NCBI GenBank assembly: GCA_964627535.1
Contig: CAZVJW010000007.1
Span: forward strand, 3,144-67,143
From: an uncultured Eubacteriales bacterium
Lineage (GTDB): Bacteria; Bacillota; Clostridia; Oscillospirales; Acutalibacteraceae
Direction of reading: 5' to 3'
Length of the DNA: 64,000 bases
A model generated the notes under the pieces. The model was given only the letters and a program-made list of their open reading frames with translations, had not been told where the DNA came from and did no database searches. Position numbers and translations under genes: made by a program. Below are positions 1 through 64,000 of this stretch, in pieces. Numbering within the stretch: position 1 is the first letter of the stretch; each line of letters opens with the position of its first letter.

Positions 1-747
1 TCCGATATCACCGACAGCATCCGGCAAACTGCATTCTGCCCTTGAAATCCCGGTTACTGCTGTCGGCTTAAAAGCGGGAACTTCCCCCAGATGAGGAACT
101 GCTTTTACAGAAGATTTCGGTGTAGCGCCCTTAAACGCTATATAATCCATTGATCGAGGAATAGCCGGAACCTTGAATCCACTTTTAATCGGTTTCTTGT
201 CAACCATAGGCGAGTAGTCAACGGCGGAAAGCGTAACCGGTACATTCACTGAAGCGCCGGAGATGGTTACATTAAAAGGTTTATATTTTGCTTGTTTGCT
301 GACAGCAGGCACGGTAAATTTGCCGCTTTCAACCTCAACGATTGGTAACGGCGCAAACTCAGGCTGTGGGTTGACAGCAGGCACGGTGAATTTGCCGCTT
401 TTAACCTCAACGATTGGTAACGGCGCAAACTCAGGCTGTGGGCTGACAGCAGGCACGGTGAATTTGCCGCTTTTAACCTCAACGATTGGTAATGGCGCAA
501 ACTCAGGCTGTGGGTTGACAACAGGTACGGTGAATTTTCCGCTTTCAACCTCAACGATTGGCAACGGAACAAACTCAGGCTTACAGATGAAATCGGAATT
601 AGTCAAGCCGGAGTCTCTCAAAGGAGATTGTTCCCTGTCGAATTTTGCAAACTTACCCTTAAGCTTCAGGATAACTTCGGTCATTTCATATTCGAAGAGC
701 TCTTTACGCCTTTCGATTTCTTCCCGAGTCGATAAGGTGTTTTCCAT
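1..747 (-). CDS. Repeat-containing protein, 3'-partial (continues past window start). N-terminus MENTLSTREEIERRKELFEYEM...; carries ~4.5 tandem copies of the 24-aa unit PQPEFAPLPIVEVKSGKFTVPAVS.
   Basis: Absent from the supplied ORF track because there is no stop in the window. The minus-strand phase is open from the ATG at 745-747 (RBS GGAGGA ~8 nt upstream, rev-comp of 755-760) down to nt 1, with no TTA/CTA/TCA triplets in that phase. The track ORFs 263..895(+) and 267..572(-) are off-frame readings of the same 72-bp repeat. Confidence 0.6.
   Translation of the reverse strand, partial: MENTLSTREEIERRKELFEYEMTEVILKLKGKFAKFDREQSPLRDSGLTNSDFICKPEFVPLPIVEVESGKFTVPVVNPQPEFAPLPIVEVKSGKFTVPAVSPQPEFAPLPIVEVKSGKFTVPAVNPQPEFAPLPIVEVESGKFTVPAVSKQAKYKPFNVTISGASVNVPVTLSAVDYSPMVDKKPIKSGFKVPAIPRSMDYIAFKGATPKSSVKAVPHLGEVPAFKPTAVTGISRAECSLPDAVGDIG
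299..586. repeat. 72-bp tandem repeat x4 (fourth copy diverged), in-frame within the 1..747 gene
   Basis: gacagcaggcacggtRaatttgccgcttt(c/t)aacctcaacgattggtaacggcgcaaactcaggctgtgggtt recurs with 72-nt period (299, 371, 443, 515). Confidence 0.9.
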
Positions 748-818
748 AATTATCCTCCAACAAGAATTTCAACTGCAGTATCGACAGCACCTTCCGTCGA
801 TACTACAGTCTGTTCGAT

Positions 819-1127
819 TCAGGCTCCAAGGGTCTGCGGTATATTTGCAGCGAGCTGACCATCTGTTTTACTCATGTTTTCCGCACTTGCTCTGATTTCC
901 GCAGCAATAACGCCGACGATTTGTGGAATGTTCATATGGAGATGTTCAAAAATCGCGCCCTCAAGGAAAGTTACAAACTTGTCTCTTGACTCGCCTTCCC
1001 AACTTGCGATAGCGGTCTTCACGGAATCAACCAGTGTTTCAGCCGCTTTTTTGTATTGATCTGCATAACCGTCAACTTCGACTGCAGCAGATTCCATTTC
1101 GGGATACTTGTAAACGATGTCTGCCAT
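819..1127 (-). CDS. WXG100-family protein (EsxA/ESAT-6-like), 102 aa
   Basis: ~100-aa helical protein with a central W-E-G motif (..AIASWEGESRDKF..), compare S. aureus EsxA ..AANWEGQAFSRF... Strong RBS AAGGAGTGA 5 nt upstream. Confidence 0.75.
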   Translation of the reverse strand: MADIVYKYPEMESAAVEVDGYADQYKKAAETLVDSVKTAIASWEGESRDKFVTFLEGAIFEHLHMNIPQIVGVIAAEIRASAENMSKTDGQLAANIPQTLGA

Positions 1128-1148
1128 TGTAATTCACTCCTTTTTAAA

Positions 1149-1463
1149 TTATTGGGCTCCGCCCGGATTTGTGTTGCCGTCGCCAAGCTGCGGGTCAAGA
1201 TTGTCAAGCAGTGTGTCTTGGATGTTTGCAAGGATGTCTTTGAGTGCTTTGGCGACGGAAGTGATGCCATCCGTCAGCGCCGGTGTAACGGTACTGTTAA
1301 AGAACGCCTTACAACCATCAGAACCGTCACCGTTCCAATTGGAAGCAGTCAGAGAATTCAAGGTGCCTTGAAAGCTCTGATAGATGCCGTTTGCGGTTGA
1401 CTCATACGTTTCGACTGCACTTGTCGCGTCCGCAATGTTCGCGTGGGTGAGAATACTTGCCAT
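1149..1463 (-). CDS. WXG100-like small helical protein, 104 aa (motif SNWNGDG)
   Basis: Size, central W-x-G, tandem position beside the WXG100 gene; RBS AGGAGGA. Confidence 0.55.
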   Translation of the reverse strand: MASILTHANIADATSAVETYESTANGIYQSFQGTLNSLTASNWNGDGSDGCKAFFNSTVTPALTDGITSVAKALKDILANIQDTLLDNLDPQLGDGNTNPGGAQ

Positions 1464-1503
1464 TGTTCTTTTCCTCCTAATAAAAATTTATTTTACTCAC
1501 CAT

Positions 1504-1827
1504 TTACCCGTGATAGCTCGCAATCGAGCTGTTCAGGTTCCTGTACTCATCAAAAACAGACTGATACTTGCTTTTTGACGTGTTCAGAACTTGGGAAATG
1601 TGGTTAAGTACGAGTTTTTGGTCGTTCAACGGCCGAAGAAGGTTCGCTTCGCAAGAATTATAAAATTTTGCTCCGCACGGTGTCTCAAACCCTTTGCTGA
1701 GCGTTTCGAGCAGGTTATTAATCTTATTGCTCAGGTTTTTAATGTCTCCGCTCAGCTTGACCAAGTCAGCCGAAGCCTTTGAAAAAGCCTCTTCGTCAAT
1801 GGTGATGTCCTTATCGAAAAGTCCCAT
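1504..1827 (-). CDS. Small helical protein (~107 aa); possible WXG100-like/Lap-type T7SS accessory protein
   Basis: ORF-track ORF 1504..1836. The ATG at 1825-1827 (MGLFDKD..) has RBS AAGGGTGA and overlaps the TPR gene stop. No recognisable motif beyond size and context. Confidence 0.4.
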   Translation of the reverse strand: MGLFDKDITIDEEAFSKASADLVKLSGDIKNLSNKINNLLETLSKGFETPCGAKFYNSCEANLLRPLNDQKLVLNHISQVLNTSKSKYQSVFDEYRNLNSSIASYHG

Positions 1828-1832
1828 ATAAA

Positions 1833-3143
1833 TCACCCTTCCGCAAGTTCTTTACGACAGTCTGAAATATATTTATTCAGCTCGGTCTTCAACGCTTCCG
1901 GCATAAGTTTAATCAATTCCTCAGCCTTGACAAACTTGCCGTTTTCCGCATAAAGGCGAACCCTGAAAATGATGGAAAAGATATCCTGCGGTTTTTCAAA
2001 CGCCTTGTTTCTAAAGAAAGCAATCGCGTTATTATACTTTGATTCCGCAAGATTTGCATCCAGCACACTTTTGCCTGCGAGTTTCCTTGAGGCATAAGCG
2101 TCTGCATAAGTGGCAAAATACACATAGTATTCGTTTTCGCTCAGCTTCAGCTGTTCGGCAAGCTCGGCAGCTTCTTCGTACTGCTCTTTGCCGAAATAGC
2201 AGGACAGCTTAATGAATGTTGCTTTTTCTTTTGTCTGTTCATTTTGTTCAATGGTATCGACACTTGCCAAAGCATCGTCAAAACGTCCCAGTTTCAAATT
2301 GATCTCCGACTTGGAGAACGCAATGTTGACGAGGGTCTCAATCGGCAAATCCGGCGTAACCTCAAAGCCGGCAAGCAGACCCAAGGCTTCCTCGTAATAT
2401 TTTGCTGTATTCTCTTTATCTTTGTCCGCTCTCACAGCGGCAAGCATAACCTTGTCAAAAACCACATCGGCTACATTGGATATATCCGCGGCAATGTCTG
2501 CATAACTCTCTGCTTCGGCAATTACAGCTTCCGCTTTATCGTACTTGCCCATCGCGGCAAGAATCTGAAAGTAAATCTGGTAGCTTCGGAATTCTGCCGG
2601 GGCAAGCATCTTCAGCTGAATAGCATAGTTTTCGGCATGGGCGTAATCCTGTGACTCAATATAGAGTTGCAGACGCTTAAGCAATATTTCTTTGGTATCG
2701 TTATTAACCGGTCCGAAACTATCGCATTTATCGAAGTTCAGAAGAGCCGACTTTATATCGCCCATCATGTAGTTGATCATGCCGATTTGATAATACAGCT
2801 TTTGCATGGTTATGTCCGCACAACCGTATTGCTCGGCCTTCGCGTAATTCGCCAATGACTCACTAAACTTTTCAACTCCAAACTTGATGTTACCTAAATC
2901 AAAATACTTCACGCCGTTCGTTTCGTCATTCTCCACAGCTTTCTCCAAGAATCCTTCCGCATCCTGCAACCTGTCGAGAACAAGACACGCCTTGCCGGCA
3001 CCTGTGTATGCGTCCGTGTTTGACGGGTCCTTTGCGATAGCCTGCTCGCACAAATCCAAGGCAACATCATATTGCCCGTTTGTGAACGCCACCTCCGCAT
3101 TGGTCAGCAGCTCCTTAACCGCTTCGATATTGTTTTCGCTCAT
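1833..3143 (-). CDS. TPR-repeat protein, 436 aa
   Basis: Repeated 34-aa TPR-like units (..YDVALDLCEQAIAKDPSNTDAY.., ..ESLANYAKAEQYG..); RBS AAAGGAGAGG. Confidence 0.7.
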   Translation of the reverse strand: MSENNIEAVKELLTNAEVAFTNGQYDVALDLCEQAIAKDPSNTDAYTGAGKACLVLDRLQDAEGFLEKAVENDETNGVKYFDLGNIKFGVEKFSESLANYAKAEQYGCADITMQKLYYQIGMINYMMGDIKSALLNFDKCDSFGPVNNDTKEILLKRLQLYIESQDYAHAENYAIQLKMLAPAEFRSYQIYFQILAAMGKYDKAEAVIAEAESYADIAADISNVADVVFDKVMLAAVRADKDKENTAKYYEEALGLLAGFEVTPDLPIETLVNIAFSKSEINLKLGRFDDALASVDTIEQNEQTKEKATFIKLSCYFGKEQYEEAAELAEQLKLSENEYYVYFATYADAYASRKLAGKSVLDANLAESKYNNAIAFFRNKAFEKPQDIFSIIFRVRLYAENGKFVKAEELIKLMPEALKTELNKYISDCRKELAEG

Positions 3144-3209
3144 TGCTTACCTCTCCTTTTTCGTTACTTGATAATTATTCGCTTTTTACCATCAGTGGAT
3201 GATTTTCTG

Positions 3210-4406
3210 TTAATGAGCAGGTGTTGGTGTGTATATGCTCTTTGCGCCTGCTTTCAGTACATTCTTTGGGAGGTCGTCAAATAATTTTGCTACTGTGCCT
3301 TTAAAGAAAACTTTCCACGACATTTCGTCTGTATAGCCTTTTGTAATCATTGTCAAGCCCCTCTTGTATACTGCAGAGAATGAATTTCGACCACTATTAA
3401 TCCCGGTTACCTTTAAAAACTGGGGTGCCGCATTCTTGCCAGTACCTAACTTTGATACTAATCCCCCCACTGCTCCCACGGCTAATCCAATCGCTCCTGC
3501 AATCGCCATATCAGAAAAAATTTCGTCTGTGGTTTTACCTTCGAGTGTTCCTCCGATAAATTTAGACATATAGCCTCCCACGGCACCACCAAGAGCAGGA
3601 TGGCCGCAAGCAGTCATGAGACCAGTGATTGCACCGCCTGCAACAGCACCGACATAGGTTTGCCAGCTTGAAAGACCTTCTTGCTTACCGGTAACCATCA
3701 TAATAACGTCGCTAATCAACTGACCTCCCGCACCGCACAATGCGCCGATACTGGCACCGATTACCGCCGCAAACAGAGCACCCGCCACCCCGAATGTCGC
3801 TACTGTTAACACAGCCACAGCGACAACAGCGACGGCAACAGCGACGGCAATTAAGATTTCTTTCCAATGGGTTATAGCCCATTCCTTGATACCATTTAAA
3901 ACATTAAGATAAGCTTCACCAACTGACAGAAAGAACTTTCCTATTTTTGCTACAACACCGCCGATGCTGTTGATAACATCGCCGACAACACCGCAGAAAC
4001 CGCTGATTGCGCCGCCGACGCCGCTGCAGAATCTGTCCCAGTCACTAGGCGGAGCGGGTGGCCTGAGCCATGGGTTTGTCCGGTAAAACGCTTCCGTGGA
4101 ATTTTTGACAATACCCGCGACGGATTTGTCAACCCGGAGGGATGTCTGAATGAAGTTGTCTGTTTTGCCTCTGACATTCTGAACAGCAATTTTCCGTGTT
4201 TCCTCGGCCGTTTTGCGTGTATTAATGTAGCCAAGCGCGGTACTCAGCGTACCGACGCCACCGCTTATTCCGCAGGTTTTGTTCGTCACGTTCTGAAAAC
4301 TGTTTATTAAACTGTCGCTGGTTGCGTTATTAATGCCTACTGTTATTAAGGAGCACACTCCGTTAAAAAACGAATCCAAGCCCCCGGCGTTAATCTCCAA
4401 TCTCAT
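3210..4406 (-). CDS. Glycine-zipper membrane protein, 398 aa; candidate membrane-permeabilising toxin domain (TelE/TspA-like architecture)
   Basis: Three Gly/Ala-rich hydrophobic segments with GxxxG/AxxxG zippers (..FGVAGALFAAVIGASIGALCGAGG.., ..YVGAVAGGAITGLMTACGHPALGGAVGG.., ..MAIAGAIGLAVGAVGGLV..). The internal AVAVAVAVVAVAV stretch is encoded by a 12-nt microsatellite. It lies in frame with the upstream ORF across a single TAA. Confidence 0.55.
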   Translation of the reverse strand: MRLEINAGGLDSFFNGVCSLITVGINNATSDSLINSFQNVTNKTCGISGGVGTLSTALGYINTRKTAEETRKIAVQNVRGKTDNFIQTSLRVDKSVAGIVKNSTEAFYRTNPWLRPPAPPSDWDRFCSGVGGAISGFCGVVGDVINSIGGVVAKIGKFFLSVGEAYLNVLNGIKEWAITHWKEILIAVAVAVAVVAVAVLTVATFGVAGALFAAVIGASIGALCGAGGQLISDVIMMVTGKQEGLSSWQTYVGAVAGGAITGLMTACGHPALGGAVGGYMSKFIGGTLEGKTTDEIFSDMAIAGAIGLAVGAVGGLVSKLGTGKNAAPQFLKVTGINSGRNSFSAVYKRGLTMITKGYTDEMSWKVFFKGTVAKLFDDLPKNVLKAGAKSIYTPTPAH

Positions 4407-4433
4407 GTCATCACCCGCTTCTTTAAAAACTTT

Positions 4434-5000
4434 TTAGAATAAGTTTATTATTTCGGTTACCTGCGCCAATCGTTTCTCCATGTTATGTTTCTGAGAATTG
4501 AAGCCATTCAGTGCATTTTCGGCAGAACTTTTTTGATTTGCGTATTCGGCGCGGTTCCGGCTATTGGCTCGTTGGTTTCCTTCAGCGTTCTCTTTTGTCC
4601 GCTGTGCCTGACGGTATTGTGCTTGAGCCTCTTCCTTAGCCCGCGCATCAGACGTTTTATTCATCTCACGCTTATAATAATCCATGTTGTTGCTTGCATT
4701 ACGGATTGCCGACGAATAGTTTGTGCTGTCGCAAGCGCCGATTTTGGCATTCAGGTTATTAATAGTATTTTCGGCACTTGCAATACTCCTTTTCAGCTTA
4801 GCAATTTCCTGTTCCACACGGGATTTTTCTTTGCGGTACTCGCTGAGGGCTCCTTGTGTATTGGAGTCCTGCTTAACTGCAAAGATGCTGGAAAAATCAG
4901 CGCCGGCCATTCCACTGCACTTGATTGCACTCAGGAAAGTTGCTCCGACTGATTTTATGGAGTTGTTGGATGCGTTGATGCATTCCGATATAGTGGGCAT
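4434..5000 (-). CDS. Coiled-coil protein, 188 aa, Q/N/A-rich C-terminal half; possible N-terminal (LXG-like) carrier domain of a split polymorphic toxin
   Basis: RBS GGAGGT 7 nt upstream. The predicted helical coiled coil (EEAQAQYRQAQRTKENAEGNQRANSRNRAEYANQK) is in frame with 3210..4406, separated only by TAA + 9 codons. Confidence 0.45.
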   Translation of the reverse strand: MPTISECINASNNSIKSVGATFLSAIKCSGMAGADFSSIFAVKQDSNTQGALSEYRKEKSRVEQEIAKLKRSIASAENTINNLNAKIGACDSTNYSSAIRNASNNMDYYKREMNKTSDARAKEEAQAQYRQAQRTKENAEGNQRANSRNRAEYANQKSSAENALNGFNSQKHNMEKRLAQVTEIINLF

Positions 5001-5108
5001 TCGCTTTACCTCCGTTCAAGAATTTATTTGGTACGATGTGAACTTCCAAATGGAAATCTAAAAACTAAACTAAAGCACATTTTCAGGTAAATCGCTATCG
5101 AATCTGCT

Positions 5109-5747
5109 TTAAAGTCCCGCTCTGGCGCCCCATACTGCCAATTCCTTGCAGTTACGGAGCCCAAGCAATTCCCGGATACTGACGAGTTGATTCCTTAAAT
5201 GACCTTCGCTGACAAAAAGCTCTTTGGCAATCTCGGCGTCTTTTTTACCCGCTGTTATCCAGCGTATAATCTCCCTCTGCTTTTCCGACAATTTTTCGAT
5301 ATCTGCATTTGTTGTGCGAATTTCTCTTTTATCTGACAGTTGATCATGTATTGTTTCTCTAACCCCATTTTCGTAAGTCGAAAAACCCATCGATGTGCTT
5401 TTGATGATGGATATCAGTTCATTGCTTGTATGTCCTTTGTAAAGGTATCCGTCGCAGCCGCTCTTGATGGCAGCAATTTCGTTATCCTTGATCTGATAGA
5501 ATGTTAAAATTAATATTTTAATATTCGGATCCGTCCGCTTGATGAGTCCGCATACTTCAATGCCGTCCATCCCAGGCATCTTAATATCCAGCAGTACGAT
5601 GTCCGGCTTTATTTTCAGACAGCTGTCAACCGCTTCCATACCACTGTTAAACAACCCCGTGACAACGATACCCTCTTTGCCGTCAATATTCCTTTTTAAC
5701 GCCCTGGCAGCTTCGATATCATCGTCGACGATAATGACCAGAATCAT
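5109..5747 (-). CDS. Response regulator, NarL/LuxR family (REC + LuxR-type HTH)
   Basis: N-terminal VIIVDDD..LLDIKMPGMDG receiver motifs; C-terminal LSEKQREIIRWITAGKKDAEIAKELFVSEGHLRNQL HTH. Confidence 0.9.
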   Translation of the reverse strand: MILVIIVDDDIEAARALKRNIDGKEGIVVTGLFNSGMEAVDSCLKIKPDIVLLDIKMPGMDGIEVCGLIKRTDPNIKILILTFYQIKDNEIAAIKSGCDGYLYKGHTSNELISIIKSTSMGFSTYENGVRETIHDQLSDKREIRTTNADIEKLSEKQREIIRWITAGKKDAEIAKELFVSEGHLRNQLVSIRELLGLRNCKELAVWGARAGL

Positions 5748-5775
5748 TAATTTACCCCCCCAAACAGATTACCGT

Positions 5776-7473
5776 TTAGCATGCGTCTGAAATAACCAAA
5801 AACGGCAGTGTTGCCTTAATATTGAAACCTCCGCCGTTTGGTGAGCCGAAACTGAGCTTGCCGCCGAGCGAGTCGACTCTTTCTTTCATACTGTTGAGAC
5901 CATTCTTTGGTATAATATACTCGCAGCCTGCGCCGTCATCGGTGACGAAAAGCTTCAGCACGCCGTCTTCACTATGAAGTGTCACTGTAACATTGTTCGC
6001 ACGTCCATGCGCAAAGGAATTACTGATGGTCTCCTGGCAAATAAAATAGATTGTATCGCCAAGCTTTGTTTTGCTGATCTGACTGTCGTTTGCTATATTA
6101 TGAGAAAAATCAACATGCATCCCTTTGATCCGCAGTCTGTAAAACATGGTATCCAAAGCCGCTAACAAGCCTTTTTGCTCTATATCAATCGGCTTGAGCT
6201 CATCTACAATTCTTCTCAGTTGCACAAATGCCCCAATCGATTTATCATAGGAAATCCGCAGGCAGTCTTGAACCTCTTGAGTATCGGAAAAGTTGTTAAG
6301 CACATATTCCAGGTTGGAACTGATGACATTGATGCTGTTGCCCAGGCTATCGTGCAAATCATTCGAAACACGGTTCCTCTCGCTTAGCAAGGTTTGAATC
6401 CTGTACTCTGTCATATCCTTAAAAACAGCTAACTTTCCAATGGGTTTTTTACTTCCGGAATATAATGGTGAAATATTGACAGTATATTGTCTGCAGCCCT
6501 TTTTCGGCCAATACATAACCAGCGTGTCCTCATAAGCTTTATCTTGGTTCCCAGCCAACAGATTTACAATCTCGTCAATTTTGTTTTTATCTTCACAATA
6601 TTGATCCAGCGATTCAATTATTTTTCTGAAATCCACATATGGCTTACATACAGTTATTCCTTCGAAATAAAGATCGGCTGCCTCGTTGGATTCGATAATT
6701 TGCCAATTTGAATCGATAATAAACGCTGCTTCGTTCAATGTGGAAAAAATCTTTTGTGATGCCACCGGTATGATTTCTATCAAACGGTGTTTTAGGATAT
6801 ATACCGTGAGAACCACAAAAAAAACAGCTAAACTCGGCAGAGTCAGGTATATGCCGAGCTCCGTTAACGGTTTGACCATCACTTGTAAAATTTGAAGCAG
6901 GAGCGGCACACACACTGCAAGCGCCAACGGCCGAATACTTTTTTCCCCTCTACCTCGAAGCGTTCTGCCTATTAAAACAACAGCGGCAATGATGTAAAGA
7001 AATGAAAACACTTCACTGACAATCATCAGAATGCCCCAGACATCCTCATAACCGCCAAATTTTTTTGACTGTAGAACAAGATGAAAATACTTGAATGTAA
7101 ACAGAGGCCAGACACACAGCAGTTGCGGCAGCAGTACAAGAGAGATGATTTTGAGCTTGTTTCCTGAACTAATGATTCCGGAATAATAAAATGAAAAAAT
7201 TAGAAACAGCGCGCCTATGAACATAGTCGGCACCAAGGTAAGCCGAACATTAAAGTACATTTGCGCCTCACTGGAGGACATAAGCTCATTCATGTATAAA
7301 ATTATCCAAAAAATCAGGCAAAAATAAAATATTGTAAGACTGTAGAATTCCTGTGTCTTTTTTGCCCGGATAAAAATAATCGTGGCAGTCACGACGCACA
7401 AAATCAGCAAAGTCGCGTATGTCAACAAATTTAATTTCAAAACAAAGGTCAACAGCCTCACCCGATCCAACAA
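5776..7473 (-). CDS. Sensor histidine kinase, multi-pass membrane (about 7 TM), HisKA_3 + HATPase_c (ComP/DegS-like class)
   Basis: N-terminal ~230 aa of TM helices; H-box ..RNRVSNDLHDSLGNSI..; ATPase motifs ..VTDDGAGCEY.., ..LGGKLSFGSPNGGGFNI... Confidence 0.85.
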   Translation of the reverse strand: MLDRVRLLTFVLKLNLLTYATLLILCVVTATIIFIRAKKTQEFYSLTIFYFCLIFWIILYMNELMSSSEAQMYFNVRLTLVPTMFIGALFLIFSFYYSGIISSGNKLKIISLVLLPQLLCVWPLFTFKYFHLVLQSKKFGGYEDVWGILMIVSEVFSFLYIIAAVVLIGRTLRGRGEKSIRPLALAVCVPLLLQILQVMVKPLTELGIYLTLPSLAVFFVVLTVYILKHRLIEIIPVASQKIFSTLNEAAFIIDSNWQIIESNEAADLYFEGITVCKPYVDFRKIIESLDQYCEDKNKIDEIVNLLAGNQDKAYEDTLVMYWPKKGCRQYTVNISPLYSGSKKPIGKLAVFKDMTEYRIQTLLSERNRVSNDLHDSLGNSINVISSNLEYVLNNFSDTQEVQDCLRISYDKSIGAFVQLRRIVDELKPIDIEQKGLLAALDTMFYRLRIKGMHVDFSHNIANDSQISKTKLGDTIYFICQETISNSFAHGRANNVTVTLHSEDGVLKLFVTDDGAGCEYIIPKNGLNSMKERVDSLGGKLSFGSPNGGGFNIKATLPFLVISDAC

Positions 7474-7818
7474 TCATTATCTTTATTAATATAATAACAG
7501 ATAATTTTAATTAAGCAAGATGATAAATGTAATATTTTTCCGATTAAGGTTTTTCACATCAACATCATGATAGTATAAATGATAAGGACAAAATAAACAT
7601 TAATGGGAAATAATAAACAATGTTTTTGATGGAAATTTTTTAACCCAATATAAAGACGGAGCAGTAAATACGTTTTATTATGGCGTAAGGAGATGCTTTT
7701 TTGCTATCTCTCAGCTACTTCGTGCCAGCTCCCCTACATATGGGAGCCAAGACCGAGTGGATTTCGTGCTTGCCTCGCCTTCGCTAAGGAGAGGTGGCTG
7801 CGCAGCAGACGGAGAGGT

Positions 7819-7848
7819 AAAAAAAGCAGCTTCAATTGAAGCCGCTTC
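7819..7848 (-). terminator. Rho-independent terminator for the 7904..8580 gene (hairpin gcttcaattgaagc followed by T7 on the minus strand)
   Basis: Perfect palindrome plus a run of 7 A on the plus strand (= T-run on the minus strand). Coordinates +/-2. Confidence 0.5.
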
Positions 7849-7903
7849 CGGTACACCACAGGGGGTGTACCCTTCATATTTAGGATGAATATTGAATTTG
7901 CTC

Positions 7904-8580
7904 TTACCCTTTAATGAACTTCATTATCTTTTTTACATCCGCCAACGGGTTGAGCTTATAAACCTGCCCCGTAATTTTTTCGATGGCTTCCGGTTCTGTA
8001 ATACTTGCTGCTTCGTCAAACACATCGCTGCCGAAGAAGCTTTCCGTTGTGCAGAACACCGTTGACGACCAGCCGTATTCCTCCCCTATATGCGAGGCTT
8101 TTCTTTGCCTGCCGCACATGGTGATGTACATCTTCATCTGTAGCTCGACGATAGCTCTTTCAAAATGGGAACTGTCTTCTTTTGAAAAATTTCCAAATTG
8201 TTTGATTATATGAAACGGCATGCTTTCGTTGTCGCTCACCAAACCGTAAATCCTTTTGGCAAAGACGTTCATTGTACCGTCTGAATAAGCTTCTTCAAAG
8301 CTTTTGCCGCCCCGGCGAACAGCTAAAAAATACGGGTACCATTCTTTGTGATGAAGCCGCTTTTATTGATGAATAGTTTTGCGTATGCGATATCATCGCG
8401 CTCTTCCAAAACACGCATGCGCCATTCCCACGGGTCCGTTTCGGGGTCATCGGTGTGCCATGCTATTTGGCTGCCGAACAGGGAACAAAGCGAAAAAATG
8501 CCCTCGCTGTTCTCGCCGCCGGTTGAAAATCCGGCGTCAAGCAAAGCGGCTGTGAAGTCATTAAAATTTTGTATTTCCAC
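7904..8580 (-). pseudogene. Hypothetical protein split by a 1-nt frameshift in an A-run (ORFs 8323..8580 + 7904..8272 would fuse to ~215 aa)
   Basis: The frame of 7904..8272 stays open upstream to beyond 8345. Adding one A to acaaag (around 8335) gives a continuous ..FINKSGFITKEWYPYFLAVRRGGKSFEEAYSDGTMNVFAK.. protein. Confidence 0.45.
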
Positions 8581-8644
8581 TTAATTCACCTCAACTTATT
8601 CCTCTGTTCATTTATCCTAAGTTTTTAAGGTAAGGGTAAGAAAA

Positions 8645-9526
8645 TTATTTCTTTTCAACAGGTATCCAAAGCTCATAATACCGTTTCTGCCGTTCTTCTT
8701 TTGGGAACAAATGATAAACCTCGATTTCATAATCGCGTGTTTGCTTGTATCCCGAACTGTCAAGCCAAGAGTCAAATATCTGTTCACGGAGTTTTGGAAG
8801 CTCGTCACCGGCGTAACCGCCATATCCTGTTGTGAACACAGCATAGGTGCCGGCGTTGATAAAAACCTCGTCAAGTCCTTCGCCTGTGACTTCAGCCTTG
8901 TCTTTGGCTATGGAGTATTTACCGTTATCCCAAATTCCATACCAAACGCCGGGGACATTTGTGCTAACCTTATTTTGAACATCATCATGGTGGTCAGCCC
9001 ACATGATATGTTCTTGCTCAAAGCGGTCTGCGGCAACGCCAGTAAACTGTTTGCTCAGCCCTTTTAAAACTACGTTTTCAGTTTCAATAATCTTGAAATT
9101 CATCGCCTTTGCTCCTTTAATCATAACGTGAAAGGAAATCGGGGGATAGATTTTCAAGGGTGCACCTTGTGTTCGGGCCATCCCGGGTGTTAAACCGTGC
9201 TGTTTTAAGAAAGCTCTGCTGAATGCATCCGCACTGTTATAGCCATATTTTACAGAAACATCAATCACTTTAATATCCGAATTTTGAAGCTCAAACGCTG
9301 CAAGAGTCAATCGCCTGTGTCTGATGTATTCAGATAAAGTAACGCCGGCTAAGTAACTAAACAATCGCTGAAAACCATCAGGAGAATTTAATGTAATTTT
9401 CGCGACCTCATTGATATCAATTTCGTCACATAGACTGCTCTCAATATACTCAATCGCAGAGTTTAGACTTTCTAATATATCCACCTTTTTCACCTCCGGA
9501 TATAATTGTAGCAAATATTGAAGCAA
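8645..9526 (-). CDS. AraC-family transcriptional regulator with GyrI-like effector-binding domain
   Basis: N-terminal HTH_AraC (..RLFSYLAGVTLSEYIRHRRLTLAAFEL.., ..YGYNSADAFSRAFLKQHGLTP..) and C-terminal GyrI-like beta-barrel region. Confidence 0.8.
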   Translation of the reverse strand: MLQYLLQLYPEVKKVDILESLNSAIEYIESSLCDEIDINEVAKITLNSPDGFQRLFSYLAGVTLSEYIRHRRLTLAAFELQNSDIKVIDVSVKYGYNSADAFSRAFLKQHGLTPGMARTQGAPLKIYPPISFHVMIKGAKAMNFKIIETENVVLKGLSKQFTGVAADRFEQEHIMWADHHDDVQNKVSTNVPGVWYGIWDNGKYSIAKDKAEVTGEGLDEVFINAGTYAVFTTGYGGYAGDELPKLREQIFDSWLDSSGYKQTRDYEIEVYHLFPKEERQKRYYELWIPVEKK

Positions 9527-9597
9527 TATAACCGACTTTATCCGGCCGGGATTTACAGATTATCGAGCCTATATTATATTCTTCCTCATCTGTGCCA

Positions 9598-9697
9598 TAC
9601 TAATTCACGATTAAAAACCTCTAAAAAATTAAGCAAAAGCTTTAATCTATAAGGTTTTGTGCGGATTTTTTAGTTAGGTTTTTATGAGTAATTAGTA
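9598..9697 (-). repeat. MITE-like ~100-bp element with terminal inverted repeats, copy 1 (inverted orientation)
   Basis: Rev-comp aligns end-to-end with copies at 13455 and 41056: tactaattactcataaaaacctaactaaaaaatccgcacaaaacc...aaagcttttgcttRattttttagaggtttttaatcgtgaattagta. Confidence 0.85.
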
Positions 9698-9702
9698 TCA
9701 CA

Positions 9703-10149
9703 TCACAAAAGTTTTTTAATTTCTGCTTTTAAAATCATTTTCATTTCGCCAAGTTCCGCTTCTGACGGTCTTTTGCTGTCATTCCACATTTCTTCTCTCG
9801 GCAGCCACCATACGGGGCCCTTTTCCGGCATGTCGCCTTCATTCCTGGGAAATATATGCCAATGCAAATGAGTTTCGCCGTTGCCCAACAGTTCATAATT
9901 CAGTTTTTGAGGGTTAAACGCATTATAGACAGCCTCCGCGACCAAAGCCATTTCCTCAAGGTATTTCAGTTTGAATTCAGGTTCAAGAAAGTGCAGCTCG
10001 GCTGCATGCTCTTTGCATAAGAACAAGGTATATCCCTTAAAATGCTGATGATCCCCAAGCACAACATAGCCTGTTTCAAGCTCATAAACGAAGTATGGGT
10101 TTGTACCGTCTTTTGTTTGTTGTATTCTATCGCATACCGGACATTTCAT
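9703..10149 (-). CDS. HIT-family (histidine triad) nucleotide hydrolase
   Basis: HxHxHxx motif (..GETHLHWHIFPR..), ~150 aa. Confidence 0.8.
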   Translation of the reverse strand: MKCPVCDRIQQTKDGTNPYFVYELETGYVVLGDHQHFKGYTLFLCKEHAAELHFLEPEFKLKYLEEMALVAEAVYNAFNPQKLNYELLGNGETHLHWHIFPRNEGDMPEKGPVWWLPREEMWNDSKRPSEAELGEMKMILKAEIKKLL

Positions 10150-10721
10150 CCTTTACCCTCCGATTTCTTGTTTAGATTCACTTGCTCCTTAATATACTCC
10201 ATCGTAAAGGCAGGCTTCAGTGTTAGATTTTCTTTAGCCAGAATTTCGGTTGCGTTTTCGTTTCTTTGAATGACACAAAGCACAGTGTCAATAATAGCAC
10301 CCCTGTTGCGAAGCTCTTTTACACTCTCGATTATTTGACCGCCGGTGGTAACAACATCTTCAACAACGCAAACTCTCTTACCGTTAACATCAGCGCCCTC
10401 TGCCAATTTGCATGTACCGTATTACTTAGCTTTTTTTCTGACAAATGCGCAATGAATATTCGCTTCAATAGAAAGCGCGGTTGCAACCGGTATGCCGCCC
10501 ATCTCTAAACCTGCTAACACTTCTGTATCCGCCGGAATCAAGTCTCTCATAATTTTTGCTATTTGAACGAGCAATTGCGGCTGCGCTTCAAACAGATACT
10601 TGTCAAAGTATTCATTGGATATTTGTCCTGAACGCAAAGTGAATTCTCCTGTTATGTGCGCTGTCTCATAAATACTTTTTGCGATATCAGTTTTTAACAT
10701 TTTATTCTCCTTGTATTTCAA
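10146..10721 (-). pseudogene. Orotate-phosphoribosyltransferase-like type I PRTase interrupted by an in-frame TAA (10422-10424)
   Basis: ORFs 10422..10721 (..GGIPVATALSIEANIHCAFVRKKAK*) and 10146..10406 (..GKRVCVVEDVVTTGGQIIESV..) are in the same phase and together align with PyrE (FVRKEAKDHGTG..GxRVLVVEDVITTG). Only a TAA separates them. Confidence 0.75.
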
Positions 10722-11586
10722 AATTCTGACTCATTGATTTTACCATACGCAAATACTCCGTTATATTTTTATCTTCGTCTTGGTTATAAGAAAATCCTAA
10801 ATGCCCGGCGACAGTGGGTGCTATTGTTCTGAACAACTCGCAGGCAGTAAGTATTGCCGGCCAAAGGTTATCATAACTGCTGTCGGAATAGGTCTTGGCG
10901 TACATTTCATACAAGTCTGACAGCAGATATTTTTTATAATACTTACCGCTCATACCCACCGAAACAGAGAAGTCCGTCTTGATACCGATATACCAATCAA
11001 TCATCTTAACGAGCATATCGCGCACAATGACATTGTACATCCACATGGCATATGGCAATTGATCTCTCGCAATTCCTTTGGCCACATTATTCAGGCACCA
11101 CCAAAACTCGTTGCAGCAGCTTGAATATTTAATTTCGGTTGGTTTTTGAACCCAATAATTCTCATCGGACGGTGGTGGAATTTCGGGCAGGCAGTTGTCT
11201 TTATCAAGCAGGGGAACTGTCAACTTGTCGTTTTTATATTCGTCAAGCATGGCTTCTTTTGTTTGGATATGCAAATCAATGCGGTTTCCGTCTTTAAACA
11301 GCATCAGCCAGGTGTAAGAACGGTCAAATTCCATTTTCATTTCAAAGCCGATGTCGTTTATATCCGGTTCTTGCAGAATAGCCAGCTCTCCGAAAACCGA
11401 AATCCAATTTTTATCTTTCAGAAAAGACTTGGTTTCTTTTACAACATAGACAATATCGTAATCCTGATAGATATCTTTGGTAACATTGGGGTTGGCGCGC
11501 GAACCGTTCAAATAAACAGCACGAATACGCTCATCAGCTTTCGCAACGCCCAAAATCAGGTCGAACATTTTTCTTTCTGTACGCAT
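10702..11586 (-). CDS. ant(6): Aminoglycoside 6-nucleotidyltransferase ANT(6) (AadE/AadK family, streptomycin adenylyltransferase)
   Basis: MRTERKMFDLILGVAKADERIRAVYLNGSRANPNV.. closely parallels AadE MRSEKEMMDLVLSLAEQDERIRIVTLEGSRANINI..; conserved ..CCNEFWW.. block; ~294 aa. Confidence 0.85.
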   Translation of the reverse strand: MRTERKMFDLILGVAKADERIRAVYLNGSRANPNVTKDIYQDYDIVYVVKETKSFLKDKNWISVFGELAILQEPDINDIGFEMKMEFDRSYTWLMLFKDGNRIDLHIQTKEAMLDEYKNDKLTVPLLDKDNCLPEIPPPSDENYWVQKPTEIKYSSCCNEFWWCLNNVAKGIARDQLPYAMWMYNVIVRDMLVKMIDWYIGIKTDFSVSVGMSGKYYKKYLLSDLYEMYAKTYSDSSYDNLWPAILTACELFRTIAPTVAGHLGFSYNQDEDKNITEYLRMVKSMSQNFEIQGE

Positions 11587-12524
11587 TTCGAGCCTCTTTT
11601 CTGTTTGTCATCCGGAGTAACAATATTAGATTTCAAGTTCCTGTCAACAATTTTCTCGCCGTTTTGCAACTTGCCAATCAGCATCTCACCATCTTGCTTA
11701 TGCTTTTCACAATTACGTTTAACCGATGACTCGCTGTAATTGGCATAACAGTATATGCAGCTATTTTTGCATGTGTTGTAAGCTCCAATATCGATACTTT
11801 GATAGCATCCACAGCCCTTACGCTGATTATAATCGGGTGAAATATTTAGCTTCGCTCCACATATTCGTTCAATTAAGGCTTTATCAACACAGCTTGCTTT
11901 TTCTATTCCAAATATTGTTAAATCGTTGGATTCCGAGCAAGCCTTTGCAATGAGACCATACTCTTTTGCCGTTTTTCCAATAAATTCACTAAGGTTCGCA
12001 ATTTCATCAGTTGTAATTTGACGAACTGAATCTGTCTTTAATTTTGCATAGGTATCGACAAAACTGATTGTTACACTTTCGGTATACGGATAAAGTTTGT
12101 CGCAAAGCCTTGAAAACTGCTCTTTATGGTAATCCACCGATAAACTGCTATTTAACACGATAGGGTCATATCGCCACAAAACGCGCTCTTTTCCGATTGC
12201 ATTGCTGAGTTCAATAAAAGAGTTTTCAATATCGGCTTTATCACGTAAATTTCTTTCAATTGTTCTGTCATACGGTGTTAGCGTGTGTTGAAAATAGAAT
12301 TTATAGCCCATATCGTCAATTGCTTTAAGATGCGGAATAAAATTTTTTGCATCTTTCGTCCAAAACACAATACAGTCAACTACATCGGGTGAAAGCAGGA
12401 TTTTACTTATTTGTGCATGATTCATCGGATTGCGTGAAAGAAAATACCCCGCTTTCAAGCGGTTCATAAACCACTCGACGTAATAGCAGGGGATGTCTGT
12501 ACGGCGGGAAACGGAGAGTATCAT
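11556..12524 (-). CDS. DUF1848-family protein (Cys-rich, putative Fe-S)
   Basis: Family-typical N-terminus MILSVSRRTDIPCYY; C-terminal Cys cluster CGCYQSIDIGAYNTCKNSCIYCYAN. The start is set at the internal ATG (12522-24, RBS GAGGTGA) because the track start at 12575 lies inside repeat copy 2. Confidence 0.6.
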   Translation of the reverse strand: MILSVSRRTDIPCYYVEWFMNRLKAGYFLSRNPMNHAQISKILLSPDVVDCIVFWTKDAKNFIPHLKAIDDMGYKFYFQHTLTPYDRTIERNLRDKADIENSFIELSNAIGKERVLWRYDPIVLNSSLSVDYHKEQFSRLCDKLYPYTESVTISFVDTYAKLKTDSVRQITTDEIANLSEFIGKTAKEYGLIAKACSESNDLTIFGIEKASCVDKALIERICGAKLNISPDYNQRKGCGCYQSIDIGAYNTCKNSCIYCYANYSESSVKRNCEKHKQDGEMLIGKLQNGEKIVDRNLKSNIVTPDDKQKRGSKCVQKEKCST

Positions 12525-12574
12525 AAAATCACCTCGCAATCCTGTGGATTTATATTGATTATCCTGTGCAATCA

Positions 12575-12707
12575 TACTAATTATTCATAAAAACCTAACT
12601 AAAAAATCCGCACAAAACCTAATAATACTATTCTGCATTAAAATGAAGAATCGTATGAATCAAAGCTTTTGCTTGATTTTTTGGAGATTTTTAATCGTGA
12701 ATTTGTA
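12575..12707 (+). repeat. MITE-like element copy 2 (133 bp; carries a 33-bp internal insertion)
   Basis: Same TIRs (tactaattattcataaaaacctaactaaaaaat ... atttttaatcgtgaatttgta). Confidence 0.85.
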
Positions 12708-12738
12708 TCAGTTGTTCAAGTACGATATTTGTATATTG

Positions 12739-13353
12739 CTATATGGGAATCCCTAAATTTCTCAACTTTTCATACAATCCATCATAATCTCTTTTCACAT
12801 GGTTAAAGTAGATAACCCTCATGCCCATTTTCATGGGGACGACCAAGTTCTTTTCCTGATTATCAATAAATACACACTCGTCAGTATTGAGATTTAAAGC
12901 ATTGGTTGAATGTTTAAATATTTTTTCACTATCCTTACCTGAACCGACATTCGCTGAAACAGTAACAACATCGAATAGCTTATCCCATCCGTATTGCTCG
13001 ACAATACTGTCGATACGGTCCTTTTTATTGTCTGTTATCATGCCGATTCTATAATTTTGTTCTTTAAGTTTTATAGCGAGCGTCATCATTTTACTGTCAA
13101 TCGGTGTGTTGATAAAAGAGTCATAAAGCACATCTATGCTTGTGTCGGTTTTTATATTGCGGCATAGTTGCCCCCACATATCGGTATGGGCGATTTTTCC
13201 GTACAGAAGGTCATTGTTATATTTGTAATATTCATTTTTGAACAAATCCAAGTCAATGCCTGTCTTTTTTGCTATGTAATTACAAATAGAGGTTGAGCCC
13301 GTGGCGTCGGTGGTTAAAACACCGTCGAAGTCGAACAATATTGCTTTTAACAT
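12739..13353 (-). CDS. HAD-superfamily hydrolase
   Basis: Motif I LFDFDGVLT at the N-terminus; ~200 aa. Confidence 0.8.
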   Translation of the reverse strand: MLKAILFDFDGVLTTDATGSTSICNYIAKKTGIDLDLFKNEYYKYNNDLLYGKIAHTDMWGQLCRNIKTDTSIDVLYDSFINTPIDSKMMTLAIKLKEQNYRIGMITDNKKDRIDSIVEQYGWDKLFDVVTVSANVGSGKDSEKIFKHSTNALNLNTDECVFIDNQEKNLVVPMKMGMRVIYFNHVKRDYDGLYEKLRNLGIPI

Positions 13354-13454
13354 TAAGCAACCCCGCTTTCAATTATGGGAAAGTTTTTTATCACAATCAA
13401 TCTCAGCGAAAGCACAGTAAGCAATGCAAAATACAAATAGTTGAGGCACGATTA

Positions 13455-13555
13455 TACTAATTACTCATAAAAACCTAACTAAAAAATTCGCACAAAACCT
13501 AATGAATCAAAGCTTTTGCTTGATTTTTTTAGAGGTTTTTAATCGTTAATTAGTA
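13455..13555 (+). repeat. MITE-like element copy 3 (101 bp)
   Basis: tactaattactcataaaaacctaactaaaaaattcgcacaaaacctaatgaatcaaagcttttgcttgatttttttagaggtttttaatcgttaattagta. Confidence 0.9.
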
Positions 13556-13570
13556 TTAGGTCCCTTTGAT

Positions 13571-14365
13571 TCAATCCTTTAATATCGGCAAAAGCCAAAC
13601 AAAGACATTTTCAATAGCTGTGTCAGCCATGTTATCGAGCTCATGCGTACCGCCTTCAATTTCAATAAGCGTTGCCGGGAGATTTTTACATCTCATTAAA
13701 TCATAAGCCGTTTTCGCATCGGCACAACGGAAAGTATTGTCGGCAGTGCCTTGCAGAAACAGCACTGGGCATTTGATTTTATCCATTGTATGTATGGGCG
13801 CTTTACTTATGGTGTCGGTGTAAAAGTTTATTCCGAAATCCACACCGAAAATGTTTGCGGTTCCGCAGGACAATAAAACTTCTAAATTGTCGGAAAGGAG
13901 CTTTGCGGGGCCGCCTTTGTTCATCCCGATATGTGCGCTGATACAGGTTCCGACTGAAATGATAAAATTGATTCTATCGTCCTCTGCCGCTAAACGAAGT
14001 GCCGCAGTTGAGCCGGAGCTGAACGCATAAGAGCCGATTTTACTTTCTTGTGCAAAAGGCTGTTCCTTAACCCAAGTAATAACATCGGCAAGGTTGTTCT
14101 TCCAGCGGGTGTAGGTCATCTGACTATATTTGCCTCCGGTTTCACCGCAACCAAAAAAGTCAAAGGTAACGAGAGCAATGTTTTCTTTCATCGCTCTTTC
14201 ACACAGTTTTTCGGTAGGATTCCAAAGTTGTCGTCTGCCGCCCCAACCGTGACAGTAAATTATCACAGGTATATTTTCAGCGCCCTCAATTGGCAGATAA
14301 ACCGTTCCGAAATTTTGGTCACCTGTGTTCAATTTGAAATCGTATGTGTACATAGCAAACCTCAC
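13571..14365 (-). CDS. Alpha/beta-fold hydrolase (dienelactone hydrolase/S9-like)
   Basis: ..IIYCHGWGGRRQ.. and nucleophile elbow ..GSYAFSSGS..; 264 aa. Confidence 0.65.
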   Translation of the reverse strand: MRFAMYTYDFKLNTGDQNFGTVYLPIEGAENIPVIIYCHGWGGRRQLWNPTEKLCERAMKENIALVTFDFFGCGETGGKYSQMTYTRWKNNLADVITWVKEQPFAQESKIGSYAFSSGSTAALRLAAEDDRINFIISVGTCISAHIGMNKGGPAKLLSDNLEVLLSCGTANIFGVDFGINFYTDTISKAPIHTMDKIKCPVLFLQGTADNTFRCADAKTAYDLMRCKNLPATLIEIEGGTHELDNMADTAIENVFVWLLPILKD

Positions 14366-14376
14366 ATAAACTGATC

Positions 14377-15255
14377 TTACTTTCTGCCGCTATAGATCAG
14401 CACGGTGCTTGTTGCAATATCCCATAGCTTTTCTCCGTGCATATATTGATCTATGCGAATATCATATCGCTTGTTAATCAGTGCAATTAATTCTTCGTAT
14501 TCTTTTGTTGTTAAAGCAGAGGGGGCTAACCGCTGTGCTTTTTCTATACTGCTCAATTCATGTAAACGGTTAACATTGATTTGTTCTATTGCCGTTTCTT
14601 CGGAAATAGTTGAACTGTCGGGTGCATATGAAACAACAGATATAATATTGACGCTGACATCATTAAAACCATTTTTAAACAAATAGGCAAGATGCTCACT
14701 TTCCGTCAGTTCGTGCCGACTAACAACACTCAAATCATTTTTATCAGCTTCGTTCCATAACTTTTCAAACAAGGCTTTTTCTGCTGAATTGGTAGGCTTC
14801 CATATTTCTGAATTAACGCGTCTTGAAGCAACAAGTATATGTATTTTCCCATTTGACTTTAGAACTCTATATTGTTCCTTGATAAAAGCGTTAGGCTCGC
14901 AGAAGTTCATGACCGTGTGAGAAAAGCACAAGTCAAAGGTATCGTCGGCGAAGGGGAGGGCGACAGCATCGCCGTTAACAAAAGCGCAGTCGATATCAAG
15001 CTCTTTTGATTTTGTCTTTGCATACTGAATATGTCCTATGTCAAAATCGAGTCCCGTCACATTGGTTGTGGGAAGATAAGACTTTATCCTGTGGCAAAAT
15101 ATTCCGCCTCCGCAGCCGACTTCGAGAATATTCATACCGTTTTCAATTTGTAAGGCTTTAAGCCATAAATCCTTATTGCCGTCATGGAAGCGCATAGCCC
15201 TTGAACGGTATAATTCTTCGGAAGTCTGCACATATTGTGACCATTTGTTATCCAT
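14377..15255 (-). CDS. Class I SAM-dependent methyltransferase
   Basis: SAM-binding motif I ..ILEVGCGGGIF.. Confidence 0.75.
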   Translation of the reverse strand: MDNKWSQYVQTSEELYRSRAMRFHDGNKDLWLKALQIENGMNILEVGCGGGIFCHRIKSYLPTTNVTGLDFDIGHIQYAKTKSKELDIDCAFVNGDAVALPFADDTFDLCFSHTVMNFCEPNAFIKEQYRVLKSNGKIHILVASRRVNSEIWKPTNSAEKALFEKLWNEADKNDLSVVSRHELTESEHLAYLFKNGFNDVSVNIISVVSYAPDSSTISEETAIEQINVNRLHELSSIEKAQRLAPSALTTKEYEELIALINKRYDIRIDQYMHGEKLWDIATSTVLIYSGRK

Positions 15256-15400
15256 CAGTTTTTACCTCAGCAATTATAATTATTTCCGACTGAACATGCG
15301 AGGAAAAAGCCTGTTCGCATAAAGGTATACGGTCAGGCTTTTTGCCGGCGAAAACATCGTCGATTCTTTGTTTGTGAGCACTTATTTTTTTATCGGTCAT
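15248..15400 (-). CDS. Small ORF (50 aa, MTDKKISAHKQRIDDVFAGKKPDRIPLCEQAF...), stop overlapping the methyltransferase start (ATGGATAA); possible URO-D/MtaA-family N-terminal remnant or coupled leader ORF
   Basis: Found by hand, not in the track (<60 aa). GGAGA 6 nt upstream of the ATG. Its ..GKKPDRIPLC.. resembles the conserved N-terminal ..DRVPVC.. of URO-D-family proteins. Confidence 0.25.
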   Translation of the reverse strand: MTDKKISAHKQRIDDVFAGKKPDRIPLCEQAFSSHVQSEIIIIAEVKTDG

Positions 15401-15445
15401 AAACATTCTCCGAAAGGTCAAATGACTGTCGTTTTTGAAATATGG

Positions 15446-16000
15446 TTACAGCTTTATCCCCATCGCGACATCGCCAATGCCTTTTGCAAGTTCCGAAAAG
15501 CCGTACTTCTTATAAAAATTGATGCCCAGTTCGTTGGTTCTGCCGACGGTCAGCATAAGCCCGCCGATTCCTTTTGCCTTCAGGTGCTCACTCAAAGCGT
15601 TTACTAACTTGCTGCCGAGGCCTTTGCGCTGGTATTCGTCCAGAATATCGATATGAAGGTGGGCGGGATACTGCGAGGCGTACTTGGCGTGCAGGCGGTA
15701 GGAACCGAGGGAGGCCCTCCATTTGATATAGCCGAGCTCTTTAACCTTCGGCAAATATTTTTCGTTGAAGCGCGCCTGGTACTTTGCGTAGTTTTCCGCG
15801 CAATAGATGTAGCCGATTGCCTCATCCTTTTCGTTTGCTGCCACAAAGCAGTTTTCCGGTTCGCACTCAATATAGTAATCGCAGTAGGTGTCCAATATAA
15901 ATTCCTGATCCCTTTTTATTTTCGGGTTGCCGGCGTTAATCAAACAGATTTTGCGGATATTGTCACGGTCTTTGGGTTGATAAGGTCTGATGGTTTCCAT
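15446..16000 (-). CDS. GNAT-family N-acetyltransferase
   Basis: Acetyl-CoA motif A ..QRKGLGSKLVNAL.. and C-terminal ..FYKKYGF.. Confidence 0.8.
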   Translation of the reverse strand: METIRPYQPKDRDNIRKICLINAGNPKIKRDQEFILDTYCDYYIECEPENCFVAANEKDEAIGYIYCAENYAKYQARFNEKYLPKVKELGYIKWRASLGSYRLHAKYASQYPAHLHIDILDEYQRKGLGSKLVNALSEHLKAKGIGGLMLTVGRTNELGINFYKKYGFSELAKGIGDVAMGIKL

Positions 16001-16026
16001 AGGTATTCTCCTGTTCTAAATATTTT

Positions 16027-16101
16027 GTAGGGGACGGGTTCTCCGTCCCGTTTATTTTTGATTGGTTTTATTCGATTCGGGACGGAAAACCCGTCCCCTA
16101 C
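16027..16101. repeat. Inverted pair of 24-nt hairpin-forming units (gtaggggacgggttctccgtcccg ... cgggacggaaaacccgtcccctac)
   Basis: The arms at 16027-16050 and 16078-16101 are reverse complements (23/24). Each arm is itself a gggacgg/ccgtccc hairpin. Confidence 0.8.
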
Positions 16102-16106
16102 TGATC

Positions 16107-16646
16107 TTATTCAAATAAATAGCAGCTCGTGAATGTTATCGTCTGCGGGCCGTTGTTGTAGGCGACGCCGGAAAGGGTGCATACCTTGCTGACGAATAAA
16201 CCGTAGGCCTCCATGGAAGGAACAGCGAGCTCCGGGAAACGGCAGGGCGCGTCGGGGTAGGTGCATTCGGGGCATACGGAGCAAGCGCCCGCGCCCATCG
16301 GCATCATTTTTGGGAAACGAAGTCGCAAATCGGCAGTGAAGTTTTTAAAGTTTTGCCTGTGCTTTGAGGAGGTTGCTTCAATTGTTTCCCAGTCGAAATC
16401 GTCCTCCATCTGCCCGATAGTCTGCACAAGCAAACCTTTGGAATATTCAGCTGCTCTCAGCGATGCCTCCTCGATGGTTCCGCAGCCGGGGGGGCATGTC
16501 CAGCTTTTGCCGTAACTGTGGCAGCGGTCTGCCGCGCACATGTCCCTGACCTCGGGCATAAACTCAATGGCTTTGCGGTTGAGTTCGCCTGCCTGTGAAA
16601 ATCCCGCGGTTAATGCTTCGTCAATTAATGTTTTCATATCAATCAT
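16107..16646 (-). CDS. DUF2284 predicted metal-binding protein
   Basis: Cys motifs ..CPPGCG.., ..CSVCPEC.. Start set at the internal ATG 16644-46 (RBS AGGAGGT); the track start 16721 is a TTG. Confidence 0.6.
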   Translation of the reverse strand: MIDMKTLIDEALTAGFSQAGELNRKAIEFMPEVRDMCAADRCHSYGKSWTCPPGCGTIEEASLRAAEYSKGLLVQTIGQMEDDFDWETIEATSSKHRQNFKNFTADLRLRFPKMMPMGAGACSVCPECTYPDAPCRFPELAVPSMEAYGLFVSKVCTLSGVAYNNGPQTITFTSCYLFE

Positions 16647-16729
16647 AAAATAAATACCTCCTGTTGCGTTGCTGACTGAAATAGTATATATTAATTTTAT
16701 TAGTGATACAAGTCGAATCAATCAACTCA

Positions 16730-16828
16730 TACTGATTCACGATTAAAACCTCTAAAAAATCAAGTAAAAGCTTTTATTTATGCGGTTTTGCGTGGATTTT
16801 TTCTTAGGGTTTTTATGAGTGATTAATA
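16730..16828 (-). repeat. MITE-like element copy 4 (inverted orientation, more diverged)
   Basis: tactgattcacgattaaaacctctaaaaaat ... ttcttagggtttttatgagtgattaata; rev-comp aligns with the family consensus. Confidence 0.8.
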
Positions 16829-16899
16829 TTGTCTGCAAAACATATAAAAGATATTATCTTTCGGACAAATAATTTGGCTGAAACAAGGGGTGTGCCGCA

Positions 16900-18027
16900 A
16901 TGGTAGAAAGAGAAAAAATGAGCTTGGGTGCTCAAAAAATGCGAGACTTCTACGAGATGAAAAAGGGCGCTCATATCTATCAGGAAGAGTTCGGATTTTT
17001 CACCTTTGACCGCTGGACAGCGGCGGGTTTTTTGAGTGATGATGTTGATTTAAACAAGCTGTTCGGTTATGACGAGCCGGGTAAGTATTCCTTAGGTAAG
17101 TTAGGCTGGTGCGAAAGTGAACTAAACCCCATCTTTAAAGAAGAAGTTTTGGAAGACAGGGGAGAGCATGAACTTGTGCGGGATTTCGCGGGCAGGCATG
17201 TTCTTTATTTCAAGGGGCGAAGGAACGGCTTTATGCCGGAGTATGTTGACCATCCGGTGAAGGATATGCTGACCTGGGAGCGGGATGTCAAATGGCGGCT
17301 TGACCCGTCAACACCAAAACGCTTTGCAGACATCGAAAAGAGAATGGAAAATGCAAAGAACCGGGAAAAGCAGGGGATGGTGATCTGCCAGAACCTGATC
17401 GGCGGCTATATGTATCTTCGCTCGCTCATGGGACCGGAAGGCGTTTTATATATGGTGTACGACGCGCCGGAGCTGATACATGACTGCATGAAAACATGGT
17501 TCGAACTGGCGGATACCGTCATCGCGCAGCATCAGAAGTATGTCACGCTGGATGAAATCTTTTTAGCAGAGGACATCTGTTACAAGGGCGGACCGTTGAT
17601 TTCACCTGCCATGATGCGTGAGTTTTTATTTCCATACTATCAGCAGCTGACATTAAACGCCAAAAACAGGCAGATTGATAAAACGCGGCTGCTTCACATC
17701 CAGATTGATACGGACGGCGACTGCAGGCCGGTGATCCCCGTTTACAAAGAAATCGGCATGGACTATATGTCTCCGTTTGAAGTTGCCTCCGGCTGCGATG
17801 TGGTGGAGCAGAGAAAACAATATCCGGAACTTTTGATGCGCGGCGGGATTGACAAACGGATATTAGCCGAAAGCAAGGATGCCATTGACCGGGAGCTCGA
17901 AAGAATCATGCCTTTTATGCGCGAACAAGGCGGTTATATTCCAACCTGCGACCATGGGGTGCCGGAAGAGGTGCCGTTTGAAAACTACCTGCATTACAGA
18001 AAAAGAATGATTGAATACAGCAGCTGA
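16900..18027 (+). CDS. Uroporphyrinogen-decarboxylase (URO-D/MtaA-like) family protein
   Basis: 375 aa with a URO-D-like C-terminal region (..MPFMREQGGYIPTCDHGVPEEVPFENY..). Confidence 0.6.
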   Translation: MVEREKMSLGAQKMRDFYEMKKGAHIYQEEFGFFTFDRWTAAGFLSDDVDLNKLFGYDEPGKYSLGKLGWCESELNPIFKEEVLEDRGEHELVRDFAGRHVLYFKGRRNGFMPEYVDHPVKDMLTWERDVKWRLDPSTPKRFADIEKRMENAKNREKQGMVICQNLIGGYMYLRSLMGPEGVLYMVYDAPELIHDCMKTWFELADTVIAQHQKYVTLDEIFLAEDICYKGGPLISPAMMREFLFPYYQQLTLNAKNRQIDKTRLLHIQIDTDGDCRPVIPVYKEIGMDYMSPFEVASGCDVVEQRKQYPELLMRGGIDKRILAESKDAIDRELERIMPFMREQGGYIPTCDHGVPEEVPFENYLHYRKRMIEYSS

Positions 18028-18102
18028 GTTTTTAGAATATCGGAACCGCCCTTTTGAAGAAGGTGGCTTCTAAGATTTATATTGAAAACATGACGTAAAA
18101 TT

Positions 18103-18138
18103 GTTACAATGGACACAGTCAAATGTGTCCATTGTAAC
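18103..18138. promoter_or_regulatory. Perfect 15-bp-arm palindrome (gttacaatggacaca-gtcaaa-tgtgtccattgtaac) immediately upstream of the DUF3592 gene; putative operator
   Basis: No T-run follows, so it is not a terminator. It overlaps the likely promoter/RBS region (GGAGG at ~18149-53). Confidence 0.45.
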
Positions 18139-18146
18139 TAATTTAT

Positions 18147-18611
18147 ATGGAGGCAAATAAATTGAAAAACTACAGGTCAGGCAGAGTTATCTCATTTATT
18201 TTTGCCGCGTTCTTTCTTTTCTTCGCGGTTTACGCAACCTATGACAGAGCCGGCTTTAAAAGCAATTCGATTGTAACACAAGGCAAGGTGGTGGACATCG
18301 TAACGGAATCCACCAGCAAAACGGACAGGGTTTTCATCTTTATTACGAGAAACATTGAAAAATCGATTATTGAGTACACGGATAAAAACGGGGACACTTA
18401 TACAAAATCGGAAGCGCCCTTTTTCAAAAAAGCACCATATGCGCTGAATGATACAGTAGATATCCGATACAATCCCGAATTCCCCGAATCCGGCATTGTG
18501 GACACTTTCACAAATCTTTTCGGATTTACGCTTCTGTTTTATTTCATCAGTTTTGTATTCTTTTTCGTGTTCTTCTATTTGAAAGTGATGCAAAAGGGGA
18601 AGAAGAAGTAG
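18147..18611 (+). CDS. DUF3592-family membrane protein (two TM helices flanking a beta-rich core)
   Basis: TM helices at both termini. The likely true start is TTG at ~18162, 8 nt after GGAGG. Confidence 0.6.
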   Translation: MEANKLKNYRSGRVISFIFAAFFLFFAVYATYDRAGFKSNSIVTQGKVVDIVTESTSKTDRVFIFITRNIEKSIIEYTDKNGDTYTKSEAPFFKKAPYALNDTVDIRYNPEFPESGIVDTFTNLFGFTLLFYFISFVFFFVFFYLKVMQKGKKK

Positions 18612-18628
18612 TAGTGGTCAGTGGTCAG
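18612..18628 (+). repeat. TAG + 2x TGGTCAG heptamer tandem directly after a stop codon
   Basis: tag|tag tggtcag tggtcag. Related arrays lie at 22201 and 24953. Confidence 0.8.
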
Positions 18629-18672
18629 ACGCTACCTGAAAGACACTTGAGCCTGAAAGGAAGGATATAATC

Positions 18673-19131
18673 ATGGCGAAAAAGACCTTTGAGGAAAAGC
18701 TGAATGACAACAGGGATATGCCGAAACTCATTGAGCTTGACGACCCGAAACAAATCAAACAGTACGGCGGTAAAATTATGCTGATAGCTCCACCTCTTGC
18801 TTATGACGCGATTATGAAACAAGTACCGAACGGTAAACTGATAACCGCCGACATCATCAGAAATTATTTGGCAAAAAAGCATGGCGCTGATTTCACCTGC
18901 CCGCTGACAGCCGGAATTTTTATGAACATTGTTGCCGGCGCGGCCGCAGAGCGGAAAACAGACGAAACGCCTTATTGGCGCACACTCAGAAAAGACGGTG
19001 AGCTCAACGAAAAATATCCGGGCGGAGTTGACGCGCAAAAACTGCATCTCGAAATAGAGGGGCATACCGTTATTCAAAAAGGCAAACGCTGGTTTGTGAA
19101 GGATTATAAAGAGAAATTGTTTGATCTGTGA
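18673..19131 (+). CDS. Hypothetical protein, 152 aa (possibly MGMT/Atl-like DNA-binding fold; unsure)
   Basis: Clean ORF with RBS GGAAGGA. No confident motif. Confidence 0.4.
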   Translation: MAKKTFEEKLNDNRDMPKLIELDDPKQIKQYGGKIMLIAPPLAYDAIMKQVPNGKLITADIIRNYLAKKHGADFTCPLTAGIFMNIVAGAAAERKTDETPYWRTLRKDGELNEKYPGGVDAQKLHLEIEGHTVIQKGKRWFVKDYKEKLFDL

Positions 19132-19155
19132 AGTTAAGAAGAAAAGAGAAAGTCT

Positions 19156-19559
19156 GTGAATATCGTTTACAAAGATACAAATGATTTTAACCCCGATGAT
19201 TTGCAGGAGCTGTTTTTGTCGGTTGAGTGGTCCTCCGGCCACTTTCCGGAAAAACTGGCAGTTGCGATGCAAAACAGCGGCACCGTTTTCTCGGCATGGG
19301 CCGGCGAAAACTTGTTGGTCTGATCAACGTTTTGGACGACGGTATAATGACCGCTTATGTTCATTACTTGCTGGTGAACCCGGAATATCAGGGCAAGGGC
19401 ATCGGCAAAGAATTGGTGCTTCTTGTAAAAGAGAAATACAAAGATTATCTCAGAACTGTTTTAATAGCGTATGATAAGGAAGCTGAATTTTACCGCCGCC
19501 TCGGGTTTGAGGCGGGAACCGGGAAAAGTCCGATGTTTATCACTTCGCTCTGGACTTGA
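19156..19559 (+). pseudogene. GNAT N-acetyltransferase disrupted by a -1 frameshift in an A-run (~19306-19311)
   Basis: A GTG-initiated frame (VNIVYKDTNDFNPDDLQELFLSVEWSSGHFPEKLAVAMQNSGTVFSAWAGE) runs into a stop at 19321. ORF 19227..19559 continues the same protein in the -1 phase (..KLVGLINVLDDGIMTAYVHYLLVNPEYQGKGIGKELV..). One extra A in gaaaac restores a ~134-aa GNAT. Confidence 0.7.
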
Positions 19560-19619
19560 GAATGGTTCGTCTGCGAAGCGGCATATGGTGCAATTTATTT
19601 CCTCAACAAAGGAGCAGTT

Positions 19620-19979
19620 ATGAAATACGGGTGGCTTGATGAATATTGCCTTTCGAAAAAAGGCGCCGAAAAAGATTTTAAGCCGGAATGGAACGCGACC
19701 CGCTACATGATAAGGGGTAAAATGTTCGCCATGCTTGGGGGCGATAAAAACGGGACGCCGATTATTACGGTAAAGCTGGAACCGTTGTTCGGCGAGCTTT
19801 TAAGAAAACAATATAAAGATATCATCCCCGGCTATTATATGAACAAGGAGCATTGGAACTCACTTTATTTGGACGGCGATGTTCCGGACGCTGTGTTGAA
19901 AGATATGCTGGATAAGTCATACAATATTTTGCTTGCGTCTTTCAGCAAAAAGGCGCAAAATGAGATAATCGCTGAGTAA
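19620..19979 (+). CDS. MmcQ/YjbR-family DNA-binding protein
   Basis: 119 aa; family-typical ..KMFAMLGGD.. and ..HWNSLYLDG.. Confidence 0.65.
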   Translation: MKYGWLDEYCLSKKGAEKDFKPEWNATRYMIRGKMFAMLGGDKNGTPIITVKLEPLFGELLRKQYKDIIPGYYMNKEHWNSLYLDGDVPDAVLKDMLDKSYNILLASFSKKAQNEIIAE

Positions 19980-20011
19980 CATATAACAGCCAACATCAAA
20001 CAAAGTAAGGA

Positions 20012-20440
20012 ATGGATATGATTATGGGCAAAGTTTTAAGGTCAAACAATATGAATAAATGCATCGGCTGCTTTACCTGCCAAAGGGTTTGCGCCGGCAT
20101 CAACCACAAGTCGTTTACCGACGATAAAAGCGCAATAAAAATACGTACACTTGGCGGATTATCCGGTAAGTTTTTTGCCACGCACTGCCTTGCCTGCACC
20201 GGGGACATCGCCTGCATGAATGCCTGCCCGACCGGCGCGCTGACGGAAAGACCCGGCGGCGGCGTGATACTCAATGAAAAGAAATGTATTCATTGCAAAA
20301 AATGCGCCGAAAGCTGTATTGTGAAAGCAATTTATTTTACCGATGACAACTCTCCGCCCATCATCTGCAAACACTGCGGAATCTGTGTAAAATATTGCCC
20401 CCACAATTGCCTGACCATGGAGGATAAGGACGATGCTTAA
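20012..20440 (+). CDS. 4Fe-4S dicluster ferredoxin-domain protein (AOR partner)
   Basis: Three CxxCxxCxxxC-type clusters (CIGCFTCQRVC, CIHCKKCAESC, CKHCGICVKYCP); overlaps the AOR start by 8 nt. Confidence 0.8.
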   Translation: MDMIMGKVLRSNNMNKCIGCFTCQRVCAGINHKSFTDDKSAIKIRTLGGLSGKFFATHCLACTGDIACMNACPTGALTERPGGGVILNEKKCIHCKKCAESCIVKAIYFTDDNSPPIICKHCGICVKYCPHNCLTMEDKDDA

Positions 20441-22196
20441 CGAAAACTATATTAAAGTCTTACATATAGACCTAACTTCCGGGAAAGTCAGTGTTGACCT
20501 GCGGGAAGACCTAAGAAAGTTTCTCGGTGGAGTCGGCGTTGCTTCGCAGCTGCTGTATGAAAACATGGTGTCATGGGAGGACCCGTTGTCCCCTGTGCAG
20601 CCGATCGTTTTTGCTATCGGCGCGCTGAGCTCAATCTTCCCGGTTGTTACCAAAACCGTTGCGATGTTTATCTCGCCTGTTACCGGAGAATTGGGGGAGT
20701 CTTACGCCGGCGGAAGATTTGCTTACACCATGTTCAACGCTGGTATAGACGCGCTGGTCATCAAGGGCAAGGCGAAAAATCCCTGTTATATAACCATTAA
20801 CAATAACCGCATTGATATTAAGGACGCCCGTGCTTTTTGGGGGCTTCATGCCAATCAGGTGGGGCAATACATCAGGACGGTCGAGGGCGGGCAGGGCAAA
20901 CGCTCAATCATCCGAATTGGGCCTGCCGGAGAAAACCTGTGTAAAATCGCGAATGTCAATGTGGATACCTACCGGCATTTCGGCCGCATGGGGCTTGGCG
21001 CCTTATTCGGCAGCAAAAATTTAAAGGCAATTCAGGTGACGGGGGATGTCACAAAGGAGATAAAAGACCAAAAGAAATACCTCAAGGTATATAATGAGAT
21101 TTTTAACAAGGTGACGGACACCAAGCTGATGACAAAATACCATGATCTCGGCACACCGATCAATGTCAATGTTTTAAATATCATCGGTGCGCTGCCTGTC
21201 AAAAATCTTCAGGAAGCGCATGTCGATGATGCCGAAGGTATCAGCGGTGAGCATTTTGCCGAGAGAAATCTTATTAGAAAAATAGCCTGTGTCGGCTGTC
21301 CGGTAGGCTGCGTACACATTGGGCAAGTCAGGCGTGAATTTGATACAGGGCATGAATATGAAACCTTGAATGTCGCTTACGACTATGAACTGATTGCAAC
21401 ATTGGGATCAAACTTAGGGATAACCGACAGCGACTCGATTTTGGAACTGATAGACGCGGTGGAAGAATACGGGCTGGACGCGGTCGCGGGCGGAATCTGT
21501 CTGGCATATGCAACAGAGTGCTTCGAAAAGAAGATTGTTACGGAAGAAGAAACGATTGTTCCGCTGGAATTCGGCAATAAAGAAAACTATCTGAAGGCTA
21601 TAAAATTTATGGCGGCCAAGGAAAACGATTTTTATGCCGCATTGTCAGACGGCGTCGCGGTGGCATCGAAGAAATACGGAGGCGAGGAATTTGCCGTATC
21701 CATCGCTAAAAACGAAATGCCGGCGTACCATACCGGCTACGGAGCAATAGTTGGATATAGCTGCGGTGCAAGGCACAGCCATTTATGCAACGGCGGTTAT
21801 TCTTATGACCAGACAAACAAAGAATTTAACAAGCAGAATATTGTTGACAGCATATTTGAAGAAGAAGTCAAGCGCTGCGTTTTGAATTCGCTTATCATCT
21901 GTCTTTTCGCCAGGAATGTGTATGACAATGCGACAATACTCTCCGCGCTGGACGCAATCAGCGCAATCGGACCCGAGAACCTGAATGACGAATATTTGGA
22001 GCAGTTAGGCCTGCGGATCTATAAAACCAAATTAAAGATTAAAGAAGCGCTGGGGTTTGACCTTTCGAAAATCCAGATATCAAAACGAGTTTTCAGCACA
22101 CCGGCAATGGGGAATGTGTTGGATGAAGACACTGCACGGGAAATGATTGAGATGTTCAAGCAAAAGGACGAGGAATTGCTTGCTTCGGAAATCTAA
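20433..22196 (+). CDS. Aldehyde:ferredoxin oxidoreductase (tungsten-type AOR family)
   Basis: 587 aa; AOR_N and AOR_C signatures (..LGGVGVASQLLYE.., ..CVGCPVGC..). Confidence 0.8.
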   Translation: MLNENYIKVLHIDLTSGKVSVDLREDLRKFLGGVGVASQLLYENMVSWEDPLSPVQPIVFAIGALSSIFPVVTKTVAMFISPVTGELGESYAGGRFAYTMFNAGIDALVIKGKAKNPCYITINNNRIDIKDARAFWGLHANQVGQYIRTVEGGQGKRSIIRIGPAGENLCKIANVNVDTYRHFGRMGLGALFGSKNLKAIQVTGDVTKEIKDQKKYLKVYNEIFNKVTDTKLMTKYHDLGTPINVNVLNIIGALPVKNLQEAHVDDAEGISGEHFAERNLIRKIACVGCPVGCVHIGQVRREFDTGHEYETLNVAYDYELIATLGSNLGITDSDSILELIDAVEEYGLDAVAGGICLAYATECFEKKIVTEEETIVPLEFGNKENYLKAIKFMAAKENDFYAALSDGVAVASKKYGGEEFAVSIAKNEMPAYHTGYGAIVGYSCGARHSHLCNGGYSYDQTNKEFNKQNIVDSIFEEEVKRCVLNSLIICLFARNVYDNATILSALDAISAIGPENLNDEYLEQLGLRIYKTKLKIKEALGFDLSKIQISKRVFSTPAMGNVLDEDTAREMIEMFKQKDEELLASEI

Positions 22197-22200
22197 AAAG

Positions 22201-22228
22201 TGGTCAGTGGTTAGTGGATAGTGGTCAG
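22201..22228 (+). repeat. 4x heptamer tandem TGGTCAG TGGTTAG TGGATAG TGGTCAG, 4 nt after the AOR stop
   Basis: Direct reading of the sequence. Confidence 0.85.
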
Positions 22229-22294
22229 CACATTCAAGATAATAGAATCCCTATGAAAAAGTGGGTTTACGATGAATAGTAAAAGGAACAAAGC

Positions 22295-22753
22295 ATGAAC
22301 AGTCAAAAACCAAAGGTTGCTTTCATCTGTGTGCATAATTCCTGCCGGTCACAAATTGCGGAAGCGTTAGGCAAACACTTTGCCGGCGATGTTTTTGAAA
22401 GTTTTTCCGCGGGAACCGAAATGAAACCGCAAATCAATCAGGATGCCGTGCGGCTGATGAAAGAGCTTTATAATCTTGATATGGAGAAGACTCAATACTC
22501 AAAACTTACTTCGGCTTTGCCGCCGGTAGAGGTGGTTGTTACCATGGGCTGTAATGTGGAGTGCCCGTATTTACCGGCAAAAATGCGGGAGGACTGGGGG
22601 CTTGACGACCCCACCGGCAAGAACGATGAGGAGTTCAAAAAAACAATAATAATCATAGAGAAAAAGATAAAAGAATTAGCCGAAAAGTTAAATAAATTGA
22701 ATCGCCGATTATTTGCAATCATTGCTGTAACCGGCGATATCTTTATGCTATAA
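22295..22753 (+). CDS. arsC: Arsenate reductase, LMW-PTP/thioredoxin-coupled type
   Basis: Catalytic loop ..VAFICVHNSCRSQIAEA..; ~150 aa. Confidence 0.8.
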   Translation: MNSQKPKVAFICVHNSCRSQIAEALGKHFAGDVFESFSAGTEMKPQINQDAVRLMKELYNLDMEKTQYSKLTSALPPVEVVVTMGCNVECPYLPAKMREDWGLDDPTGKNDEEFKKTIIIIEKKIKELAEKLNKLNRRLFAIIAVTGDIFML

Positions 22754-22768
22754 TGCTCTCAAGTACTT

Positions 22769-23863
22769 TTGGAGGCGAAAACAGTATTGTCTCATAACAA
22801 CAATAAACAAAATATCAGCAAAGCAACCGCAGCTATATTAATGGCTGTTTTGGCTGCTGCTTTGTACGGTATCAGCGCACCGGTATCAAAGCTGCTTCTT
22901 GTGAAAATCCCGCCGGCTTTAATGGCGGCGCTTTTATATCTGGGCGCCGGGCTCGGCATGCTGGCAGTCAACCTGCTGAGAGTTTGGAACAAAAAAGAGC
23001 GGATAGAAGCAAGGATGACAAAAAAGGAAATGCCGTATGTTGCCGCGATGATTATCCTTGATATCGCCGCACCGATACTGCTGATGGCTGGCCTGAAAAC
23101 AGCAACGGCGGCGAATGTCTCGCTTCTCAATAATTTTGAAATTGTCGCGACCTCGCTGATTGCGCTGTTCATCTTCAAAGAGGCAATCGGCAAACGGATG
23201 TGGCTGGCTATTACCCTGATAACGGTTGCGAGCATCATTTTATCCGTGGAGGATTTCAGCAGCTTTTCTTTTTCAGCAGGCTCTGTTCTTGTGCTTGCTG
23301 CCTGCGTTTGCTGGGGGTTCGAAAACAACTGCACAAGAAAGCTTTCCATAAGAGACCCGCTGCAGATAGTTGTGGTCAAGGGCTTTGGCTCCGGGATCGG
23401 TTCGCTGATTATTGCCCTCGCGGCTAAAGAATTCAGCAGTAATATACGGTATATCCTGCTTACCCTGCTGCTGGGTTTTGTCGCTTACGGGCTGAGCATA
23501 TTCTTTTACATTTCTGCGCAGAGAGAACTCGGCGCTGCAAGGACAAGCGCGTTTTACGCCGCTGCACCGTTCATCGGCGTTCTTATTTCGTGGCTGGTTT
23601 TCAGCGATAAAATCTCGCTGTTATTTATCATCGCGCTTGTGATTATGCTCACCGGCACCTATTTCGCGGTGTTTGAAAACCACAAGCATTCGCATGTTCA
23701 TATGCAGGAAGTTCATGAGCATAAACACAGCCACCTTGACGGGCACCATAATCATGCGCATGATACAGAAATAATCGGAGCGCATACTCATAAGCATACC
23801 CATGAAAATATTGAGCACAAGCACGCGCATACGCCGGACATTCATCACAGGCACAAGCATTAA
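22769..23863 (+). CDS. EamA/DMT-family permease with a ~60-aa histidine-rich C-terminal tail
   Basis: Ten predicted TM helices; the tail is HEHKHSHLDGHHNHAHDTEIIGAHTHKHTHENIEHKHAHTPDIHHRHKH. The start is uncertain (track TTG at 22769, alternative TTG at ~22787). Confidence 0.65.
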   Translation: MEAKTVLSHNNNKQNISKATAAILMAVLAAALYGISAPVSKLLLVKIPPALMAALLYLGAGLGMLAVNLLRVWNKKERIEARMTKKEMPYVAAMIILDIAAPILLMAGLKTATAANVSLLNNFEIVATSLIALFIFKEAIGKRMWLAITLITVASIILSVEDFSSFSFSAGSVLVLAACVCWGFENNCTRKLSIRDPLQIVVVKGFGSGIGSLIIALAAKEFSSNIRYILLTLLLGFVAYGLSIFFYISAQRELGAARTSAFYAAAPFIGVLISWLVFSDKISLLFIIALVIMLTGTYFAVFENHKHSHVHMQEVHEHKHSHLDGHHNHAHDTEIIGAHTHKHTHENIEHKHAHTPDIHHRHKH

Positions 23864-23883
23864 CATTTTGAGGAGAATGACGG

Positions 23884-24951
23884 ATGATTTTTGATGATTT
23901 GGCAAACCGCAAACTGCCCCCGGTTCTGGCGGAAAAAACCACAGCGGAAAACTGGCCGCAACGGCGCAAAGAGCTGTTGGAACTCCTCGCAAGGGAAGAA
24001 TACGGTTTTTCACCGGAACCGCCGCCAAGCGTTGAAGCGGTTATAAACCGCGTTGAAGACTGGGCATGGGCAGGCAAAGCCGAACACAGGCAAGTGAACC
24101 TGAAATTTCAAACCCCTAAGGGTGAATTTTCCTTTCCGGTGGATTTTGTATTACCGAAAAGCGAAAAGGATCTGCCGCTGTTTATTTATATATCCTTCAC
24201 CAAGTATCCTGTCGGCAAATACGGCCCGATTGAGGAAATTATAGACGGCGGGTATGCCATGGCTATATTCAGCTATGAAGATGTGACGCTGGACGAAGAT
24301 GACAGTTTTACCTCCGGTTTGGCGGCCATGTATGACAGAACCGGCGACGGCGCGGATTGGGGTAAAATAGCCATGTGGGCGTGGGCAGCGAGCCGCGTAA
24401 TGGATTACGCACTCACGCTGCAACAAATCGACAAAAACCGCATCTTCTGCGCCGGCCATTCGCGCCTTGGAAAAACTTCACTTTGGTGCGGCGCGCAGGA
24501 CGAACGCTTCGCGGCTGCCGTTTCCAACGATTCGGGCTGCAGCGGGGCTGCGATTACAAGGGATAAAGAGGGCGAAAGGGTTAAGGCAATCACCACCAAT
24601 TTTCCGCACTGGTTTTGCCAAAACTATCAAAAATACAGAGAAAAAGAGCATGAGATGCCCTTTGACCAGCATCAGCTGCTCGCGTTGATAGCGCCGCGTC
24701 CGGTATATGTAGCGAGCGCATCGGAGGATATTTGGGCGGACCCGCAAAGCGAGTTTTTGGCATGCTTAGCGGCGAGTGATGCTTACAAACTGCTGGGAAA
24801 AAAGGGATTTATGCATGAAGACCGAACTGTTGAACCGGGCGAGTTTTTGCATGAAGGCAATATCGGTTACCATCTGCGCCCGGGTCCGCACTTTTTAAGC
24901 CGTTACGACTGGCAAATGTTCATGCGGTTTATGGATAAGCACTTGCGCTGA
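23884..24951 (+). CDS. Alpha/beta hydrolase, CE15 glucuronoyl-esterase-like
   Basis: Nucleophile motif ..CAGHSRLGK.. (compare CE15 G-C-S-R-x-G); 355 aa. Confidence 0.5.
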   Translation: MIFDDLANRKLPPVLAEKTTAENWPQRRKELLELLAREEYGFSPEPPPSVEAVINRVEDWAWAGKAEHRQVNLKFQTPKGEFSFPVDFVLPKSEKDLPLFIYISFTKYPVGKYGPIEEIIDGGYAMAIFSYEDVTLDEDDSFTSGLAAMYDRTGDGADWGKIAMWAWAASRVMDYALTLQQIDKNRIFCAGHSRLGKTSLWCGAQDERFAAAVSNDSGCSGAAITRDKEGERVKAITTNFPHWFCQNYQKYREKEHEMPFDQHQLLALIAPRPVYVASASEDIWADPQSEFLACLAASDAYKLLGKKGFMHEDRTVEPGEFLHEGNIGYHLRPGPHFLSRYDWQMFMRFMDKHLR

Positions 24952-24952
24952 G

Positions 24953-24976
24953 TGGTTAGTGGCTAGTGGTCAGTGG
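24953..24976 (+). repeat. 3x heptamer tandem TGGTTAG TGGCTAG TGGTCAG (+TGG), 1 nt after the stop codon
   Basis: Direct reading of the sequence. Confidence 0.85.
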
Positions 24977-25016
24977 AACGTAGGGGCGACCTTTGTGTCG
25001 TCCGTAATCCCCGGGC

Positions 25017-26705
25017 GTGACACAAACACATGATTTTGAAGGGATAGATAAAAATATGATAAATTCATTCTTACCCCAATCAACATGCCAATCCGCCGAA
25101 CGCGCGGTTTCAATATTTACAGCGCGGATACTGGAGCGAAATATCAAGATCTCGCCGGATGGATATTCTGTTCTTTTTGATATAAAAGAGGGGTTGGACT
25201 CGGATGAATTTACTATTACGGACATAGCCAACGGTGCAGAAATTGTTTCCGGCGGTTTGCTCGGGCTGATTCACGGCGCGGGATTCTTCTTGCGCATGAC
25301 GGAATTCAATGGAAACTCGGCTGAACCCTGCAAATGGCATGGGTCGCAAAAACCGAAATGTGCCATCCGGGGAGCTTATTTTGCCTCCCATTTTCATAAT
25401 TTTTACCATGTCGCTGGTATTGAGGAAATCAGCCGTTACATCGAAGACCTCGCTTTATGGGGATATAATTATATCAAAGCTATCTTCCCGATGATTGACA
25501 TAAAAAATGAGAATGACCCGGAATGCGGCGTGCAAATGAACCATCTAAACCAAATATTCGGCATTGTCCACTCCCTCGGCATGAAAGCGGCCACTTCCAT
25601 GAATGTTAACGGCGGGTTCGGCGAATTTCCGCAGAAATACCTGTTTACGCCGCACAAGGACCCTACCGGCCGCAGAGGCAACAGCGGCAATATGATGTGC
25701 CCTTCCATCCCCGGTGCCAACGAACTGATTATGCGCTATAACAAAGATTTTCTTGCCGGCCTTGCAGAAAACCCGCCGGACATGGTGATCACCTGGCCTT
25801 ATGACGAGGGCGGCTGCGCCTGCGAAAAGTGCTACCCCTGGGGCGGGAACGGCTTTATCAAATATTCAAAGCAAACCTTTGAAATCGCGCGCGCTCTTAA
25901 CCCTGCAGTTGTCAGATGTGTTTCCACCTGGTGCTTTGACACCCCGTATGAGGGCGAATGGGAAGCGCTCAGCCGTTCGCTCAAAGAGGAAAAATGGTGT
26001 GATTGCATTTTGGCCGATGCACATGAAGATTTCCCGAGCTATCCGCTTGAAAACGAAAGTCCCGGCGGGCTGCCAATCATCAACTTCCCGGAAATCAGCA
26101 TGTGGGGGCTTTATCCCTGGGGCGGCTGGGGAGCAACGGCGCTGCCCGAACGGTTCACAAGGCTGTGGAGCCAGGCATCGCGCATTTTGTGCGGCGGCTT
26201 TGTGTATTCCGAGGGTATTTATGAGGATATCAACAAAGCCGTCGTATCGCAGCTTTATTGGCACGGCGAAGCGGACTGGCAGGAGACGCTGCGGCAATAC
26301 GCACGGTATGAACTCGGCATGAAGGACGCGGCGGATTTTATCGAAATAATTTCATTGTTTGATAAAACACAAAGTGTTGTTGTTGAAAAAGGTTTTTGTG
26401 ATACGGCGCTTTCCGACAGGGCTTTTGAATTAACGGAGTTGCTTGACGAAAAACTGCCCATATGGGCAAAAAAAGCATGGCGCTGGCGAATTACCTATCT
26501 GCGCGCCTTGATTGACGAAGCCCGTTACAAAATAGCAAAGGAACTGAACACACAAGCAAGTTGGAATGAACTAGAATGGAAAGAGCTTCTCGCAGATAAC
26601 GCTCCGGTTCAGGCCGCGTTCAGGGAAATTATCGAGATTTTCCACTGTATGAAAAAAGATGAGGGCGATCTGTATCACGGCAGGGTCCGGCCGCGGTGTG
26701 AGTAA
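25017..26705 (+). CDS. Hypothetical protein, ~550 aa (possible glycoside-hydrolase-like TIM-barrel)
   Basis: Long clean ORF (GTG at 25017 or ATG at 25056). Trp/Gly-rich blocks (..PWGGNGF.., ..YPWGGWG..) but no confident family call. Confidence 0.5.
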   Translation: MTQTHDFEGIDKNMINSFLPQSTCQSAERAVSIFTARILERNIKISPDGYSVLFDIKEGLDSDEFTITDIANGAEIVSGGLLGLIHGAGFFLRMTEFNGNSAEPCKWHGSQKPKCAIRGAYFASHFHNFYHVAGIEEISRYIEDLALWGYNYIKAIFPMIDIKNENDPECGVQMNHLNQIFGIVHSLGMKAATSMNVNGGFGEFPQKYLFTPHKDPTGRRGNSGNMMCPSIPGANELIMRYNKDFLAGLAENPPDMVITWPYDEGGCACEKCYPWGGNGFIKYSKQTFEIARALNPAVVRCVSTWCFDTPYEGEWEALSRSLKEEKWCDCILADAHEDFPSYPLENESPGGLPIINFPEISMWGLYPWGGWGATALPERFTRLWSQASRILCGGFVYSEGIYEDINKAVVSQLYWHGEADWQETLRQYARYELGMKDAADFIEIISLFDKTQSVVVEKGFCDTALSDRAFELTELLDEKLPIWAKKAWRWRITYLRALIDEARYKIAKELNTQASWNELEWKELLADNAPVQAAFREIIEIFHCMKKDEGDLYHGRVRPRCE

Positions 26706-26784
26706 ATTAGATATTAAATTATTTATATTTCTATTATGGAGTAAAATATTTTGTGCCATAAAGAATAAGTAATTGGATATAAAA

Positions 26785-26815
26785 AAGAAACAATCATCAT
26801 GTAAAGTAGTATTGT
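26785..26815 (+). promoter_or_regulatory. Conserved motif aaaGAAACAAtcatcATGTAAAGTAGTattg upstream of the SGNH gene (shared with 28071-28107)
   Basis: About 22 of 28 identities, including a perfect 12-mer ATGTAAAGTAGT, with the site upstream of the OmpR regulator gene. Confidence 0.45.
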
Positions 26816-26848
26816 TTAAAGGCTTGCTATTGATAAGGGGGTATTCGT

Positions 26849-28015
26849 ATTAAAAAGTTATTTAAAATTATTGCATTGGTTCTGACCGTCTCAGTACTTT
26901 TCTCATCATTTTCTCCACAGACATTTGCTGCAGATAAAAATACAGATAAGATAACCATCTGTATTTATGGCAACAGCTGGGTTTTTACTGGTGATTATGT
27001 TCTCCACCTTGAGGGAGTTTTTAAAAGCAAAGGTATTAGCTGTGAAATTATTCCATTTTACATTGGCGGGTTTGACGGCCTGATACCCAACCAACTAAAA
27101 TTGCTTCAAGAAGACCCCGAACGTCTTGCGCTCCTGAAAAGTGCTGATATTGTTATTGTGGAAGCTATGTATGACCAATACACAAAAGAATTTAACACCT
27201 TCGCTTCTTTGTGTGATGAGGATGCAAAGATCTATGCTATAAATCCGCTGTCCTCTAACGACTCATGCCTTTCATGGGAGTACATGGAATATTATTGGAA
27301 TGATTGGACTGAAAATGATTTAATTTGCAGGTTGTTTAAACAGGTATTTCGTTTACTTTGTTTTATTGATGAACTGGATGCTAAAACAGAAAACAGCTTT
27401 TTTAAGACCATACTCGACGGACTTCGAAATTTAATTGACACAACAATATTCGGAAGATATCTGTACGAAAATAAATACAATTACTATTATTCTTTCTATT
27501 ATTATGAAAAATATTATGGCGTTTCTGATTGGAATTCATTGACAGACTGCCTTGAAAAACTATATGACGAAACAGGTGAATCACATTCAGAGGAGCTTTC
27601 AATGGCTGCAGTTAACAGCATCACCGGATATATCCCGTCCGGGTACATCAATGATGACCTGCTTATAAATGAGGGCTTCGACTCCTATGACTTGCGTGGA
27701 CCAGACAGCGGTCGCCATCCAAACACGCTATCGGGGTATATTGCCGCAATCAGCACTTACAGCATTATCTTCGGCGAATCCGCTTCAAACATCAGTTATA
27801 GACTTAATGATGAAGATCTATGTGCTTTACCGAAAAAAGGTATAAAAAGCAAACTGTCCTCGGATGAAATAATGAATACCGTCCAAAATGTTACGGACGA
27901 AACAATTAAATGGTATGTACAGAAAATGCAAGACTTAAAGAACTCTCTTATATGGGATGAAACCAAGGGGTATTATGTAAAAAGCGAAAACAGCGTTCTG
28001 CCATATATATATTGA
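26849..28015 (+). CDS. Secreted SGNH/GDSL-like hydrolase; probable non-canonical ATT start
   Basis: In-frame extension of track ORF 26876..28015 gives a textbook signal peptide (I/M)KKLFKIIALVLTVSVLFSSFSPQTFA|ADK. RBS AAGGGGG lies 8 nt before the ATT at 26849. Block-I-like ..ICIYGNSW.. and block-V-like ..DSGRHPN.. Confidence 0.5.
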   Translation: MKKLFKIIALVLTVSVLFSSFSPQTFAADKNTDKITICIYGNSWVFTGDYVLHLEGVFKSKGISCEIIPFYIGGFDGLIPNQLKLLQEDPERLALLKSADIVIVEAMYDQYTKEFNTFASLCDEDAKIYAINPLSSNDSCLSWEYMEYYWNDWTENDLICRLFKQVFRLLCFIDELDAKTENSFFKTILDGLRNLIDTTIFGRYLYENKYNYYYSFYYYEKYYGVSDWNSLTDCLEKLYDETGESHSEELSMAAVNSITGYIPSGYINDDLLINEGFDSYDLRGPDSGRHPNTLSGYIAAISTYSIIFGESASNISYRLNDEDLCALPKKGIKSKLSSDEIMNTVQNVTDETIKWYVQKMQDLKNSLIWDETKGYYVKSENSVLPYIY

Positions 28016-28070
28016 TCTATGATATGACGGTTATTATGATTGTGTCAAAAAGAAAAAGGTTTTGGACACA

Positions 28071-28107
28071 AAAAGGAAACAACTTCGATGTAAAGTAGTG
28101 CTATTCG
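28071..28107 (+). promoter_or_regulatory. Second copy of the GAAACAA...ATGTAAAGTAGT motif, ~115 nt upstream of the response-regulator gene
   Basis: aaaagGAAACAActtcgATGTAAAGTAGTgctattcg. Confidence 0.45.
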
Positions 28108-28219
28108 AATTATTCATTTCTATTTTACATGAGGTTTTTTGCATCTTCGATTCTTATTTGACCACAGTTGATACATCAGTGTGGATTCATGTTTAATAAA
28201 TACATCGGGGGAAGCTGTT

Positions 28220-28891
28220 ATGAGTTACAGAATATTGATGGTTGAAGATGACTCGCGGTACATGAAGCTCGTTTCGGACTATTTCAGAAAAAACGGTTTC
28301 TTTGTTACCTGCGCCGAAAACGGCGACAAGGCATTGCAGATATTTGCAAACGAGGATTTCGACGCTGTTCTGCTCGATGTGATGATGCCGGGAGTAGATG
28401 GATATTATGTATGCAAAAGGCTGCGTGAAACCAGCAATGTTCCGATTCTGTTTGTTACGGCCAGGGGTGATCTGAGCGACACCGAGTACGGCTTTCGCCT
28501 GGGCGCGGATGACTATATTGTTAAACCGTATTCCGAAAGAGTTCTGCTGCTGAAGGTGCAGGCACTGATTGACCGGGCGCAGGGCGCGCTGGTCTCGGGC
28601 AATGTGATAGAGCTCTGTGGTATATACCTTGACAAGGAAACGCACAGAGCAACGGTTGATGGCGAGGAAATTCAGCTCACGCCGAAACTCTTTTCCATGC
28701 TGCTGTTGCTGATGGAACACAAGGGGAAGGTGCTTTCCCGGGAGCAGTTGCTCGACCGGGTGTGGGGTTACGACTTTTTCGGCGACGCAAGAGTGGTGGA
28801 CACACATATCGCAAAGTTGAGGAAAGCACTCGGAAAAAGTGAAGACCATATAGAAACCATCCCGAAATTAGGCTACAAGTTCGAAGAATAA
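28220..28891 (+). CDS. OmpR-family response regulator
   Basis: MSYRILMVEDD.. receiver domain; C-terminal winged helix (..ETIPKLGYKFEE). Start set at the ATG with RBS GGGGGAAG. Confidence 0.9.
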   Translation: MSYRILMVEDDSRYMKLVSDYFRKNGFFVTCAENGDKALQIFANEDFDAVLLDVMMPGVDGYYVCKRLRETSNVPILFVTARGDLSDTEYGFRLGADDYIVKPYSERVLLLKVQALIDRAQGALVSGNVIELCGIYLDKETHRATVDGEEIQLTPKLFSMLLLLMEHKGKVLSREQLLDRVWGYDFFGDARVVDTHIAKLRKALGKSEDHIETIPKLGYKFEE

Positions 28892-28941
28892 ATGCTGCCC
28901 GGTTCCGATCATCAAGCTTTTCAAGAGAGGAATGCTGTGTT

Positions 28942-30834
28942 ATGAAAATGAAGCGTAAACAAAAATTCGCGATGAAAACCGCAAATGAGAGTCAAGCTCA
29001 AAGGTATTACTATAAGCGTATCAAAATCGGATCCTTGCTGCTTTGTGTATTGTATCTTATAACCTGCGGTACGGCTGTCGTGTTGGGAATTGACAGTTCA
29101 AAACAAGACATGTATAAACTGTATAATAATGCCACATATTACACGAATATATTTAATTTAACGACGGGGTATGGTTTGGATGTTTCTTCGGAATCCGCCT
29201 TTCCGAAATATGATTTGCCAAGCTTCGTTACTCAATATGCTTATGACCAAACACTGTCAAATACAATTAAGGGCAGAGGCAAGCGTTTGCGCGTGAGTCC
29301 TTGCGCGGCAATCTTTGACAGTGATATGAACTTCGTATCATCAAGTCTCTGTTCTATGTTGTTTTTCAAGGAAGTCTTGAAAAATGACGGAACAGTGGGC
29401 CGATTGGAACCGTATGGTATGGTATCAGCTCCTATTCCCTTTCAGACCGCAGAGGAATGTGCGCAATTTACAGAAGAGATTAGCACAGCCCTCGATGCCG
29501 GCAGTCAAGTAACAGCTGAGGGTTATGCATACGAGCATGTTATATTTCCTGATTCGGTAACAAGCAAATGGAATTCTCCTCCACGTTACGGTTCTATACC
29601 ATCTCTTTATCCCGAATCTGTAACAATCGAGGGGAAAGACGGCAGCAAGAAAACAATTAAACTGCCGACGGATTATGATTTGCCCTTCGGAATGCCAAAT
29701 ACCTCTTTCTCCTGCTGTGGTGCAGTTAAAAGCTTTCCGTTTAATACTGAAGCATCCGCGCTTTCCTCGAAATATCTAAATAAAAGCACGATCGAAAATT
29801 ATGAGAGCATATCAAAAGAATTTGAAGCAAAGTCAAATGTGTTCAAGTCCTATTATCTTTGTGTTGAAAAAATCTCACTTACTCCGCTTGGGCATTCCGG
29901 AAAATACAACATGAGTGAACTTTACGGCTTAACATCAAATCATCCTCAAAACACTAATCCATATTATAATAGTGAAAGTTTTAAAACGCTCCCGAGTGAA
30001 GATTATTATGTTGTTTCCTTAGGCAGCTATTCGCCGTTTTGGTTGGGGATTAAACAGGTCGAAACCTATTCATCCGTTAACTTTATGAATATGACCTTAA
30101 TCCTTTTTGCGGGGATACTTCTCCTAACTGTCTCCATGCTTGCGCTGCTGAAAAAGAGACTCAGGCAAATTGAACAAAACCGGAAAGATTTGATTATGTC
30201 CATTGCCCACGAGATGAAAACGCCGTTCGGAATTGTGCGGCTTTACGGGGAAAAAATCCTCATTACCCCGGACCCCGAGGCTAAAGAGGACTTCGCCAAC
30301 GACATGATGGAAGAAATTGATGAAATGAACTCCCTGCTGCAAAATATACTCGACGCTTCCCGGCTTGACAGCGGCAGTTTAAAGCTCAACAAAACCTCTT
30401 TCTTGATGAATGATGCCGTTGAGGATGTTATGGAGGGTTATGCGCCGCTGGCCGAAGATAAAAACATCAAACTGTCGCTCAGCGCAGCCGGACAATTTCC
30501 GGTTGATGCGGACAATTACCGGATGAAGCAGGTAATTTCCAACCTTCTTTCAAATGCGGTAAAGAACACTCCCGAAAACGGCAAGATCGATATCACAATC
30601 AAGAAGGATGGCAAGAATACCGCTGTAACGGTGAAAAACACCGGCAAGCCGATTCCAAAGGAAAAAATCCATCATATTTGGGATGCATTCTATAAGCATG
30701 ATGAGAATGCGGACAATTCTAAAAGCGGAGCGGGCCTCGGGCTGTCGATTGTCAAAAGCATTATTTTGCTCCATGGCGGCTATTGCGGTGTTGAAAATAA
30801 AGCTGACGGGGTTGAATTTTGGATTCGTATTTGA
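28942..30834 (+). CDS. Sensor histidine kinase with a ~330-aa extracytoplasmic domain between two TM helices
   Basis: HisKA H-box ..SIAHEMKTPF..; HATPase_c ..GAGLGLSIVKSII.. Confidence 0.85.
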   Translation: MKMKRKQKFAMKTANESQAQRYYYKRIKIGSLLLCVLYLITCGTAVVLGIDSSKQDMYKLYNNATYYTNIFNLTTGYGLDVSSESAFPKYDLPSFVTQYAYDQTLSNTIKGRGKRLRVSPCAAIFDSDMNFVSSSLCSMLFFKEVLKNDGTVGRLEPYGMVSAPIPFQTAEECAQFTEEISTALDAGSQVTAEGYAYEHVIFPDSVTSKWNSPPRYGSIPSLYPESVTIEGKDGSKKTIKLPTDYDLPFGMPNTSFSCCGAVKSFPFNTEASALSSKYLNKSTIENYESISKEFEAKSNVFKSYYLCVEKISLTPLGHSGKYNMSELYGLTSNHPQNTNPYYNSESFKTLPSEDYYVVSLGSYSPFWLGIKQVETYSSVNFMNMTLILFAGILLLTVSMLALLKKRLRQIEQNRKDLIMSIAHEMKTPFGIVRLYGEKILITPDPEAKEDFANDMMEEIDEMNSLLQNILDASRLDSGSLKLNKTSFLMNDAVEDVMEGYAPLAEDKNIKLSLSAAGQFPVDADNYRMKQVISNLLSNAVKNTPENGKIDITIKKDGKNTAVTVKNTGKPIPKEKIHHIWDAFYKHDENADNSKSGAGLGLSIVKSIILLHGGYCGVENKADGVEFWIRI

Positions 30835-30983
30835 TAACAAGTAAATCAAAAAAATTATTCGCAAACTTCTCCATAAACAAATATATTTTTTTAAAATATT
30901 GTTTTTGCTGCTCAACAAGAGTAAAATAATTAGCATAGTATTTAAATTAATAGTAAATATTTTAAACAAAAGGAGCGATATTC

Positions 30984-33017
30984 GTGTCTGATTTTTTAAC
31001 AATCATCTTCTATGTTGTCGGCGCTCTGGTATTCCTGTATCTGTTCATCTTCAAGGTTTTAGGGCTGAGGGTCATCGCCTCAAACGAGGTTGCGGTTATT
31101 GAAAAATGGTGGAGTATGAAAGGCTCGCTGAAGGACGCGATTATCGCGCTCAACGGTGAAGCGGGCTTTTCACCCGACCTGCTTCGCGGCGGCATCCATT
31201 TTAAGTCAGTCTTCATGTACAAAATTCACAAATATCCGCTGATAACAATCCCGCAAGGTCAAATAGCTTATGTTTTTGCGAAAGACGGCACCCCCTTGAA
31301 CCCCAGCCAAACACTGGGCAAGGTGGTTCCTGAAGCCAACAATTTTCAAAGTGTACGCGGCTTTCTTCAAAACGGAGGGCAAAGGGGCCCCCAAAGAGGA
31401 ATCATCAGAGAAGGTACCTATGCAATCAATTTAGCGCAGTTTATTGTCATTACACCAACTGCCATCAAATCCGTCAATACAGGCGACAGGCAGGAGCAGA
31501 GCCAAATTATCACTATGCAGCAAACGCTTGCTATGAGAGAAGCATTCAGCCCGGTTGTTATTATGGGCAACAAAGAAAACTCTTCGAGCGACATCATGGG
31601 CATCGTAACCGTGCACGACGGTCCTTCACTCCCGCAGGGTGAGATTATCGCGCCGAGTGTCGGGCAGGAACACGCGAGTTTCCAGGATCCCGAAAAATTT
31701 TTAGCGCTTAACGGTAAACGAGGCAAGCAAATTGAGGTCTTGACAGACGGTACTTACTATATCAACAGGCTTTTCGCCACTATTGAGTACAGACCAAAAA
31801 CCGTTGTGCCCATCGGGTTTGTCGGCGTTGTGGTTTCCTTCTTCGGTAAAGAAGGCGTTGATACAACCGGCGAAGAGTACAAACACGGCGAGCTTGTGGG
31901 CGAAGGCTGCAAGGGCGTGCTTGAAAAACCGCTGATGCCCGGTAAATACGCCTTCAATACGGACGCCGGCAAAGTGGTTCTTGTCCCAACTACCAACATC
32001 ATCCTGAAATGGAACAAGAGCGAAACCGGCGACCATAAATACGACGAAAACCTGACGGAAGTCGACATCATCACCAAGGACGCTTTCGAGCCTTCTCTGC
32101 CACTGTCGGTTGTTATGCATATCGACTATAAGCAGGCCCCATGGGTGATTCAACGCTTCGGCGACATCAATATGCTCGTCAACCAATCCCTTGACCCGCT
32201 GGTCGGCGCTTATTTCAAGGATGTCGCGCAGACAAAGACTTTAATCGAATTGATTCAGGAGCGCAGCGCTATCCGCGAAAGAGCGGTTTCCGAGATGAGG
32301 GAAAAATTCGCCAAATATAACCTTCAGCTTGAAGAAGTCCTCATCGGTACACCAAAATCTCCGGTAACGGATATTATGATTGAAAACATCTTAACCCAGC
32401 TTCGCGAGAGGCAGATAGCGGAAGAAAAGAAAGTTACCTACCAAAAGCAGCAGTCCGCAGCCGAGAGCGAGAAGTCCCTGCGCGAAGCGGAAGCCGTAGC
32501 GGCTCAGCAGGGTCTGCTGACAGAATCAAAGATTAAGATTGATGTTGAGAGAAACAGCGGTGCCGCGCTTGCCAGCAAGGCGGAGCAGGAAGCCAACCAG
32601 ATTATCGCGCTTGCGCGTGCTAACGCGACTAAGGTAAGACTTGAAGGCGAGGCGGATGCTTCGAAAGAATCCAACGTCGGTTTGGCAAGAGCGCAGGCTA
32701 TCGACGCACAGGTAAAAGCTTACGGCGGCGCGCAATACAGAGTTATCCAGGAAGTTGTTGACAAACTTTCCGATGCCATTAAGAATTCGAGCGTTGATAT
32801 CGTGCCGAAAACTGTTGTCAATATGGGCGGCAATTCGGACAGTGACGGCAACGGCAGCAGCACGGTATTAGATACACTGCTGAAGTTCATTACCATCGAA
32901 AAACTCGGCGTTTCGCTTCAGAATCCTCCCGAGCCGACAGCGCCTTACGAAGCACAGGAACCGATTGCAATACCTTCCAAAGAAGAACCGACGGCTTCCG
33001 AAGAAATGAAAAAGTAA
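30984..33017 (+). CDS. Flotillin-family (SPFH/band-7) membrane protein, 677 aa
   Basis: N-terminal TM helix; SPFH-like region; long Ala/Glu/Gln-rich coiled coil (..EAEAVAAQQGLLTESKIKIDVERNSGAALASKAEQEANQIIALARANA..). GTG start with RBS AAGGAG. Confidence 0.6.
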   Translation: MSDFLTIIFYVVGALVFLYLFIFKVLGLRVIASNEVAVIEKWWSMKGSLKDAIIALNGEAGFSPDLLRGGIHFKSVFMYKIHKYPLITIPQGQIAYVFAKDGTPLNPSQTLGKVVPEANNFQSVRGFLQNGGQRGPQRGIIREGTYAINLAQFIVITPTAIKSVNTGDRQEQSQIITMQQTLAMREAFSPVVIMGNKENSSSDIMGIVTVHDGPSLPQGEIIAPSVGQEHASFQDPEKFLALNGKRGKQIEVLTDGTYYINRLFATIEYRPKTVVPIGFVGVVVSFFGKEGVDTTGEEYKHGELVGEGCKGVLEKPLMPGKYAFNTDAGKVVLVPTTNIILKWNKSETGDHKYDENLTEVDIITKDAFEPSLPLSVVMHIDYKQAPWVIQRFGDINMLVNQSLDPLVGAYFKDVAQTKTLIELIQERSAIRERAVSEMREKFAKYNLQLEEVLIGTPKSPVTDIMIENILTQLRERQIAEEKKVTYQKQQSAAESEKSLREAEAVAAQQGLLTESKIKIDVERNSGAALASKAEQEANQIIALARANATKVRLEGEADASKESNVGLARAQAIDAQVKAYGGAQYRVIQEVVDKLSDAIKNSSVDIVPKTVVNMGGNSDSDGNGSSTVLDTLLKFITIEKLGVSLQNPPEPTAPYEAQEPIAIPSKEEPTASEEMKK

Positions 33018-33041
33018 ATCAAGTCAACCAGAAAAGCATAG

Positions 33042-33077
33042 CCCCCAAGCGAAAAGGAAAACGCTTGGGGGTTATTT
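33042..33077 (+). terminator. Rho-independent terminator (cccccaagcg...cgcttggggg + T-rich tail)
   Basis: 10-bp GC stem followed by TTATTT. Confidence 0.7.
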
Positions 33078-33252
33078 GATAGATCGTCCGCTTTTTAATA
33101 TACTTATTTCGTAAGATAGAGAGTGACAAACAGGATTTTATTAATGCTACGAATCGTTGCTTGCTACAAAGCGATTCTTGATTGCCACAATGCAAAGAGA
33201 TAAGCTGTAATTGCGGCAGAGAAGCTGTAATACATATAAGGAGTTAAATATT

Positions 33253-33882
33253 ATGACTTTAGGTGAAAAAATCAAAGATGCAAGATAACAAAATGGCTTG
33301 ACTCAGGATGAGTTTGCAAACAAGCAGATGGTATCCAGACAAGCTGTTACCAAATGGGAAGCAGACAAAGGAATTCCTGATGTTGAAAATCTGATGTTGC
33401 TGTCTTCGGTTCTTGGTATCAGCATAGACTATCTGCTTTCCGATGAAGAAGTAACCGAAAAATTAGTCATACATGAAAAAATCGACCTTGCGGCTTACGG
33501 TAAAGGCAGCAAGAAGAAAAAGAAAGATTACATTGTGAAAGAAAAATATCCAAATGCAGTAATTCACACATTAATGATTATTCAAAAAAACTCCCAAACG
33601 GAGAAAGTTATCGACAATGTGCTTGGATTTGTATTTCTTGCCCCGTTTGGTATTCCAGGCTTTATTAATTCGACTAAACATATAGGCAAGGAGTTTTATC
33701 TTGTGAACTATGGTGAAAAGCAGTTACTTGTAATGGTCACTGATGAATTTATCGAAAGTCGGGAAATGACACGGAAACGGTTGAATCAGAAAGGTGAGAA
33801 GTTTGAAATCGGACTATATCGCTTTACAAACTACGGACCAATCGCTGGAAACACAATGGGACGGACGGTTCTACCGCGTTGA
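33253..33882 (+). pseudogene. XRE-family HTH regulator with C-terminal domain, interrupted by an in-frame TAA at codon 12 (33286-33288)
   Basis: The ATG at 33253 gives MTLGEKIKDAR*QNGLTQDEFANKQMVSRQAVTKWE.., a canonical HTH_XRE N-terminus. The track ORF 33298..33882 is the in-phase remainder. Confidence 0.75.
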
Positions 33883-34060
33883 TTAAAACCTTTGAAGTTA
33901 CCATGCGATAGAATTTACAAAATATTTGATCGGGGGACGGAGTTCTTGACACGCATGTCGACAGCCCTGTTCCCCTTTAAAAGTTTCTGAATCAGTCACG
34001 AAAACGTAAGACGAAGGCGGTAAAATATAGACATAAGAGAAAGGAAAGGAACAGAATTAG

Positions 34061-34729
34061 ATGGGTATATTGTCATCAAAGAACTTAATTAAAATTTACG
34101 GTAAAGAAACCAACGAGGTTCATGCTCTTGACGGTGTGACCGTTGATATTGAGGAGGGTGAATTTGTGGCCATTATCGGAACGTCCGGCAGCGGCAAGTC
34201 CACGCTTCTGAATATGCTCGGGGGACTTGACCGACCAACATCGGGTGATGTTACAGTAAGAGGAAAAAACATATTTGCCATGAAAGACGATGAGCTTACA
34301 ATCTTTCGCCGCCGAAATATTGGCTTCGTATTTCAAAACTATAATCTTGTGCCGGTTTTGAATGTTTATGAAAATATCGTGCTGCCTATTGAATTGGACG
34401 GAGTGAGAGTCGATAAAGAATATATTGGCGAAATTATCAAAACTCTGAATCTGGAGAGCAAGCTGAACAATATGCCGAACAATTTATCCGGCGGTCAGCA
34501 ACAGCGGGTGGCTATTGCCCGGGCGCTTTCCACAAAGCCGGCGCTTGTTTTAGCCGATGAACCGACGGGCAACCTTGACAGCAAAACAGGGCTGGAAGTT
34601 ATCCTGCTGATGCAAGCAACGAGTAAGCGGTTCCATCAGACAATTGTCATGATTACGCACAACGAGGAACTGGCGCAAATGGCGGACCGGATTATCCGCA
34701 TTGAGGATGGCAGGGTGGTGTATCAATGA
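34061..34729 (+). CDS. ABC transporter ATP-binding protein (MacB/BceA-like)
   Basis: Walker [10 protein letters not shown], signature [15 protein letters not shown], Walker [13 protein letters not shown]. Confidence 0.9.
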
Positions 34730-37251
34730 TTTCCAATAATAATCAACCGGCAGTAAAACGGCTATCGAAACGCGCAATGAAAGCAAACCGGAACCGCAAT
34801 ATCTTTGCGCTGCTGGCGATTATCTTAACCACCTTTATGATATCGTCCGTGTTTAGTATTGGTATTAGTTTCGCAAAAAATATGACGGTTATGAATACAC
34901 GGTTAGCCGGAACCTCCGCCACGATTTTTTTGAATAACCCATCAGAAGAACAGCTTTCGGCAGTCCGGAAAATTGAAGGCGTTAAGAGCGCCGGTACGCA
35001 GATTAACATTGGCTCCGTAAGCGGAAAAACAGCAGAGAGCAAGGCTGTTTCAATTGCCATGCTTTGCTATGATATAACAGAATGGCTTGAGCATATTAAG
35101 CCGGCTGTCGGTGAAATAACAGGAACTTATGCCCAAAAGACGGATGAAATTATGCTTTCCCAGCGGGCGCTCACACAGCTTGGTTTCACAAAACCGGAAA
35201 TCGGCATGAAAATACCTTTGACTTATGAAGTAAACGGAATAACCAAATCGGCGACATTCACATTAAGCGGCTGGTTCACCGAATATGAATCAACACAAAC
35301 GCAGGGGATAGCGCTGCTCTTCGAAGCGTTCTGCGCGGACAATGCGATAACATATGAAAATAACGGCAGACTGTGTATTTCCACGGAAAATTCAAGGCCC
35401 GGTGAAGTTTTTGAAAGACTTGAAAAAGAGATTGCAACAAAAGGCTCACAGGAATTTTCCTCTGGGTATGATTTTTCCGAGACCAATAGTAAAGATTTGC
35501 TGGCTGTGGCGGCAACAATCACGATGCTGGCTTTATTCATCGTATTCAGCGGATATTTGCTGATCTATAACATCATGTACATTTCCGTTACGAAGGATAT
35601 TCATTTCTTCGGATTGCTTAAGACGATTGGCACATCCTCCGTGCAGATCAAAAAAATCATTTACAGGCAAGCTTTGCTTTTATCCTTAAGCGGCATTCCG
35701 GCTGGGCTTATTTTAGGAGCCCTGACCTCGTTTGTGATAGTGCCGCAAGCAATGACTATGTTCGCGACGGGAGCCTTAAATTCGGCAATGCCCGGTGATA
35801 TATCGTTCAATCCGTTGATTTTTATTGGTACGGCTTTGTTTTCATTGTTAACAGTCATAGTAAGCTGCCGGAAACCAGCAAAGGCGGCAAGCCGTGTATC
35901 TCCGGTAGAGGCCGTGAAATATACCGGAATTGCAGGCATAATTAAAAAGAAACATAAAAAATCCACAAGCGGCGGCAAGATTTATAAAATGGCGTACCAT
36001 AATGTCTTTCGTGAGAAAAAAAGAGCACTTTTGGTTTTTGCTTCTCTTTTTATGGGAACTGTGACTTTCCTGAGTGTAAACAGCTTTTTTTCAAGCCTGG
36101 ATGTGAATAATTTCATTGACCGCTATTATCCTGACGACTTCGTTTATCAAAGCAAACCGCCGTTAAGTGAGCAAAAATTTGATACGGAGTTTATGACCTC
36201 TCTCAATAAAATCAACGGAATAAAAAGCAAAGAAATTGTCTATATGGAGTATTGTTCAATACCTTTCGACGAGAAAGTATTTGAGCCGGTGGTTCGCTCG
36301 GAATTTAACACCTACCTGTCCTCAACCGAAACTTATGAGGATTTGGTGCATTCGCTTAAAATACAGTCAAGTAAAAATCAGTTTGGCACCTATGTGTTTG
36401 CTATAAGTGACAAATACATTGAAGACTATAACAAGACCCATGACAACAAGATTGATGTTGATGCGTTCCGGCGTGGCGAGGTATGTATAGCCGGTTATGG
36501 GCCATATTCAAATATGATTAATAAAACGTTGACTCTTACCGGTGAAACACACAAAAAAGTGAAGGATGTCAAAATTGGCGGCGTATTTGAAAATTCAAAA
36601 GACTGTCCCTTTGCACAATATACCCATGTAGTCGGTGCCCTTAACGGTCTATTCGTCAGTGAAAGGTTTATCAATGAATTAAACAGCAGTCCGCTCATTT
36701 CCAATATTATTTTGAATGTTGAAAAGGATAAAGAACCAGCGGTAAAAGCGCAGCTAAATAAGCTCAACGCCACGCTGACTAATCCGACATTTACTTTTGT
36801 CAGCCGGTCCGAAACGGCGGAGAAGTTTACGTCAACTATGATGACAATGAATGTATTGACGAGCGGTATTTCTGTTATGCTTATACTGATTGGCATTATT
36901 AATTTTATCAATGTTATGCTTACGGGCATTTATTCACGGAGGCGGGAACTCGCTGTACTCGAAAGCGTCGGAATGACAAAACGGCAGATTTATAAAATGC
37001 TGACTTTTGAGGGTGGATTCTACGCCTTGATAACAACAGTATTGGTAATGAGTATCGGCAATGCAATCATGTTCCTGGTCGGGAAAGTCATGCCCACTAT
37101 AGCGGATTATGCGGTTTTTCGTTACCCGTACCTGATAGTCACAGTGCTTATTGCAGCAATATTTATGATATGTCTTTTTGTACCGCCGGTAGTCTATAAG
37201 GTAACGGCAAAGGAAAGCGTGACAGAAAGGCTTCATGCGGCGGACAATTAA
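34726..37251 (+). CDS. ABC transporter permease, FtsX-family, two FtsX domains (BceB/MacB-like), 841 aa
   Basis: Translationally coupled to the ATPase (ATGA overlap); multiple TM blocks at ~260-400 and ~720-840. Confidence 0.8.
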   Translation: MISNNNQPAVKRLSKRAMKANRNRNIFALLAIILTTFMISSVFSIGISFAKNMTVMNTRLAGTSATIFLNNPSEEQLSAVRKIEGVKSAGTQINIGSVSGKTAESKAVSIAMLCYDITEWLEHIKPAVGEITGTYAQKTDEIMLSQRALTQLGFTKPEIGMKIPLTYEVNGITKSATFTLSGWFTEYESTQTQGIALLFEAFCADNAITYENNGRLCISTENSRPGEVFERLEKEIATKGSQEFSSGYDFSETNSKDLLAVAATITMLALFIVFSGYLLIYNIMYISVTKDIHFFGLLKTIGTSSVQIKKIIYRQALLLSLSGIPAGLILGALTSFVIVPQAMTMFATGALNSAMPGDISFNPLIFIGTALFSLLTVIVSCRKPAKAASRVSPVEAVKYTGIAGIIKKKHKKSTSGGKIYKMAYHNVFREKKRALLVFASLFMGTVTFLSVNSFFSSLDVNNFIDRYYPDDFVYQSKPPLSEQKFDTEFMTSLNKINGIKSKEIVYMEYCSIPFDEKVFEPVVRSEFNTYLSSTETYEDLVHSLKIQSSKNQFGTYVFAISDKYIEDYNKTHDNKIDVDAFRRGEVCIAGYGPYSNMINKTLTLTGETHKKVKDVKIGGVFENSKDCPFAQYTHVVGALNGLFVSERFINELNSSPLISNIILNVEKDKEPAVKAQLNKLNATLTNPTFTFVSRSETAEKFTSTMMTMNVLTSGISVMLILIGIINFINVMLTGIYSRRRELAVLESVGMTKRQIYKMLTFEGGFYALITTVLVMSIGNAIMFLVGKVMPTIADYAVFRYPYLIVTVLIAAIFMICLFVPPVVYKVTAKESVTERLHAADN

Positions 37252-37261
37252 TTTTAAATTA

Positions 37262-37292
37262 CAAGAGGATGTGTTCAAGCACATCCTCTTGT
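37262..37292 (+). terminator. Hairpin caagaggatgtg-ttcaag-cacatcctcttg after the permease gene; overlaps the promoter of the downstream TCS
   Basis: 12-bp perfect stem. It is immediately followed by an extended -10 TGaTATAAT (37292-37300). Confidence 0.5.
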
Positions 37293-37349
37293 GATATAAT
37301 CGTATAAACGCCGAAAACATCGAACTAAGAAAGATATGGTGTAAAAAAA

Positions 37350-38030
37350 ATGGCGAGAATTCTGCTTGTGGAGGATGACAGGGATTTATCCAAAGGGATT
37401 TCGATTGCTCTTCAAAAGGACGGTCATGAAATAACACCGGCTTATAGCTATAATGAAGCCGTGAAATGCCTTGACGACGGGAACTGTGATTTGTATTTGC
37501 TTGACATCAATCTTCCCGGCGGTGACGGACTTGCGTTTTGCGAACGGGTACGTAGAAAAAGCGAAAAGCCCATTATTTTTTTAACGGCAAGAGATACGGA
37601 AGACGATATGCTTGCCGGGTTTACAGCAGGCTGTGATGATTATATTGCCAAGCCGTTTTCGGTTTCTGTTTTACGGCAGAAAATATTGGCTATACTCAAA
37701 AGAAACGGTATTTCGAATGATGACGGAAATGGTTTGACATACCGCGATCTAAAAATAAATTATGACAAAATGACTGTCACCAAAAACGGTAAAGACTGCC
37801 GTCTCACAGCAACCGAATACAAGCTGCTCGAATATATGGCAAAAAACAAAGGCAAAGTTTTGACGCGCACTATGCTTTTAGAACAAATCTGGGATGTTGA
37901 CGGTAACTTTATTGATGAAAATACGCTCAGCGTTCACATAAAACGGCTTCGTGGAAAGCTTGAGGATAATAGTAAAAATCCCGAATATATTCTCACGATA
38001 TTTGGAATAGGCTATACCTTTGGCGATTAG
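37350..38030 (+). CDS. OmpR-family response regulator (BceR-like)
   Basis: MARILLVEDD.. receiver domain + winged helix. Confidence 0.9.
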   Translation: MARILLVEDDRDLSKGISIALQKDGHEITPAYSYNEAVKCLDDGNCDLYLLDINLPGGDGLAFCERVRRKSEKPIIFLTARDTEDDMLAGFTAGCDDYIAKPFSVSVLRQKILAILKRNGISNDDGNGLTYRDLKINYDKMTVTKNGKDCRLTATEYKLLEYMAKNKGKVLTRTMLLEQIWDVDGNFIDENTLSVHIKRLRGKLEDNSKNPEYILTIFGIGYTFGD

Positions 38031-38051
38031 TTTAAAAACAATGGAGGAAAC

Positions 38052-39095
38052 ATGAGAAAACACGCTATAAAATCCTATATAATACTTATCTTTGCAGCAG
38101 TAAGCTGTATAGCCTTGCCTGTTTTATGTTATATTTTTACCGTCGATAAATATTTGGCACTGGGCAGCACCGCTTTTTCGGCCGTAATAGGTTTACTTAC
38201 TTTTTTATTGTACAGAAGTAATGAGAAATATATGAATCAGTTGCTTTGCGACCTTTCCGATTTGATTGAATCAATTATGCAAATGAAAAGCAAGCCGGTC
38301 TTTCCGGAATTTGACGACAGCTTGCTGTCAAAACTGCAAAGTCAAGTGATTCGGCTGACCGATATGCTTTTACAACAAAACAGAACCATAGAAACAGAGA
38401 AAAATGAAATCAAGTCACTCATTTCCGATATATCCCATCAGCTTAAAACACCGGTTGCCACGCTGAAAATGTACGGGGAGCTGCTTCTTGAAAACGATAC
38501 CACGGAATCCGAGCGAGCCGAATACTTGGCGGTTCTCAAATCGTCACTAGAAAAGCTTGTATTTTTAACGGACAGCCTGATAAAGATGTCGCGGCTAGAA
38601 AGCGGAATCATCGTTTTAAATCGGGATAAAACAAACCTGAATTCTACTGTTTTGGATGCTATCATGCAGGTGTATCACAAAGCGAAAGAAAAAAATATTG
38701 AAGTGAAATTAAAGAATGAAAAATCACACATTGAAACGGTACACGATAAACGTTGGGTTGCCGAGGCGCTTTTTAACATATTGGATAACGCGGTAAAATA
38801 TACGGAAAACGGCGGCAAAATTGATATTGAGCTTGACCGGTATGAACTGTTTGCCAGAATTGATATTACGGACAATGGCATGGGTATACCCGAAGCGGAA
38901 TTAAGCAAAATATTTGGGCGCTTTTACCGGGGAAAAAACGCGTCATCTAAAGACGGAATCGGGATAGGGCTTACGTTATCCCGCAAAATTATAATCGACC
39001 ATGGCGGGTATATCAAGGTAAAATCAGATGCCGGGGGCTCTGTATTTTCTGTATTCTTGCCTTTTGAACACAGTCTGACGGTTCTGCCGTGTTGA
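38052..39095 (+). CDS. Intramembrane-sensing histidine kinase (BceS-like; two TM helices, short loop)
   Basis: HisKA ..ISHQLKTPV..; HATPase_c ..DNGMGIPE.., ..GIGIGLTLSRKII.. Confidence 0.85.
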   Translation: MRKHAIKSYIILIFAAVSCIALPVLCYIFTVDKYLALGSTAFSAVIGLLTFLLYRSNEKYMNQLLCDLSDLIESIMQMKSKPVFPEFDDSLLSKLQSQVIRLTDMLLQQNRTIETEKNEIKSLISDISHQLKTPVATLKMYGELLLENDTTESERAEYLAVLKSSLEKLVFLTDSLIKMSRLESGIIVLNRDKTNLNSTVLDAIMQVYHKAKEKNIEVKLKNEKSHIETVHDKRWVAEALFNILDNAVKYTENGGKIDIELDRYELFARIDITDNGMGIPEAELSKIFGRFYRGKNASSKDGIGIGLTLSRKIIIDHGGYIKVKSDAGGSVFSVFLPFEHSLTVLPC

Positions 39096-39276
39096 TTTCA
39101 CCGGAACCGGTTGCGGAAGAACCCATAGCTGAAGTAACGCCTGCGGAAGAAAGTAAATGAGTAAAATAAAAGCAGATAAAAATGACCTCCGGGCGGATGA
39201 AAATCTTCGCTTGGGGGTCATCTAATAACGGTTATTAGCATTGTAAACTGCAGGTATGGTTGATTGCATTCATTCC

Positions 39277-39305
39277 TTGACACCGAAAAAATATGTGAGT
39301 ATACT
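39277..39305 (+). promoter_or_regulatory. Sigma-A-type promoter TTGACA-17-TATACT upstream of the esterase gene
   Basis: ccTTGACAccgaaaaaatatgtgagTATACTcat, ~30 nt before the RBS. Confidence 0.5.
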
Positions 39306-39336
39306 CATTACAGATAACGAAAGGAATGGTTATAAT

Positions 39337-40932
39337 ATGAGTGATTTGAAAACATTATTCCCCGCTGAAGCCGCAGCCCCTAAAAGCATAAACGACGGAA
39401 AGAATGAATTCGAGAAGATACTCATCCCCGCGGTAACGGAGCTCACGCTGCCGGATATCTTTTGCGACAATATGCTGTTTGAAGCCGACAAACCCATCAT
39501 TATTTGGGGACTTTCGCCTTATCAAGAGAAAACTACAATCAGCCTTTTTGATAAAAACGGCAAAGCTGTCAGAGAGAAAATAACAGTTGCCGCGGACGAC
39601 ACATCTTTTATAACCGAGTTTCCGGGGGTAGCCCCTTCCTTTGATGAATACACACTTGAGGTAAAAGCCGGCAAAGACAAAATAGATGTTAAAAATATCC
39701 TGTTCGGGCGGCTGTATTTGGCGGGCGGCCAATCCAACATGGATATGATTGTTAGGGACATCTGCAGGAAAGAAGAAATATTGACAGCCGCACCAAACAA
39801 ATACATCAGAATTTACAACCCGGCGCCAACCCCTTGTGAGGAAAACGAATGTGCACTGTCACCCGTATTCGCACCCCGAATAGGCGGACCGTGGGTAGTT
39901 GGAGATAATCCGGAAGATATAAAAAATGTTACTTCTGTTGGCTTTGTTTTCGCAAAGGGTATGTTTGAAAAACTGAACAGGGAAGGCAAACAGGTTCCGG
40001 TCGGAATATTAAGCACTTCCAGAGGCGGCACGGTGATTGAAACATGGATGAGCAGGAGCGCAATCGAAGCGGACCCGGAACTGAAAGCGGATATGCTTAA
40101 GAGCAAGGTTTACGCGGCTGAAGATGATTCGGCAGTAATGGAAGAATTGAATAAGCAAGGCGTTAACAATACGACCGTGCTTTACAACATGAAAATATCC
40201 CCGCTGTCGAACATGAACATTTCCGGCCTTATTTGGTACCAGGGCGAAAGCCAGGTCGGCAAAAGCATGACACTGTTCGCGAAAGAGCTTGACGCGTTTA
40301 TCAAGGAACTTTCAAAGCGTTTCCGCTGGGGTGAAAGTTTGCTGCCGACGGTTTTAATCAATATTACACCCTTCCCTTATGACGAACTGTACGAAAAACC
40401 GGAGCTTGCGGACGCAGGCGCCCAAGTAAACGAAACATTCAACGAATTCGCGAAGCTTCACAGCGTAAACATTGCCAGCATGCCGACCTACGATTTTTCG
40501 CTGCGGTGTGACGGAACCGAGACATGGGACCCGCACCCCATTCATCCGAGCGATAAAATCCCGCTGGCCGAAAGAGCGGTGGAAGTGTTTTGGGGGCTGA
40601 CGCACGATAATATTGTGCCGTTTTGCGCATCCTTCAAAATTGACGGAGCAAAAGTTGTCGCCGAATTTGCCAACATCTATGACGGACTTTCGGCGAAAGA
40701 CAATGAGCCGGTGAAAGGCTTTAGAATTTGCGGAGCAGACAGAAAATTTTACAATGCCGATGCCGCTGTTTTTGATAAGAATAAAGTAGTATTATCCTCA
40801 AGCAATGTTCCAAAGCCCATTGCCGTTTCCTATGCGTTTTGCAACATGAACAATGAAGCGAATCTTTTTAACAGCAGGGGAATCCCCGTGCAGATTTTCA
40901 GAACGGATAAAGAGAAGTGCTTAAAACCGTGA
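39337..40932 (+). CDS. Sialate O-acetylesterase (SASA/carbohydrate-esterase) family protein
   Basis: ..RLYLAGGQSNMD.. catalytic motif. The start is moved to ATG 39337 (RBS AAAGGAA); the track start is 39256. Confidence 0.7.
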   Translation: MSDLKTLFPAEAAAPKSINDGKNEFEKILIPAVTELTLPDIFCDNMLFEADKPIIIWGLSPYQEKTTISLFDKNGKAVREKITVAADDTSFITEFPGVAPSFDEYTLEVKAGKDKIDVKNILFGRLYLAGGQSNMDMIVRDICRKEEILTAAPNKYIRIYNPAPTPCEENECALSPVFAPRIGGPWVVGDNPEDIKNVTSVGFVFAKGMFEKLNREGKQVPVGILSTSRGGTVIETWMSRSAIEADPELKADMLKSKVYAAEDDSAVMEELNKQGVNNTTVLYNMKISPLSNMNISGLIWYQGESQVGKSMTLFAKELDAFIKELSKRFRWGESLLPTVLINITPFPYDELYEKPELADAGAQVNETFNEFAKLHSVNIASMPTYDFSLRCDGTETWDPHPIHPSDKIPLAERAVEVFWGLTHDNIVPFCASFKIDGAKVVAEFANIYDGLSAKDNEPVKGFRICGADRKFYNADAAVFDKNKVVLSSSNVPKPIAVSYAFCNMNNEANLFNSRGIPVQIFRTDKEKCLKP

Positions 40933-40986
40933 CCGCTTTGAGCAGCACCAACGTATAAAGCCGGAACAAAAAATCTAGATGTACAG

Positions 40987-41020
40987 AAAACTCCTGGGCA
41001 GTTTTTGCGCAGGAGTTTTT
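40987..41020 (+). terminator. Rho-independent terminator aaaactcctgggcag-ttttt-gcgcaggagttttt
   Basis: GC stem with flanking A/T runs (bidirectional shape). Confidence 0.6.
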
Positions 41021-41055
41021 GCATGCATGCTTACTTACTCGAATCTGTTAAATCA

Positions 41056-41155
41056 TACTAATTACTCATAAAAACCTAACTAAAAATTCCGCATAAAACC
41101 CCATAAATCAAAGCTTTTGCTTGATTTTTTAGAGGCTTTTTATCGTGAATTAGTA
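41056..41155 (+). repeat. MITE-like element copy 5 (100 bp), abutting the stop codon of the regulator gene
   Basis: tactaattactcataaaaacctaactaaaaattccgcataaaaccccataaatcaaagcttttgcttgattttttagaggctttttatcgtgaattagta. Confidence 0.9.
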
Positions 41156-42277
41156 TCAGTTATGTTGTTTTTCTTTCTTTGCATAGGGCTTATATTTTTC
41201 AAAAATCGTCTTAAATCCGTCCGTTTTCCCAATATCACCGTTACCAAAATGCAAATCTAAAATTTCAAGCTCTCGTGCTATTTCATTTTGACTTTCTCCG
41301 CAACATATTTTCATCATATCATCTGTAATGGTATCAACTAAAAACGAAGTGTGCTTTGATATCGTTGGTAACTCATCGTATGCTTTACCATAAGCTAACC
41401 CTTTATCAAGATAGTCAAAAGCCGTATTATATTCCTTCAAATCTAAATACCTATATGCAATCCAAATATTGAGTTCACACAGATTGTAGAAATCAAAGCC
41501 GTAATCGCCATCATCATATATTAAGTTCAATAAATCTACAGCTTTCTGAAGAATACGAATTCTAGTTTTTGCATCGGCTTTTGAATGCAATGCACAGTTC
41601 CTGATTTTTACCATCAGACATTCGGTAAGATTTTTGATGTTCTTTTGAACACATGGAAACCACTCTTCTGTGCCCCGAACATAAATGTTTTCCATTTCTT
41701 CGTCTGCCGTAAAATAATAATGTTCAGGGAAACGCTTGGCGGTTTCTATTGCTTTTTCTATGTTGCCATCAAGGCAATATAGGCTGCTCAAAATCGAAAG
41801 TGCGCTGTATCTAGGCTTGTCGAGCCGACACTCATCAAACACTCTATCGCACAGTTTGTATAGTTCCTCCTTATGAACCTCGTTTCCGTAAGGTGCTTCT
41901 TTACAATTTGGGTCATAAGTAAGCTGCCACATATATTCATCGACTATTCTGAAATCGTTGGGGAATTCTTTATATGCGGTACACATTAAATTGTATTTTT
42001 CCATGCTTTTTCCGAGTGCGGAAAGTTTGCGGAATTCACTTAAATAGTTTTCTATCTTTTCTTCATTTTTCGCCGCGTCAAGCCCGAGCAACTTGTCGGT
42101 TGTTACACAAAAATAGCTTGCAAGCGGAAGAATCATTGTGATATCGGGATAGGTTTCATTTCTTTCCCATTTTGACACGGCTTGCGTGCTGACATTAAGA
42201 TGCTCCGCCAGCTTTTCCTGCGTGATATTTTTATCGCGGCGCAGACGCTTGATGTTTTCTCCAATACAGATATTCAT
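41156..42277 (-). CDS. HTH-XRE + TPR-like regulator, RRNPP (Rgg/PlcR/NprR-like) architecture
   Basis: N-terminal ..IKRLRRDKNITQEKLAEHLNVSTQAVSKWERNETYPDITMILPLASYF..; ~300-aa helical-repeat C-terminal domain. Confidence 0.6.
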   Translation of the reverse strand: MNICIGENIKRLRRDKNITQEKLAEHLNVSTQAVSKWERNETYPDITMILPLASYFCVTTDKLLGLDAAKNEEKIENYLSEFRKLSALGKSMEKYNLMCTAYKEFPNDFRIVDEYMWQLTYDPNCKEAPYGNEVHKEELYKLCDRVFDECRLDKPRYSALSILSSLYCLDGNIEKAIETAKRFPEHYYFTADEEMENIYVRGTEEWFPCVQKNIKNLTECLMVKIRNCALHSKADAKTRIRILQKAVDLLNLIYDDGDYGFDFYNLCELNIWIAYRYLDLKEYNTAFDYLDKGLAYGKAYDELPTISKHTSFLVDTITDDMMKICCGESQNEIARELEILDLHFGNGDIGKTDGFKTIFEKYKPYAKKEKQHN

Positions 42278-42513
42278 TGTTTTCGCTCCTTACATAAAGT
42301 AAACAGGCCTGTTGCTGTTAGTATTATAGCATCCCAGAGATGAAAATCCAGAACCTGTTAAGTTACGGAATTAAACTCTGGGTTGATTTAATCTATTATA
42401 GCGTTATTCATCATTCGTATCAAGTGGCATCGGCAAGCAGTTAAATATGCCCTTTCAGGCATTCGATAAAGCCCTGCTTTTGTCTTTAACAAATCGTATA
42501 ACGAATAAGATGT

Positions 42514-42550
42514 AAAAACTCCTGCGCAGCAATCTGCAGCAGGAGTTTTT
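42514..42550 (-). terminator. Terminator of the pst-pho operon (aaaaactcctgcgcagcaatctgcagcaggagttttt)
   Basis: GC-rich stem with A-run/T-run flanks, 17 nt after the phoR stop. Confidence 0.6.
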
Positions 42551-42566
42551 AGCTTGGTAAAACTAA

Positions 42567-44315
42567 TTAAATTGACAGCATAGGGAAACTGACGATAATT
42601 TCTGTGCCTTCACCAACCTTGCTTTTTACCCGGATATCGCCCGAATAAAGGACGACGATGTGTTTAACAATCGATAGACCGAGACCTGTTCCGCCGATGT
42701 TTCTGCTGCGCCCCTTGTCAATCCTGTAGAACCGCTCGAAGATTCTGGGGATATCTTTTTCGGGGATACCGATTCCGGTGTCTGCAACCGAAACGTGTGC
42801 GGTTTCTCCCTCTGCCGCAACATTTACTTTGACGCTTCCGCCTTCATTGTTGTATTTAATCGCGTTTTCTATCAGGTTTGATATCAAATGCCTTATATCC
42901 GACGGGTCGGCGGTTATAACTGTTTTTTCTCCGCTGACTTCTACGGAAATTTTCCCGGTATCGGCCTGCGGCATCAAAGCTTTCACCGCCTGCTGCGCGC
43001 AGGCAAACAGGTCTACCGGCTCTCTTTTCAGCAGCGCGACCGTGTTTTCAAGGGAAGCAAGCTTTAAAATGTCTTCCAAAAGCGCTGTGATGCGGGCGGA
43101 TTCATCCACAATCCTCTGCAAATAGTCATTGAACTGTGCTTTGTCGGTAATCATTCCCGAAGAAAGCAGCTCTGCAAACCCGCTGATAGAAGTAATCGGC
43201 GTCTTCAGCTCATGCGAGGCGTTTGCGACAAACTCGCTTCGCATCTGCTCCATTTTGCTGTTTTGGGTAACATCGGTCAGGATGATAATGGAGCCGTTTT
43301 TAAGCCAGCTGGCCGAAACATGATGCACCGAAACGGAATATACCGTGTCGAAATAATCGATGGGGATGTTGAAGATAGCGGAAACGCCGGATTTAATGGA
43401 GTTTTCAACAGCCGCGACAATCTTCGGGTTATGGGTTAAGTGCAAAAACGGCTTGCCTGTAAAGTAGCCTGTGTTATTAAACAGCGCTTTTGCGGTGTTG
43501 TTGCACAGCAATATTTTTAATTCGCCGTCAATCACCACAAGTCCCTGTTTCATATTGTCCAGCACGAAGCCAAGCTTGTCTTTTTCGCCTTCCAGGTTTT
43601 CAAGTGTCGAAACAATTCCTCTGACCAATGAATTAATGCTGGAGGTCAGCGGAGAGAGTTCCTCGTACTCGGGGTCTTTGAGTTTTACGGTATAATCGCC
43701 GTCTTGAATACTCATAATTTCAGAAGACATTTTTTCTATCGGTTTGATAACAGACGCGGCTGTTCTGGAGGCAACAATAAAGGAAAACAGAATAGCAAGA
43801 ACAAGCCCTGTCAATGTGGCAGGCATCAGCTGTTCCAGACGGGGACCCAAACCCTCAACAGGCCGTGCGGCACGGTATATTGTGCTTTCCGGACTTTTAA
43901 GGGTAACATACAAATAGCTCCCGCTCAAAATTGCTGAATCCCGTTGGGAATATCCTTTGCCCGTGGCTCTTGCCTGAATAACCTCCGGCCTATTATAGTG
44001 ATTTTCAACAGGAAGTTCGACCGCCGTATCGGCTGAAACTGTGCCGTCGGGTAAAATAATTGTTATGCGAATCCCGCCGCAGGCGGCGGAAAGTCTTTCG
44101 GCTAAAACTCTTGGTTCCGATGTTCTGTCGGCGGATAAAACGGCGGCGGTAAGCGTTGCAAGAATATTCTGCCGGAGGTCTTTTTCATACCTGCCCTGCA
44201 GCATAAATGACAAAACGACCGAAAAAATTAAAACGGTCAGGGTGGAAACTGCTATTAACCTTAAAAAGATTGCCTTCTTCAAACGTTTTACCCTTCCCTC
44301 AAACCAGCACAACAT
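42567..44315 (-). CDS. phoR: Phosphate-regulon sensor histidine kinase PhoR
   Basis: TM + PAS + HisKA (..ANASHELKTPITSI..) + HATPase_c; position after phoP/phoU/pst. Confidence 0.85.
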   Translation of the reverse strand: MLCWFEGRVKRLKKAIFLRLIAVSTLTVLIFSVVLSFMLQGRYEKDLRQNILATLTAAVLSADRTSEPRVLAERLSAACGGIRITIILPDGTVSADTAVELPVENHYNRPEVIQARATGKGYSQRDSAILSGSYLYVTLKSPESTIYRAARPVEGLGPRLEQLMPATLTGLVLAILFSFIVASRTAASVIKPIEKMSSEIMSIQDGDYTVKLKDPEYEELSPLTSSINSLVRGIVSTLENLEGEKDKLGFVLDNMKQGLVVIDGELKILLCNNTAKALFNNTGYFTGKPFLHLTHNPKIVAAVENSIKSGVSAIFNIPIDYFDTVYSVSVHHVSASWLKNGSIIILTDVTQNSKMEQMRSEFVANASHELKTPITSISGFAELLSSGMITDKAQFNDYLQRIVDESARITALLEDILKLASLENTVALLKREPVDLFACAQQAVKALMPQADTGKISVEVSGEKTVITADPSDIRHLISNLIENAIKYNNEGGSVKVNVAAEGETAHVSVADTGIGIPEKDIPRIFERFYRIDKGRSRNIGGTGLGLSIVKHIVVLYSGDIRVKSKVGEGTEIIVSFPMLSI

Positions 44316-44333
44316 ATTTCAGCAAGCTTAAAA

Positions 44334-45023
44334 TCAGACCAGTGAATAGCCGACGCCCCGGACCGTTCTGATGTATTTCGGATGTTCGGCGTTGTCGCAA
44401 AGCTTTTGCCTTAAAGTTTTGATATGCATATCCAGCGTTCGGCTCTCGCCTTCAAAATCAAACCCCCAGACGCTGTTGAGCAGGTCCTCCCGCGGGAGCA
44501 CTCTGCCGGGGCTGCTCATCAGCAGGCAAAGCAGCTCATATTCTTTTAAAGTCAGTTCCGCCGCACACCCGGCAACCGTAACCGTGCGTTTGCCGGTATC
44601 AATGGAGATATCTTTATATTGAAGCGCTTCTGTGCGGCCTTCCGGCTTTTTCTGGCGGCGGACAGCCGCGCGAACCCTTGCCGAAAGCTCTAAAATTCCA
44701 AACGGTTTTGTAATGTAGTCGTCCGCCCCCGCATCCAGGCAAGTTACTTTTTCGGTTTCCGCCGATTTCGCGGTCAGCATGATGACGGGTATGCCGGCGT
44801 TTGATAGTTTGGCTTTCAGCTGTTTCAAGGCTTCAATCCCGTCAATACCGGGCAGCATAATGTCAAGCAATATTAAATCGGGTTTTTCCGCTATAACAGC
44901 CTTCAGCATGGCCTCGGCATCACCGAAGCTTTCAACGCGGTATGAAAAGGACTTCAGTGCGCAGCACAAAAGCTCTCTGATATTATCCTCATCTTCAACA
45001 ACAAAAATCAGGCTTTCCATCAT
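44334..45023 (-). CDS. phoP: OmpR-family response regulator PhoP/PhoB
   Basis: Receiver + winged helix; paired with phoR. Confidence 0.85.
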   Translation of the reverse strand: MMESLIFVVEDEDNIRELLCCALKSFSYRVESFGDAEAMLKAVIAEKPDLILLDIMLPGIDGIEALKQLKAKLSNAGIPVIMLTAKSAETEKVTCLDAGADDYITKPFGILELSARVRAAVRRQKKPEGRTEALQYKDISIDTGKRTVTVAGCAAELTLKEYELLCLLMSSPGRVLPREDLLNSVWGFDFEGESRTLDMHIKTLRQKLCDNAEHPKYIRTVRGVGYSLV

Positions 45024-45032
45024 CGTCTCCGT

Positions 45033-45692
45033 TTACAGTATTTGCGTTTTCTTGTGTACGCCCGTTTCGAAAAACTCCACCCATTCGCAAATATTTTCTG
45101 CATGGTCTCCGATGCGCTCCAGGTATTTCGCGATCATCATGCTGTCAATCGCAATATCTGCCATGTCTGGGTTGCTTTTCAGGGTTGAGATTAAATCATC
45201 TTTCACAACATCGAAAAGGTCATCCACTTCATCGTCACGCTCAATTGTGCGCAAAGCCAGCTCAAGGTCGTCGTTAATAAAAGCAGTGATACTGTCATTA
45301 AGCATGCTGATGGCAATCTGTGCCATTTTCGGTATATGCGGGCAGTACTTATAAATATTGTTGTTGCCCAGACGAAGCGCAATATCCGCGATGTCGGCAG
45401 CCTGGTCCCCGACACGCTCCATATCCGTAATCATTTTCATCGCGGTTGAAATCGCGCGCAAATCCTTTGCAACCGGCTGCTGAAGCAAAAGCAGACGCAT
45501 GCAGCGCGCCTCAATCTGAGTTTCCAGCGCATCAACCGCTTTGTCGCCGGCGATAACGTCATTGGCGAGCGCTTGGTTTTCGGGTTCAAGCGCCTTGACC
45601 GATTTAGCAATTGCTTCCTCAATCATCGCCCCCATTTTTATAAGATCGGTATGCAGTTCCTCAAGCTCTCTGTCAAAATATACTCTGCTCAT
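45033..45692 (-). CDS. phoU: Phosphate signalling complex protein PhoU
   Basis: Two PhoU repeats. Start at internal ATG (MSRVYFDRELEELH..) with RBS AAAGGATG; the track start is 45734. Confidence 0.8.
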   Translation of the reverse strand: MSRVYFDRELEELHTDLIKMGAMIEEAIAKSVKALEPENQALANDVIAGDKAVDALETQIEARCMRLLLLQQPVAKDLRAISTAMKMITDMERVGDQAADIADIALRLGNNNIYKYCPHIPKMAQIAISMLNDSITAFINDDLELALRTIERDDEVDDLFDVVKDDLISTLKSNPDMADIAIDSMMIAKYLERIGDHAENICEWVEFFETGVHKKTQIL

Positions 45693-45785
45693 AAAAACAT
45701 CCTTTCGCTTTAAAAAGAATCTTTGTCTGTTCAACCATTGCCTTTATTATACATTTAATGGTATCAGCTGTAAATGTATCCGGTG

Positions 45786-46541
45786 TTAACCGAAACGGCC
45801 GGTAATATAATCTTCTGTCCTCTTATCTTTCGGGTTTGAAAAAATTCTTTTTGTCTCCTCAAACTCAACAACCTCTCCGACAAGAAAGAAAGCAGTGTAG
45901 TCGGATATTCTGGTTGCCTGCTGCATGTTATGCGTTACGATGACAACGGTGTAAAGTTTTGAAAGGTCCTCCATCAGTTCTTCTATTTTCATGGTTGAAA
46001 TGGGGTCGAGCGCGGAGGTGGGTTCGTCCATCAGCAGCACAACGGGTTCTACCGCCAAGGCTCTCGCAATGCACAGCCGCTGCTGCTGGCCGCCGGACAG
46101 GCTAAGCGCGGGCTTTTTTAATCTGTCCTTTACCTCGTCCCATAGCGCCGCGCCCTGTATGCTTTTTTCAACCAACTCATCAAGCACAAGCTTTGACTTT
46201 AAACCGTGTATCCTCGGGCCGTATGCCACATTGTCGTAAATGCTCATCGGAAACGGGTTCGGTTTTTGAAAAACCATACCGACTTTTTTGCGAAGCAGCG
46301 TTACATCAACTTTTTCTCCGTAAATATCTTCTCCGTCTAAAAAGACCTCACCGGTGATATTAACATCATCAACAAAATCCTGCATACGGTTAAGCACCTT
46401 GATAAAAGATGACTTCCCGCAGCCGGAAGGGCCGATTAACGCGGTTATTTTGTTTCTTTCAATCTCCATGGTGATATCTTTTAAAGCATGATTTTCGCCA
46501 TAGTAAAGATTTAGATTTTTTGTTGAAATAATACTATCCAT
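45786..46541 (-). CDS. pstB: Phosphate ABC transporter ATP-binding protein PstB
   Basis: Walker [25 protein letters not shown], 251 aa. Confidence 0.9.
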
Positions 46542-46546
46542 TTCGG

Positions 46547-47419
46547 TCAGCCTCTTTTCATTTTGGAACTGATAAGTTTTGTAAGGGTGTTAATGCCTAA
46601 AACGATAACCATTAATACAACCGCAATTGCATAAACCTGCCCGTAATTAACACCGCGTGAAGCGTATTCATACATCTGTACAGTAAGGGTCGCGCCCGAG
46701 TGCATTGCATGCGTTATAATGTTTTTTGGAAGCTTTGCGCCAACGCCTGCCGTAAAAATAAGCGCTGCGGATTCGCCGACCATTCTGCCGATACTTAGTA
46801 TAATCGAAGTGATGATACCGGGCAAGGCACTCGGCAGAATAATGGTTCTGATCATGTACCATTTTGTCGCCCCCATCCCCAAGGCGCCTTCACGGTATAT
46901 TTGAGGCACGGTTTTAAGCGCTTCCTGTGTGGTGCGGATGATGATGGGCAGCACAATGATTGTTAACGTCAGCGCTCCGGTTAAAAGCGAATAACCGAGA
47001 TGAAGAATAGTTCCGAAGAAAATCGCGCCGAACAAACCGTAAACAATGGAAGGGATGCCGGAAAGGGTTTCGGTGGTAAATTCAATGAGCCTCACCAGTT
47101 TGCCCTTTTTAGCGTATTCGTTTAAAAAGATGGCCGAGCCGATTCCAATGGGGACAGCAATTATAAGAGTCAATACCACCACATAAAGCGTGTTAACAAT
47201 TGCGGGCAAAATACCGACGGTTTGTTTTAAACTGCTCGGCTCGGTGGAAAGAAACTTCCAGGTTATGCTCGGGACACCTTTGACTAAAATATATATGAAA
47301 ATTGAGGAAAGCAAGGCAACAGTAACTGCAGCGCTGAAGTATATCAAAAACTTTAAGACAGCATCTTTAGGGCGGAATTTCCTGCTGCTGTTCATGATGC
47401 TGTTATCCATCCCGCTCAC
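46547..47419 (-). CDS. pstA: Phosphate ABC transporter permease PstA
   Basis: Six TM helices, EAA-type loop; operon position. Confidence 0.85.
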
Positions 47420-48380
47420 CTCCTTTTTTAAGAATCAGGTTCAGGATAATGTTAATAACCATAACAAACACAAACAGAACAAGCCCCATCCCGAACAGTG
47501 CATCCCGGTGTATACCGGAGGCATAGTTCATGTCGGAGACGATACCGGTTGTTAAAAATTTTACACTGTTAAACGGCAATGGGAAGTTCGCGACATTGCC
47601 GGCAACAAGAATAATTGCCATTGCTTCCCCGACTGCTCTGCCGATTCCAAGAACAATTGAGGTAATAATACCCGATTTTGCGGTGGGGATAAGCACTTTA
47701 AAAATGGTTTGTATATGAGTAGCGCCGACGCCGAACGAAGCATCGCGATAATCTAAGGGGACTGCTCTGATTGAAGATTCGCTGACATTGATCACCGTTG
47801 GCAGAATCATTATCGCCAGAACAAGTACAGCTGCAATAAGGCTCGCACCGCCGGTAAATTGATGTGTTGCGGAGTTTTTAAAAACAGCAAGCTCAATTTC
47901 CGCAATAACCGGAACTAAAACGATAAGCCCGAGAAAACCGTAGATCACCGAGGGAATTCCCGCAAGGAGTTCAATCGCAGGCCTGACAATTTTATATAAA
48001 GGTTTAGGAGCGAGCTCCGCGAGAAAAACAGCTGTCAACACACCGATAGGCACACCTATAAGCACTGCAAGGAATGTACCGGTTAAAGAAGTTAAAATAA
48101 TCTTAAGTATCCCAAATTTCCCCGCGTTGGGGTCCCATATCGGGGAAAAAAGAAACTCCCGGACACCGACTTTTGAAAAGACAGGTGCCCCGGAAATGAT
48201 CATATAAACGGAAATTGTGGCAACAGCCAGCACCGCCACACTGCCGCACACAAAAAATATTAATTCCATTGTTTTTTCAACAAGCGATTTTGTTTTACTG
48301 GTTCCGATTATCGAAGATACGTGTTTTTCATCTTCTGCCTGCATATTAGACCTCCCGGAAGTGACTGAGGATAATTTCAC
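47403..48380 (-). CDS. pstC: Phosphate ABC transporter permease PstC
   Basis: TM permease; overlaps pstA by 17 nt; operon position. Confidence 0.85.
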   Translation of the reverse strand: MKLSSVTSGRSNMQAEDEKHVSSIIGTSKTKSLVEKTMELIFFVCGSVAVLAVATISVYMIISGAPVFSKVGVREFLFSPIWDPNAGKFGILKIILTSLTGTFLAVLIGVPIGVLTAVFLAELAPKPLYKIVRPAIELLAGIPSVIYGFLGLIVLVPVIAEIELAVFKNSATHQFTGGASLIAAVLVLAIMILPTVINVSESSIRAVPLDYRDASFGVGATHIQTIFKVLIPTAKSGIITSIVLGIGRAVGEAMAIILVAGNVANFPLPFNSVKFLTTGIVSDMNYASGIHRDALFGMGLVLFVFVMVINIILNLILKKGGERDG

Positions 48381-48467
48381 AAAAATCCAAGCTTGCCCTC
48401 AAGTTTTTACTCTCGAGGGCTTGCCATTATGGCTTTTTTCTGATAGCTACTGAGCGCGAAGTCTAAT

Positions 48468-49307
48468 CTAGTTAACTGATACGAACTTCTGGTCCGTTAC
48501 AATCTTTTGACCGTCTTCGCTGAGGATGAAACTGATGAACGCGGCAGCCGCAGCGCTTAAAGCGGTATCTTTTCTGTTGACGAGAAGGAATGGTCTGACC
48601 AGTGGATATGAACTGTCTTTCACGGATTCGACAGTAATCGCAATATTGTCAAGTGCAACTGTTTTAACGGTAGCATCTACTGCTTCGAACGAAACATATC
48701 CGATTGAATTCTTGGTGCTCTGAACAGTCGCTTTTACCGCACCGGTGCTGTCCTTTTCCTGAGCGTAAACCGCTTTCGGATTAGGGCTTTTTCCGTCAAT
48801 TTTCAGCAACTCTTCAAAAGCGCCTCTGGTTCCGGATGCCGCATCACGCCCGACAACAACGATTGCCCCGGCAGCTCCGCCGACTTCGGACCAGTCTTTA
48901 ACCGTTCCGGTGTAAATATCCTTTAACTGCTGTGTTGTAAGATTGTTGACCATGATATCATTATTAACAATGACAGCAATACCGTCATAAGCAATAATGG
49001 TTTCAGTTAGTCCGGTTTCTTCAGACTTCAGTTCTCTTGAGGACATGCCAAGATCAATCTTTTTTGCTATTGCGTCTGAAATACCGACGGAGGAGCCGCC
49101 TTCCTGAATATCAATCTGTACGCCGTCATTGATTTCCATATAGGCTTCGGCAAGGGCATCAGCTACAGGCTTTACTGAGGTTGAGCCGGAAAGTGTAATT
49201 GTGCCTGCAATTGAAGTGCCGTCAGTTGCTTTGCTGCAGCCGTAGAAAAGAGTGGTTGTGCCGATTGCTAGAACGAAAACGATTACCGATATAATGATTC
49301 TCTTCAT
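48468..49307 (-). CDS. pstS: Phosphate-binding lipoprotein PstS
   Basis: Start set at MKRIIISVIVFVLAIGTTTLFYGC (lipobox LFYGC, RBS AAGGAG); PBP domain ..TLSGSTSVKP... Confidence 0.85.
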   Translation of the reverse strand: MKRIIISVIVFVLAIGTTTLFYGCSKATDGTSIAGTITLSGSTSVKPVADALAEAYMEINDGVQIDIQEGGSSVGISDAIAKKIDLGMSSRELKSEETGLTETIIAYDGIAVIVNNDIMVNNLTTQQLKDIYTGTVKDWSEVGGAAGAIVVVGRDAASGTRGAFEELLKIDGKSPNPKAVYAQEKDSTGAVKATVQSTKNSIGYVSFEAVDATVKTVALDNIAITVESVKDSSYPLVRPFLLVNRKDTALSAAAAAFISFILSEDGQKIVTDQKFVSVN

Positions 49308-49374
49308 TTTCCCATCTCCTTTATTATTGTGTTTCAAGCGTACCACAATGACCGGATTGCCGAAATCAAAAAAA

Positions 49375-49403
49375 GGTAAAGCTTGTGTAAAGTTAAGGTA
49401 AAG
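49375..49403 (-). promoter_or_regulatory. Pho box: three CTTTAC(C/A) direct repeats at 11-bp spacing upstream of pstS
   Basis: Minus-strand CTTTACC-ttaa-CTTTACA-caag-CTTTACC, ~70 nt upstream of the pstS ATG. Confidence 0.6.
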
Positions 49404-49461
49404 CGGCGCAGCCATATGCCGGGCAGCAATTCTTTTATTATCCATATTATAAACCAAAATA

Positions 49462-49500
49462 CAAAAAATAGCCACCAAACTTGATTAAAAGCAGGTGGCT
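49462..49500 (-). terminator. Terminator of the lipase-like gene (agccacc...ggtggct + T-run on the minus strand)
   Basis: 7-bp stem with an A8 run on the plus strand. Confidence 0.45.
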
Positions 49501-49610
49501 GAAGATTGGCATTGTATTATCAATAAAAATTGGCAGCGATTTAGGAAAAACGGTATTTTGAATCATAAATGGTTATTGATTTCGGTTCGAAGCAGACTCC
49601 CAAATGACTT

Positions 49611-51191
49611 CTAAGCAACACTCTTTAGCATATTTACAATTTCGCTGATCTTCACAAAAACACTCCTGGCTTTTGTATAAAAAACGAATAAATTTGTCGA
49701 ATTATCTGAAATTTGGGGATTGTCTTTGAGGGCGGTAAGCGTTTTGCCTTTGTCATCGCTGGACATGAACTGTGGATATTTCGCAATTTCCCATATGTCG
49801 GGTTGGGTATCCTGTTCAAGCAGCCAAAAGATAAATTCGCTGTATTCCGAACCGTATGATGCCCCGACATGGGGTATGCTTTTGAAAAACCAGGTGTATT
49901 CCGGAAACATTGAGGTGGAAGCATCAATGATATGATCGGCCGACAGATGATTATGCCCTCCGCAATAGTTTTGCTGAACATAATCTTGTGGTAAAGTTGA
50001 GCCAACCGGTGCGCAGTGTGCGCCGCCGCTCGCGCAGGTTGTTTCAACCAAACCGTCATTTTGCGCTGTTGCCGAAGCGTACACCGGTATGGAATAAATG
50101 TTGTAATGCGCGGTAAAAGCAACCTTTGTGCCGTCGGTAATAATATCATCTATTATTTCCTTGGCTCTTTGGTGGATATTGTATTGAAAATCGTCAATCT
50201 TTGCTATGAGTTTGGCATTCTTAGTTTCATCCAGCATGATGCTTTTAGCGTATTCATATTGGTTGGTCTGAACAAATGACCACAATCCCGGCATTGTCAC
50301 CGCGATTTCTGTGAGAACATCGTCATAAAGCCTGTTCAACACAAAGTCAAGCGTGACTCCGGCAAACGACAATAATTTATCCAATTTACCAAGTTCAAAA
50401 AGCAAATCCAATACCGGTGCCAGGAAGGCGCGTTTGCCTCCTTCAAGCATATATTTTGCCATCGTTATAAGACTTTCAGTGTTAAGCATATACTCTCTTG
50501 CGAGAAGGTCACTGTCAAGAAGATTTCCGGTAAAAGCCGAACAGATAAACGCGCAGCTGTTAACATCTTCCCCGCCGTATTTGTTAAAATAGGCCATAAC
50601 CTGGGCACCCCCGAGGCTGCAGGCTGCCAGGTTGACTTTATCGTGTCCGGTTATTTGTTTAACGTTTTTTATAAACACATCCAGATCGTCAGCGTTGTCA
50701 AGCGGAGAAAAGCGCCAATCGTAGTTGAAGAAAAACACATGATCCCCACCGTAGCGGTCACTCGCGCTATCTAAAAGAGTGCGCCCGCCGTATTCCAAAT
50801 CTTTGAAGGTCATATCTGGATAATGATCAATTGAAAGGGGGAATTTTGGTGTCGTTGTTCCGTTTATCGGTGTGCCGTCCGGTTTAAACGCAATAGGAAA
50901 AAAGATGTTATAAGTGGTTTGTATGAGCAAATCGCTGAGAGCATCCCAATCTTTTTTAACGAGCGCGGCAGCGGCGGGCATCATTAAAGGCGTTAACATG
51001 TTCTTGTCCAGCGTAGGGGGGAAAACTTTGATTTCATTCCCGTTTTCATCTAAATAAAGCGGAAAGTTAGCCATACCGCTGATGACAATAAACGGGTAAT
51101 TGCCGCAATCACAGTACTCTGCCGCAAAGGCTGGCGTCTCGTATAAGATAATCATAATTAAAGCAAGGAAAACAGAGATTGTTTTTTTCAT
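49611..51191 (-). CDS. Secreted alpha/beta-hydrolase, LCAT/PGAP1-like lipase
   Basis: Signal peptide MKKTISVFLALIMIILYETPAFA; ..FFNYDWRFS.. (LCAT-type DWR motif) and elbow ..AACSLGGAQ.. Confidence 0.5.
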   Translation of the reverse strand: MKKTISVFLALIMIILYETPAFAAEYCDCGNYPFIVISGMANFPLYLDENGNEIKVFPPTLDKNMLTPLMMPAAAALVKKDWDALSDLLIQTTYNIFFPIAFKPDGTPINGTTTPKFPLSIDHYPDMTFKDLEYGGRTLLDSASDRYGGDHVFFFNYDWRFSPLDNADDLDVFIKNVKQITGHDKVNLAACSLGGAQVMAYFNKYGGEDVNSCAFICSAFTGNLLDSDLLAREYMLNTESLITMAKYMLEGGKRAFLAPVLDLLFELGKLDKLLSFAGVTLDFVLNRLYDDVLTEIAVTMPGLWSFVQTNQYEYAKSIMLDETKNAKLIAKIDDFQYNIHQRAKEIIDDIITDGTKVAFTAHYNIYSIPVYASATAQNDGLVETTCASGGAHCAPVGSTLPQDYVQQNYCGGHNHLSADHIIDASTSMFPEYTWFFKSIPHVGASYGSEYSEFIFWLLEQDTQPDIWEIAKYPQFMSSDDKGKTLTALKDNPQISDNSTNLFVFYTKARSVFVKISEIVNMLKSVA

Positions 51192-51229
51192 AGTATGTGT
51201 CCTTTCTGAGGTAAAAAAGCCTGTCCTTT

Positions 51230-52666
51230 TTAGCGGCGCTGACTATCCGCAATTTGAACTTTTAAAATATTTGTTGTGCCGCTGACACCAAGCGGGACAC
51301 CGCCGGTAATGACGACAAGGTCTCCGTTTTTAATAAGCTTGGCATCCAAAGCCCGTTCAACCACATGGTCGAAAAGATCATCTGTTGAACATTTTATATC
51401 GGCCATTATCGGGTATACCCCCCATGAAAGCGCGAGCTGGCGCCATACCGTTTGGTTAACCGCCGCTGCTATGATGGGGCAGTCGGGTCTGAATTTTGAA
51501 ACCATCCGCGCCGTATGCCCGGACTCTGTTACTGTAATAATGGCAGCTGCGTTCAGGTCGTGCGCCGTGGTGCAGGTTGCATGGCTGATAGCGTCTGTGG
51601 TGTTATGCATGGAAAAATTGTTTTCGTCAAATCTTTTCCGGTAATGAATATCACTCTCTGTTTTTTTGGCTATCTTAACCATTGTCTTAAGACTCTCAAC
51701 AGGATACTTGCCCGCTGCGGTTTCGCCGGAAAGCATGATAGCACTGGTACCGTCATAAATCGCGTTCGCCACATCCGTGGTTTCTGCCCTTGTCGGCCTC
51801 GGATTCCTCATCATTGAATCAAGCATCTGCGTCGCGACAATAACTCTTTTGCCGGCGGAATAGCATTTTTTGACAAGTGATTTTTGAATGCTTGGAAGGT
51901 TTTCAAAGGGTATTTCAACCCCCATGTCTCCTCTGGCCACCATGATACCGTCGCTGGCTGTAATGATTGCGTCTATATTGTCAACACCAAGCTGGCTTTC
52001 TATTTTTGCGATAACATTAATATGCGAGCCGTTGTGCTTGGCGAGGAAATCTTTCAGCTCCAAAACATTATCAGGTGAGCTGACGAATGATGCGGAAACA
52101 AAATCGATATCATGTTCGATCCCGAAAAGCAAATCGTCTCTGTCCTGCTGCCGCATATACGGGATATGAAGCATAACACCGGGAGCGTAGATGCTTTTTT
52201 GGTCCGAAATAGGGCCGCCGTTTACAACCGTGCAGATAATATTTTCGCTTTCTATGCGGTCGACAACCATTTCAAGCAGACCGTCATCTATTAAAATGGA
52301 ATTGCCCTTGCGCAAGTCATTGGGCAAACCCGCGTAACTGACGGATACCATCTCATTTGTTCCCTCAACCGCTTGCGTCGTTAAAGTAAACGTTTGACCC
52401 GTGACGATTTCTGTTTCTCCGTTTATAAAGGTTCCAATCCTGACTTCCGGCCCTTTTGTGTCAAGCATCAGTGCCACGGGGAAACTGTATTCGCTTCGTA
52501 TCCTTTTAAAGGTTTTTATTCTTTGTATGTGCTCGGGATAATCACCGTGAGAAAAATTCATTCTCGCGACATTCATCCCGGTTTTTATCAATGCTCGCAG
52601 CACGTCTTCATCGTCGGTCGCGGGGCCCAGGGTGCAAATAATTTTTGTTCTAAGCATAATCGTCAC
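51230..52666 (-). CDS. pyk: Pyruvate kinase
   Basis: ..KIICTLGPATDDEDVLRALIKTGMNVARMNFSHGDYPEH.., ..MVARGDMGVEIP.. Confidence 0.95.
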   Translation of the reverse strand: MTIMLRTKIICTLGPATDDEDVLRALIKTGMNVARMNFSHGDYPEHIQRIKTFKRIRSEYSFPVALMLDTKGPEVRIGTFINGETEIVTGQTFTLTTQAVEGTNEMVSVSYAGLPNDLRKGNSILIDDGLLEMVVDRIESENIICTVVNGGPISDQKSIYAPGVMLHIPYMRQQDRDDLLFGIEHDIDFVSASFVSSPDNVLELKDFLAKHNGSHINVIAKIESQLGVDNIDAIITASDGIMVARGDMGVEIPFENLPSIQKSLVKKCYSAGKRVIVATQMLDSMMRNPRPTRAETTDVANAIYDGTSAIMLSGETAAGKYPVESLKTMVKIAKKTESDIHYRKRFDENNFSMHNTTDAISHATCTTAHDLNAAAIITVTESGHTARMVSKFRPDCPIIAAAVNQTVWRQLALSWGVYPIMADIKCSTDDLFDHVVERALDAKLIKNGDLVVITGGVPLGVSGTTNILKVQIADSQRR

Positions 52667-52805
52667 TCCTTGTAAGTTGCATTGCTATTATAGTATAAAG
52701 AGGAGAAATTAGCAATTAATCAATTCAATTTTGTGCCACAAATAATCAATATAGAAAACGGAAGATTGATTTCGCGGCCAGACGAATTTTCACGGCCGTA
52801 TTTCC

Positions 52806-52834
52806 TTGACATTGTTTTATATGAAGGCTAAAAT
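52806..52834 (+). promoter_or_regulatory. Promoter TTGACA-17-TAAAAT upstream of the 52910 gene
   Basis: ccTTGACAttgttttatatgaaggcTAAAATatt. Confidence 0.45.
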
Positions 52835-52909
52835 ATTAAATCATAAAGCTATGCAAACGGTTTCAAGTTATCCCGCGTATTTCATGAAGTGATTGAATAA
52901 ATTTGGCAC

Positions 52910-54607
52910 ATGATTGCCGGAGGTGTTTATTTGGAATTATTCAATACAGTTCTTCGTTTAACGGATACCGCGGTACCGTATATTATTTCAATGCAGCAGA
53001 AAGACCCCGAAAACAGGGATTATAACGGACAAATCATTACGGGCAAAGGCTTTGCGGAACCCGGCGCTTCAAGCTCCGCAGCCGCTGCCTTGATAGCCGC
53101 GTATTTTTGCCCCGAATCAACGTACTTTCACCATGATGTTCTATTAACAAACGCAATAGATGCGCTTGTGTTTTTGCTTTCACGTTGCCATGATGACGGG
53201 TCATTGGATTTAATGGAGACAAACTTCCATGACTGCACCTGCAATGCTTTTGCGGTGCAGAGTATCGCTTACACATATCGTTTACTGGAAAAAGAAGCCA
53301 GAACCGCGCTTGAGCTGAAAGCCAAAGAACTTGTTTGGTCATTTTTGCAAACCTCCGCAAAAGCAATGCTGAACGGCGGCTTTCACACCCCGAACCACCG
53401 TTGGGTGATGGCCTCCGCGCTTTCGCTGTGCGCCAATATCCTGGGGGATGAACGCTGCTCGGTGATGGCAAAAACATATCTTTCCGAGGATGTGGACCAA
53501 AACAAAGAAGGGGACTACACCGAGCGCTCCGCGGGCGGATATGACGCCATATGTAATGAATCGCTTTGCATCCTTGCGGAGGAACTGCAGCTGCCGGAGC
53601 TTTACGGGTATGTAGAGCACAATTTGGAAAAAAGTCTGTACTACCTGGAACCGGATTTTACCGTTCTTACCTTGGCAAGCCGGCGCCAGGATTATGGCAA
53701 AGACATCGTTCCGGTCCGCAATTTTTTGCCCGCGCTTTTACTGTACCGCCGAAACGCAGATAAAAACGCCCTTGTTTTGGCAAATGCGTTGTTAAGACAG
53801 ATGGACGCGCTCGAGGTGAAGGCGGGACCGCCGGCAAAGAGGTTCGCATCGCTCAACCATCAGAATCTGTTAACCCGCTTATTATTAGATCCTGCGCTTG
53901 CCGACCTTTTGCCGCAAACCGGCACTATCCCCGTCCGATATGATAAACTGTTTGAGCTGGCGGGTATTGCACGGTACAGGCACGATGATTTTACGGTGAC
54001 TATCATCAGGGACAACCCGGCTTTGATTAAAATTCAAAACGGCTGCCTGAAAGCTGTTGTCCGCCTTGCGGCCAGCTTTTTCGGAAGAGGACAGATGAAA
54101 GCGCAGACAATCAAAAAAATCGACGGCGGTTACCGCTGCACATACGATGCCAAGCAGGGCTATGTCCGCCCGGTGGAAGACCTGCATGAAAAGGACTGGC
54201 AAGCAATTGACCACAGCAAGCGCGAAAAGGTAAATATACAGCATCTGTGTTATCAGGTTGATGTGTTCCCGGCGGGCAATTCGATCACAATGCAGGTGAA
54301 GGCAGCCGGCACACCGAATGTTCCGCTCAAACTTGAATTTGTTTTTGAAGAAGGCGGAATGCTTTATACCGAGCATACAACCCAGCCGGGGATGCCCGGG
54401 GGGTATGCGATTGTCGGCGAGGGTTTTTCATACGAACGCTGCGGCGAAAAGCTTTTGGTTGAAGGGGGCTTTAACTGTCACGAATACGCACCATTTATGC
54501 GTGGGTCTGAACCAATGCCGCAGAATTCTTTCTGTGTGTTTTGCACGGATTTTACCCCGGTGGATACCGAAATAAAAATAACCGCTCCACCGTTTGCCGA
54601 GATATAA
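52910..54607 (+). CDS. Hypothetical protein, 565 aa; possible heparinase II/III-like (alpha/alpha-toroid polysaccharide lyase) fold
   Basis: Weak resemblance only (..GGFHTPNHRWVMASAL..). First gene of a co-oriented block with URO-D-like, GRE and activase. Confidence 0.4.
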   Translation: MIAGGVYLELFNTVLRLTDTAVPYIISMQQKDPENRDYNGQIITGKGFAEPGASSSAAAALIAAYFCPESTYFHHDVLLTNAIDALVFLLSRCHDDGSLDLMETNFHDCTCNAFAVQSIAYTYRLLEKEARTALELKAKELVWSFLQTSAKAMLNGGFHTPNHRWVMASALSLCANILGDERCSVMAKTYLSEDVDQNKEGDYTERSAGGYDAICNESLCILAEELQLPELYGYVEHNLEKSLYYLEPDFTVLTLASRRQDYGKDIVPVRNFLPALLLYRRNADKNALVLANALLRQMDALEVKAGPPAKRFASLNHQNLLTRLLLDPALADLLPQTGTIPVRYDKLFELAGIARYRHDDFTVTIIRDNPALIKIQNGCLKAVVRLAASFFGRGQMKAQTIKKIDGGYRCTYDAKQGYVRPVEDLHEKDWQAIDHSKREKVNIQHLCYQVDVFPAGNSITMQVKAAGTPNVPLKLEFVFEEGGMLYTEHTTQPGMPGGYAIVGEGFSYERCGEKLLVEGGFNCHEYAPFMRGSEPMPQNSFCVFCTDFTPVDTEIKITAPPFAEI

Positions 54608-54682
54608 CATTCAGCTCAACATTTTATTTACAGATACTATTCACCATTTAGAAGACAGTATGATACGAAAGGAAAGAGTGAC

Positions 54683-55924
54683 ATGGATATCCCTAAACAA
54701 GACAAAGAAATCCTGCGAAAACTTGCCTCAAGGTATATGGAAATCGCATCCCTGCCCGTTCAGCGGGAGAAAATGGCGCTTTGGAAAGCGCTTAACCGCG
54801 GCAAAATGCAGCGTCCCATGGTGGTGCTCGACCAGCTTCCCTGGCATGAGCTGAACAATGAGGGGGAACTGACATGCCACGCGCAAAATTCTTTTTGCAA
54901 AGGGCTGGAATGGGATTTGCGCTCGACTATTTACAAATGGGAACATTTTCCCGTTGATATGGTCATTGAGCCGTTTATCACCATCCCGAAATCCATCATC
55001 AACAGCGGTTACGGCATCGGCGCCGATGAAGAAATTCTGCGTACCGATTTAACAGGTGGGATTGTTTCCCACCACTACAACAATCAGATTAAAACCGAAG
55101 AGGACATCGACAAAATTAAAGAAATGGTCATCATCCATAATGAAGATACCAGCAAGTATTATATGGAACAGGCACAGGATATTTTCAGCGGTATTGCGCC
55201 GGTGAGGCAAAGCGGCGGTTTGCAGTTGCATCTGGGTGTTTGGGACACGCTGTCGATGCTCATGGGTGTGGAGAACATCTATTTTGATTTGGTTGACCGG
55301 GCGGCGTTTATCCACAAAGCAATGGAGCGGATCACATCCTCCGTCATCGCGGGCATTGAGCAAATAAACAAACTAAAGATTTATGACGACAACGCCAACA
55401 CCTGCCATTGTTCCTATATTTATACCGACGAACTGCTGCCGGACTTCGGCGCGGGCAAGGGAATGACAACGCAAAACGGCTGGGCGTTCGGGCTCGCGCA
55501 ACTGTTCACTTCCGTCAGCCCCGCCTTTACCGAGGAGTTCGAGCTCCCGTACATCACACGCATGGCGGAGCATTTCGGCATGATTTACTACGGCTGCTGT
55601 GACCGGCTGGACGACCGCCTGGATCTGGTGAAAAAAATCCCGCATGTCAAAAAGGTATCCTGCAGCCCGTGGAGCAACCGCGATGTTTTTGCGGAAAAAA
55701 TCGGACCGGAACTTGTGATGTCCAACAAACCGACCCCCGCGTTTGCAGCCGAAGATACTTTTGAGCCGGAAGCGGTCCGCAAAGATTTGGAACTGACGAT
55801 AGCCGCCGCGAAACGAAATGGGGCCAATCTGGAGTTTATCCTCAAGGATATTTCCACCGTAAAGTACCATCCGGAGCGCCTGACCGAATGGGCGAACATC
55901 GCGATGGATGTAGTTATGAGCTAA
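54683..55924 (+). CDS. Uroporphyrinogen-decarboxylase (URO-D/MtaA-like) family protein
   Basis: 413 aa; second URO-D-family paralogue in the window; 88 nt upstream of the GRE gene. Confidence 0.6.
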   Translation: MDIPKQDKEILRKLASRYMEIASLPVQREKMALWKALNRGKMQRPMVVLDQLPWHELNNEGELTCHAQNSFCKGLEWDLRSTIYKWEHFPVDMVIEPFITIPKSIINSGYGIGADEEILRTDLTGGIVSHHYNNQIKTEEDIDKIKEMVIIHNEDTSKYYMEQAQDIFSGIAPVRQSGGLQLHLGVWDTLSMLMGVENIYFDLVDRAAFIHKAMERITSSVIAGIEQINKLKIYDDNANTCHCSYIYTDELLPDFGAGKGMTTQNGWAFGLAQLFTSVSPAFTEEFELPYITRMAEHFGMIYYGCCDRLDDRLDLVKKIPHVKKVSCSPWSNRDVFAEKIGPELVMSNKPTPAFAAEDTFEPEAVRKDLELTIAAAKRNGANLEFILKDISTVKYHPERLTEWANIAMDVVMS

Positions 55925-56011
55925 AACAACAAATGCATGTGCGGATTTCTCGAATACTTGCATGAATAATAACTGTTAAAATCTGTTCCAATTTAAAAAA
56001 GGAAATATAAA

Positions 56012-58381
56012 ATGGATAGAAAAACAGATAATAATATTCTGAATGGAAACAACACCGAGTCGGTAAAATTCGGTTTAACGCCGCGCGTAAAATTCCTGCG
56101 CGAAAACGCATTGAACTGGAAAGAAACCCAGAAAGAATATATCGGGCAGAGATTATATTACGCCCTGCAGGGGCTGGTATCCTCGGATTTGGATCTGCCC
56201 TGGACGGCGCGGCGAAGCCGTATGCTTTCAAGTATTATCGGCAATTCGGCTGCCGTGATTCATGAGGAGGAATTGATTGCCGGTTATAATTATTACGGCA
56301 GCGACGATGCGATGTACAACGAGCTTTCCATTTATCCGCGAATGGAAAAGGGTAAGAAAAAGTTAACCGATTATTTAAGCGTCGGATGCCTTTCCGGCGA
56401 ACAAATCGACTTTATCATTGACGCGCTCGATAAAAGCGTAAAATATACATCGCATATGCCCTATTTTACCCCGGTGACCGAACAATATGCCGACGCGAGC
56501 AGCGAAGGCGCCGTATGGTCCCCGGGCGTAGCCGAAAACCATACGGTTCTCGGCTATGAAAAGGTTTTAAGGCTCGGGTTCTCCGGAATTTTATCCGAAG
56601 CACAAAACAGCCTTGCAAACCTCGATTTGAACGACGCCGCGTCGGTGAAGAAAAAGCTGCTTTTGGAGTGCGCCTGCGATGTTTTGGAGAACGCCTGCAA
56701 TATCGGCAAACGCAACAAAAAAAAGGCAGAGGAGCTGTTGCGCGGCTGCCTGAGTTACGAGCGTGCGCAGGACCTGAATAAAATGATTGAAGTTTTGGAC
56801 AGGGTTCCTTACGGCCCCGCACGGACTTTTCACGAGGCTGTCCAAAGCCTTTGGTTTGCCCATATCATCAACACTTGGGAGGACGGAATAAACGCCAACT
56901 CAGTCGGCAGAATTGACCAAATCCTTTACCCTTACTATAAAAAAGACATCGAAGAGGGCAGGATAACAAGAGAAGAAGCTTTTGAACTGCTTTGCTGCCT
57001 GTGGATAAAATGTTACAGGGACTATGATGTCCAGCAGGCGATGATAGGCGGTGTTGACCAAAACGGAGAGGATGCTTCCAACGAGCTTTCCTATATGATG
57101 CTTGATGTGACGGACGCACTGGATTTTGTCAGATGCCTTTCGGTCAGGCTCCACAGCGGCAGCCCTCAGGATCTGATCAAACGGGCGCTGGAAGTTGTCG
57201 GCAAGGGCAACGGCATTCCGTTCTTTTTCAACGATGATATTTTAATCCCCGCACTTGTCAGCAACGGCATCGAACTGCGGGACGCGAGAAGCTACGCGGC
57301 AATCGGCTGCGTTGAAATAACAATTCCCGGCAAAGCAAATCCCCACGCCGTTAGCAACAGGATTAATCTGCTGAAATGCCTTGAACTCGCCTTGAATGAC
57401 GGCGTAAGTTTAACCACCGGTGAACAAGCCGGCCCGAAAACCGGCAGCGTTTCAGCGATGACTGGCATGCAAGATGTTTTAACCGCTTACAAAAAGCAAG
57501 CGGAATATTTTACCGGTATCGCCTGTTTCGAATCCAACCGGCTTGAACTGCAAAACAGCCTCACTTTGCCAATGGTTTATAAATCCATATTAACCGAAGG
57601 CTGCCTGGAAACCGGCCGGGATTTTAATGACGGCGGCGCCAAATATAATTACCACGAGAGCATGCCCATGGGCATCCCGAATGTTGCCGATTCGCTGGCG
57701 GCTTTGGAAAAGCTGGTGTTCGAGAATAACAAATATACGCTGGGCGAGGTTGCGGATATTTTAAAAGGAAATTTCGAGGATGAGTCTGTCAGGCAGGAAT
57801 TTTTAAACAAAGCGCCGAAGTTCGGCAATGACGACGACCTGGTTGACAGTTACGCGGCAAGGATTACGGAACATTTCTGCAAAACGCTTCAAAATATCAA
57901 AGGTATCAGCGGGCTCGGGTTTTTCGCTCAGCCGTTCACCTTCCTTTGGCTGATTGAAGCGGGCGGGATGACCGCTGCGACGCCGGATGGCCGGAGGGAC
58001 GGCGAAAATATTGCTTACAGCATTTCGCCCATGCAGGGCAGGGACAGCAGCGGGCTGACGGCGGTGCTCAACTCCATAGCAAAGCTGCCGGCAAAAATGG
58101 CGGCGGGCAGCACCTCCGCTATTATTGAGGTCGACCCGATGCTTTTCGAAAAAGATAAAATCGACCAAATGGTTATCATGCTCAAGACGGCTTTTCAAAA
58201 AGGCGTCGGTCAGATCCAGTTCAATGTTACAAACGCCGAAACACTCAAAAAAGCGCAGGCCGATCCGGAGAAATATCAAAACCTTGCCGTGCGGGTGTCG
58301 GGCTTCAGCCAGCGGTTTTGCCTGCTGGATAAAAAACTGCAGGACCATATCATCGCGCGGACCAAACATGAAAGTTTTTAG
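56012..58381 (+). CDS. Glycyl radical enzyme, eliminase/dehydratase class (not PFL), 789 aa
   Basis: C-terminal glycyl-radical motif ..AVRVSGFSQRF..; single-Cys thiyl loop ..AAIGCVEITIPG.. (PFL has CC). Confidence 0.85.
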   Translation: MDRKTDNNILNGNNTESVKFGLTPRVKFLRENALNWKETQKEYIGQRLYYALQGLVSSDLDLPWTARRSRMLSSIIGNSAAVIHEEELIAGYNYYGSDDAMYNELSIYPRMEKGKKKLTDYLSVGCLSGEQIDFIIDALDKSVKYTSHMPYFTPVTEQYADASSEGAVWSPGVAENHTVLGYEKVLRLGFSGILSEAQNSLANLDLNDAASVKKKLLLECACDVLENACNIGKRNKKKAEELLRGCLSYERAQDLNKMIEVLDRVPYGPARTFHEAVQSLWFAHIINTWEDGINANSVGRIDQILYPYYKKDIEEGRITREEAFELLCCLWIKCYRDYDVQQAMIGGVDQNGEDASNELSYMMLDVTDALDFVRCLSVRLHSGSPQDLIKRALEVVGKGNGIPFFFNDDILIPALVSNGIELRDARSYAAIGCVEITIPGKANPHAVSNRINLLKCLELALNDGVSLTTGEQAGPKTGSVSAMTGMQDVLTAYKKQAEYFTGIACFESNRLELQNSLTLPMVYKSILTEGCLETGRDFNDGGAKYNYHESMPMGIPNVADSLAALEKLVFENNKYTLGEVADILKGNFEDESVRQEFLNKAPKFGNDDDLVDSYAARITEHFCKTLQNIKGISGLGFFAQPFTFLWLIEAGGMTAATPDGRRDGENIAYSISPMQGRDSSGLTAVLNSIAKLPAKMAAGSTSAIIEVDPMLFEKDKIDQMVIMLKTAFQKGVGQIQFNVTNAETLKKAQADPEKYQNLAVRVSGFSQRFCLLDKKLQDHIIARTKHESF

Positions 58382-58404
58382 CAATCAACTATCGGAGGGC
58401 GTTC

Positions 58405-59232
58405 ATGAACGGTATTGTTTTTGATATTCAGCGATTTTCGATTGATGACGGACCGGGCATCAGAACAACCGTGTTTTTAAAGGGATGCGGGTTAAGGTGC
58501 CTGTGGTGCCACAATCCGGAAGGGCTGCAGGAATGCCCCGAGATTATGTTTTTTCCGCAAAAGTGCATCGGCTGTGGGAAATGCTTCCAAGTCTGTTTGC
58601 AAAAATGCCACAAGACTGAGAACGGTACCAGAGAATTTTTAAGAGAATACTGCCTTCGCTGCGGCAAATGCGCTGAAGTGTGTTATTCGGGAGCCTTGAG
58701 CGTATCCGGAAAGAGCATGTCCGCGGCTGAAGTTGTTGCTGAAATCGAAAAGGACGGCATGTTTTACGAAAACTCCGGGGGGGGAGTAACCTTTTCGGGC
58801 GGAGAGCCTTTGCTTCAGGCGGATTTTATGCGGGAAATGATGATCATGTGCAAAAAACTCGGATACAGCTGCGCGGTGGAAACCGCAGGAAATACCGCAT
58901 GGAGTGAATTTGAAAAAATCTTGCCTTATACCGACCTGTTCCTTTATGATATTAAAGCGATTGACGAAAAACTCCACAAAAAGGTGACGGGAGCGGGTAA
59001 CAAACGGATTATCGGCAACCTCAGAAAGCTGGCGGGTGAAAAACCGGAGATATGGATAAGAACGCCGGAGATTCCCGGCATCAACGATACCCCGGAGGAA
59101 AAGCAGAAGCTTTCCGAACTGCTGCTGGAGCTTAAGGCGGTCAAAACCCATGTTTATATGCCTTATCACCGGCTTGGCGAAAGCAAGTATACAAGTTTAG
59201 GACTTCTGCCGCCATTCCTTCCAACCCTTTAA
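58405..59232 (+). CDS. Glycyl-radical-enzyme activating enzyme (radical SAM) with two auxiliary ferredoxin-like clusters
   Basis: CGLRCLWCHNPE (CxxxCxxC) plus CIGCGKCFQVC and CLRCGKCAEVC; 275 aa. Confidence 0.85.
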   Translation: MNGIVFDIQRFSIDDGPGIRTTVFLKGCGLRCLWCHNPEGLQECPEIMFFPQKCIGCGKCFQVCLQKCHKTENGTREFLREYCLRCGKCAEVCYSGALSVSGKSMSAAEVVAEIEKDGMFYENSGGGVTFSGGEPLLQADFMREMMIMCKKLGYSCAVETAGNTAWSEFEKILPYTDLFLYDIKAIDEKLHKKVTGAGNKRIIGNLRKLAGEKPEIWIRTPEIPGINDTPEEKQKLSELLLELKAVKTHVYMPYHRLGESKYTSLGLLPPFLPTL

Positions 59233-59253
59233 TTATTTTGACAATATATAATC

Positions 59254-59282
59254 AAGCCACGGCTAAAAAAGCCGTGGCTTGA
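59254..59282 (+). terminator. Hairpin agccacggc-taaaaaa-gccgtggct after the activase gene (weak T-tail)
   Basis: 9-bp stem. The downstream T-run is poor. Confidence 0.35.
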
Positions 59283-59383
59283 TACTAATCCATCTTAAAA
59301 ACATAGCTAAAAATCTGCATAAAACCCCATAAATCAAAGCTTTTGCTTGGTTTTTTTAGAGGTTTTTTAATCGTGAATTAGTA
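59283..59383 (+). repeat. MITE-like element copy 6 (left TIR degenerate)
   Basis: tactaatccatcttaaaaacatagctaaaaatctgcataaaaccccataaatcaaagcttttgcttggtttttttagaggttttttaatcgtgaattagta. Confidence 0.8.
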
Positions 59384-59389
59384 TGACTG

Positions 59390-61588
59390 CTAAAAGGATA
59401 TAATTTTTCCTGAGGCAAACCTTAAAATCATAAGCGCGTCAAGCGAATCGGTCTCGCTGTCTTTGTTTATATCGGCAACGAGTTTTTGAGCATCTGTCAG
59501 TGTAATCTTCCCGGAGGCTGAACGTAATAACATCAAGGCATCAAGAGAATCAATGTTTACATCAGTATTCAAATCGCCGATCATACTCCAAAGCGCAGTA
59601 TATGTTGCGTTATCAGCTCCAACCGTTGCGGAAACTGCCTGATCCCAACCGGTAAAAATATAACCTGCTCTTGATACTGTCGGTGGGGTAATGGTTTCAC
59701 CATAGTGCATTAAACTGTTTGTGCTTCCTGTTCCGCCGTTTGCATCAAAGGTGATTATATAACTGTTGATCTGCCACTCCGCCGTATAGGTCGCGCTATT
59801 TCCGGGAACTGTCGTGGGAACCGAAGGCGCCCAACCGATGAAATAATAGCCTTCTCTTGAAACATCCGGTGCGGTAAGCGGACCTCCCGGGGTCATTTCC
59901 GTACGTGTATCGCCTTCACCGCCGTTGGCATCAAAAATTATCATTACCGTTGCCGGCGAAGTCGGAGACCAAATAGCCGACACCGTAACATCATGAGCCG
60001 GCATTATAAACGACCCCATGGACCATCCTAAAAATGTATAACCCGGCCTTGTAGGGAGTTCAAGCATAACATCCGGAACATAAATCGGGTCGTTAAGCGG
60101 GTCCGGAGATTGAAGGCTTACCTTGAATTGAGGGAAAGTAGTTATCGTTACCATTGTTCCGGCAGGTATCAAATAGTCTAATACCATACCGCCGCTTCCC
60201 CCGTTTTCGTCGAAGTCAAGGTGATATCTCGGGTTGCTCCACTTAGCGTAAAGGGTTTGATCCGATGTTATTGTCACCATAGTGGTGCTGTAAATGCATG
60301 TTCCGCTGCCGTCTGTACCTGTATACCATCCGCTGAAAACCTTACCTGATTTTGTTGGTTCCGGTAAAGTCCCGTAAGTGAGACCGGTCGTTACCGTTAT
60401 GGTTGCCGGCGAGACCGTGCCGCCCTGCGGGTCAAAAGTGACAGTGAAAACGGTGACAGGTATCCATTTGGCATAAAGGGTTTGCGCCGATGTAATTGAT
60501 ACATAATTAGTTGCGTAAACTCTGGTTCCCGCGCCGCCCGGACTAGTATACCAGCCCGAAAAAACATAATCTGTCCTTGACGGTGTCGGTAAGGTACCGT
60601 AGCTGTTTAAATATATGACGGTTATGGATGACGGCGTTACCGTGCCGCCCTGTGCGTCAAAAGTGACTGTAAAAGTGCTTGCCGCCCATTGCGCCTTATA
60701 GGTTGTGCTTTTTTGTGGAACGGTCGCAGGTACCAAAGGTGACCAGCCTGTAAAAGTATAGCCGGCTTTTGTAATAACGGGCGCAGTAAGTGCCAAGCCA
60801 GGCAGCATCGGGTTGCTTGTGCCTCCTATGCCGCCGTTGGCATTGAAGACAATGGTTGAATAACCGGGTATTTCGGTTAGATAGCCGTACCAAGGGCTGA
60901 TAAAACCCGTTTTACCGCTTAAATAAAATACGGTAAAACCCGAAGCACAGCCCAAAAAAACCGTGTTTCCTAAAGTTGGCGCATTGCCTAAAAAGTATGC
61001 TGAGGCTAAACTTGTACAATTTTTGAAAGCATTGTTGCCGATACTGCTCACATGGTCGCCGATGGTCACTGTAGTCAGACCGTCGCTATAAACAAATGCG
61101 CCGCCGTTAATAGTGGTTACACTGTTTGGTATCACTACCTCGGTCAGACCGTCACAACCCTGAAAAGCAGTTGAGCCGATGACTGTTAAACTGTCAGGCA
61201 GGTTTAGGGAAGTCAGGTGTGTGCAATTCAAGAAAGCGCCGCTGCCAATTGCTGTGACATTTGTCCCAAATACCAAATCGGTCATTCCGCTGCAACCCCA
61301 GAAGGCAGAACTGCCGATAGTCGTCACACTGTTTGGTATAACAACACTTGTTATCGCCGTATTGTTCAGAAAGACCTGCGAACCGATATCGGTCACCGAA
61401 TAACCGCCCAATTCGGCAGGGATGTTTATGACGCCGCCTGTACCGCTATAAGCAGTAATCGTCGCCTTTGAGTCTGTAACCGTATAGGTGTAAACTCCGC
61501 TTGTTAAAGCGGAGGACATGATTGATCCTGCAGGGAAAACGAACAAAACCATCACGAAGACCATAATAGCTGACAACACTTTTTTCAT
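59390..61588 (-). CDS. Cell-surface protein: signal peptide, BspA-type leucine-rich repeats, Listeria/Bacteroides-type (GYTFTGW) repeats, C-terminal type-I dockerin
   Basis: LRR units ..SVVIPNSVTTIGSSAFWGCSGMT..; repeated ..AGYTFTGWS../..VFSGWYT..; C-terminal GDLNTDVNIDSLDALMLLRSASG...ADINKDSETDSLDALMILRFASG (duplicated Ca-binding dockerin segment). Confidence 0.75.
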   Translation of the reverse strand: MKKVLSAIMVFVMVLFVFPAGSIMSSALTSGVYTYTVTDSKATITAYSGTGGVINIPAELGGYSVTDIGSQVFLNNTAITSVVIPNSVTTIGSSAFWGCSGMTDLVFGTNVTAIGSGAFLNCTHLTSLNLPDSLTVIGSTAFQGCDGLTEVVIPNSVTTINGGAFVYSDGLTTVTIGDHVSSIGNNAFKNCTSLASAYFLGNAPTLGNTVFLGCASGFTVFYLSGKTGFISPWYGYLTEIPGYSTIVFNANGGIGGTSNPMLPGLALTAPVITKAGYTFTGWSPLVPATVPQKSTTYKAQWAASTFTVTFDAQGGTVTPSSITVIYLNSYGTLPTPSRTDYVFSGWYTSPGGAGTRVYATNYVSITSAQTLYAKWIPVTVFTVTFDPQGGTVSPATITVTTGLTYGTLPEPTKSGKVFSGWYTGTDGSGTCIYSTTMVTITSDQTLYAKWSNPRYHLDFDENGGSGGMVLDYLIPAGTMVTITTFPQFKVSLQSPDPLNDPIYVPDVMLELPTRPGYTFLGWSMGSFIMPAHDVTVSAIWSPTSPATVMIIFDANGGEGDTRTEMTPGGPLTAPDVSREGYYFIGWAPSVPTTVPGNSATYTAEWQINSYIITFDANGGTGSTNSLMHYGETITPPTVSRAGYIFTGWDQAVSATVGADNATYTALWSMIGDLNTDVNIDSLDALMLLRSASGKITLTDAQKLVADINKDSETDSLDALMILRFASGKIISF

Positions 61589-61930
61589 AATAATTCTCCC
61601 CCCAAAATTGACATGTTAAGCGGATGTGATTTTTTTTGCTTTTATAGCCGCCAAAACCGGAACAGAGAAACCAAAACCGGAAACTATGCCTGACTATATA
61701 TTGCGGAAAAAACACGCCCTATTAAATTTTATACTGTCTATTGTATTTCTAAACAAAACAGTTTTTACAGAAACTTATATTAACAATATATTACACTTTA
61801 ATTATATAATAAAATTCCATATTGTCAACAGAATGGTATGTTTTGCATGTAGAATTTCAGCCTGCAGATTTGTGTATTATTACTAAATACAAAAAATAAG
61901 CGGGCAGCAATACGATTTAAAATCATATAA

Positions 61931-62020
61931 TACTAATTACTCATAAAAACCTAACTAAAAAATCAGCATAAAACCCTATAAATCAAAGATTTAACTTAGC
62001 TTTTTAATCGTGAATTAGTA
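61931..62020 (+). repeat. MITE-like element copy 7 (90 bp, central deletion)
   Basis: tactaattactcataaaaacctaactaaaaaatcagcataaaaccctataaatcaaagatttaacttagctttttaatcgtgaattagta. Confidence 0.85.
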
Positions 62021-62052
62021 TAAACTGCCCGCTGAGTGTATGAGTTATTTTC

Positions 62053-63990
62053 TTATTCCGTAACCGCCAGCGCCATGCTCCAAACCGGAAGAGCGGGCAG
62101 GCGGAATACTCTGTAATCACCGTCTTCTCCGCTGCAGCTCACGACGGTTTCGGTCATATTCTTATCCGTTACGCGCAGTTTGCTGTAATTTGTCAGCACC
62201 TTCAAGGCTGCATTCTCGGCCGTATCCATGCTTTGGTTGAGCAGAGTGATTATTTTTTGCCCGCCGGCATTTTCCCTTGCCCAAAGGCCAACCTTGTGCA
62301 GTGAGGAAATATAAGCCGGTACAGTGTCTTTGGTCAGCCAGCGAATAACATTTTTACATTGCTCCGATTTTGAGTGGCTGAGCACAAAACTCCACGGGTA
62401 ATACCCTGCGACGCAAATTCGCCCGCCGAGCTTGTTTTCGAACACGCCCATGCTGCAGGCGGCTTTGATTTTATTGCCGTAATCCACTGCTTTGGCAAGG
62501 CTCTGCGCGCCTTGCGCCGGGGGTTCCAAAACAGCGCAAGGGCATTGCCAGAAGGACTGCCTGCAGTCCCGCATACGGCCCTCCTGGCCCACGTTCAGCG
62601 GATGGTCATTCAGCACTTCAATGCAGTCGATTTCATCATATCCGGTCACCTTGAACCCCGTCAGTTCGCCGTAGCCCATTTCATTGAGTGTTTCCAGTGC
62701 CGGTCCGTCCAGGTAAACCCCCTTGGCAAGCCAGCCGAGCAGCTCTTTTTCGCTAAACGAATAAGGCGTAAAACTGCGGAACATGGCCATCTGCGCCTGT
62801 TCGGGGCTGTAAGCCATGGGGATGCCGATTTCAAACCATTCGTCTGCAAAATGGGGGTCAATACTTTCCGGCGGGCCGAACCATTTACCGCGCAGATTGC
62901 GGGGGGCTTCACTGTCCTTGTTCCAGCCGGTGAAGACACCATGCGTCAAAAGCCTGCCCTGCGCCGCTGCAAGCGCATCGTAAAACGGGCGCTGCCTTTT
63001 GATTTCTTTCAGAAGCGGACCCTTTTCAAGCACGATATCCTCGTAAAGGTTCATAATATTCAGCGCGGCGCCCGTGCAGCCGGCCGCAATATAGGCGGAA
63101 ACCTCGGCGGCATTGATGTGGATGCTCTTGCCGAGCGCCTCGTAATTGAAGTTTTCGATTTCGGATTGGATAGACCGCACTTCCTGCGGCAATAGTGCTA
63201 TCTGCCTGCCGATGTCATGCGCTTTGCCCGCCATTTCCTTCAGGCTGGTGTCGCGGTAAAAGCCGGCGCCCGGCCGCCACATAACTTCCTGCTTCGCGGG
63301 GCCTGCGAGCAACCCTGCCTGTGTATCAAAATCATAGCCGTCGGAATAGCGCTCACCGGTCATGAATCCGATTTTGACAGCGGGGTTTATGCTGTGAACG
63401 GTTTTTTCAATGGTCACAAACAGGCGGTTAATGGTGTTGCGTTTGCCCTGCAGCCACAGCTTGCGGAAAGCCAGTTTTTCTTTGATCTCCCCGCTGTTCA
63501 GCTTGTCCGCAATGGTTTCCCTGGTGTAAAGAGTGCCGGAAAGCTTGGCGAATTCGGCGAGGCATTTATCGCAGAAACAGTCGGAGCCGATATCGCCGTG
63601 CCCGGAGCGGACATCGTCATCAATCCAGATAAAATCGGGTTCGGTTTGCGTTATTACCGTGTAAAGCGGGATGACATATTCCCGCACGAAATTTTCATCA
63701 TTCGGGCAGAAGGAACCGAGGCAGATTTTGCCTTCCGGCCCAGTCCTTCGGGTATAATCGCCTTTCAGCGAATTCTCCAGATTTTCGTTGTGATGCCCCA
63801 TGGTCGAGAGGATGTTGACGCCGCAGGAGTATCCGCGCGCTTTCGCGGCGAGGATGCTTGCTTTCATGATCGGCGCGTAATTGTATACGGTCTGCAGCGG
63901 CAGGGGCGGATGGGTGAACCCGGAAAAAAGCGCCAGTTCATCAACTGCGCCTTTATTGGCGTCCAGCAAATCCAGAAGCTCCGTGAACAT
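62053..63990 (-). CDS. Hypothetical protein, >645 aa, possibly 5'-partial (frame open to window end)
   Basis: Long clean ORF with Cys cluster ..GSDCFCDKC..; no confident family assignment. Confidence 0.45.
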   Translation of the reverse strand: MFTELLDLLDANKGAVDELALFSGFTHPPLPLQTVYNYAPIMKASILAAKARGYSCGVNILSTMGHHNENLENSLKGDYTRRTGPEGKICLGSFCPNDENFVREYVIPLYTVITQTEPDFIWIDDDVRSGHGDIGSDCFCDKCLAEFAKLSGTLYTRETIADKLNSGEIKEKLAFRKLWLQGKRNTINRLFVTIEKTVHSINPAVKIGFMTGERYSDGYDFDTQAGLLAGPAKQEVMWRPGAGFYRDTSLKEMAGKAHDIGRQIALLPQEVRSIQSEIENFNYEALGKSIHINAAEVSAYIAAGCTGAALNIMNLYEDIVLEKGPLLKEIKRQRPFYDALAAAQGRLLTHGVFTGWNKDSEAPRNLRGKWFGPPESIDPHFADEWFEIGIPMAYSPEQAQMAMFRSFTPYSFSEKELLGWLAKGVYLDGPALETLNEMGYGELTGFKVTGYDEIDCIEVLNDHPLNVGQEGRMRDCRQSFWQCPCAVLEPPAQGAQSLAKAVDYGNKIKAACSMGVFENKLGGRICVAGYYPWSFVLSHSKSEQCKNVIRWLTKDTVPAYISSLHKVGLWARENAGGQKIITLLNQSMDTAENAALKVLTNYSKLRVTDKNMTETVVSCSGEDGDYRVFRLPALPVWSMALAVTE

Positions 63991-64000
63991 TCCATTGTCC

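Follow-up and report, generated by a model that had tools for sequence, protein, structure and literature searches.

Tandem arrays of a seven-nucleotide unit placed directly behind the stop codons of unrelated genes raise the question of whether such repeats are a signal, the trace of an insertion, or simple-sequence DNA. Three arrays of this kind, built on TGGNYAG, occur in the stretch of 64,000 nucleotides analysed here (the window), which comes from an uncultured Eubacteriales bacterium.

Heptamer arrays and their surroundings in the window

The sequence-only reading had placed the three arrays right after plus-strand stop codons, and direct reading, a regular-expression search and TRF, which calls all three as period-7 repeats, bear this out (Table 1). 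All lie on the + strand, about 0-5 nt past a stop codon, in the non-coding DNA between that stop and the following start; for array 3 the next + strand start is 78 nt away (start 25055, set by alignment to relatives). The regular-expression scan of both strands of the window found exactly three TGGNYAG arrays and none in reverse complement. In comparison with dinucleotide-preserving shuffles, the two-unit pattern TGGNNAGTGGNNAG has 6 matches where 0.05 are expected, and the three-unit pattern has 3 where 0.00 are expected. The description of the motif as recurrent, non-random and position-specific holds, and sense adjacency to stops returns in two independent public collections. It is also true of TGGNYAG that nothing comparable follows minus-strand genes. 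Yet a different motif, 21 nt long and present 7 times in the window, lies mostly beside the ends of minus-strand genes.

Table 1. Heptamer arrays and neighbouring elements, in window positions
Feature	Position	Strand	Sequence	Context	Read by
Array 1	18612..18628	+	TAG + TGGTCAG x2 (the two units at 18615-18628)	Abuts TAG stop 18609-18611 of DUF3592-like gene; ATG 18673 is 44 nt downstream	Direct reading, TRF, regex
Array 2	22201..22228	+	TGGTCAG TGGTTAG TGGATAG TGGTCAG	AOR stop TAA 22194-22196, then AAAG (4 nt), then array; ATG 22295 is 66 nt downstream	Direct reading, TRF, regex
Array 3	24952..24976 (units from 24953)	+	G + TGGTTAG TGGCTAG TGGTCAG + TGG	CE15 glucuronoyl-esterase gene stop TGA 24949-24951, then G, then array	Direct reading, TRF, regex
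9-nt direct repeat, left copy	22195..22203	+	AAAAAGTGG	Overlaps stop codon and first TGG of array 2	Direct reading
9-nt direct repeat, right copy	22256..22264	+	AAAAAGTGG	61 nt from left copy	Direct reading
Hairpin	24983..25003	+	GGGGCGAC-CTTTGT-GTCGTCC	Just 3' of array 3	Direct reading, alignment of relatives, folding

The unit TGGTCAG, which reads AGTGGTC in another register, is accompanied by the point variants TTAG, ATAG and CTAG. Among the nine units in the window, all six deviations from TGGTCAG are confined to positions 4-5. Under uniform decay such clustering would have a probability of about (2/7)^6, a post hoc figure; it counts against slippage and hints at constraint or at an origin other than slippage. 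The arrays show both marks of long heptanucleotide simple-sequence repeats (SSRs), namely a unit of 5-11 nt repeated head to tail beyond chance and a non-coding site. No flanking sequence is common to the three.

The genes upstream of the arrays were assigned with Pfam as DUF3592 (array 1; 24.7 bits, just below the cutoff of 25.3), AFOR_N/AFOR_C (array 2; 212 and 201 bits), that is, an aldehyde:ferredoxin oxidoreductase (AOR) whose best named homologues suggest a Treponema-like, spirochete-like host, and GCE_fung, or CE15 (array 3; 113 bits). The genes downstream are mutually unrelated by Pfam and share no function, and they keep normal Shine-Dalgarno sequences of the GGAGG/AAGGA type. No terminator is predicted between stop and array, and arrays 1 and 2 have none adjacent. 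Folding of the array-bearing intergenic segments is no better than that of shuffled sequences (z = +0.2 to +1.0). Array 3 stands between the CE15 stop codon and the hairpin at its 3' side. The two copies of AAAAAGTGG bracket array 2 together with 27 nt of unique sequence, an arrangement whose significance is post hoc and which resembles an insertion more than a local expansion.

Absence of the arrays from close relatives

A comparison with relatives, proposed by the sequence-only reading, was carried out on genomes in which the AOR is 89-94% identical and synteny is kept. No array of at least two units occurs anywhere in the relatives L121-L124 or L245-L247. Five of them with the same upstream genes (L121, L123, L245, L246 and L247) lack the array after the AOR stop, and the DNA past that stop differs in nearly every relative. 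Array 1 coincides with a gene-content junction, as L123 is without the DUF3592 gene and L121 without the downstream gene of 152 amino acids. At array 3, a segment of about 35 nt that comprises stop and array is missing in L123/L124, where the ORF continues into the hairpin, itself kept as GGAACGAC-CCCTGT-GTCGTTCC. Every array of the window thus maps to an indel or a gene-content junction. Absent from the relatives and situated at such junctions, the arrays are recent, lineage-specific and non-conserved insertions that start no more than 4 nt from a stop codon. No second strain with these loci turned up when metagenomes were scanned with the array flanks as anchors.

The repeat family in other bacteria and phages

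The wider family was sought with (TGGNNAG)x4 in two independent public collections, of viral contigs and of named genomes, and all counts are among the matches listed. These come from viral (phage) contigs, Acidobacteriota, Planctomycetota, Chloroflexota, Cyanobacteria, Bacteroidota, Verrucomicrobiota, Patescibacteria, Clostridia and one Treponema sp. The commonest units among the matches listed are TGGTCAG (216), TGGCGAG (107) and TGGCCAG (74), of 1029 units counted. The TGG..AG strand lies sense after a stop more often than antisense, at 64:26 and 47:15 in the two collections among the matches listed; the control with random positions gave 3-4% stop adjacency. One vote per contig gives 31:12 (p=0.005) in one collection and 33:6 (p=1.4e-5) in the other, again among the matches listed. 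The complementary strand is sense just before starts. Sister units retrieved with (TNNTCAG)x4 follow this polarity as well, with 43:22 after stops and, for the complement ahead of starts, 41:15. The polarity further holds for units without G/C skew and for sister families whose unit has just one G; neutral slippage alone is insufficient for a polarity this strong, units without G/C skew included.

In 64 arrays that were not selected by the search patterns, deviations affect all seven positions at rates of 3.5-14%, and most of them are G>A or C<>T changes. Variation within arrays therefore looks like the mutational decay of slippage repeats rather than a protected core. Arrays of other genomes sit inside larger dispersed repeats whose flanks or loops are conserved (L014 TTCGACCTCTCACT, L144 TTCGCATGYGGAGATTA, L109 AAAAAGATTTTT), and these cases count against an explanation by local slippage.

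Origin, rival readings and known heptamer systems

Collectively, the arrays of the window are rather likely to be short, imperfect heptanucleotide SSRs and members of a phylogenetically scattered class, the tandem heptamer repeats of intergenic DNA. This class includes the long SSRs of Mrazek, the cyanobacterial STRRs, the GGGNATC-type repeats of Xanthomonas and Nostoc, and the TAACTGA repeats of Beggiatoa; the window would add a new sequence family and a new host. The earlier impression that the motif fits no known class has to be given up, since intergenic heptanucleotide repeats with exactly such placement are already described (PMC4692102; also PMC4679880 and the Mrazek work cited there). 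Frame counts show that the arrays do not close all frames, and modelling shows neither predicted folding nor a predicted G-quadruplex. Insertion, slipped-strand expansion or both, in the untranslated bases immediately past a gene, may have given rise to the arrays, and an array would sometimes provide the stop codon itself. Co-transcribed in a 3' UTR or intercistronic spacer, they would then decay through transitions. Tolerance that depends on orientation at the RNA level would yield the polarity. Their effect in the window may be no more than a weak, non-sequence-specific one, that of an unstructured spacer past the stop codon, and any function here is probably weak.

A bolder extension, which we hold to be unlikely, would make heptamer arrays a general, quadruplex-independent and transcript-polar module of bacterial and phage operons, with ..TCAGT../AGTGGNN placed precisely at translation stops and the complement ..ACTGA.. 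precisely at starts. This placement would come about through a mechanism that targets ORF ends or through strong selection tied to ribosome release and re-initiation. If it were true, the window would display the earliest stage, single short arrays freshly inserted after stops at gene-content breakpoints.

By analogy with REPIN/MITE-like elements, the arrays could instead be footprints or ends of a mobile or recombination process and mark the junctions of small cassettes or segments inserted after stops by a site-targeting mechanism. The junctions found at each array, the variable DNA past the AOR stop, the 9-nt repeat that bounds the array 2 segment, the dispersed repeats of L014, L144 and L109, and the fact that all three insertions begin 0-4 nt from a stop speak for this. 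It is nonetheless improbable: the three arrays lack a common flank, and the layout is not that of a consistent cassette, with an array at the 3' edge of the variable DUF3592 gene and one at the 5' edge of a variable ArsC-like gene. Further, relatives also change their genes at these junctions yet carry no arrays there, attC-like hairpins are absent (fold z -1 to +1), and the ten neighbouring proteins that were scanned show no integrase or transposase. An integron attC or gene-cassette boundary, which consists of an imperfect inverted repeat of 50-150 nt with an integrase nearby, was also considered and rejected, as the segments fold like shuffles and the ten neighbouring proteins contain no integrase. 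A cis-regulatory direct-repeat site for the downstream gene, an operator, or a promoter element of the kind seen in the ctxAB promoter of Vibrio cholerae with its TTTTGAT heptads or in the SARP heptamer repeats, is quite improbable. Heptamer direct repeats are known as binding sites, the arrays lie 44-78 nt ahead of the next start, and one weak sigma-70-like match has its -35 in array 2 (TGGATA-17-GATAAT, 9/12 matches). However, promoter-like matches are not enriched in the region (21 vs 15.9 +/- 4.4 expected), a correctly spaced -10 element is lacking for arrays 1 and 3, and the same downstream genes, unrelated to one another, occur in relatives without arrays. The strand-specific tracking of stop codons across genomes points to the transcript and not to duplex DNA. 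The protein-binding site that the sequence-only reading had entertained is backed by no conservation, no common function downstream and no consistent promoter geometry.

That reading had also seen TAG in all three frames and, from this, a translational stop buffer in which a TAG every 7 nt halts ribosomes in any frame past the gene. Arrays 2 and 3 do add TAGs in two frames each, array 1 adds a tandem in-frame TAG, and for array 3 and the distance-0 cases elsewhere the stop codon itself comes from the array or from its insertion. Yet arrays 1, 2 and 3 close one, two and two frames on the + strand, and none covers three; the commonest family units among the matches listed (TGGTCAG, TGGCGAG and TGGCCAG) are stop-free on this strand, and close relatives do without arrays. 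The complement CTGACCA, with a TGA every 7 nt, is found before starts rather than after stops. The buffer is already largely refuted and very unlikely. Hardly credible is a regulatory repeat that forms a G-quadruplex, the role suggested for the heptamers GGGAATC and GGGGAYT. The positional rule is identical, arrays 2 and 3 have four GG tracts, and the GGGAATC/GGGGAYT family prefers four units (PMC4692102). However, the G tracts are 2 nt and the loops 5 nt, the ViennaRNA G4 model puts the energy at +12.8 kcal/mol, and the minimum-energy structures of the window arrays are all free of G4, whereas the Xanthomonas and Nostoc units reach -8.4 and -30.6 kcal/mol with G4 formed in the same model. Array 1 has only two GG tracts, and the polarity is shared by sister families with one G in each unit.

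Several known systems help to place the simple-sequence repeats of the window. The HutP site on Bacillus subtilis hut mRNA consists of three UAG triplets with 4-nt spacers, and thus a 7-nt period, and its spacers are not conserved. The window arrays resemble it in an NAG at a 7-nt period on the transcript strand. However, HutP-type sites have two sets of three UAG triplets by a terminator and go with a HutP protein, whereas the window triplets are mostly CAG, the spacer UGGN is conserved, there is one set, no terminator adjoins arrays 1 and 2, no terminator/antiterminator arrangement was identified, and relatives lack the arrays. The cyanobacterial STRR heptamers are reportedly CCCCAGT, TTGGTCA and CAACAGT, described by Mazel et al. 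in 1990. Both STRRs and window arrays are intergenic tandem heptamers, and STRR2 (TTGGTCA) is one base off the window register GTGGTCA; the unit is nevertheless not identical, the host is of another phylum than the heterocystous cyanobacterium, and the window arrays are much shorter. For Calothrix PCC 7601, three such heptamers are cited in PMC4692102.

Mrazek, Guo and Shah (2007), as summarised in PMC4679880, described long SSRs with units of 5-11 nt, mostly heptanucleotide, non-coding, phylogenetically sporadic and beyond chance, and proposed polymerase slippage as their source. The window arrays are likewise non-coding tandem heptamers beyond chance; the class is generic, and polarity towards stop codons and this particular unit apparently fall outside it as so summarised. 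TAACTGA direct repeats occur in marine Beggiatoaceae, some Cyanobacteria and Bacteroidetes (MacGregor 2015, PMC4679880), in sense orientation a few nt upstream of starts, and were proposed to replace the ribosome-binding site (PMC4679880). They are alike in being intergenic, strand-specific heptamers with 2-6 copies per set and a patchy phylogeny, and the complement of the window unit, CCACTGA, has ACTGA in common with them; the complement of TAACTGA, TCAGTTA (TTATCAG in register), was recovered as a sister family in the control scan. The window arrays are, in contrast, of the opposite strand type, abut stops, lie 44-78 nt from starts and have normal Shine-Dalgarno sequences downstream.

The closest counterparts are the GGGAATC repeats of Xanthomonas and the GGGGA(C/T)T repeats of Nostoc PCC 7120 (Rehm et al. 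2015, PLoS One), with 2 to about 26 imperfect copies of a 7-nt unit (PMC4692102). These are over-represented in non-coding DNA between co-oriented ORFs, form occasional inverted pairs and are mostly transcribed (PMC4692102). They differ from the window arrays in their hosts, in surroundings reported by Rehm et al. to have increased stability, where the window arrays stand at variable junctions, and in G tracts of three or four where the window unit has GG and no quadruplex is predicted by ViennaRNA. The TGGNNAG family shares with them the imperfect tandem heptamers, the non-coding location and the inverted pairs. The placement rule of Rehm et al., with the G-rich strand sense at <=50 bp from or overlapping a stop and antisense upstream of ORFs (PMC4692102), also describes the window arrays, which lie 0-4 nt after stops, and the polarity across the family is alike.

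Sequence and setting of the three arrays

At all three sites, the sequence is as the sequence-only reading described it: a TGGNYAG heptamer tandem repeat begins right behind the stop codon of a plus-strand gene (see the table). A regular-expression search of both strands of the window found exactly three such arrays and no reverse-complement arrays, and Tandem Repeats Finder (TRF) called all three as period-7 repeats. In dinucleotide-preserving shuffles the two-unit pattern gave 0.05 matches against 6 observed, and the three-unit pattern 0.00 against 3. The arrays are a genuine, non-random feature. Pfam supports the identity of the three upstream genes, with DUF3592 slightly below its cutoff. 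The next plus-strand start codon lies 44-78 nt downstream of each array, and all three fall within the co-oriented gene block 16900-40932.

Features of the window and dispersed array-bearing repeats on other contigs
Feature	Location	Strand	Sequence or remark
DUF3592-like ORF	18147-18611	+	stop TAG; upstream of array 1
Array 1	18615-18628	+	TGGTCAG TGGTCAG; preceded by a second TAG
Aldehyde:ferredoxin oxidoreductase (AOR) ORF	20433-22196	+	stop TAA; upstream of array 2
Array 2	22201-22228	+	TGGTCAG TGGTTAG TGGATAG TGGTCAG; AAAG between stop and array
CE15 glucuronoyl-esterase ORF	23884-24951	+	stop TGA; upstream of array 3
Array 3	24953-24976	+	TGGTTAG TGGCTAG TGGTCAG TGG; G between stop and array
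9-nt direct repeat	22195-22203, 22256-22264		AAAAAGTGG
ArsC/LMW-phosphatase-like ORF	22295-22753		Pfam domain stops at residue 128
72-nt tandem repeat	300-581		3.9 copies, 93% identity
36-nt palindrome	18103-18138		near-perfect; 15-bp stem GTTACAATGGACACA..TGTGTCCATTGTAAC
21-nt motif TTTTTAATCGTGAATTAGTAT	12688-12708, 13536-13556, 41136-41156, 59364-59384, 62001-62021	+	
21-nt motif TTTTTAATCGTGAATTAGTAT	9597-9617, 16729-16749	-	
Hairpin and T-run AATCAAAGCTTTTGCTTGATTTTTTT	13505-13535, 59332-59362		precedes the 21-nt motif
Dispersed array-bearing repeat, L014	686-780, 2026-2119		conserved part TTCGACCTCTCACT
Dispersed array-bearing repeat, L144	4915-5010, 6082-6180		conserved part TTCGCATGYGGAGATTA
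Dispersed array-bearing repeat, L109	6988, 8278, 8823		conserved part AAAAAGATTTTT

The sequence-only reading had proposed that the arrays act as an all-frame translational stop buffer. However, none of the three closes all three reading frames: the plus-strand count of closed frames is one for array 1 and two for each of the other arrays. Among the matches listed from outside the window, the commonest units of the family are TGGTCAG, TGGTTAG, TGGCGAG and TGGCCAG, three of which have no stop codon on the TGG..AG strand. A TGA every 7 nt is offered by the complementary strand, CTGACCA, which is located before starts and not after stops. A stop-buffer function for the arrays is not supported.

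The window holds other repeats besides the arrays. The 21-nt motif occurs in seven copies at three or fewer mismatches (0 expected), mostly 10-50 nt past the stops of minus-strand genes. Candidate identities for it are a dispersed promoter/terminator module and a small repeat element, and the hairpin and T-run that precede two of its copies would terminate plus-strand transcripts. The 72-nt unit keeps the reading frame (24 codons), which makes the protein of the ORF that contains it (263-895) repetitive. The palindrome sits between the URO-D-like and DUF3592 genes and has a diverged copy at the equivalent site of a relative (L246); it resembles an operator or a bidirectional terminator.

Recent gain in a variable region

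The AOR protein is encoded in identical form on an NCBI contig of 107.8 kb, and its best named homologues are from Treponema sp. metagenome-assembled genomes (72-75% identity); by this single gene, the host would be Treponema-like. Closer relatives, whose AOR orthologues are 89-94% identical, were compared at the loci L121/L122, L123/L124, L245, L246 and L247. In this comparison, which the sequence-only reading had suggested, arrays of two or more units are missing from these five relatives on either strand.

Every array in the window coincides with a difference from the relatives in blastn and MAFFT comparisons. Array 1 is flanked by the DUF3592 gene, absent in L123, and a 152-aa gene, absent in L121; the position of the stop before it is kept, as TAG in the window and TGA in L121. 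The position of the AOR stop is likewise conserved. Array 2 starts right behind it and is followed directly by 27 nt of unique sequence, array and unique segment together being bracketed by the 9-nt direct repeat. Further, the sequence 3' of the AOR stop differs in nearly all relatives, and the ArsC-like gene downstream of array 2 is missing from L121 and L123, which reflects either a shared deletion or an insertion that lacked its own stop. Array 3 and its TGA form a segment of ~35 nt that is absent from L123/L124, where the CE15 ORF extends through a conserved hairpin, GGAACGAC..GTCGTTCC (in the window GGGGCGAC..GTCGTCC). In L121, the CE15 stop is at the window position and the array is absent.

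Several side observations concern the same region. By comparison with L121, L123, L245, L246 and L247, the stretch around the ferredoxin-AOR pair (18147-24951) is a hot spot where small genes come and go, its variable genes being DUF3592, the 152-aa gene, YjbR, the ArsC-like gene, EamA, a CsoR-like repressor and CE15; neither an integrase nor attC-like sites were detected in this comparison. The final ~22 codons of the ArsC-like ORF (22689-22753) are intergenic DNA in L121 and L123, where the counterpart has a hairpin plus a TATAAT. In L123 (14010-14082) and L124 (6589-6661), the stop that ends the CE15 ORF in the window and in L121 is lost, and the ORF is 10 codons longer.

By this comparison the arrays are recent gains; they sit 0-4 nt behind a stop, and the gene content around them changes fast. 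The gain is seen pairwise, as presence in one lineage and absence in five relatives. A sequence-specific function of the arrays in this window seems unlikely because the close relatives do without them.

A widespread repeat family and its polarity

Scanning for (TGGNNAG)x4 gave at least 120 matches in viral contigs and at least 120 in bacterial contigs with one genome per species. Among the matches listed, Acidobacteriota, Planctomycetota, Chloroflexota and Cyanobacteria are each named many times as hosts, and Bacteroidota, Verrucomicrobiota, Patescibacteria, Clostridia and one Treponema sp. (L134) also occur. The AGTGGNN units span at least eight phyla plus phage tail operons, and looking up the exact strings in the full texts of the searched library returned a single, irrelevant match. 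AGTGGNN is a new and very widespread unit family.

Some contigs are densely filled with arrays. One of them, L009 (IMGVR_UViG_3300047586_000106, 1-10085), is a phage tail module with tail completion gp17 and tail protein T, in which almost all intergenic gaps read stop, (AGTGGNC)n, short spacer, (GNCCACT)n, start. Such paired arrays would form long hairpins joining stop to start. The reverse-complement arrays of this contig abut the next ATG, and a Shine-Dalgarno sequence is absent. On three other contigs (L014, L144 and L109), arrays lie within larger dispersed repeats whose non-repeat flanks or loops are conserved, which suggests that whole array-containing units can spread.

The first scan seemed to indicate an invariant AGTGG core with two free positions. 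As that pattern itself fixed TGG..AG, a control scan with positions 2-3 freed, (TNNTCAG)x4, was run; it likewise gave at least 120 matches, and 72% of the arrays listed were heterogeneous. Units among these matches include TAATCAG, TTATCAG, TGGTCAG, TGATCAG, TTTTCAG and TTGTCAG. Further, 64 arrays chosen by periodicity alone, and selected by neither pattern, deviate from their consensus at all seven positions (3.5-14%, chiefly G>A and C<>T), which leaves no protected five-base core with two free positions. The picture appears to be one of many related heptamer repeats decaying by point mutation. Since a flank-anchored metagenome scan gave no strains with other unit numbers, slippage as the origin of the arrays is something we can only infer. 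TTATCAG complements the TAACTGA repeat known from Beggiatoa, whose published range (Beggiatoaceae, some Cyanobacteria and Bacteroidetes only) is probably far too narrow. TTATCAG and TAATCAG arrays are common in IMG/VR contigs (L248-L355), with at least 243 TAATCAG units.

Polarity was assessed with a crude but symmetric test, which asks whether the end of a long ORF falls between -15 and +9 nt of the array edge; random positions pass it in 3-4% of cases. Among the matches listed, TGGNNAG follows a same-strand stop in 64 cases, and its complement does so in 26, for the viral set (n=211); for the genome set (n=148) the counts are 47 and 15. Raising the ORF threshold from 100 to 150 or 200 codons leaves the ratio intact, and with one vote per contig these matches give 31:12 (p=0.005) for viruses and 33:6 (p=1.4e-5) for genomes. 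The complementary orientation is enriched 5' of starts. As an inverted partner lies within 120 nt of only 16-36% of the after-stop arrays, unpaired arrays, as in the window, are the usual form. Similarly, the sister families from the control scan stand at 43:22 after stops and their complements at 41:15 before starts among the matches listed, with few arrays per unit and non-independent arrays on the same contig. These families include units with one G and one C, and G-richness therefore does not explain the polarity.

Competing readings and known heptamer repeats

Rfam gave zero matches across the window at gathering thresholds. Folding of the arrays and their intergenic regions is on a par with that of shuffled sequence (z-scores -1 to +1), evidence against terminators, attC-like sites and riboswitch-like elements. 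A promoter built from the arrays finds its sole -35/-10 pair at array 2; this pair is weak, and promoter-like matches are unenriched. A spacer role between stop and terminator hairpin suits array 3 but does not hold generally: z<-2 is reached by 18% of the 60-nt segments behind arrays and by 10% of those behind array-less stops (Mann-Whitney p=0.42). A HutP-like NAG-N4 site and Chi-like or anti-Shine-Dalgarno pairing would require another pattern of variable and conserved positions, and the arrays themselves are not conserved. The ViennaRNA quadruplex model predicts no G-quadruplex for any window array: GG tracts with 5-nt loops come to +12.8 kcal/mol, against -8.4 and -30.6 kcal/mol for the published GGGAATC and GGGGA(C/T)T units.

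The arrays can best be viewed as young heptanucleotide simple-sequence repeats, three members of a very widespread but undescribed unit family. The sequence-only reading had called the motif unassignable to a known class. This view does not stand: the siting at stops obeys a polarity rule published for other heptamers. If the polarity is mechanistic, it would bear on translation termination, operon coupling and the building of intergenic DNA; if not, the arrays still mark recent rearrangement and caution annotators. The stop/start polarity is class-wide and does not depend on quadruplex potential, and placement at stops and gene-content junctions may reflect either targeting or selection alone.

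Heptanucleotides were found by Mrazek et al., as summarised in PMC4679880, to dominate among the long simple repeats of many prokaryotes, and polymerase slippage was proposed as their origin. MacGregor reported TAACTGA repeats immediately 5' of starts (PMC4679880). The repeats of Rehm et al., GGGAATC from Xanthomonas and GGGGA(C/T)T from Nostoc, have 2-26 imperfect units, four being preferred; they are over-represented between aligned ORFs, mostly transcribed and occasionally found as inverted pairs, and the authors ascribe their properties to G-quadruplexes (PMC4692102). [quoted passage not shown] The window arrays share the placement rule of the repeats of Rehm et al. and lack their quadruplex potential. 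A polarity known for G-rich repeats thereby extends to units for which no quadruplex is predicted, which undercuts the quadruplex explanation.

Follow-up and report, generated by a model that had tools for sequence, protein, structure and literature searches.

Gene content and organization of the locus

The window, a stretch of 64,000 nucleotides from a contig (CAZVJW010000007.1) of an uncultured Eubacteriales bacterium, contains four co-oriented ORFs on the forward strand, in positions 52910-59232, at the coordinates given in a preliminary description of this DNA. In this order, the ORFs encode a protein with a predicted polysaccharide-lyase fold (A), a protein predicted to belong to the uroporphyrinogen decarboxylase (URO-D) superfamily (B), a glycyl radical enzyme (GRE) and a GRE activase (AE) (Table 1). 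The successive genes are separated by 75 nt (A-B), 87 nt (B-GRE) and 23 nt (GRE-AE); the adjacency and co-orientation of B and the GRE are as previously described, with the gap measured at 87 rather than 88 nt. The database protein identical to A (P0241) has a length of 558 aa, and a TTG codon at 52931 follows a GGAGG box at 52920, so translation of A probably starts at this TTG, yielding a protein of that length.

Table 1 Features of the locus, with coordinates in the window
Feature	Coordinates	Strand	Description
Predicted promoter	52806..52834	+	Sigma-70-type, TTGACA-17 nt-TAAAAT; consensus match; ~75-95 nt 5' of gene A
Gene A	52910..54607	+	ORF of 565 aa; predicted (alpha/alpha)-toroid and beta-sandwich fold
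Gene B	54683..55924	+	413 aa; predicted divergent URO-D/MtaA-superfamily (beta/alpha)8-barrel
GRE	56012..58381	+	789 aa, CXE (eliminase/isomerase) type; PF02901 476.9 bits, PF01228 90.1 bits
AE	58405..59232	+	275 aa, radical-SAM GRE activase; TIGR02494 334.5 bits, cut-off 174.35
Hairpin	59251..59283		G+C-rich, palindromic, 14-bp stem; between the convergent AE and LRR/dockerin genes

The TTGACA-17-TAAAAT site reported ahead of A is present; with 11 of 12 consensus positions matched, it ranks first among the promoter-like sites of the 52600-59500 region. The hairpin is the strongest terminator-like site in the same region (scored on the minus strand, the stem being palindromic) and likely terminates the four-gene unit; a search of the B-GRE interval detected no terminator-like site. 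Given the predicted promoter, the lack of an internal terminator and the terminal hairpin, A, B, GRE and AE apparently form a single operon. The annotated flanks include Pst/Pho genes, a hydrolase, pyruvate kinase and an LRR/dockerin protein, along with a 645-aa ORF that has no family match. No genes for bacterial microcompartment (BMC) shell proteins (in a scan of the larger ORFs), aldehyde dehydrogenase, 1,3-propanediol dehydrogenase or a corrinoid protein, and no cobalamin riboswitch, were found in the annotated flanks.

The glycyl radical enzyme and its activase

Judging by its domains and motifs, the GRE is a genuine member of the oxygen-sensitive glycyl radical enzyme superfamily, with a PFL-like barrel and a C-terminal glycine-radical domain. 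The glycine loop RVSGF (761-765) includes G764, and the thiyl loop, G432-C433-V434-E435, contains a single Cys and is invariant across the clade. The Cys and Glu of this loop, together with H177, align with C433, E435 and H164 of glycerol dehydratase (GD). By the CXE criterion established in the GRE literature, the enzyme is assigned to the eliminase/isomerase (single-Cys) class.

The adjacent AE gene, whose counterparts immediately follow the GRE gene in 51 loci, encodes a radical-SAM motif of the CX3CX2C form (CGLRCLWC at 28; C28/C32/C35) and two ferredoxin-like CX2CX2CX3C motifs (CIGCGKCFQVC, 54-64; CLRCGKCAEVC, 83-93), with Fer4 family matches at 51-98. By these motifs, it is a multi-cluster, non-PflA type GRE activase; its score against the HypD-activase model, 326.5 bits, is close to that of the general family model. 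The earlier identification of an eliminase-class GRE, with its glycine and thiyl loops, accompanied by a three-cluster activase that carries two extra cysteine clusters, is thus borne out.

The best PDB match of the GRE is glycerol dehydratase (1r8w; 391 bits, 34% identity), and the score against TIGR01774, the PFL2/glycerol-dehydratase subfamily, is 492.9 bits, under the cut-off of 678.2. The HypD, CutC, HpsG/HpfG, IAD, HPAD and PFL equivalog models of NCBIfam yield, in this order, 417.6/1100, 367.7/1050, 378.3/1000, 358.1/1000, 302.3/1100, 241/1150 and 124/994 (score/cut-off), all less than half of the respective cut-offs, and these assignments were rejected. Because the identity to GD is low, every NCBIfam score falls below its cut-off and the pocket motifs of GD and 1,2-propanediol dehydratase (PD) are absent, the GRE is placed by sequence outside all characterised families, in keeping with the candidate novelty proposed in the preliminary description.

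Relatives of this GRE are present in at least 283 species-level genomes, including Asgard archaea, and the relatives of the locus all come from metagenome-assembled genomes. The motifs NH, WEDGINANS, YDVQQ, GC[VI]E, NPHAV and QPFT[FY]W are nearly unchanged in 76 homologues with 42-100% identity, except that one subclade has HLF[TS][FY]L in place of QPFT[FY]W; these motifs are absent from unrelated GRE paralogues encoded in the same loci. Thus, by its conserved motifs, the GRE belongs to a large uncharacterised clade with an invariant polar pocket of its own. Asn, Gln, Asp, Glu, His and Trp abound at the pocket positions, a composition that we infer to resemble that of sugar-binding sites. In this GRE, the positions that hold the C3 hydroxyl of glycerol are hydrophobic (V447, F642, F644).

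Proteins A and B

Protein A, for which 334 homologues were found, has no match in Pfam, NCBIfam, PDB sequences or PHROGs. The AF2 model is confident (pLDDT 94.6), and the top Foldseek matches are lyases of families PL8, PL12, PL15, PL17, PL21 and PL40 and dermatan-sulfate epimerase (E ~1e-10, TM ~0.5, ~10% identity). The model thus supports a polysaccharide-lyase or dermatan-sulfate-epimerase type fold for this unnamed family. "Heparinase-like", the earlier label for A, holds for the predicted toroid and beta-sandwich fold and not at the level of sequence-family matches. Invariant residues include N162, H163, R164, W165, E205, Y211, R259 and D261. The N-terminus shows no obvious signal peptide by eye, and the protein is presumably cytoplasmic. 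A single member of the family is labelled 'alginate lyase domain-containing' in UniRef, and a gene for a GH88 unsaturated glucuronyl hydrolase adjoins one of the homologues. A-family genes co-occur with URO-D-superfamily genes in four of six contexts.

Protein B represents a large, unnamed family (1325 homologues; 1974 representative clusters) with an invariant G-C-C motif (304-306). It has no Pfam match even at E<=10, PF01208 included, and no NCBIfam or PDB-sequence match; a precomputed PF01208 match is available for only a few homologues. The affiliation with URO-D, claimed previously, emerges at the levels of fold and profile: the AF2 model (pLDDT 94.3) retrieves URO-D and the MtaA-type methyltransferase 4ay7 as the top 25 PDB matches in Foldseek (E 5e-9 to 5e-6, target TM ~0.6), and hhalign comparison of the B profile with Pfam-positive URO-D genes gives 97.3% probability (E 2.5e-11). 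Together, the fold model and the profile comparison support assignment of B to the URO-D-superfamily barrels.

Elsewhere in the window, the paralogue placed at 16900 in the preliminary description is a true URO-D family member (ORF 16900-18027; PF01208, 46.2 bits). The presumed URO-D remnant at 15248-15400 is marginal, a 24-residue minus-strand match (~15305-15376; 4.8 bits) to the N-terminal motif of URO-D. Among the URO-D genes that neighbour GREs, the canonical H-x-C-G motif, which in MtaA/CmuA methyltransferases contributes zinc ligands, is present in only one subfamily (L007, L010, L021), whereas B has Y-Y-G-C-C.

Gene neighbourhoods of the GRE clade

The GRE clade is found in glycan-utilisation loci, and most prominent among the genes annotated around it are those for glycoside hydrolases and sugar transporters. 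The neighbours of the close relatives encode GPH/MFS transporters, LacZ-type GH2, GH78/GH106 rhamnosidases, GH28, GH20, GH95, sulfatases and enolase-superfamily dehydratases. The glycan-related surroundings are varied, each GH family being represented in about 7 of the 80 GRE loci at most. None of the annotated GRE neighbourhoods included genes for amino-acid, choline or sulfite-reduction functions.

The four genes do not form a conserved unit. None of the 80 GRE loci contains an A homologue, and B is present in only one, on the opposite strand; GRE relatives with 94% (L092), 87% (L093) and 85% (L097) identity are preceded by other genes, without A or B. Among the close relatives, the upstream side is highly variable, whereas the genes that follow the GRE (AE, LRR protein, X645) are conserved. 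The A-B pair occurs without a GRE in one locus (L081), and B-family genes are mostly found in GRE-free contexts. We propose that A and B comprise a separately mobile two-gene module placed, in this genome, ahead of GRE-AE.

Of the two refuting conditions named in the preliminary description, a non-conserved URO-D neighbour thus applies as far as the B orthologue is concerned, and tight clustering of the GRE with a characterised family does not. Although the B orthologue is not conserved, the association of the GRE with URO-D genes persists at the superfamily level: URO-D genes detected by profile matches lie beside the GRE in 7 of the 12 loci with at least 50% GRE identity, compared with 3 of 68 sister-subclade loci (Fisher p = 2.5e-5, with loci counted regardless of kinship). 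These genes belong to at least four divergent subfamilies and, in L002, L003, L006 and L009, are co-oriented with the GRE and separated from it by 33-71 nt. The available DNA of L092, L093, L097, L004 and L005 contains no URO-D-fold gene; with such genes missing from the closest relatives, the URO-D partner is either not obligatory or encoded elsewhere. Another locus, L088, combines a GRE of a second clade, unrelated to this one, with two URO-D genes and one gene of the B type.

Possible function and alternative explanations

In the reading that we favour, with roughly even confidence, the locus would encode a functional CXE-type GRE system that cleaves a C-O bond in a sugar-derived substrate and is probably coupled to a URO-D-fold enzyme. 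The GRE clade would serve to break down a sugar-derived small molecule anaerobically, and, in this genome, the GRE and AE would be co-transcribed with A and B. By homology, and judging from its motifs alone, the AE would remove a hydrogen from G764 by means of the radical-SAM cluster, with two auxiliary [4Fe-4S] clusters in support, and the resulting glycyl radical would generate a thiyl radical on C433. The conserved catalytic triad suggests that the C433 thiyl attacks a polyhydroxylated substrate, taking a hydrogen from one of its carbinol carbons, with E435 deprotonating the hydroxyl at this carbon and H177 protonating the vicinal oxygen leaving group, so that a C-O bond (to water, a ring oxygen or an ether oxygen) would be cleaved and a carbonyl product formed. 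The gene neighbourhoods suggest that the cell imports a glycoside or oligosaccharide from which the GRE substrate is derived, and that the URO-D-fold enzyme (B in this locus, members of other subfamilies in others) probably acts either before the GRE, forming or modifying its substrate, or after it, consuming the product.

A serious, if doubtful, alternative is that the genes are accidental neighbours, GRE-AE being a self-sufficient module, A and B an unrelated glycan-processing pair, and URO-D genes merely frequent in glycan-utilisation regions. The independent occurrence of the A-B pair and of GRE-AE at 94%, 87% and 85% identity fits this explanation, as do the variable upstream and conserved downstream sides of the GRE, the many GRE-free contexts of B homologues and the non-orthology of the URO-D neighbours, which come from several subfamilies. 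However, accidental proximity does not readily account for tight co-oriented gaps (33-87 nt) in five lineages, for the terminator-free B-GRE interval, for the L088 arrangement, or for the roughly ten-fold enrichment of URO-D genes over sister subclades that are themselves found among GH78 and GH28 genes.

The GRE might instead act on hydroxy-amino acids, amines, sulfonates or other non-carbohydrate compounds (cf. HypD, CutC, IslA/HpsG), the nearby glycan genes being irrelevant. HypD, HpsG and CutC are indeed the next-best NCBIfam models (418, 378 and 368 bits), and the AE scores about as well with the HypD-activase model as with the general one; nevertheless, the three GRE scores fall short of half the cut-offs, and glycoside hydrolases and sugar transporters prevail in annotated neighbourhoods devoid of genes for the respective pathways, making this explanation quite improbable. 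That the enzyme is an ordinary B12-independent diol dehydratase, acting on glycerol or on 1,2-propanediol from rhamnose or fucose, with sequence drift as its only novelty, is hardly credible given the modest identity to GD, the sub-threshold TIGR01774 score, the replacement of all three GD/PD pocket motifs and the absence of shell, aldehyde dehydrogenase and 1,3-propanediol dehydrogenase genes from the annotated flanks. Nonetheless, GD is the best solved relative, the Cys, Glu and His are conserved, and both the hydrophobic V447, F642 and F644 and the frequent rhamnosidase and fucosidase neighbours would fit propanediol.

Under the coupled, sugar-derived reading, the repeated occurrence of the GRE beside the fold class of B in related genomes points to an undescribed anaerobic step of sugar breakdown. 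A bolder version, which we regard as rather unlikely, is that URO-D barrels are dedicated GRE partners in an undescribed anaerobic route for modified or deoxy sugars that relies on radical C-O cleavage and extends across Clostridia, Chloroflexota, Armatimonadota and Asgard archaea, with the GRE of one subclade doubling as its own AraC-type transcription factor. Candidate substrates would then include rhamnose-, galactoside- or (methyl)uronate-derived compounds freed by GH2, GH78 or lyase-type enzymes. If so, the reaction would amount to dehydration, ring opening or de-etherification, providing for C-O cleavage in anoxic habitats without a hydrolytic or O2-dependent substitute.

Comparison with known systems

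The (alpha/alpha)-toroid lyases (PL8, PL12 heparinase III, PL15/PL17 oligo-alginate lyases, PL21 heparinase II and PL40) and dermatan-sulfate epimerase share the two-domain architecture with A. The invariant residues of A include an Asn, a His and a Tyr (N162, H163 and Y211), which are candidates for a catalytic set of the kind used by these lyases. A is remote from them in sequence and structure scores, matches no Pfam model and, at 558-565 aa, is smaller than most. With the URO-D/MtaA-CmuA superfamily (uroporphyrinogen decarboxylase and methylcobamide:CoM methyltransferases), B shares the barrel fold and profile homology; it differs in lacking any PF01208 match and in carrying its invariant Cys-Cys after a conserved Gly, off the canonical H-x-C position. 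For the Pfam-positive URO-D genes beside related GREs, the MtaA/CmuA/MtbA models score best, at 27-64 bits against cut-offs of 235-600.

The GRE review of 2026 includes no system in which a GRE is paired with a URO-D-fold partner, in agreement with the earlier remark that this pairing is unlike the characterised GRE operon types. Glycerol dehydratase (Clostridium butyricum DhaB1, PDB 1r8w) and 1,2-propanediol dehydratase (Roseburia inulinivorans, PDB 5i2a) resemble our GRE in the barrel and Gly-radical domain, the single Cys in a G-C-V-E loop, the CXE Glu, the His164 equivalent and the three-cluster activase encoded immediately downstream. In contrast, the GD/PD motifs E-S-x-GHSIS, GWHD[SA]AFF and LYP[SV]S are replaced by WEDGINANS, NPHAVSNRI and QPFTFL, with only the His164 equivalent (H177) retained of the pocket motif features. 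The annotated flanks of the locus lack the microcompartment and downstream aldehyde-processing genes, and the clade instead has genes for glycoside hydrolases, GPH transporters and URO-D-fold proteins as its neighbours. Among other GREs, an Arg/Gln/Arg sulfonate anchor has been described for C-S lyases.

The closest functional analogy to the proposed role, and a precedent for C-O cleavage on carbohydrate-derived substrates, comes from the CXE-type GRE sugar isomerases YbiW and PflD, which are C-O lyases of 1,5-anhydroglucitol-6-phosphate and 1,5-anhydromannitol-6-phosphate, even though they are further from our GRE in sequence than GD (284-299 bits compared with 391). YbiW and PflD act on sugar phosphates that enter the cell through PTS-type routes. 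The GRE loci analysed here instead encode GPH/MFS or ABC transporters, and the URO-D partner is a feature not described for YbiW or PflD.

Four co-oriented genes and their signals

The unit consists of genes A, encoding a toroid protein, and B, encoding a URO-D-fold barrel, followed by the genes for a glycyl radical enzyme (GRE) and its activase, with intergenic gaps of 75, 87 and 23 nt. The preliminary description, which read this locus as a heparinase-like, URO-D-like, GRE and activase operon, had placed the four ORFs exactly, and the promoter that it claimed was recovered. The cysteine and glycine loops that it reported in the GRE were located as well (GCVE with a single Cys at residues 432-435, RVSGF at 761-765), as were, besides the CX3CX2C motif (28-35), two extra CX2CX2CX3C clusters in the activase (54-64 and 83-93); the sequence-level observation is thus confirmed. 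Gene A probably starts at TTG 52931 rather than at 52910, since the identical protein in the database has a length of 558 aa; a GGAGG box precedes this codon. A scan of the region found no terminator-like site between B and the GRE gene, and no cobalamin or other riboswitch was detected in the window with Rfam. The upstream flank contains housekeeping genes (Pho/Pst system, a hydrolase, pyruvate kinase).

Features of the window discussed in the text
Feature	Position	Strand	Remarks
Gene A	52910-54607	+	ORF, 565 aa
Gene B	54683-55924	+	ORF, 413 aa
GRE	56012-58381	+	ORF, 789 aa
Activase	58405-59232	+	ORF, 275 aa
Promoter TTGACA-17-TAAAAT	52806-52834	+	11/12 positions match, top-ranked in region
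Hairpin	59251-59283		14-bp stem, 3' of activase
Surface protein	59390-61588	-	convergent to activase
645-aa protein	62053-63990	-	
Second URO-D gene	16900-18027		PF01208 member
DUF2284 gene	16107-16721		'predicted metal-binding'
URO-D-like segment	~15305-15376	-	24 residues, 4.8 bits
Aldehyde:ferredoxin oxidoreductase	20433-22196	+	AFOR_N + AFOR_C

A GRE clade with a distinct pocket

The GRE contains the Pfam domains PF02901 (476.9 bits) and PF01228 (90.1 bits), and the activase scores above the TIGR02494 cut-off in NCBIfam. Within NCBIfam, the GRE falls below the cut-off of the PFL2/glycerol dehydratase subfamily model (492.9 against 678.2) and reaches less than half of each equivalog cut-off for HypD, HpsG, HpfG, CutC, PFL, IAD and HPAD. 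The closest solved structure is the B12-independent glycerol dehydratase (GD; 1r8w; 391 bits, 34% identity over 718 aligned positions). [quoted passage not shown] However, where GD and propanediol dehydratase (PD; 5i2a) have the pocket motifs E-S-x-GHSIS, GWHD[SA]AFF and LYP[SV]S, the window GRE has WEDGINANS, NPHAVSNRI and QPFTFL, which argues that it would be neither of these dehydratases in disguise. Hydrophobic replacements at GD positions D447, Y640 and S642 had suggested a PD; this candidate was rejected because PD retains the GD motifs that are absent here. By score and by pocket, the GRE lies outside every characterised family, in agreement with the initial reading.

A scan in which each species was represented by a single genome recovered at least 283 relatives, and 80 loci were fetched; the nearest are 'uncultured Eubacteriales' MAGs. 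The motifs NH, WEDGINANS, YDVQQ, GC[VI]E, NPHAV and QPFT[FY]W are nearly invariant among 76 full-length homologues (42-100% identity), with HLF[TS][FY]L replacing the last of these in one subclade, and are missing from unrelated second GRE paralogues of the same loci. The invariant pocket positions are mostly Asn, Gln, Asp, Glu, His, Arg and Trp. Among the characterised GRE classes of the 2026 review, the clade has no counterpart; according to this review, whole GRE clades are still without an assignment, and all archaeal PFL-like GREs are without proven function.

The window GRE belongs to a subclade (identity of at least 53%) from Clostridia, Chloroflexota and Asgard archaea, whereas a third subclade comes from Armatimonadota and Chloroflexota. 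In the second, clostridial subclade, an AraC-type domain (HTH_18, residues 35-119) is fused N-terminally, straight onto the PFL-like domain, yielding proteins of ~870 aa (L012:9620-12274, L049:9599-12295 and ~40 other loci among L013-L078). Because a DNA-binding domain is joined to a radical enzyme with no separate ligand-binding cupin, this architecture suggests a GRE that acts as its own sensor. A literature search for AraC-fused GREs gave nothing relevant.

A second, short GRE paralogue (~705-715 aa, 25-30% identical, with a different pocket) is present in six loci (L020, L045, L048, L067, L073, L074), a few kb from the main GRE and often with its own activase. In a Chloroflexia MAG (L008:9986-12354), the GRE homologue is broken into three successive ORFs of 96, 108 and 598 aa, either a pseudogene or the product of assembly frameshifts.

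Proteins A and B

Neither A nor B matches any entry in Pfam (even at E<=10), NCBIfam, PHROGs or, by sequence, the PDB. The AlphaFold models are confident (pLDDT 94.6 for A and 94.3 for B). A is modelled as an (alpha/alpha)-toroid with a beta-sandwich, and its top structural matches are PL8, PL12, PL15, PL17, PL21 and PL40 lyases and dermatan-sulfate epimerase (E ~1e-10, TM ~0.5, ~10% identity); invariant Asn, His, Arg, Trp, Glu and Tyr residues characterise its family. The top 25 structural matches of B are uroporphyrinogen decarboxylases and one MtaA-type methyltransferase, and the B-family profile aligned to a profile of Pfam-positive URO-D genes with 97.3% probability (E 2.5e-11). The fold labels proposed earlier therefore hold at the superfamily level only, B being outside PF01208. 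The invariant G-C-C motif of the B family is off the canonical MtaA H-x-C zinc position, where an MtaA-like zinc site is unsupported.

The four-gene arrangement is private to this genome

The claim that the four genes form a conserved unit did not survive comparison with the other loci. In the 80 GRE loci, neither tblastn nor an A-family profile run on all ORFs identified an A homologue outside the window, so that A as a hidden conserved GRE partner was rejected; by tblastn and profile, B was found in a single locus (1/80), on the opposite strand. Even the closest GREs have different upstream genes: an MFS transporter plus flavoprotein genes transcribed divergently (L092, GRE 94% identical to that of the window), unrelated genes, with an MFS_2 transporter downstream (L093, 87%), a LacZ-type GH2 gene at 44 nt (L097, 85%), a URO-D gene and an MFS_2 transporter (L001, 83%), DUF4838, GH2 and URO-D genes (L002 and L003, ~75%), an MFS_2 transporter (L004), or a GH78 rhamnosidase (L005). 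Thus, the operon as described is private to this genome, and its interpretation is only partly supported.

An A+B pair without a GRE occurs in L081. In this JGI contig, the A homologue beside B (L081:10001-11681) is split into ORFs of 473 and 103 aa with overlapping homology, an apparent frameshift or sequencing error within an otherwise conserved pair.

The genes kept in close relatives are the downstream ones, which encode the activase, a surface protein of the LRR/Flg_new type and the 645-aa protein. The surface protein of the window combines BspA-type LRRs, Listeria-Bacteroides repeats and, at the C-terminus, a type I dockerin; equivalently placed homologues are present in L001, L002, L003 and L097, the last one with a cohesin domain, which suggests a cellulosome-like surface apparatus in this organism and its relatives. 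The 645-aa protein, likewise downstream of GRE and activase in L001 (83% identity) and L093 (88%), has no matches in Pfam, NCBIfam, PHROGs or PDB sequences, apart from a 12-bit GHL10 trace; its L093 homologue adjoins a GH95-like gene, and it may represent a so far unrecognised glycosidase-like protein.

URO-D genes recur near the GRE at the superfamily level

Of the 12 loci with a GRE at least 50% identical to that of the window, 7 have URO-D genes by a profile of the Pfam-positive URO-D neighbours, compared to 3 of the 68 loci of other subclades (Fisher p = 2.5e-5, uncorrected for phylogeny). The URO-D gene of L002, L003, L006 and L009 has the orientation of the GRE and lies 33-71 nt from it, compared to 87 nt for B. 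The GRE-adjacent URO-D genes are nearest to the MtaA, CmuA and MtbA models of NCBIfam, far under the cut-offs, and represent at least four divergent subfamilies, hence several independent juxtapositions rather than a single inherited arrangement. A literature search for GRE and URO-D pairing gave nothing relevant. What stands of the proposed pairing is an association that is real at the superfamily level and without precedent in the reviewed literature; B itself is not conserved.

Another GRE/URO-D neighbourhood is found in L088 (42-8245), where the GRE precedes a metallophosphoesterase-like gene, an AraC regulator, a pair of PF01208 URO-D genes and one gene of the B family; GH78 lies nearby. 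This GRE (732 aa, Cys loop GCEE, Gly loop RVTGY) belongs to a separate clade and is only 26% identical, so the locus was rejected as an orthologous case; as a second, independent neighbourhood, it still widens the association.

A-family genes accompany URO-D-superfamily genes in 4 of the 6 contexts examined. The second URO-D-like paralogue noted in the window proved to be a true PF01208 member, divergently paired with the DUF2284 gene. Its homologue (59% identity) in L082/L083 (L082:8116-14271) adjoins a tandem pair of A-family paralogues as well as an ABC transporter for sugars, which would link this gene, too, to the A family. The URO-D remnant proposed at 15248-15400 fared less well: a frame in a 190-nt spacer between SAM-methyltransferase and GNAT genes reads HKQRIDDVFAGKKPDRIPLCEQAF, with a marginal resemblance to the URO-D N-terminal motif S-x-ER-...-DR-x-P, and could be a gene remnant or a chance match.

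Glycan context and a proposed role

Besides glycan enzymes (GH2, GH78, GH106-like, GH28, GH20, GH95, DUF4838/GH67N, sulfatases and an RGL11-like protein), the annotated clade neighbours include sugar transporters of the GPH/MFS or ABC type, enolase-superfamily dehydratases, phosphohexomutases and LacAB/RpiB isomerases; no genes for microcompartment shells, aldehyde dehydrogenase, or amine, sulfonate or amino-acid pathways were seen among them. Given these neighbours, the absence of other-pathway genes and the polar invariant pocket, we put at about even the chance that this CXE-type GRE uses radical chemistry to cleave a C-O bond in a small sugar-derived molecule released from an imported glycoside, with a URO-D-fold enzyme in the same short pathway. 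By analogy with GD, YbiW and PflD and from the conserved residues, the glycyl radical would form at G764 and then generate a thiyl radical at C433, which would take a hydrogen from a carbinol carbon of the substrate, with E435 deprotonating the carbinol hydroxyl and H177 protonating the leaving group. A literature search for GREs with rhamnosidases gave nothing relevant. The window also encodes an aldehyde:ferredoxin oxidoreductase, which could be a sink for the GRE product because GRE eliminases typically yield aldehydes or ketones; at 34 kb from the GRE, it is without positional support.

The main rival is that A+B and the assorted URO-D genes are mere neighbours in glycan-rich regions. The diversity of the upstream genes fits this explanation, and L092, L093, L097, L004 and L005 have no URO-D gene within the available flanking DNA, which speaks against URO-D as an obligatory partner; the enrichment of URO-D genes around the closer GREs points the other way, and we consider mere proximity possible but doubtful. 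Given the glycan neighbours, a non-carbohydrate substrate is improbable. Still less probable is an ordinary diol dehydratase, which would share the catalytic residues of GD, as observed, along with its pocket motifs, which are replaced here. Radical cleavage of a sugar-derived substrate remains the preferred reading.

Comparison with known GRE systems

To our knowledge, no other route to GRE chemistry is open to anaerobes. Each newly assigned GRE clade has revealed a pathway, from choline to TMA to those of hydroxyproline, isethionate and anhydro-sugars. The loci of the present clade lie in glycan-degradation regions of organisms from the gut, the rumen, digesters and sediments. If the substrate were assigned, a step still missing from the anaerobic breakdown of polysaccharides or glycosides would probably come to light, and two very large hypothetical families, the B type (~2000 representative clusters) and the A type, would gain their first function. 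What is new is a predicted eliminase/isomerase GRE system that combines a new pocket with a recurrent new type of neighbour. Uncharacterised GRE clades are already known; this one is distinguished by its large size, broad phylogenetic range, Asgard members, fixed polar pocket, testable glycan context and AraC fusions.
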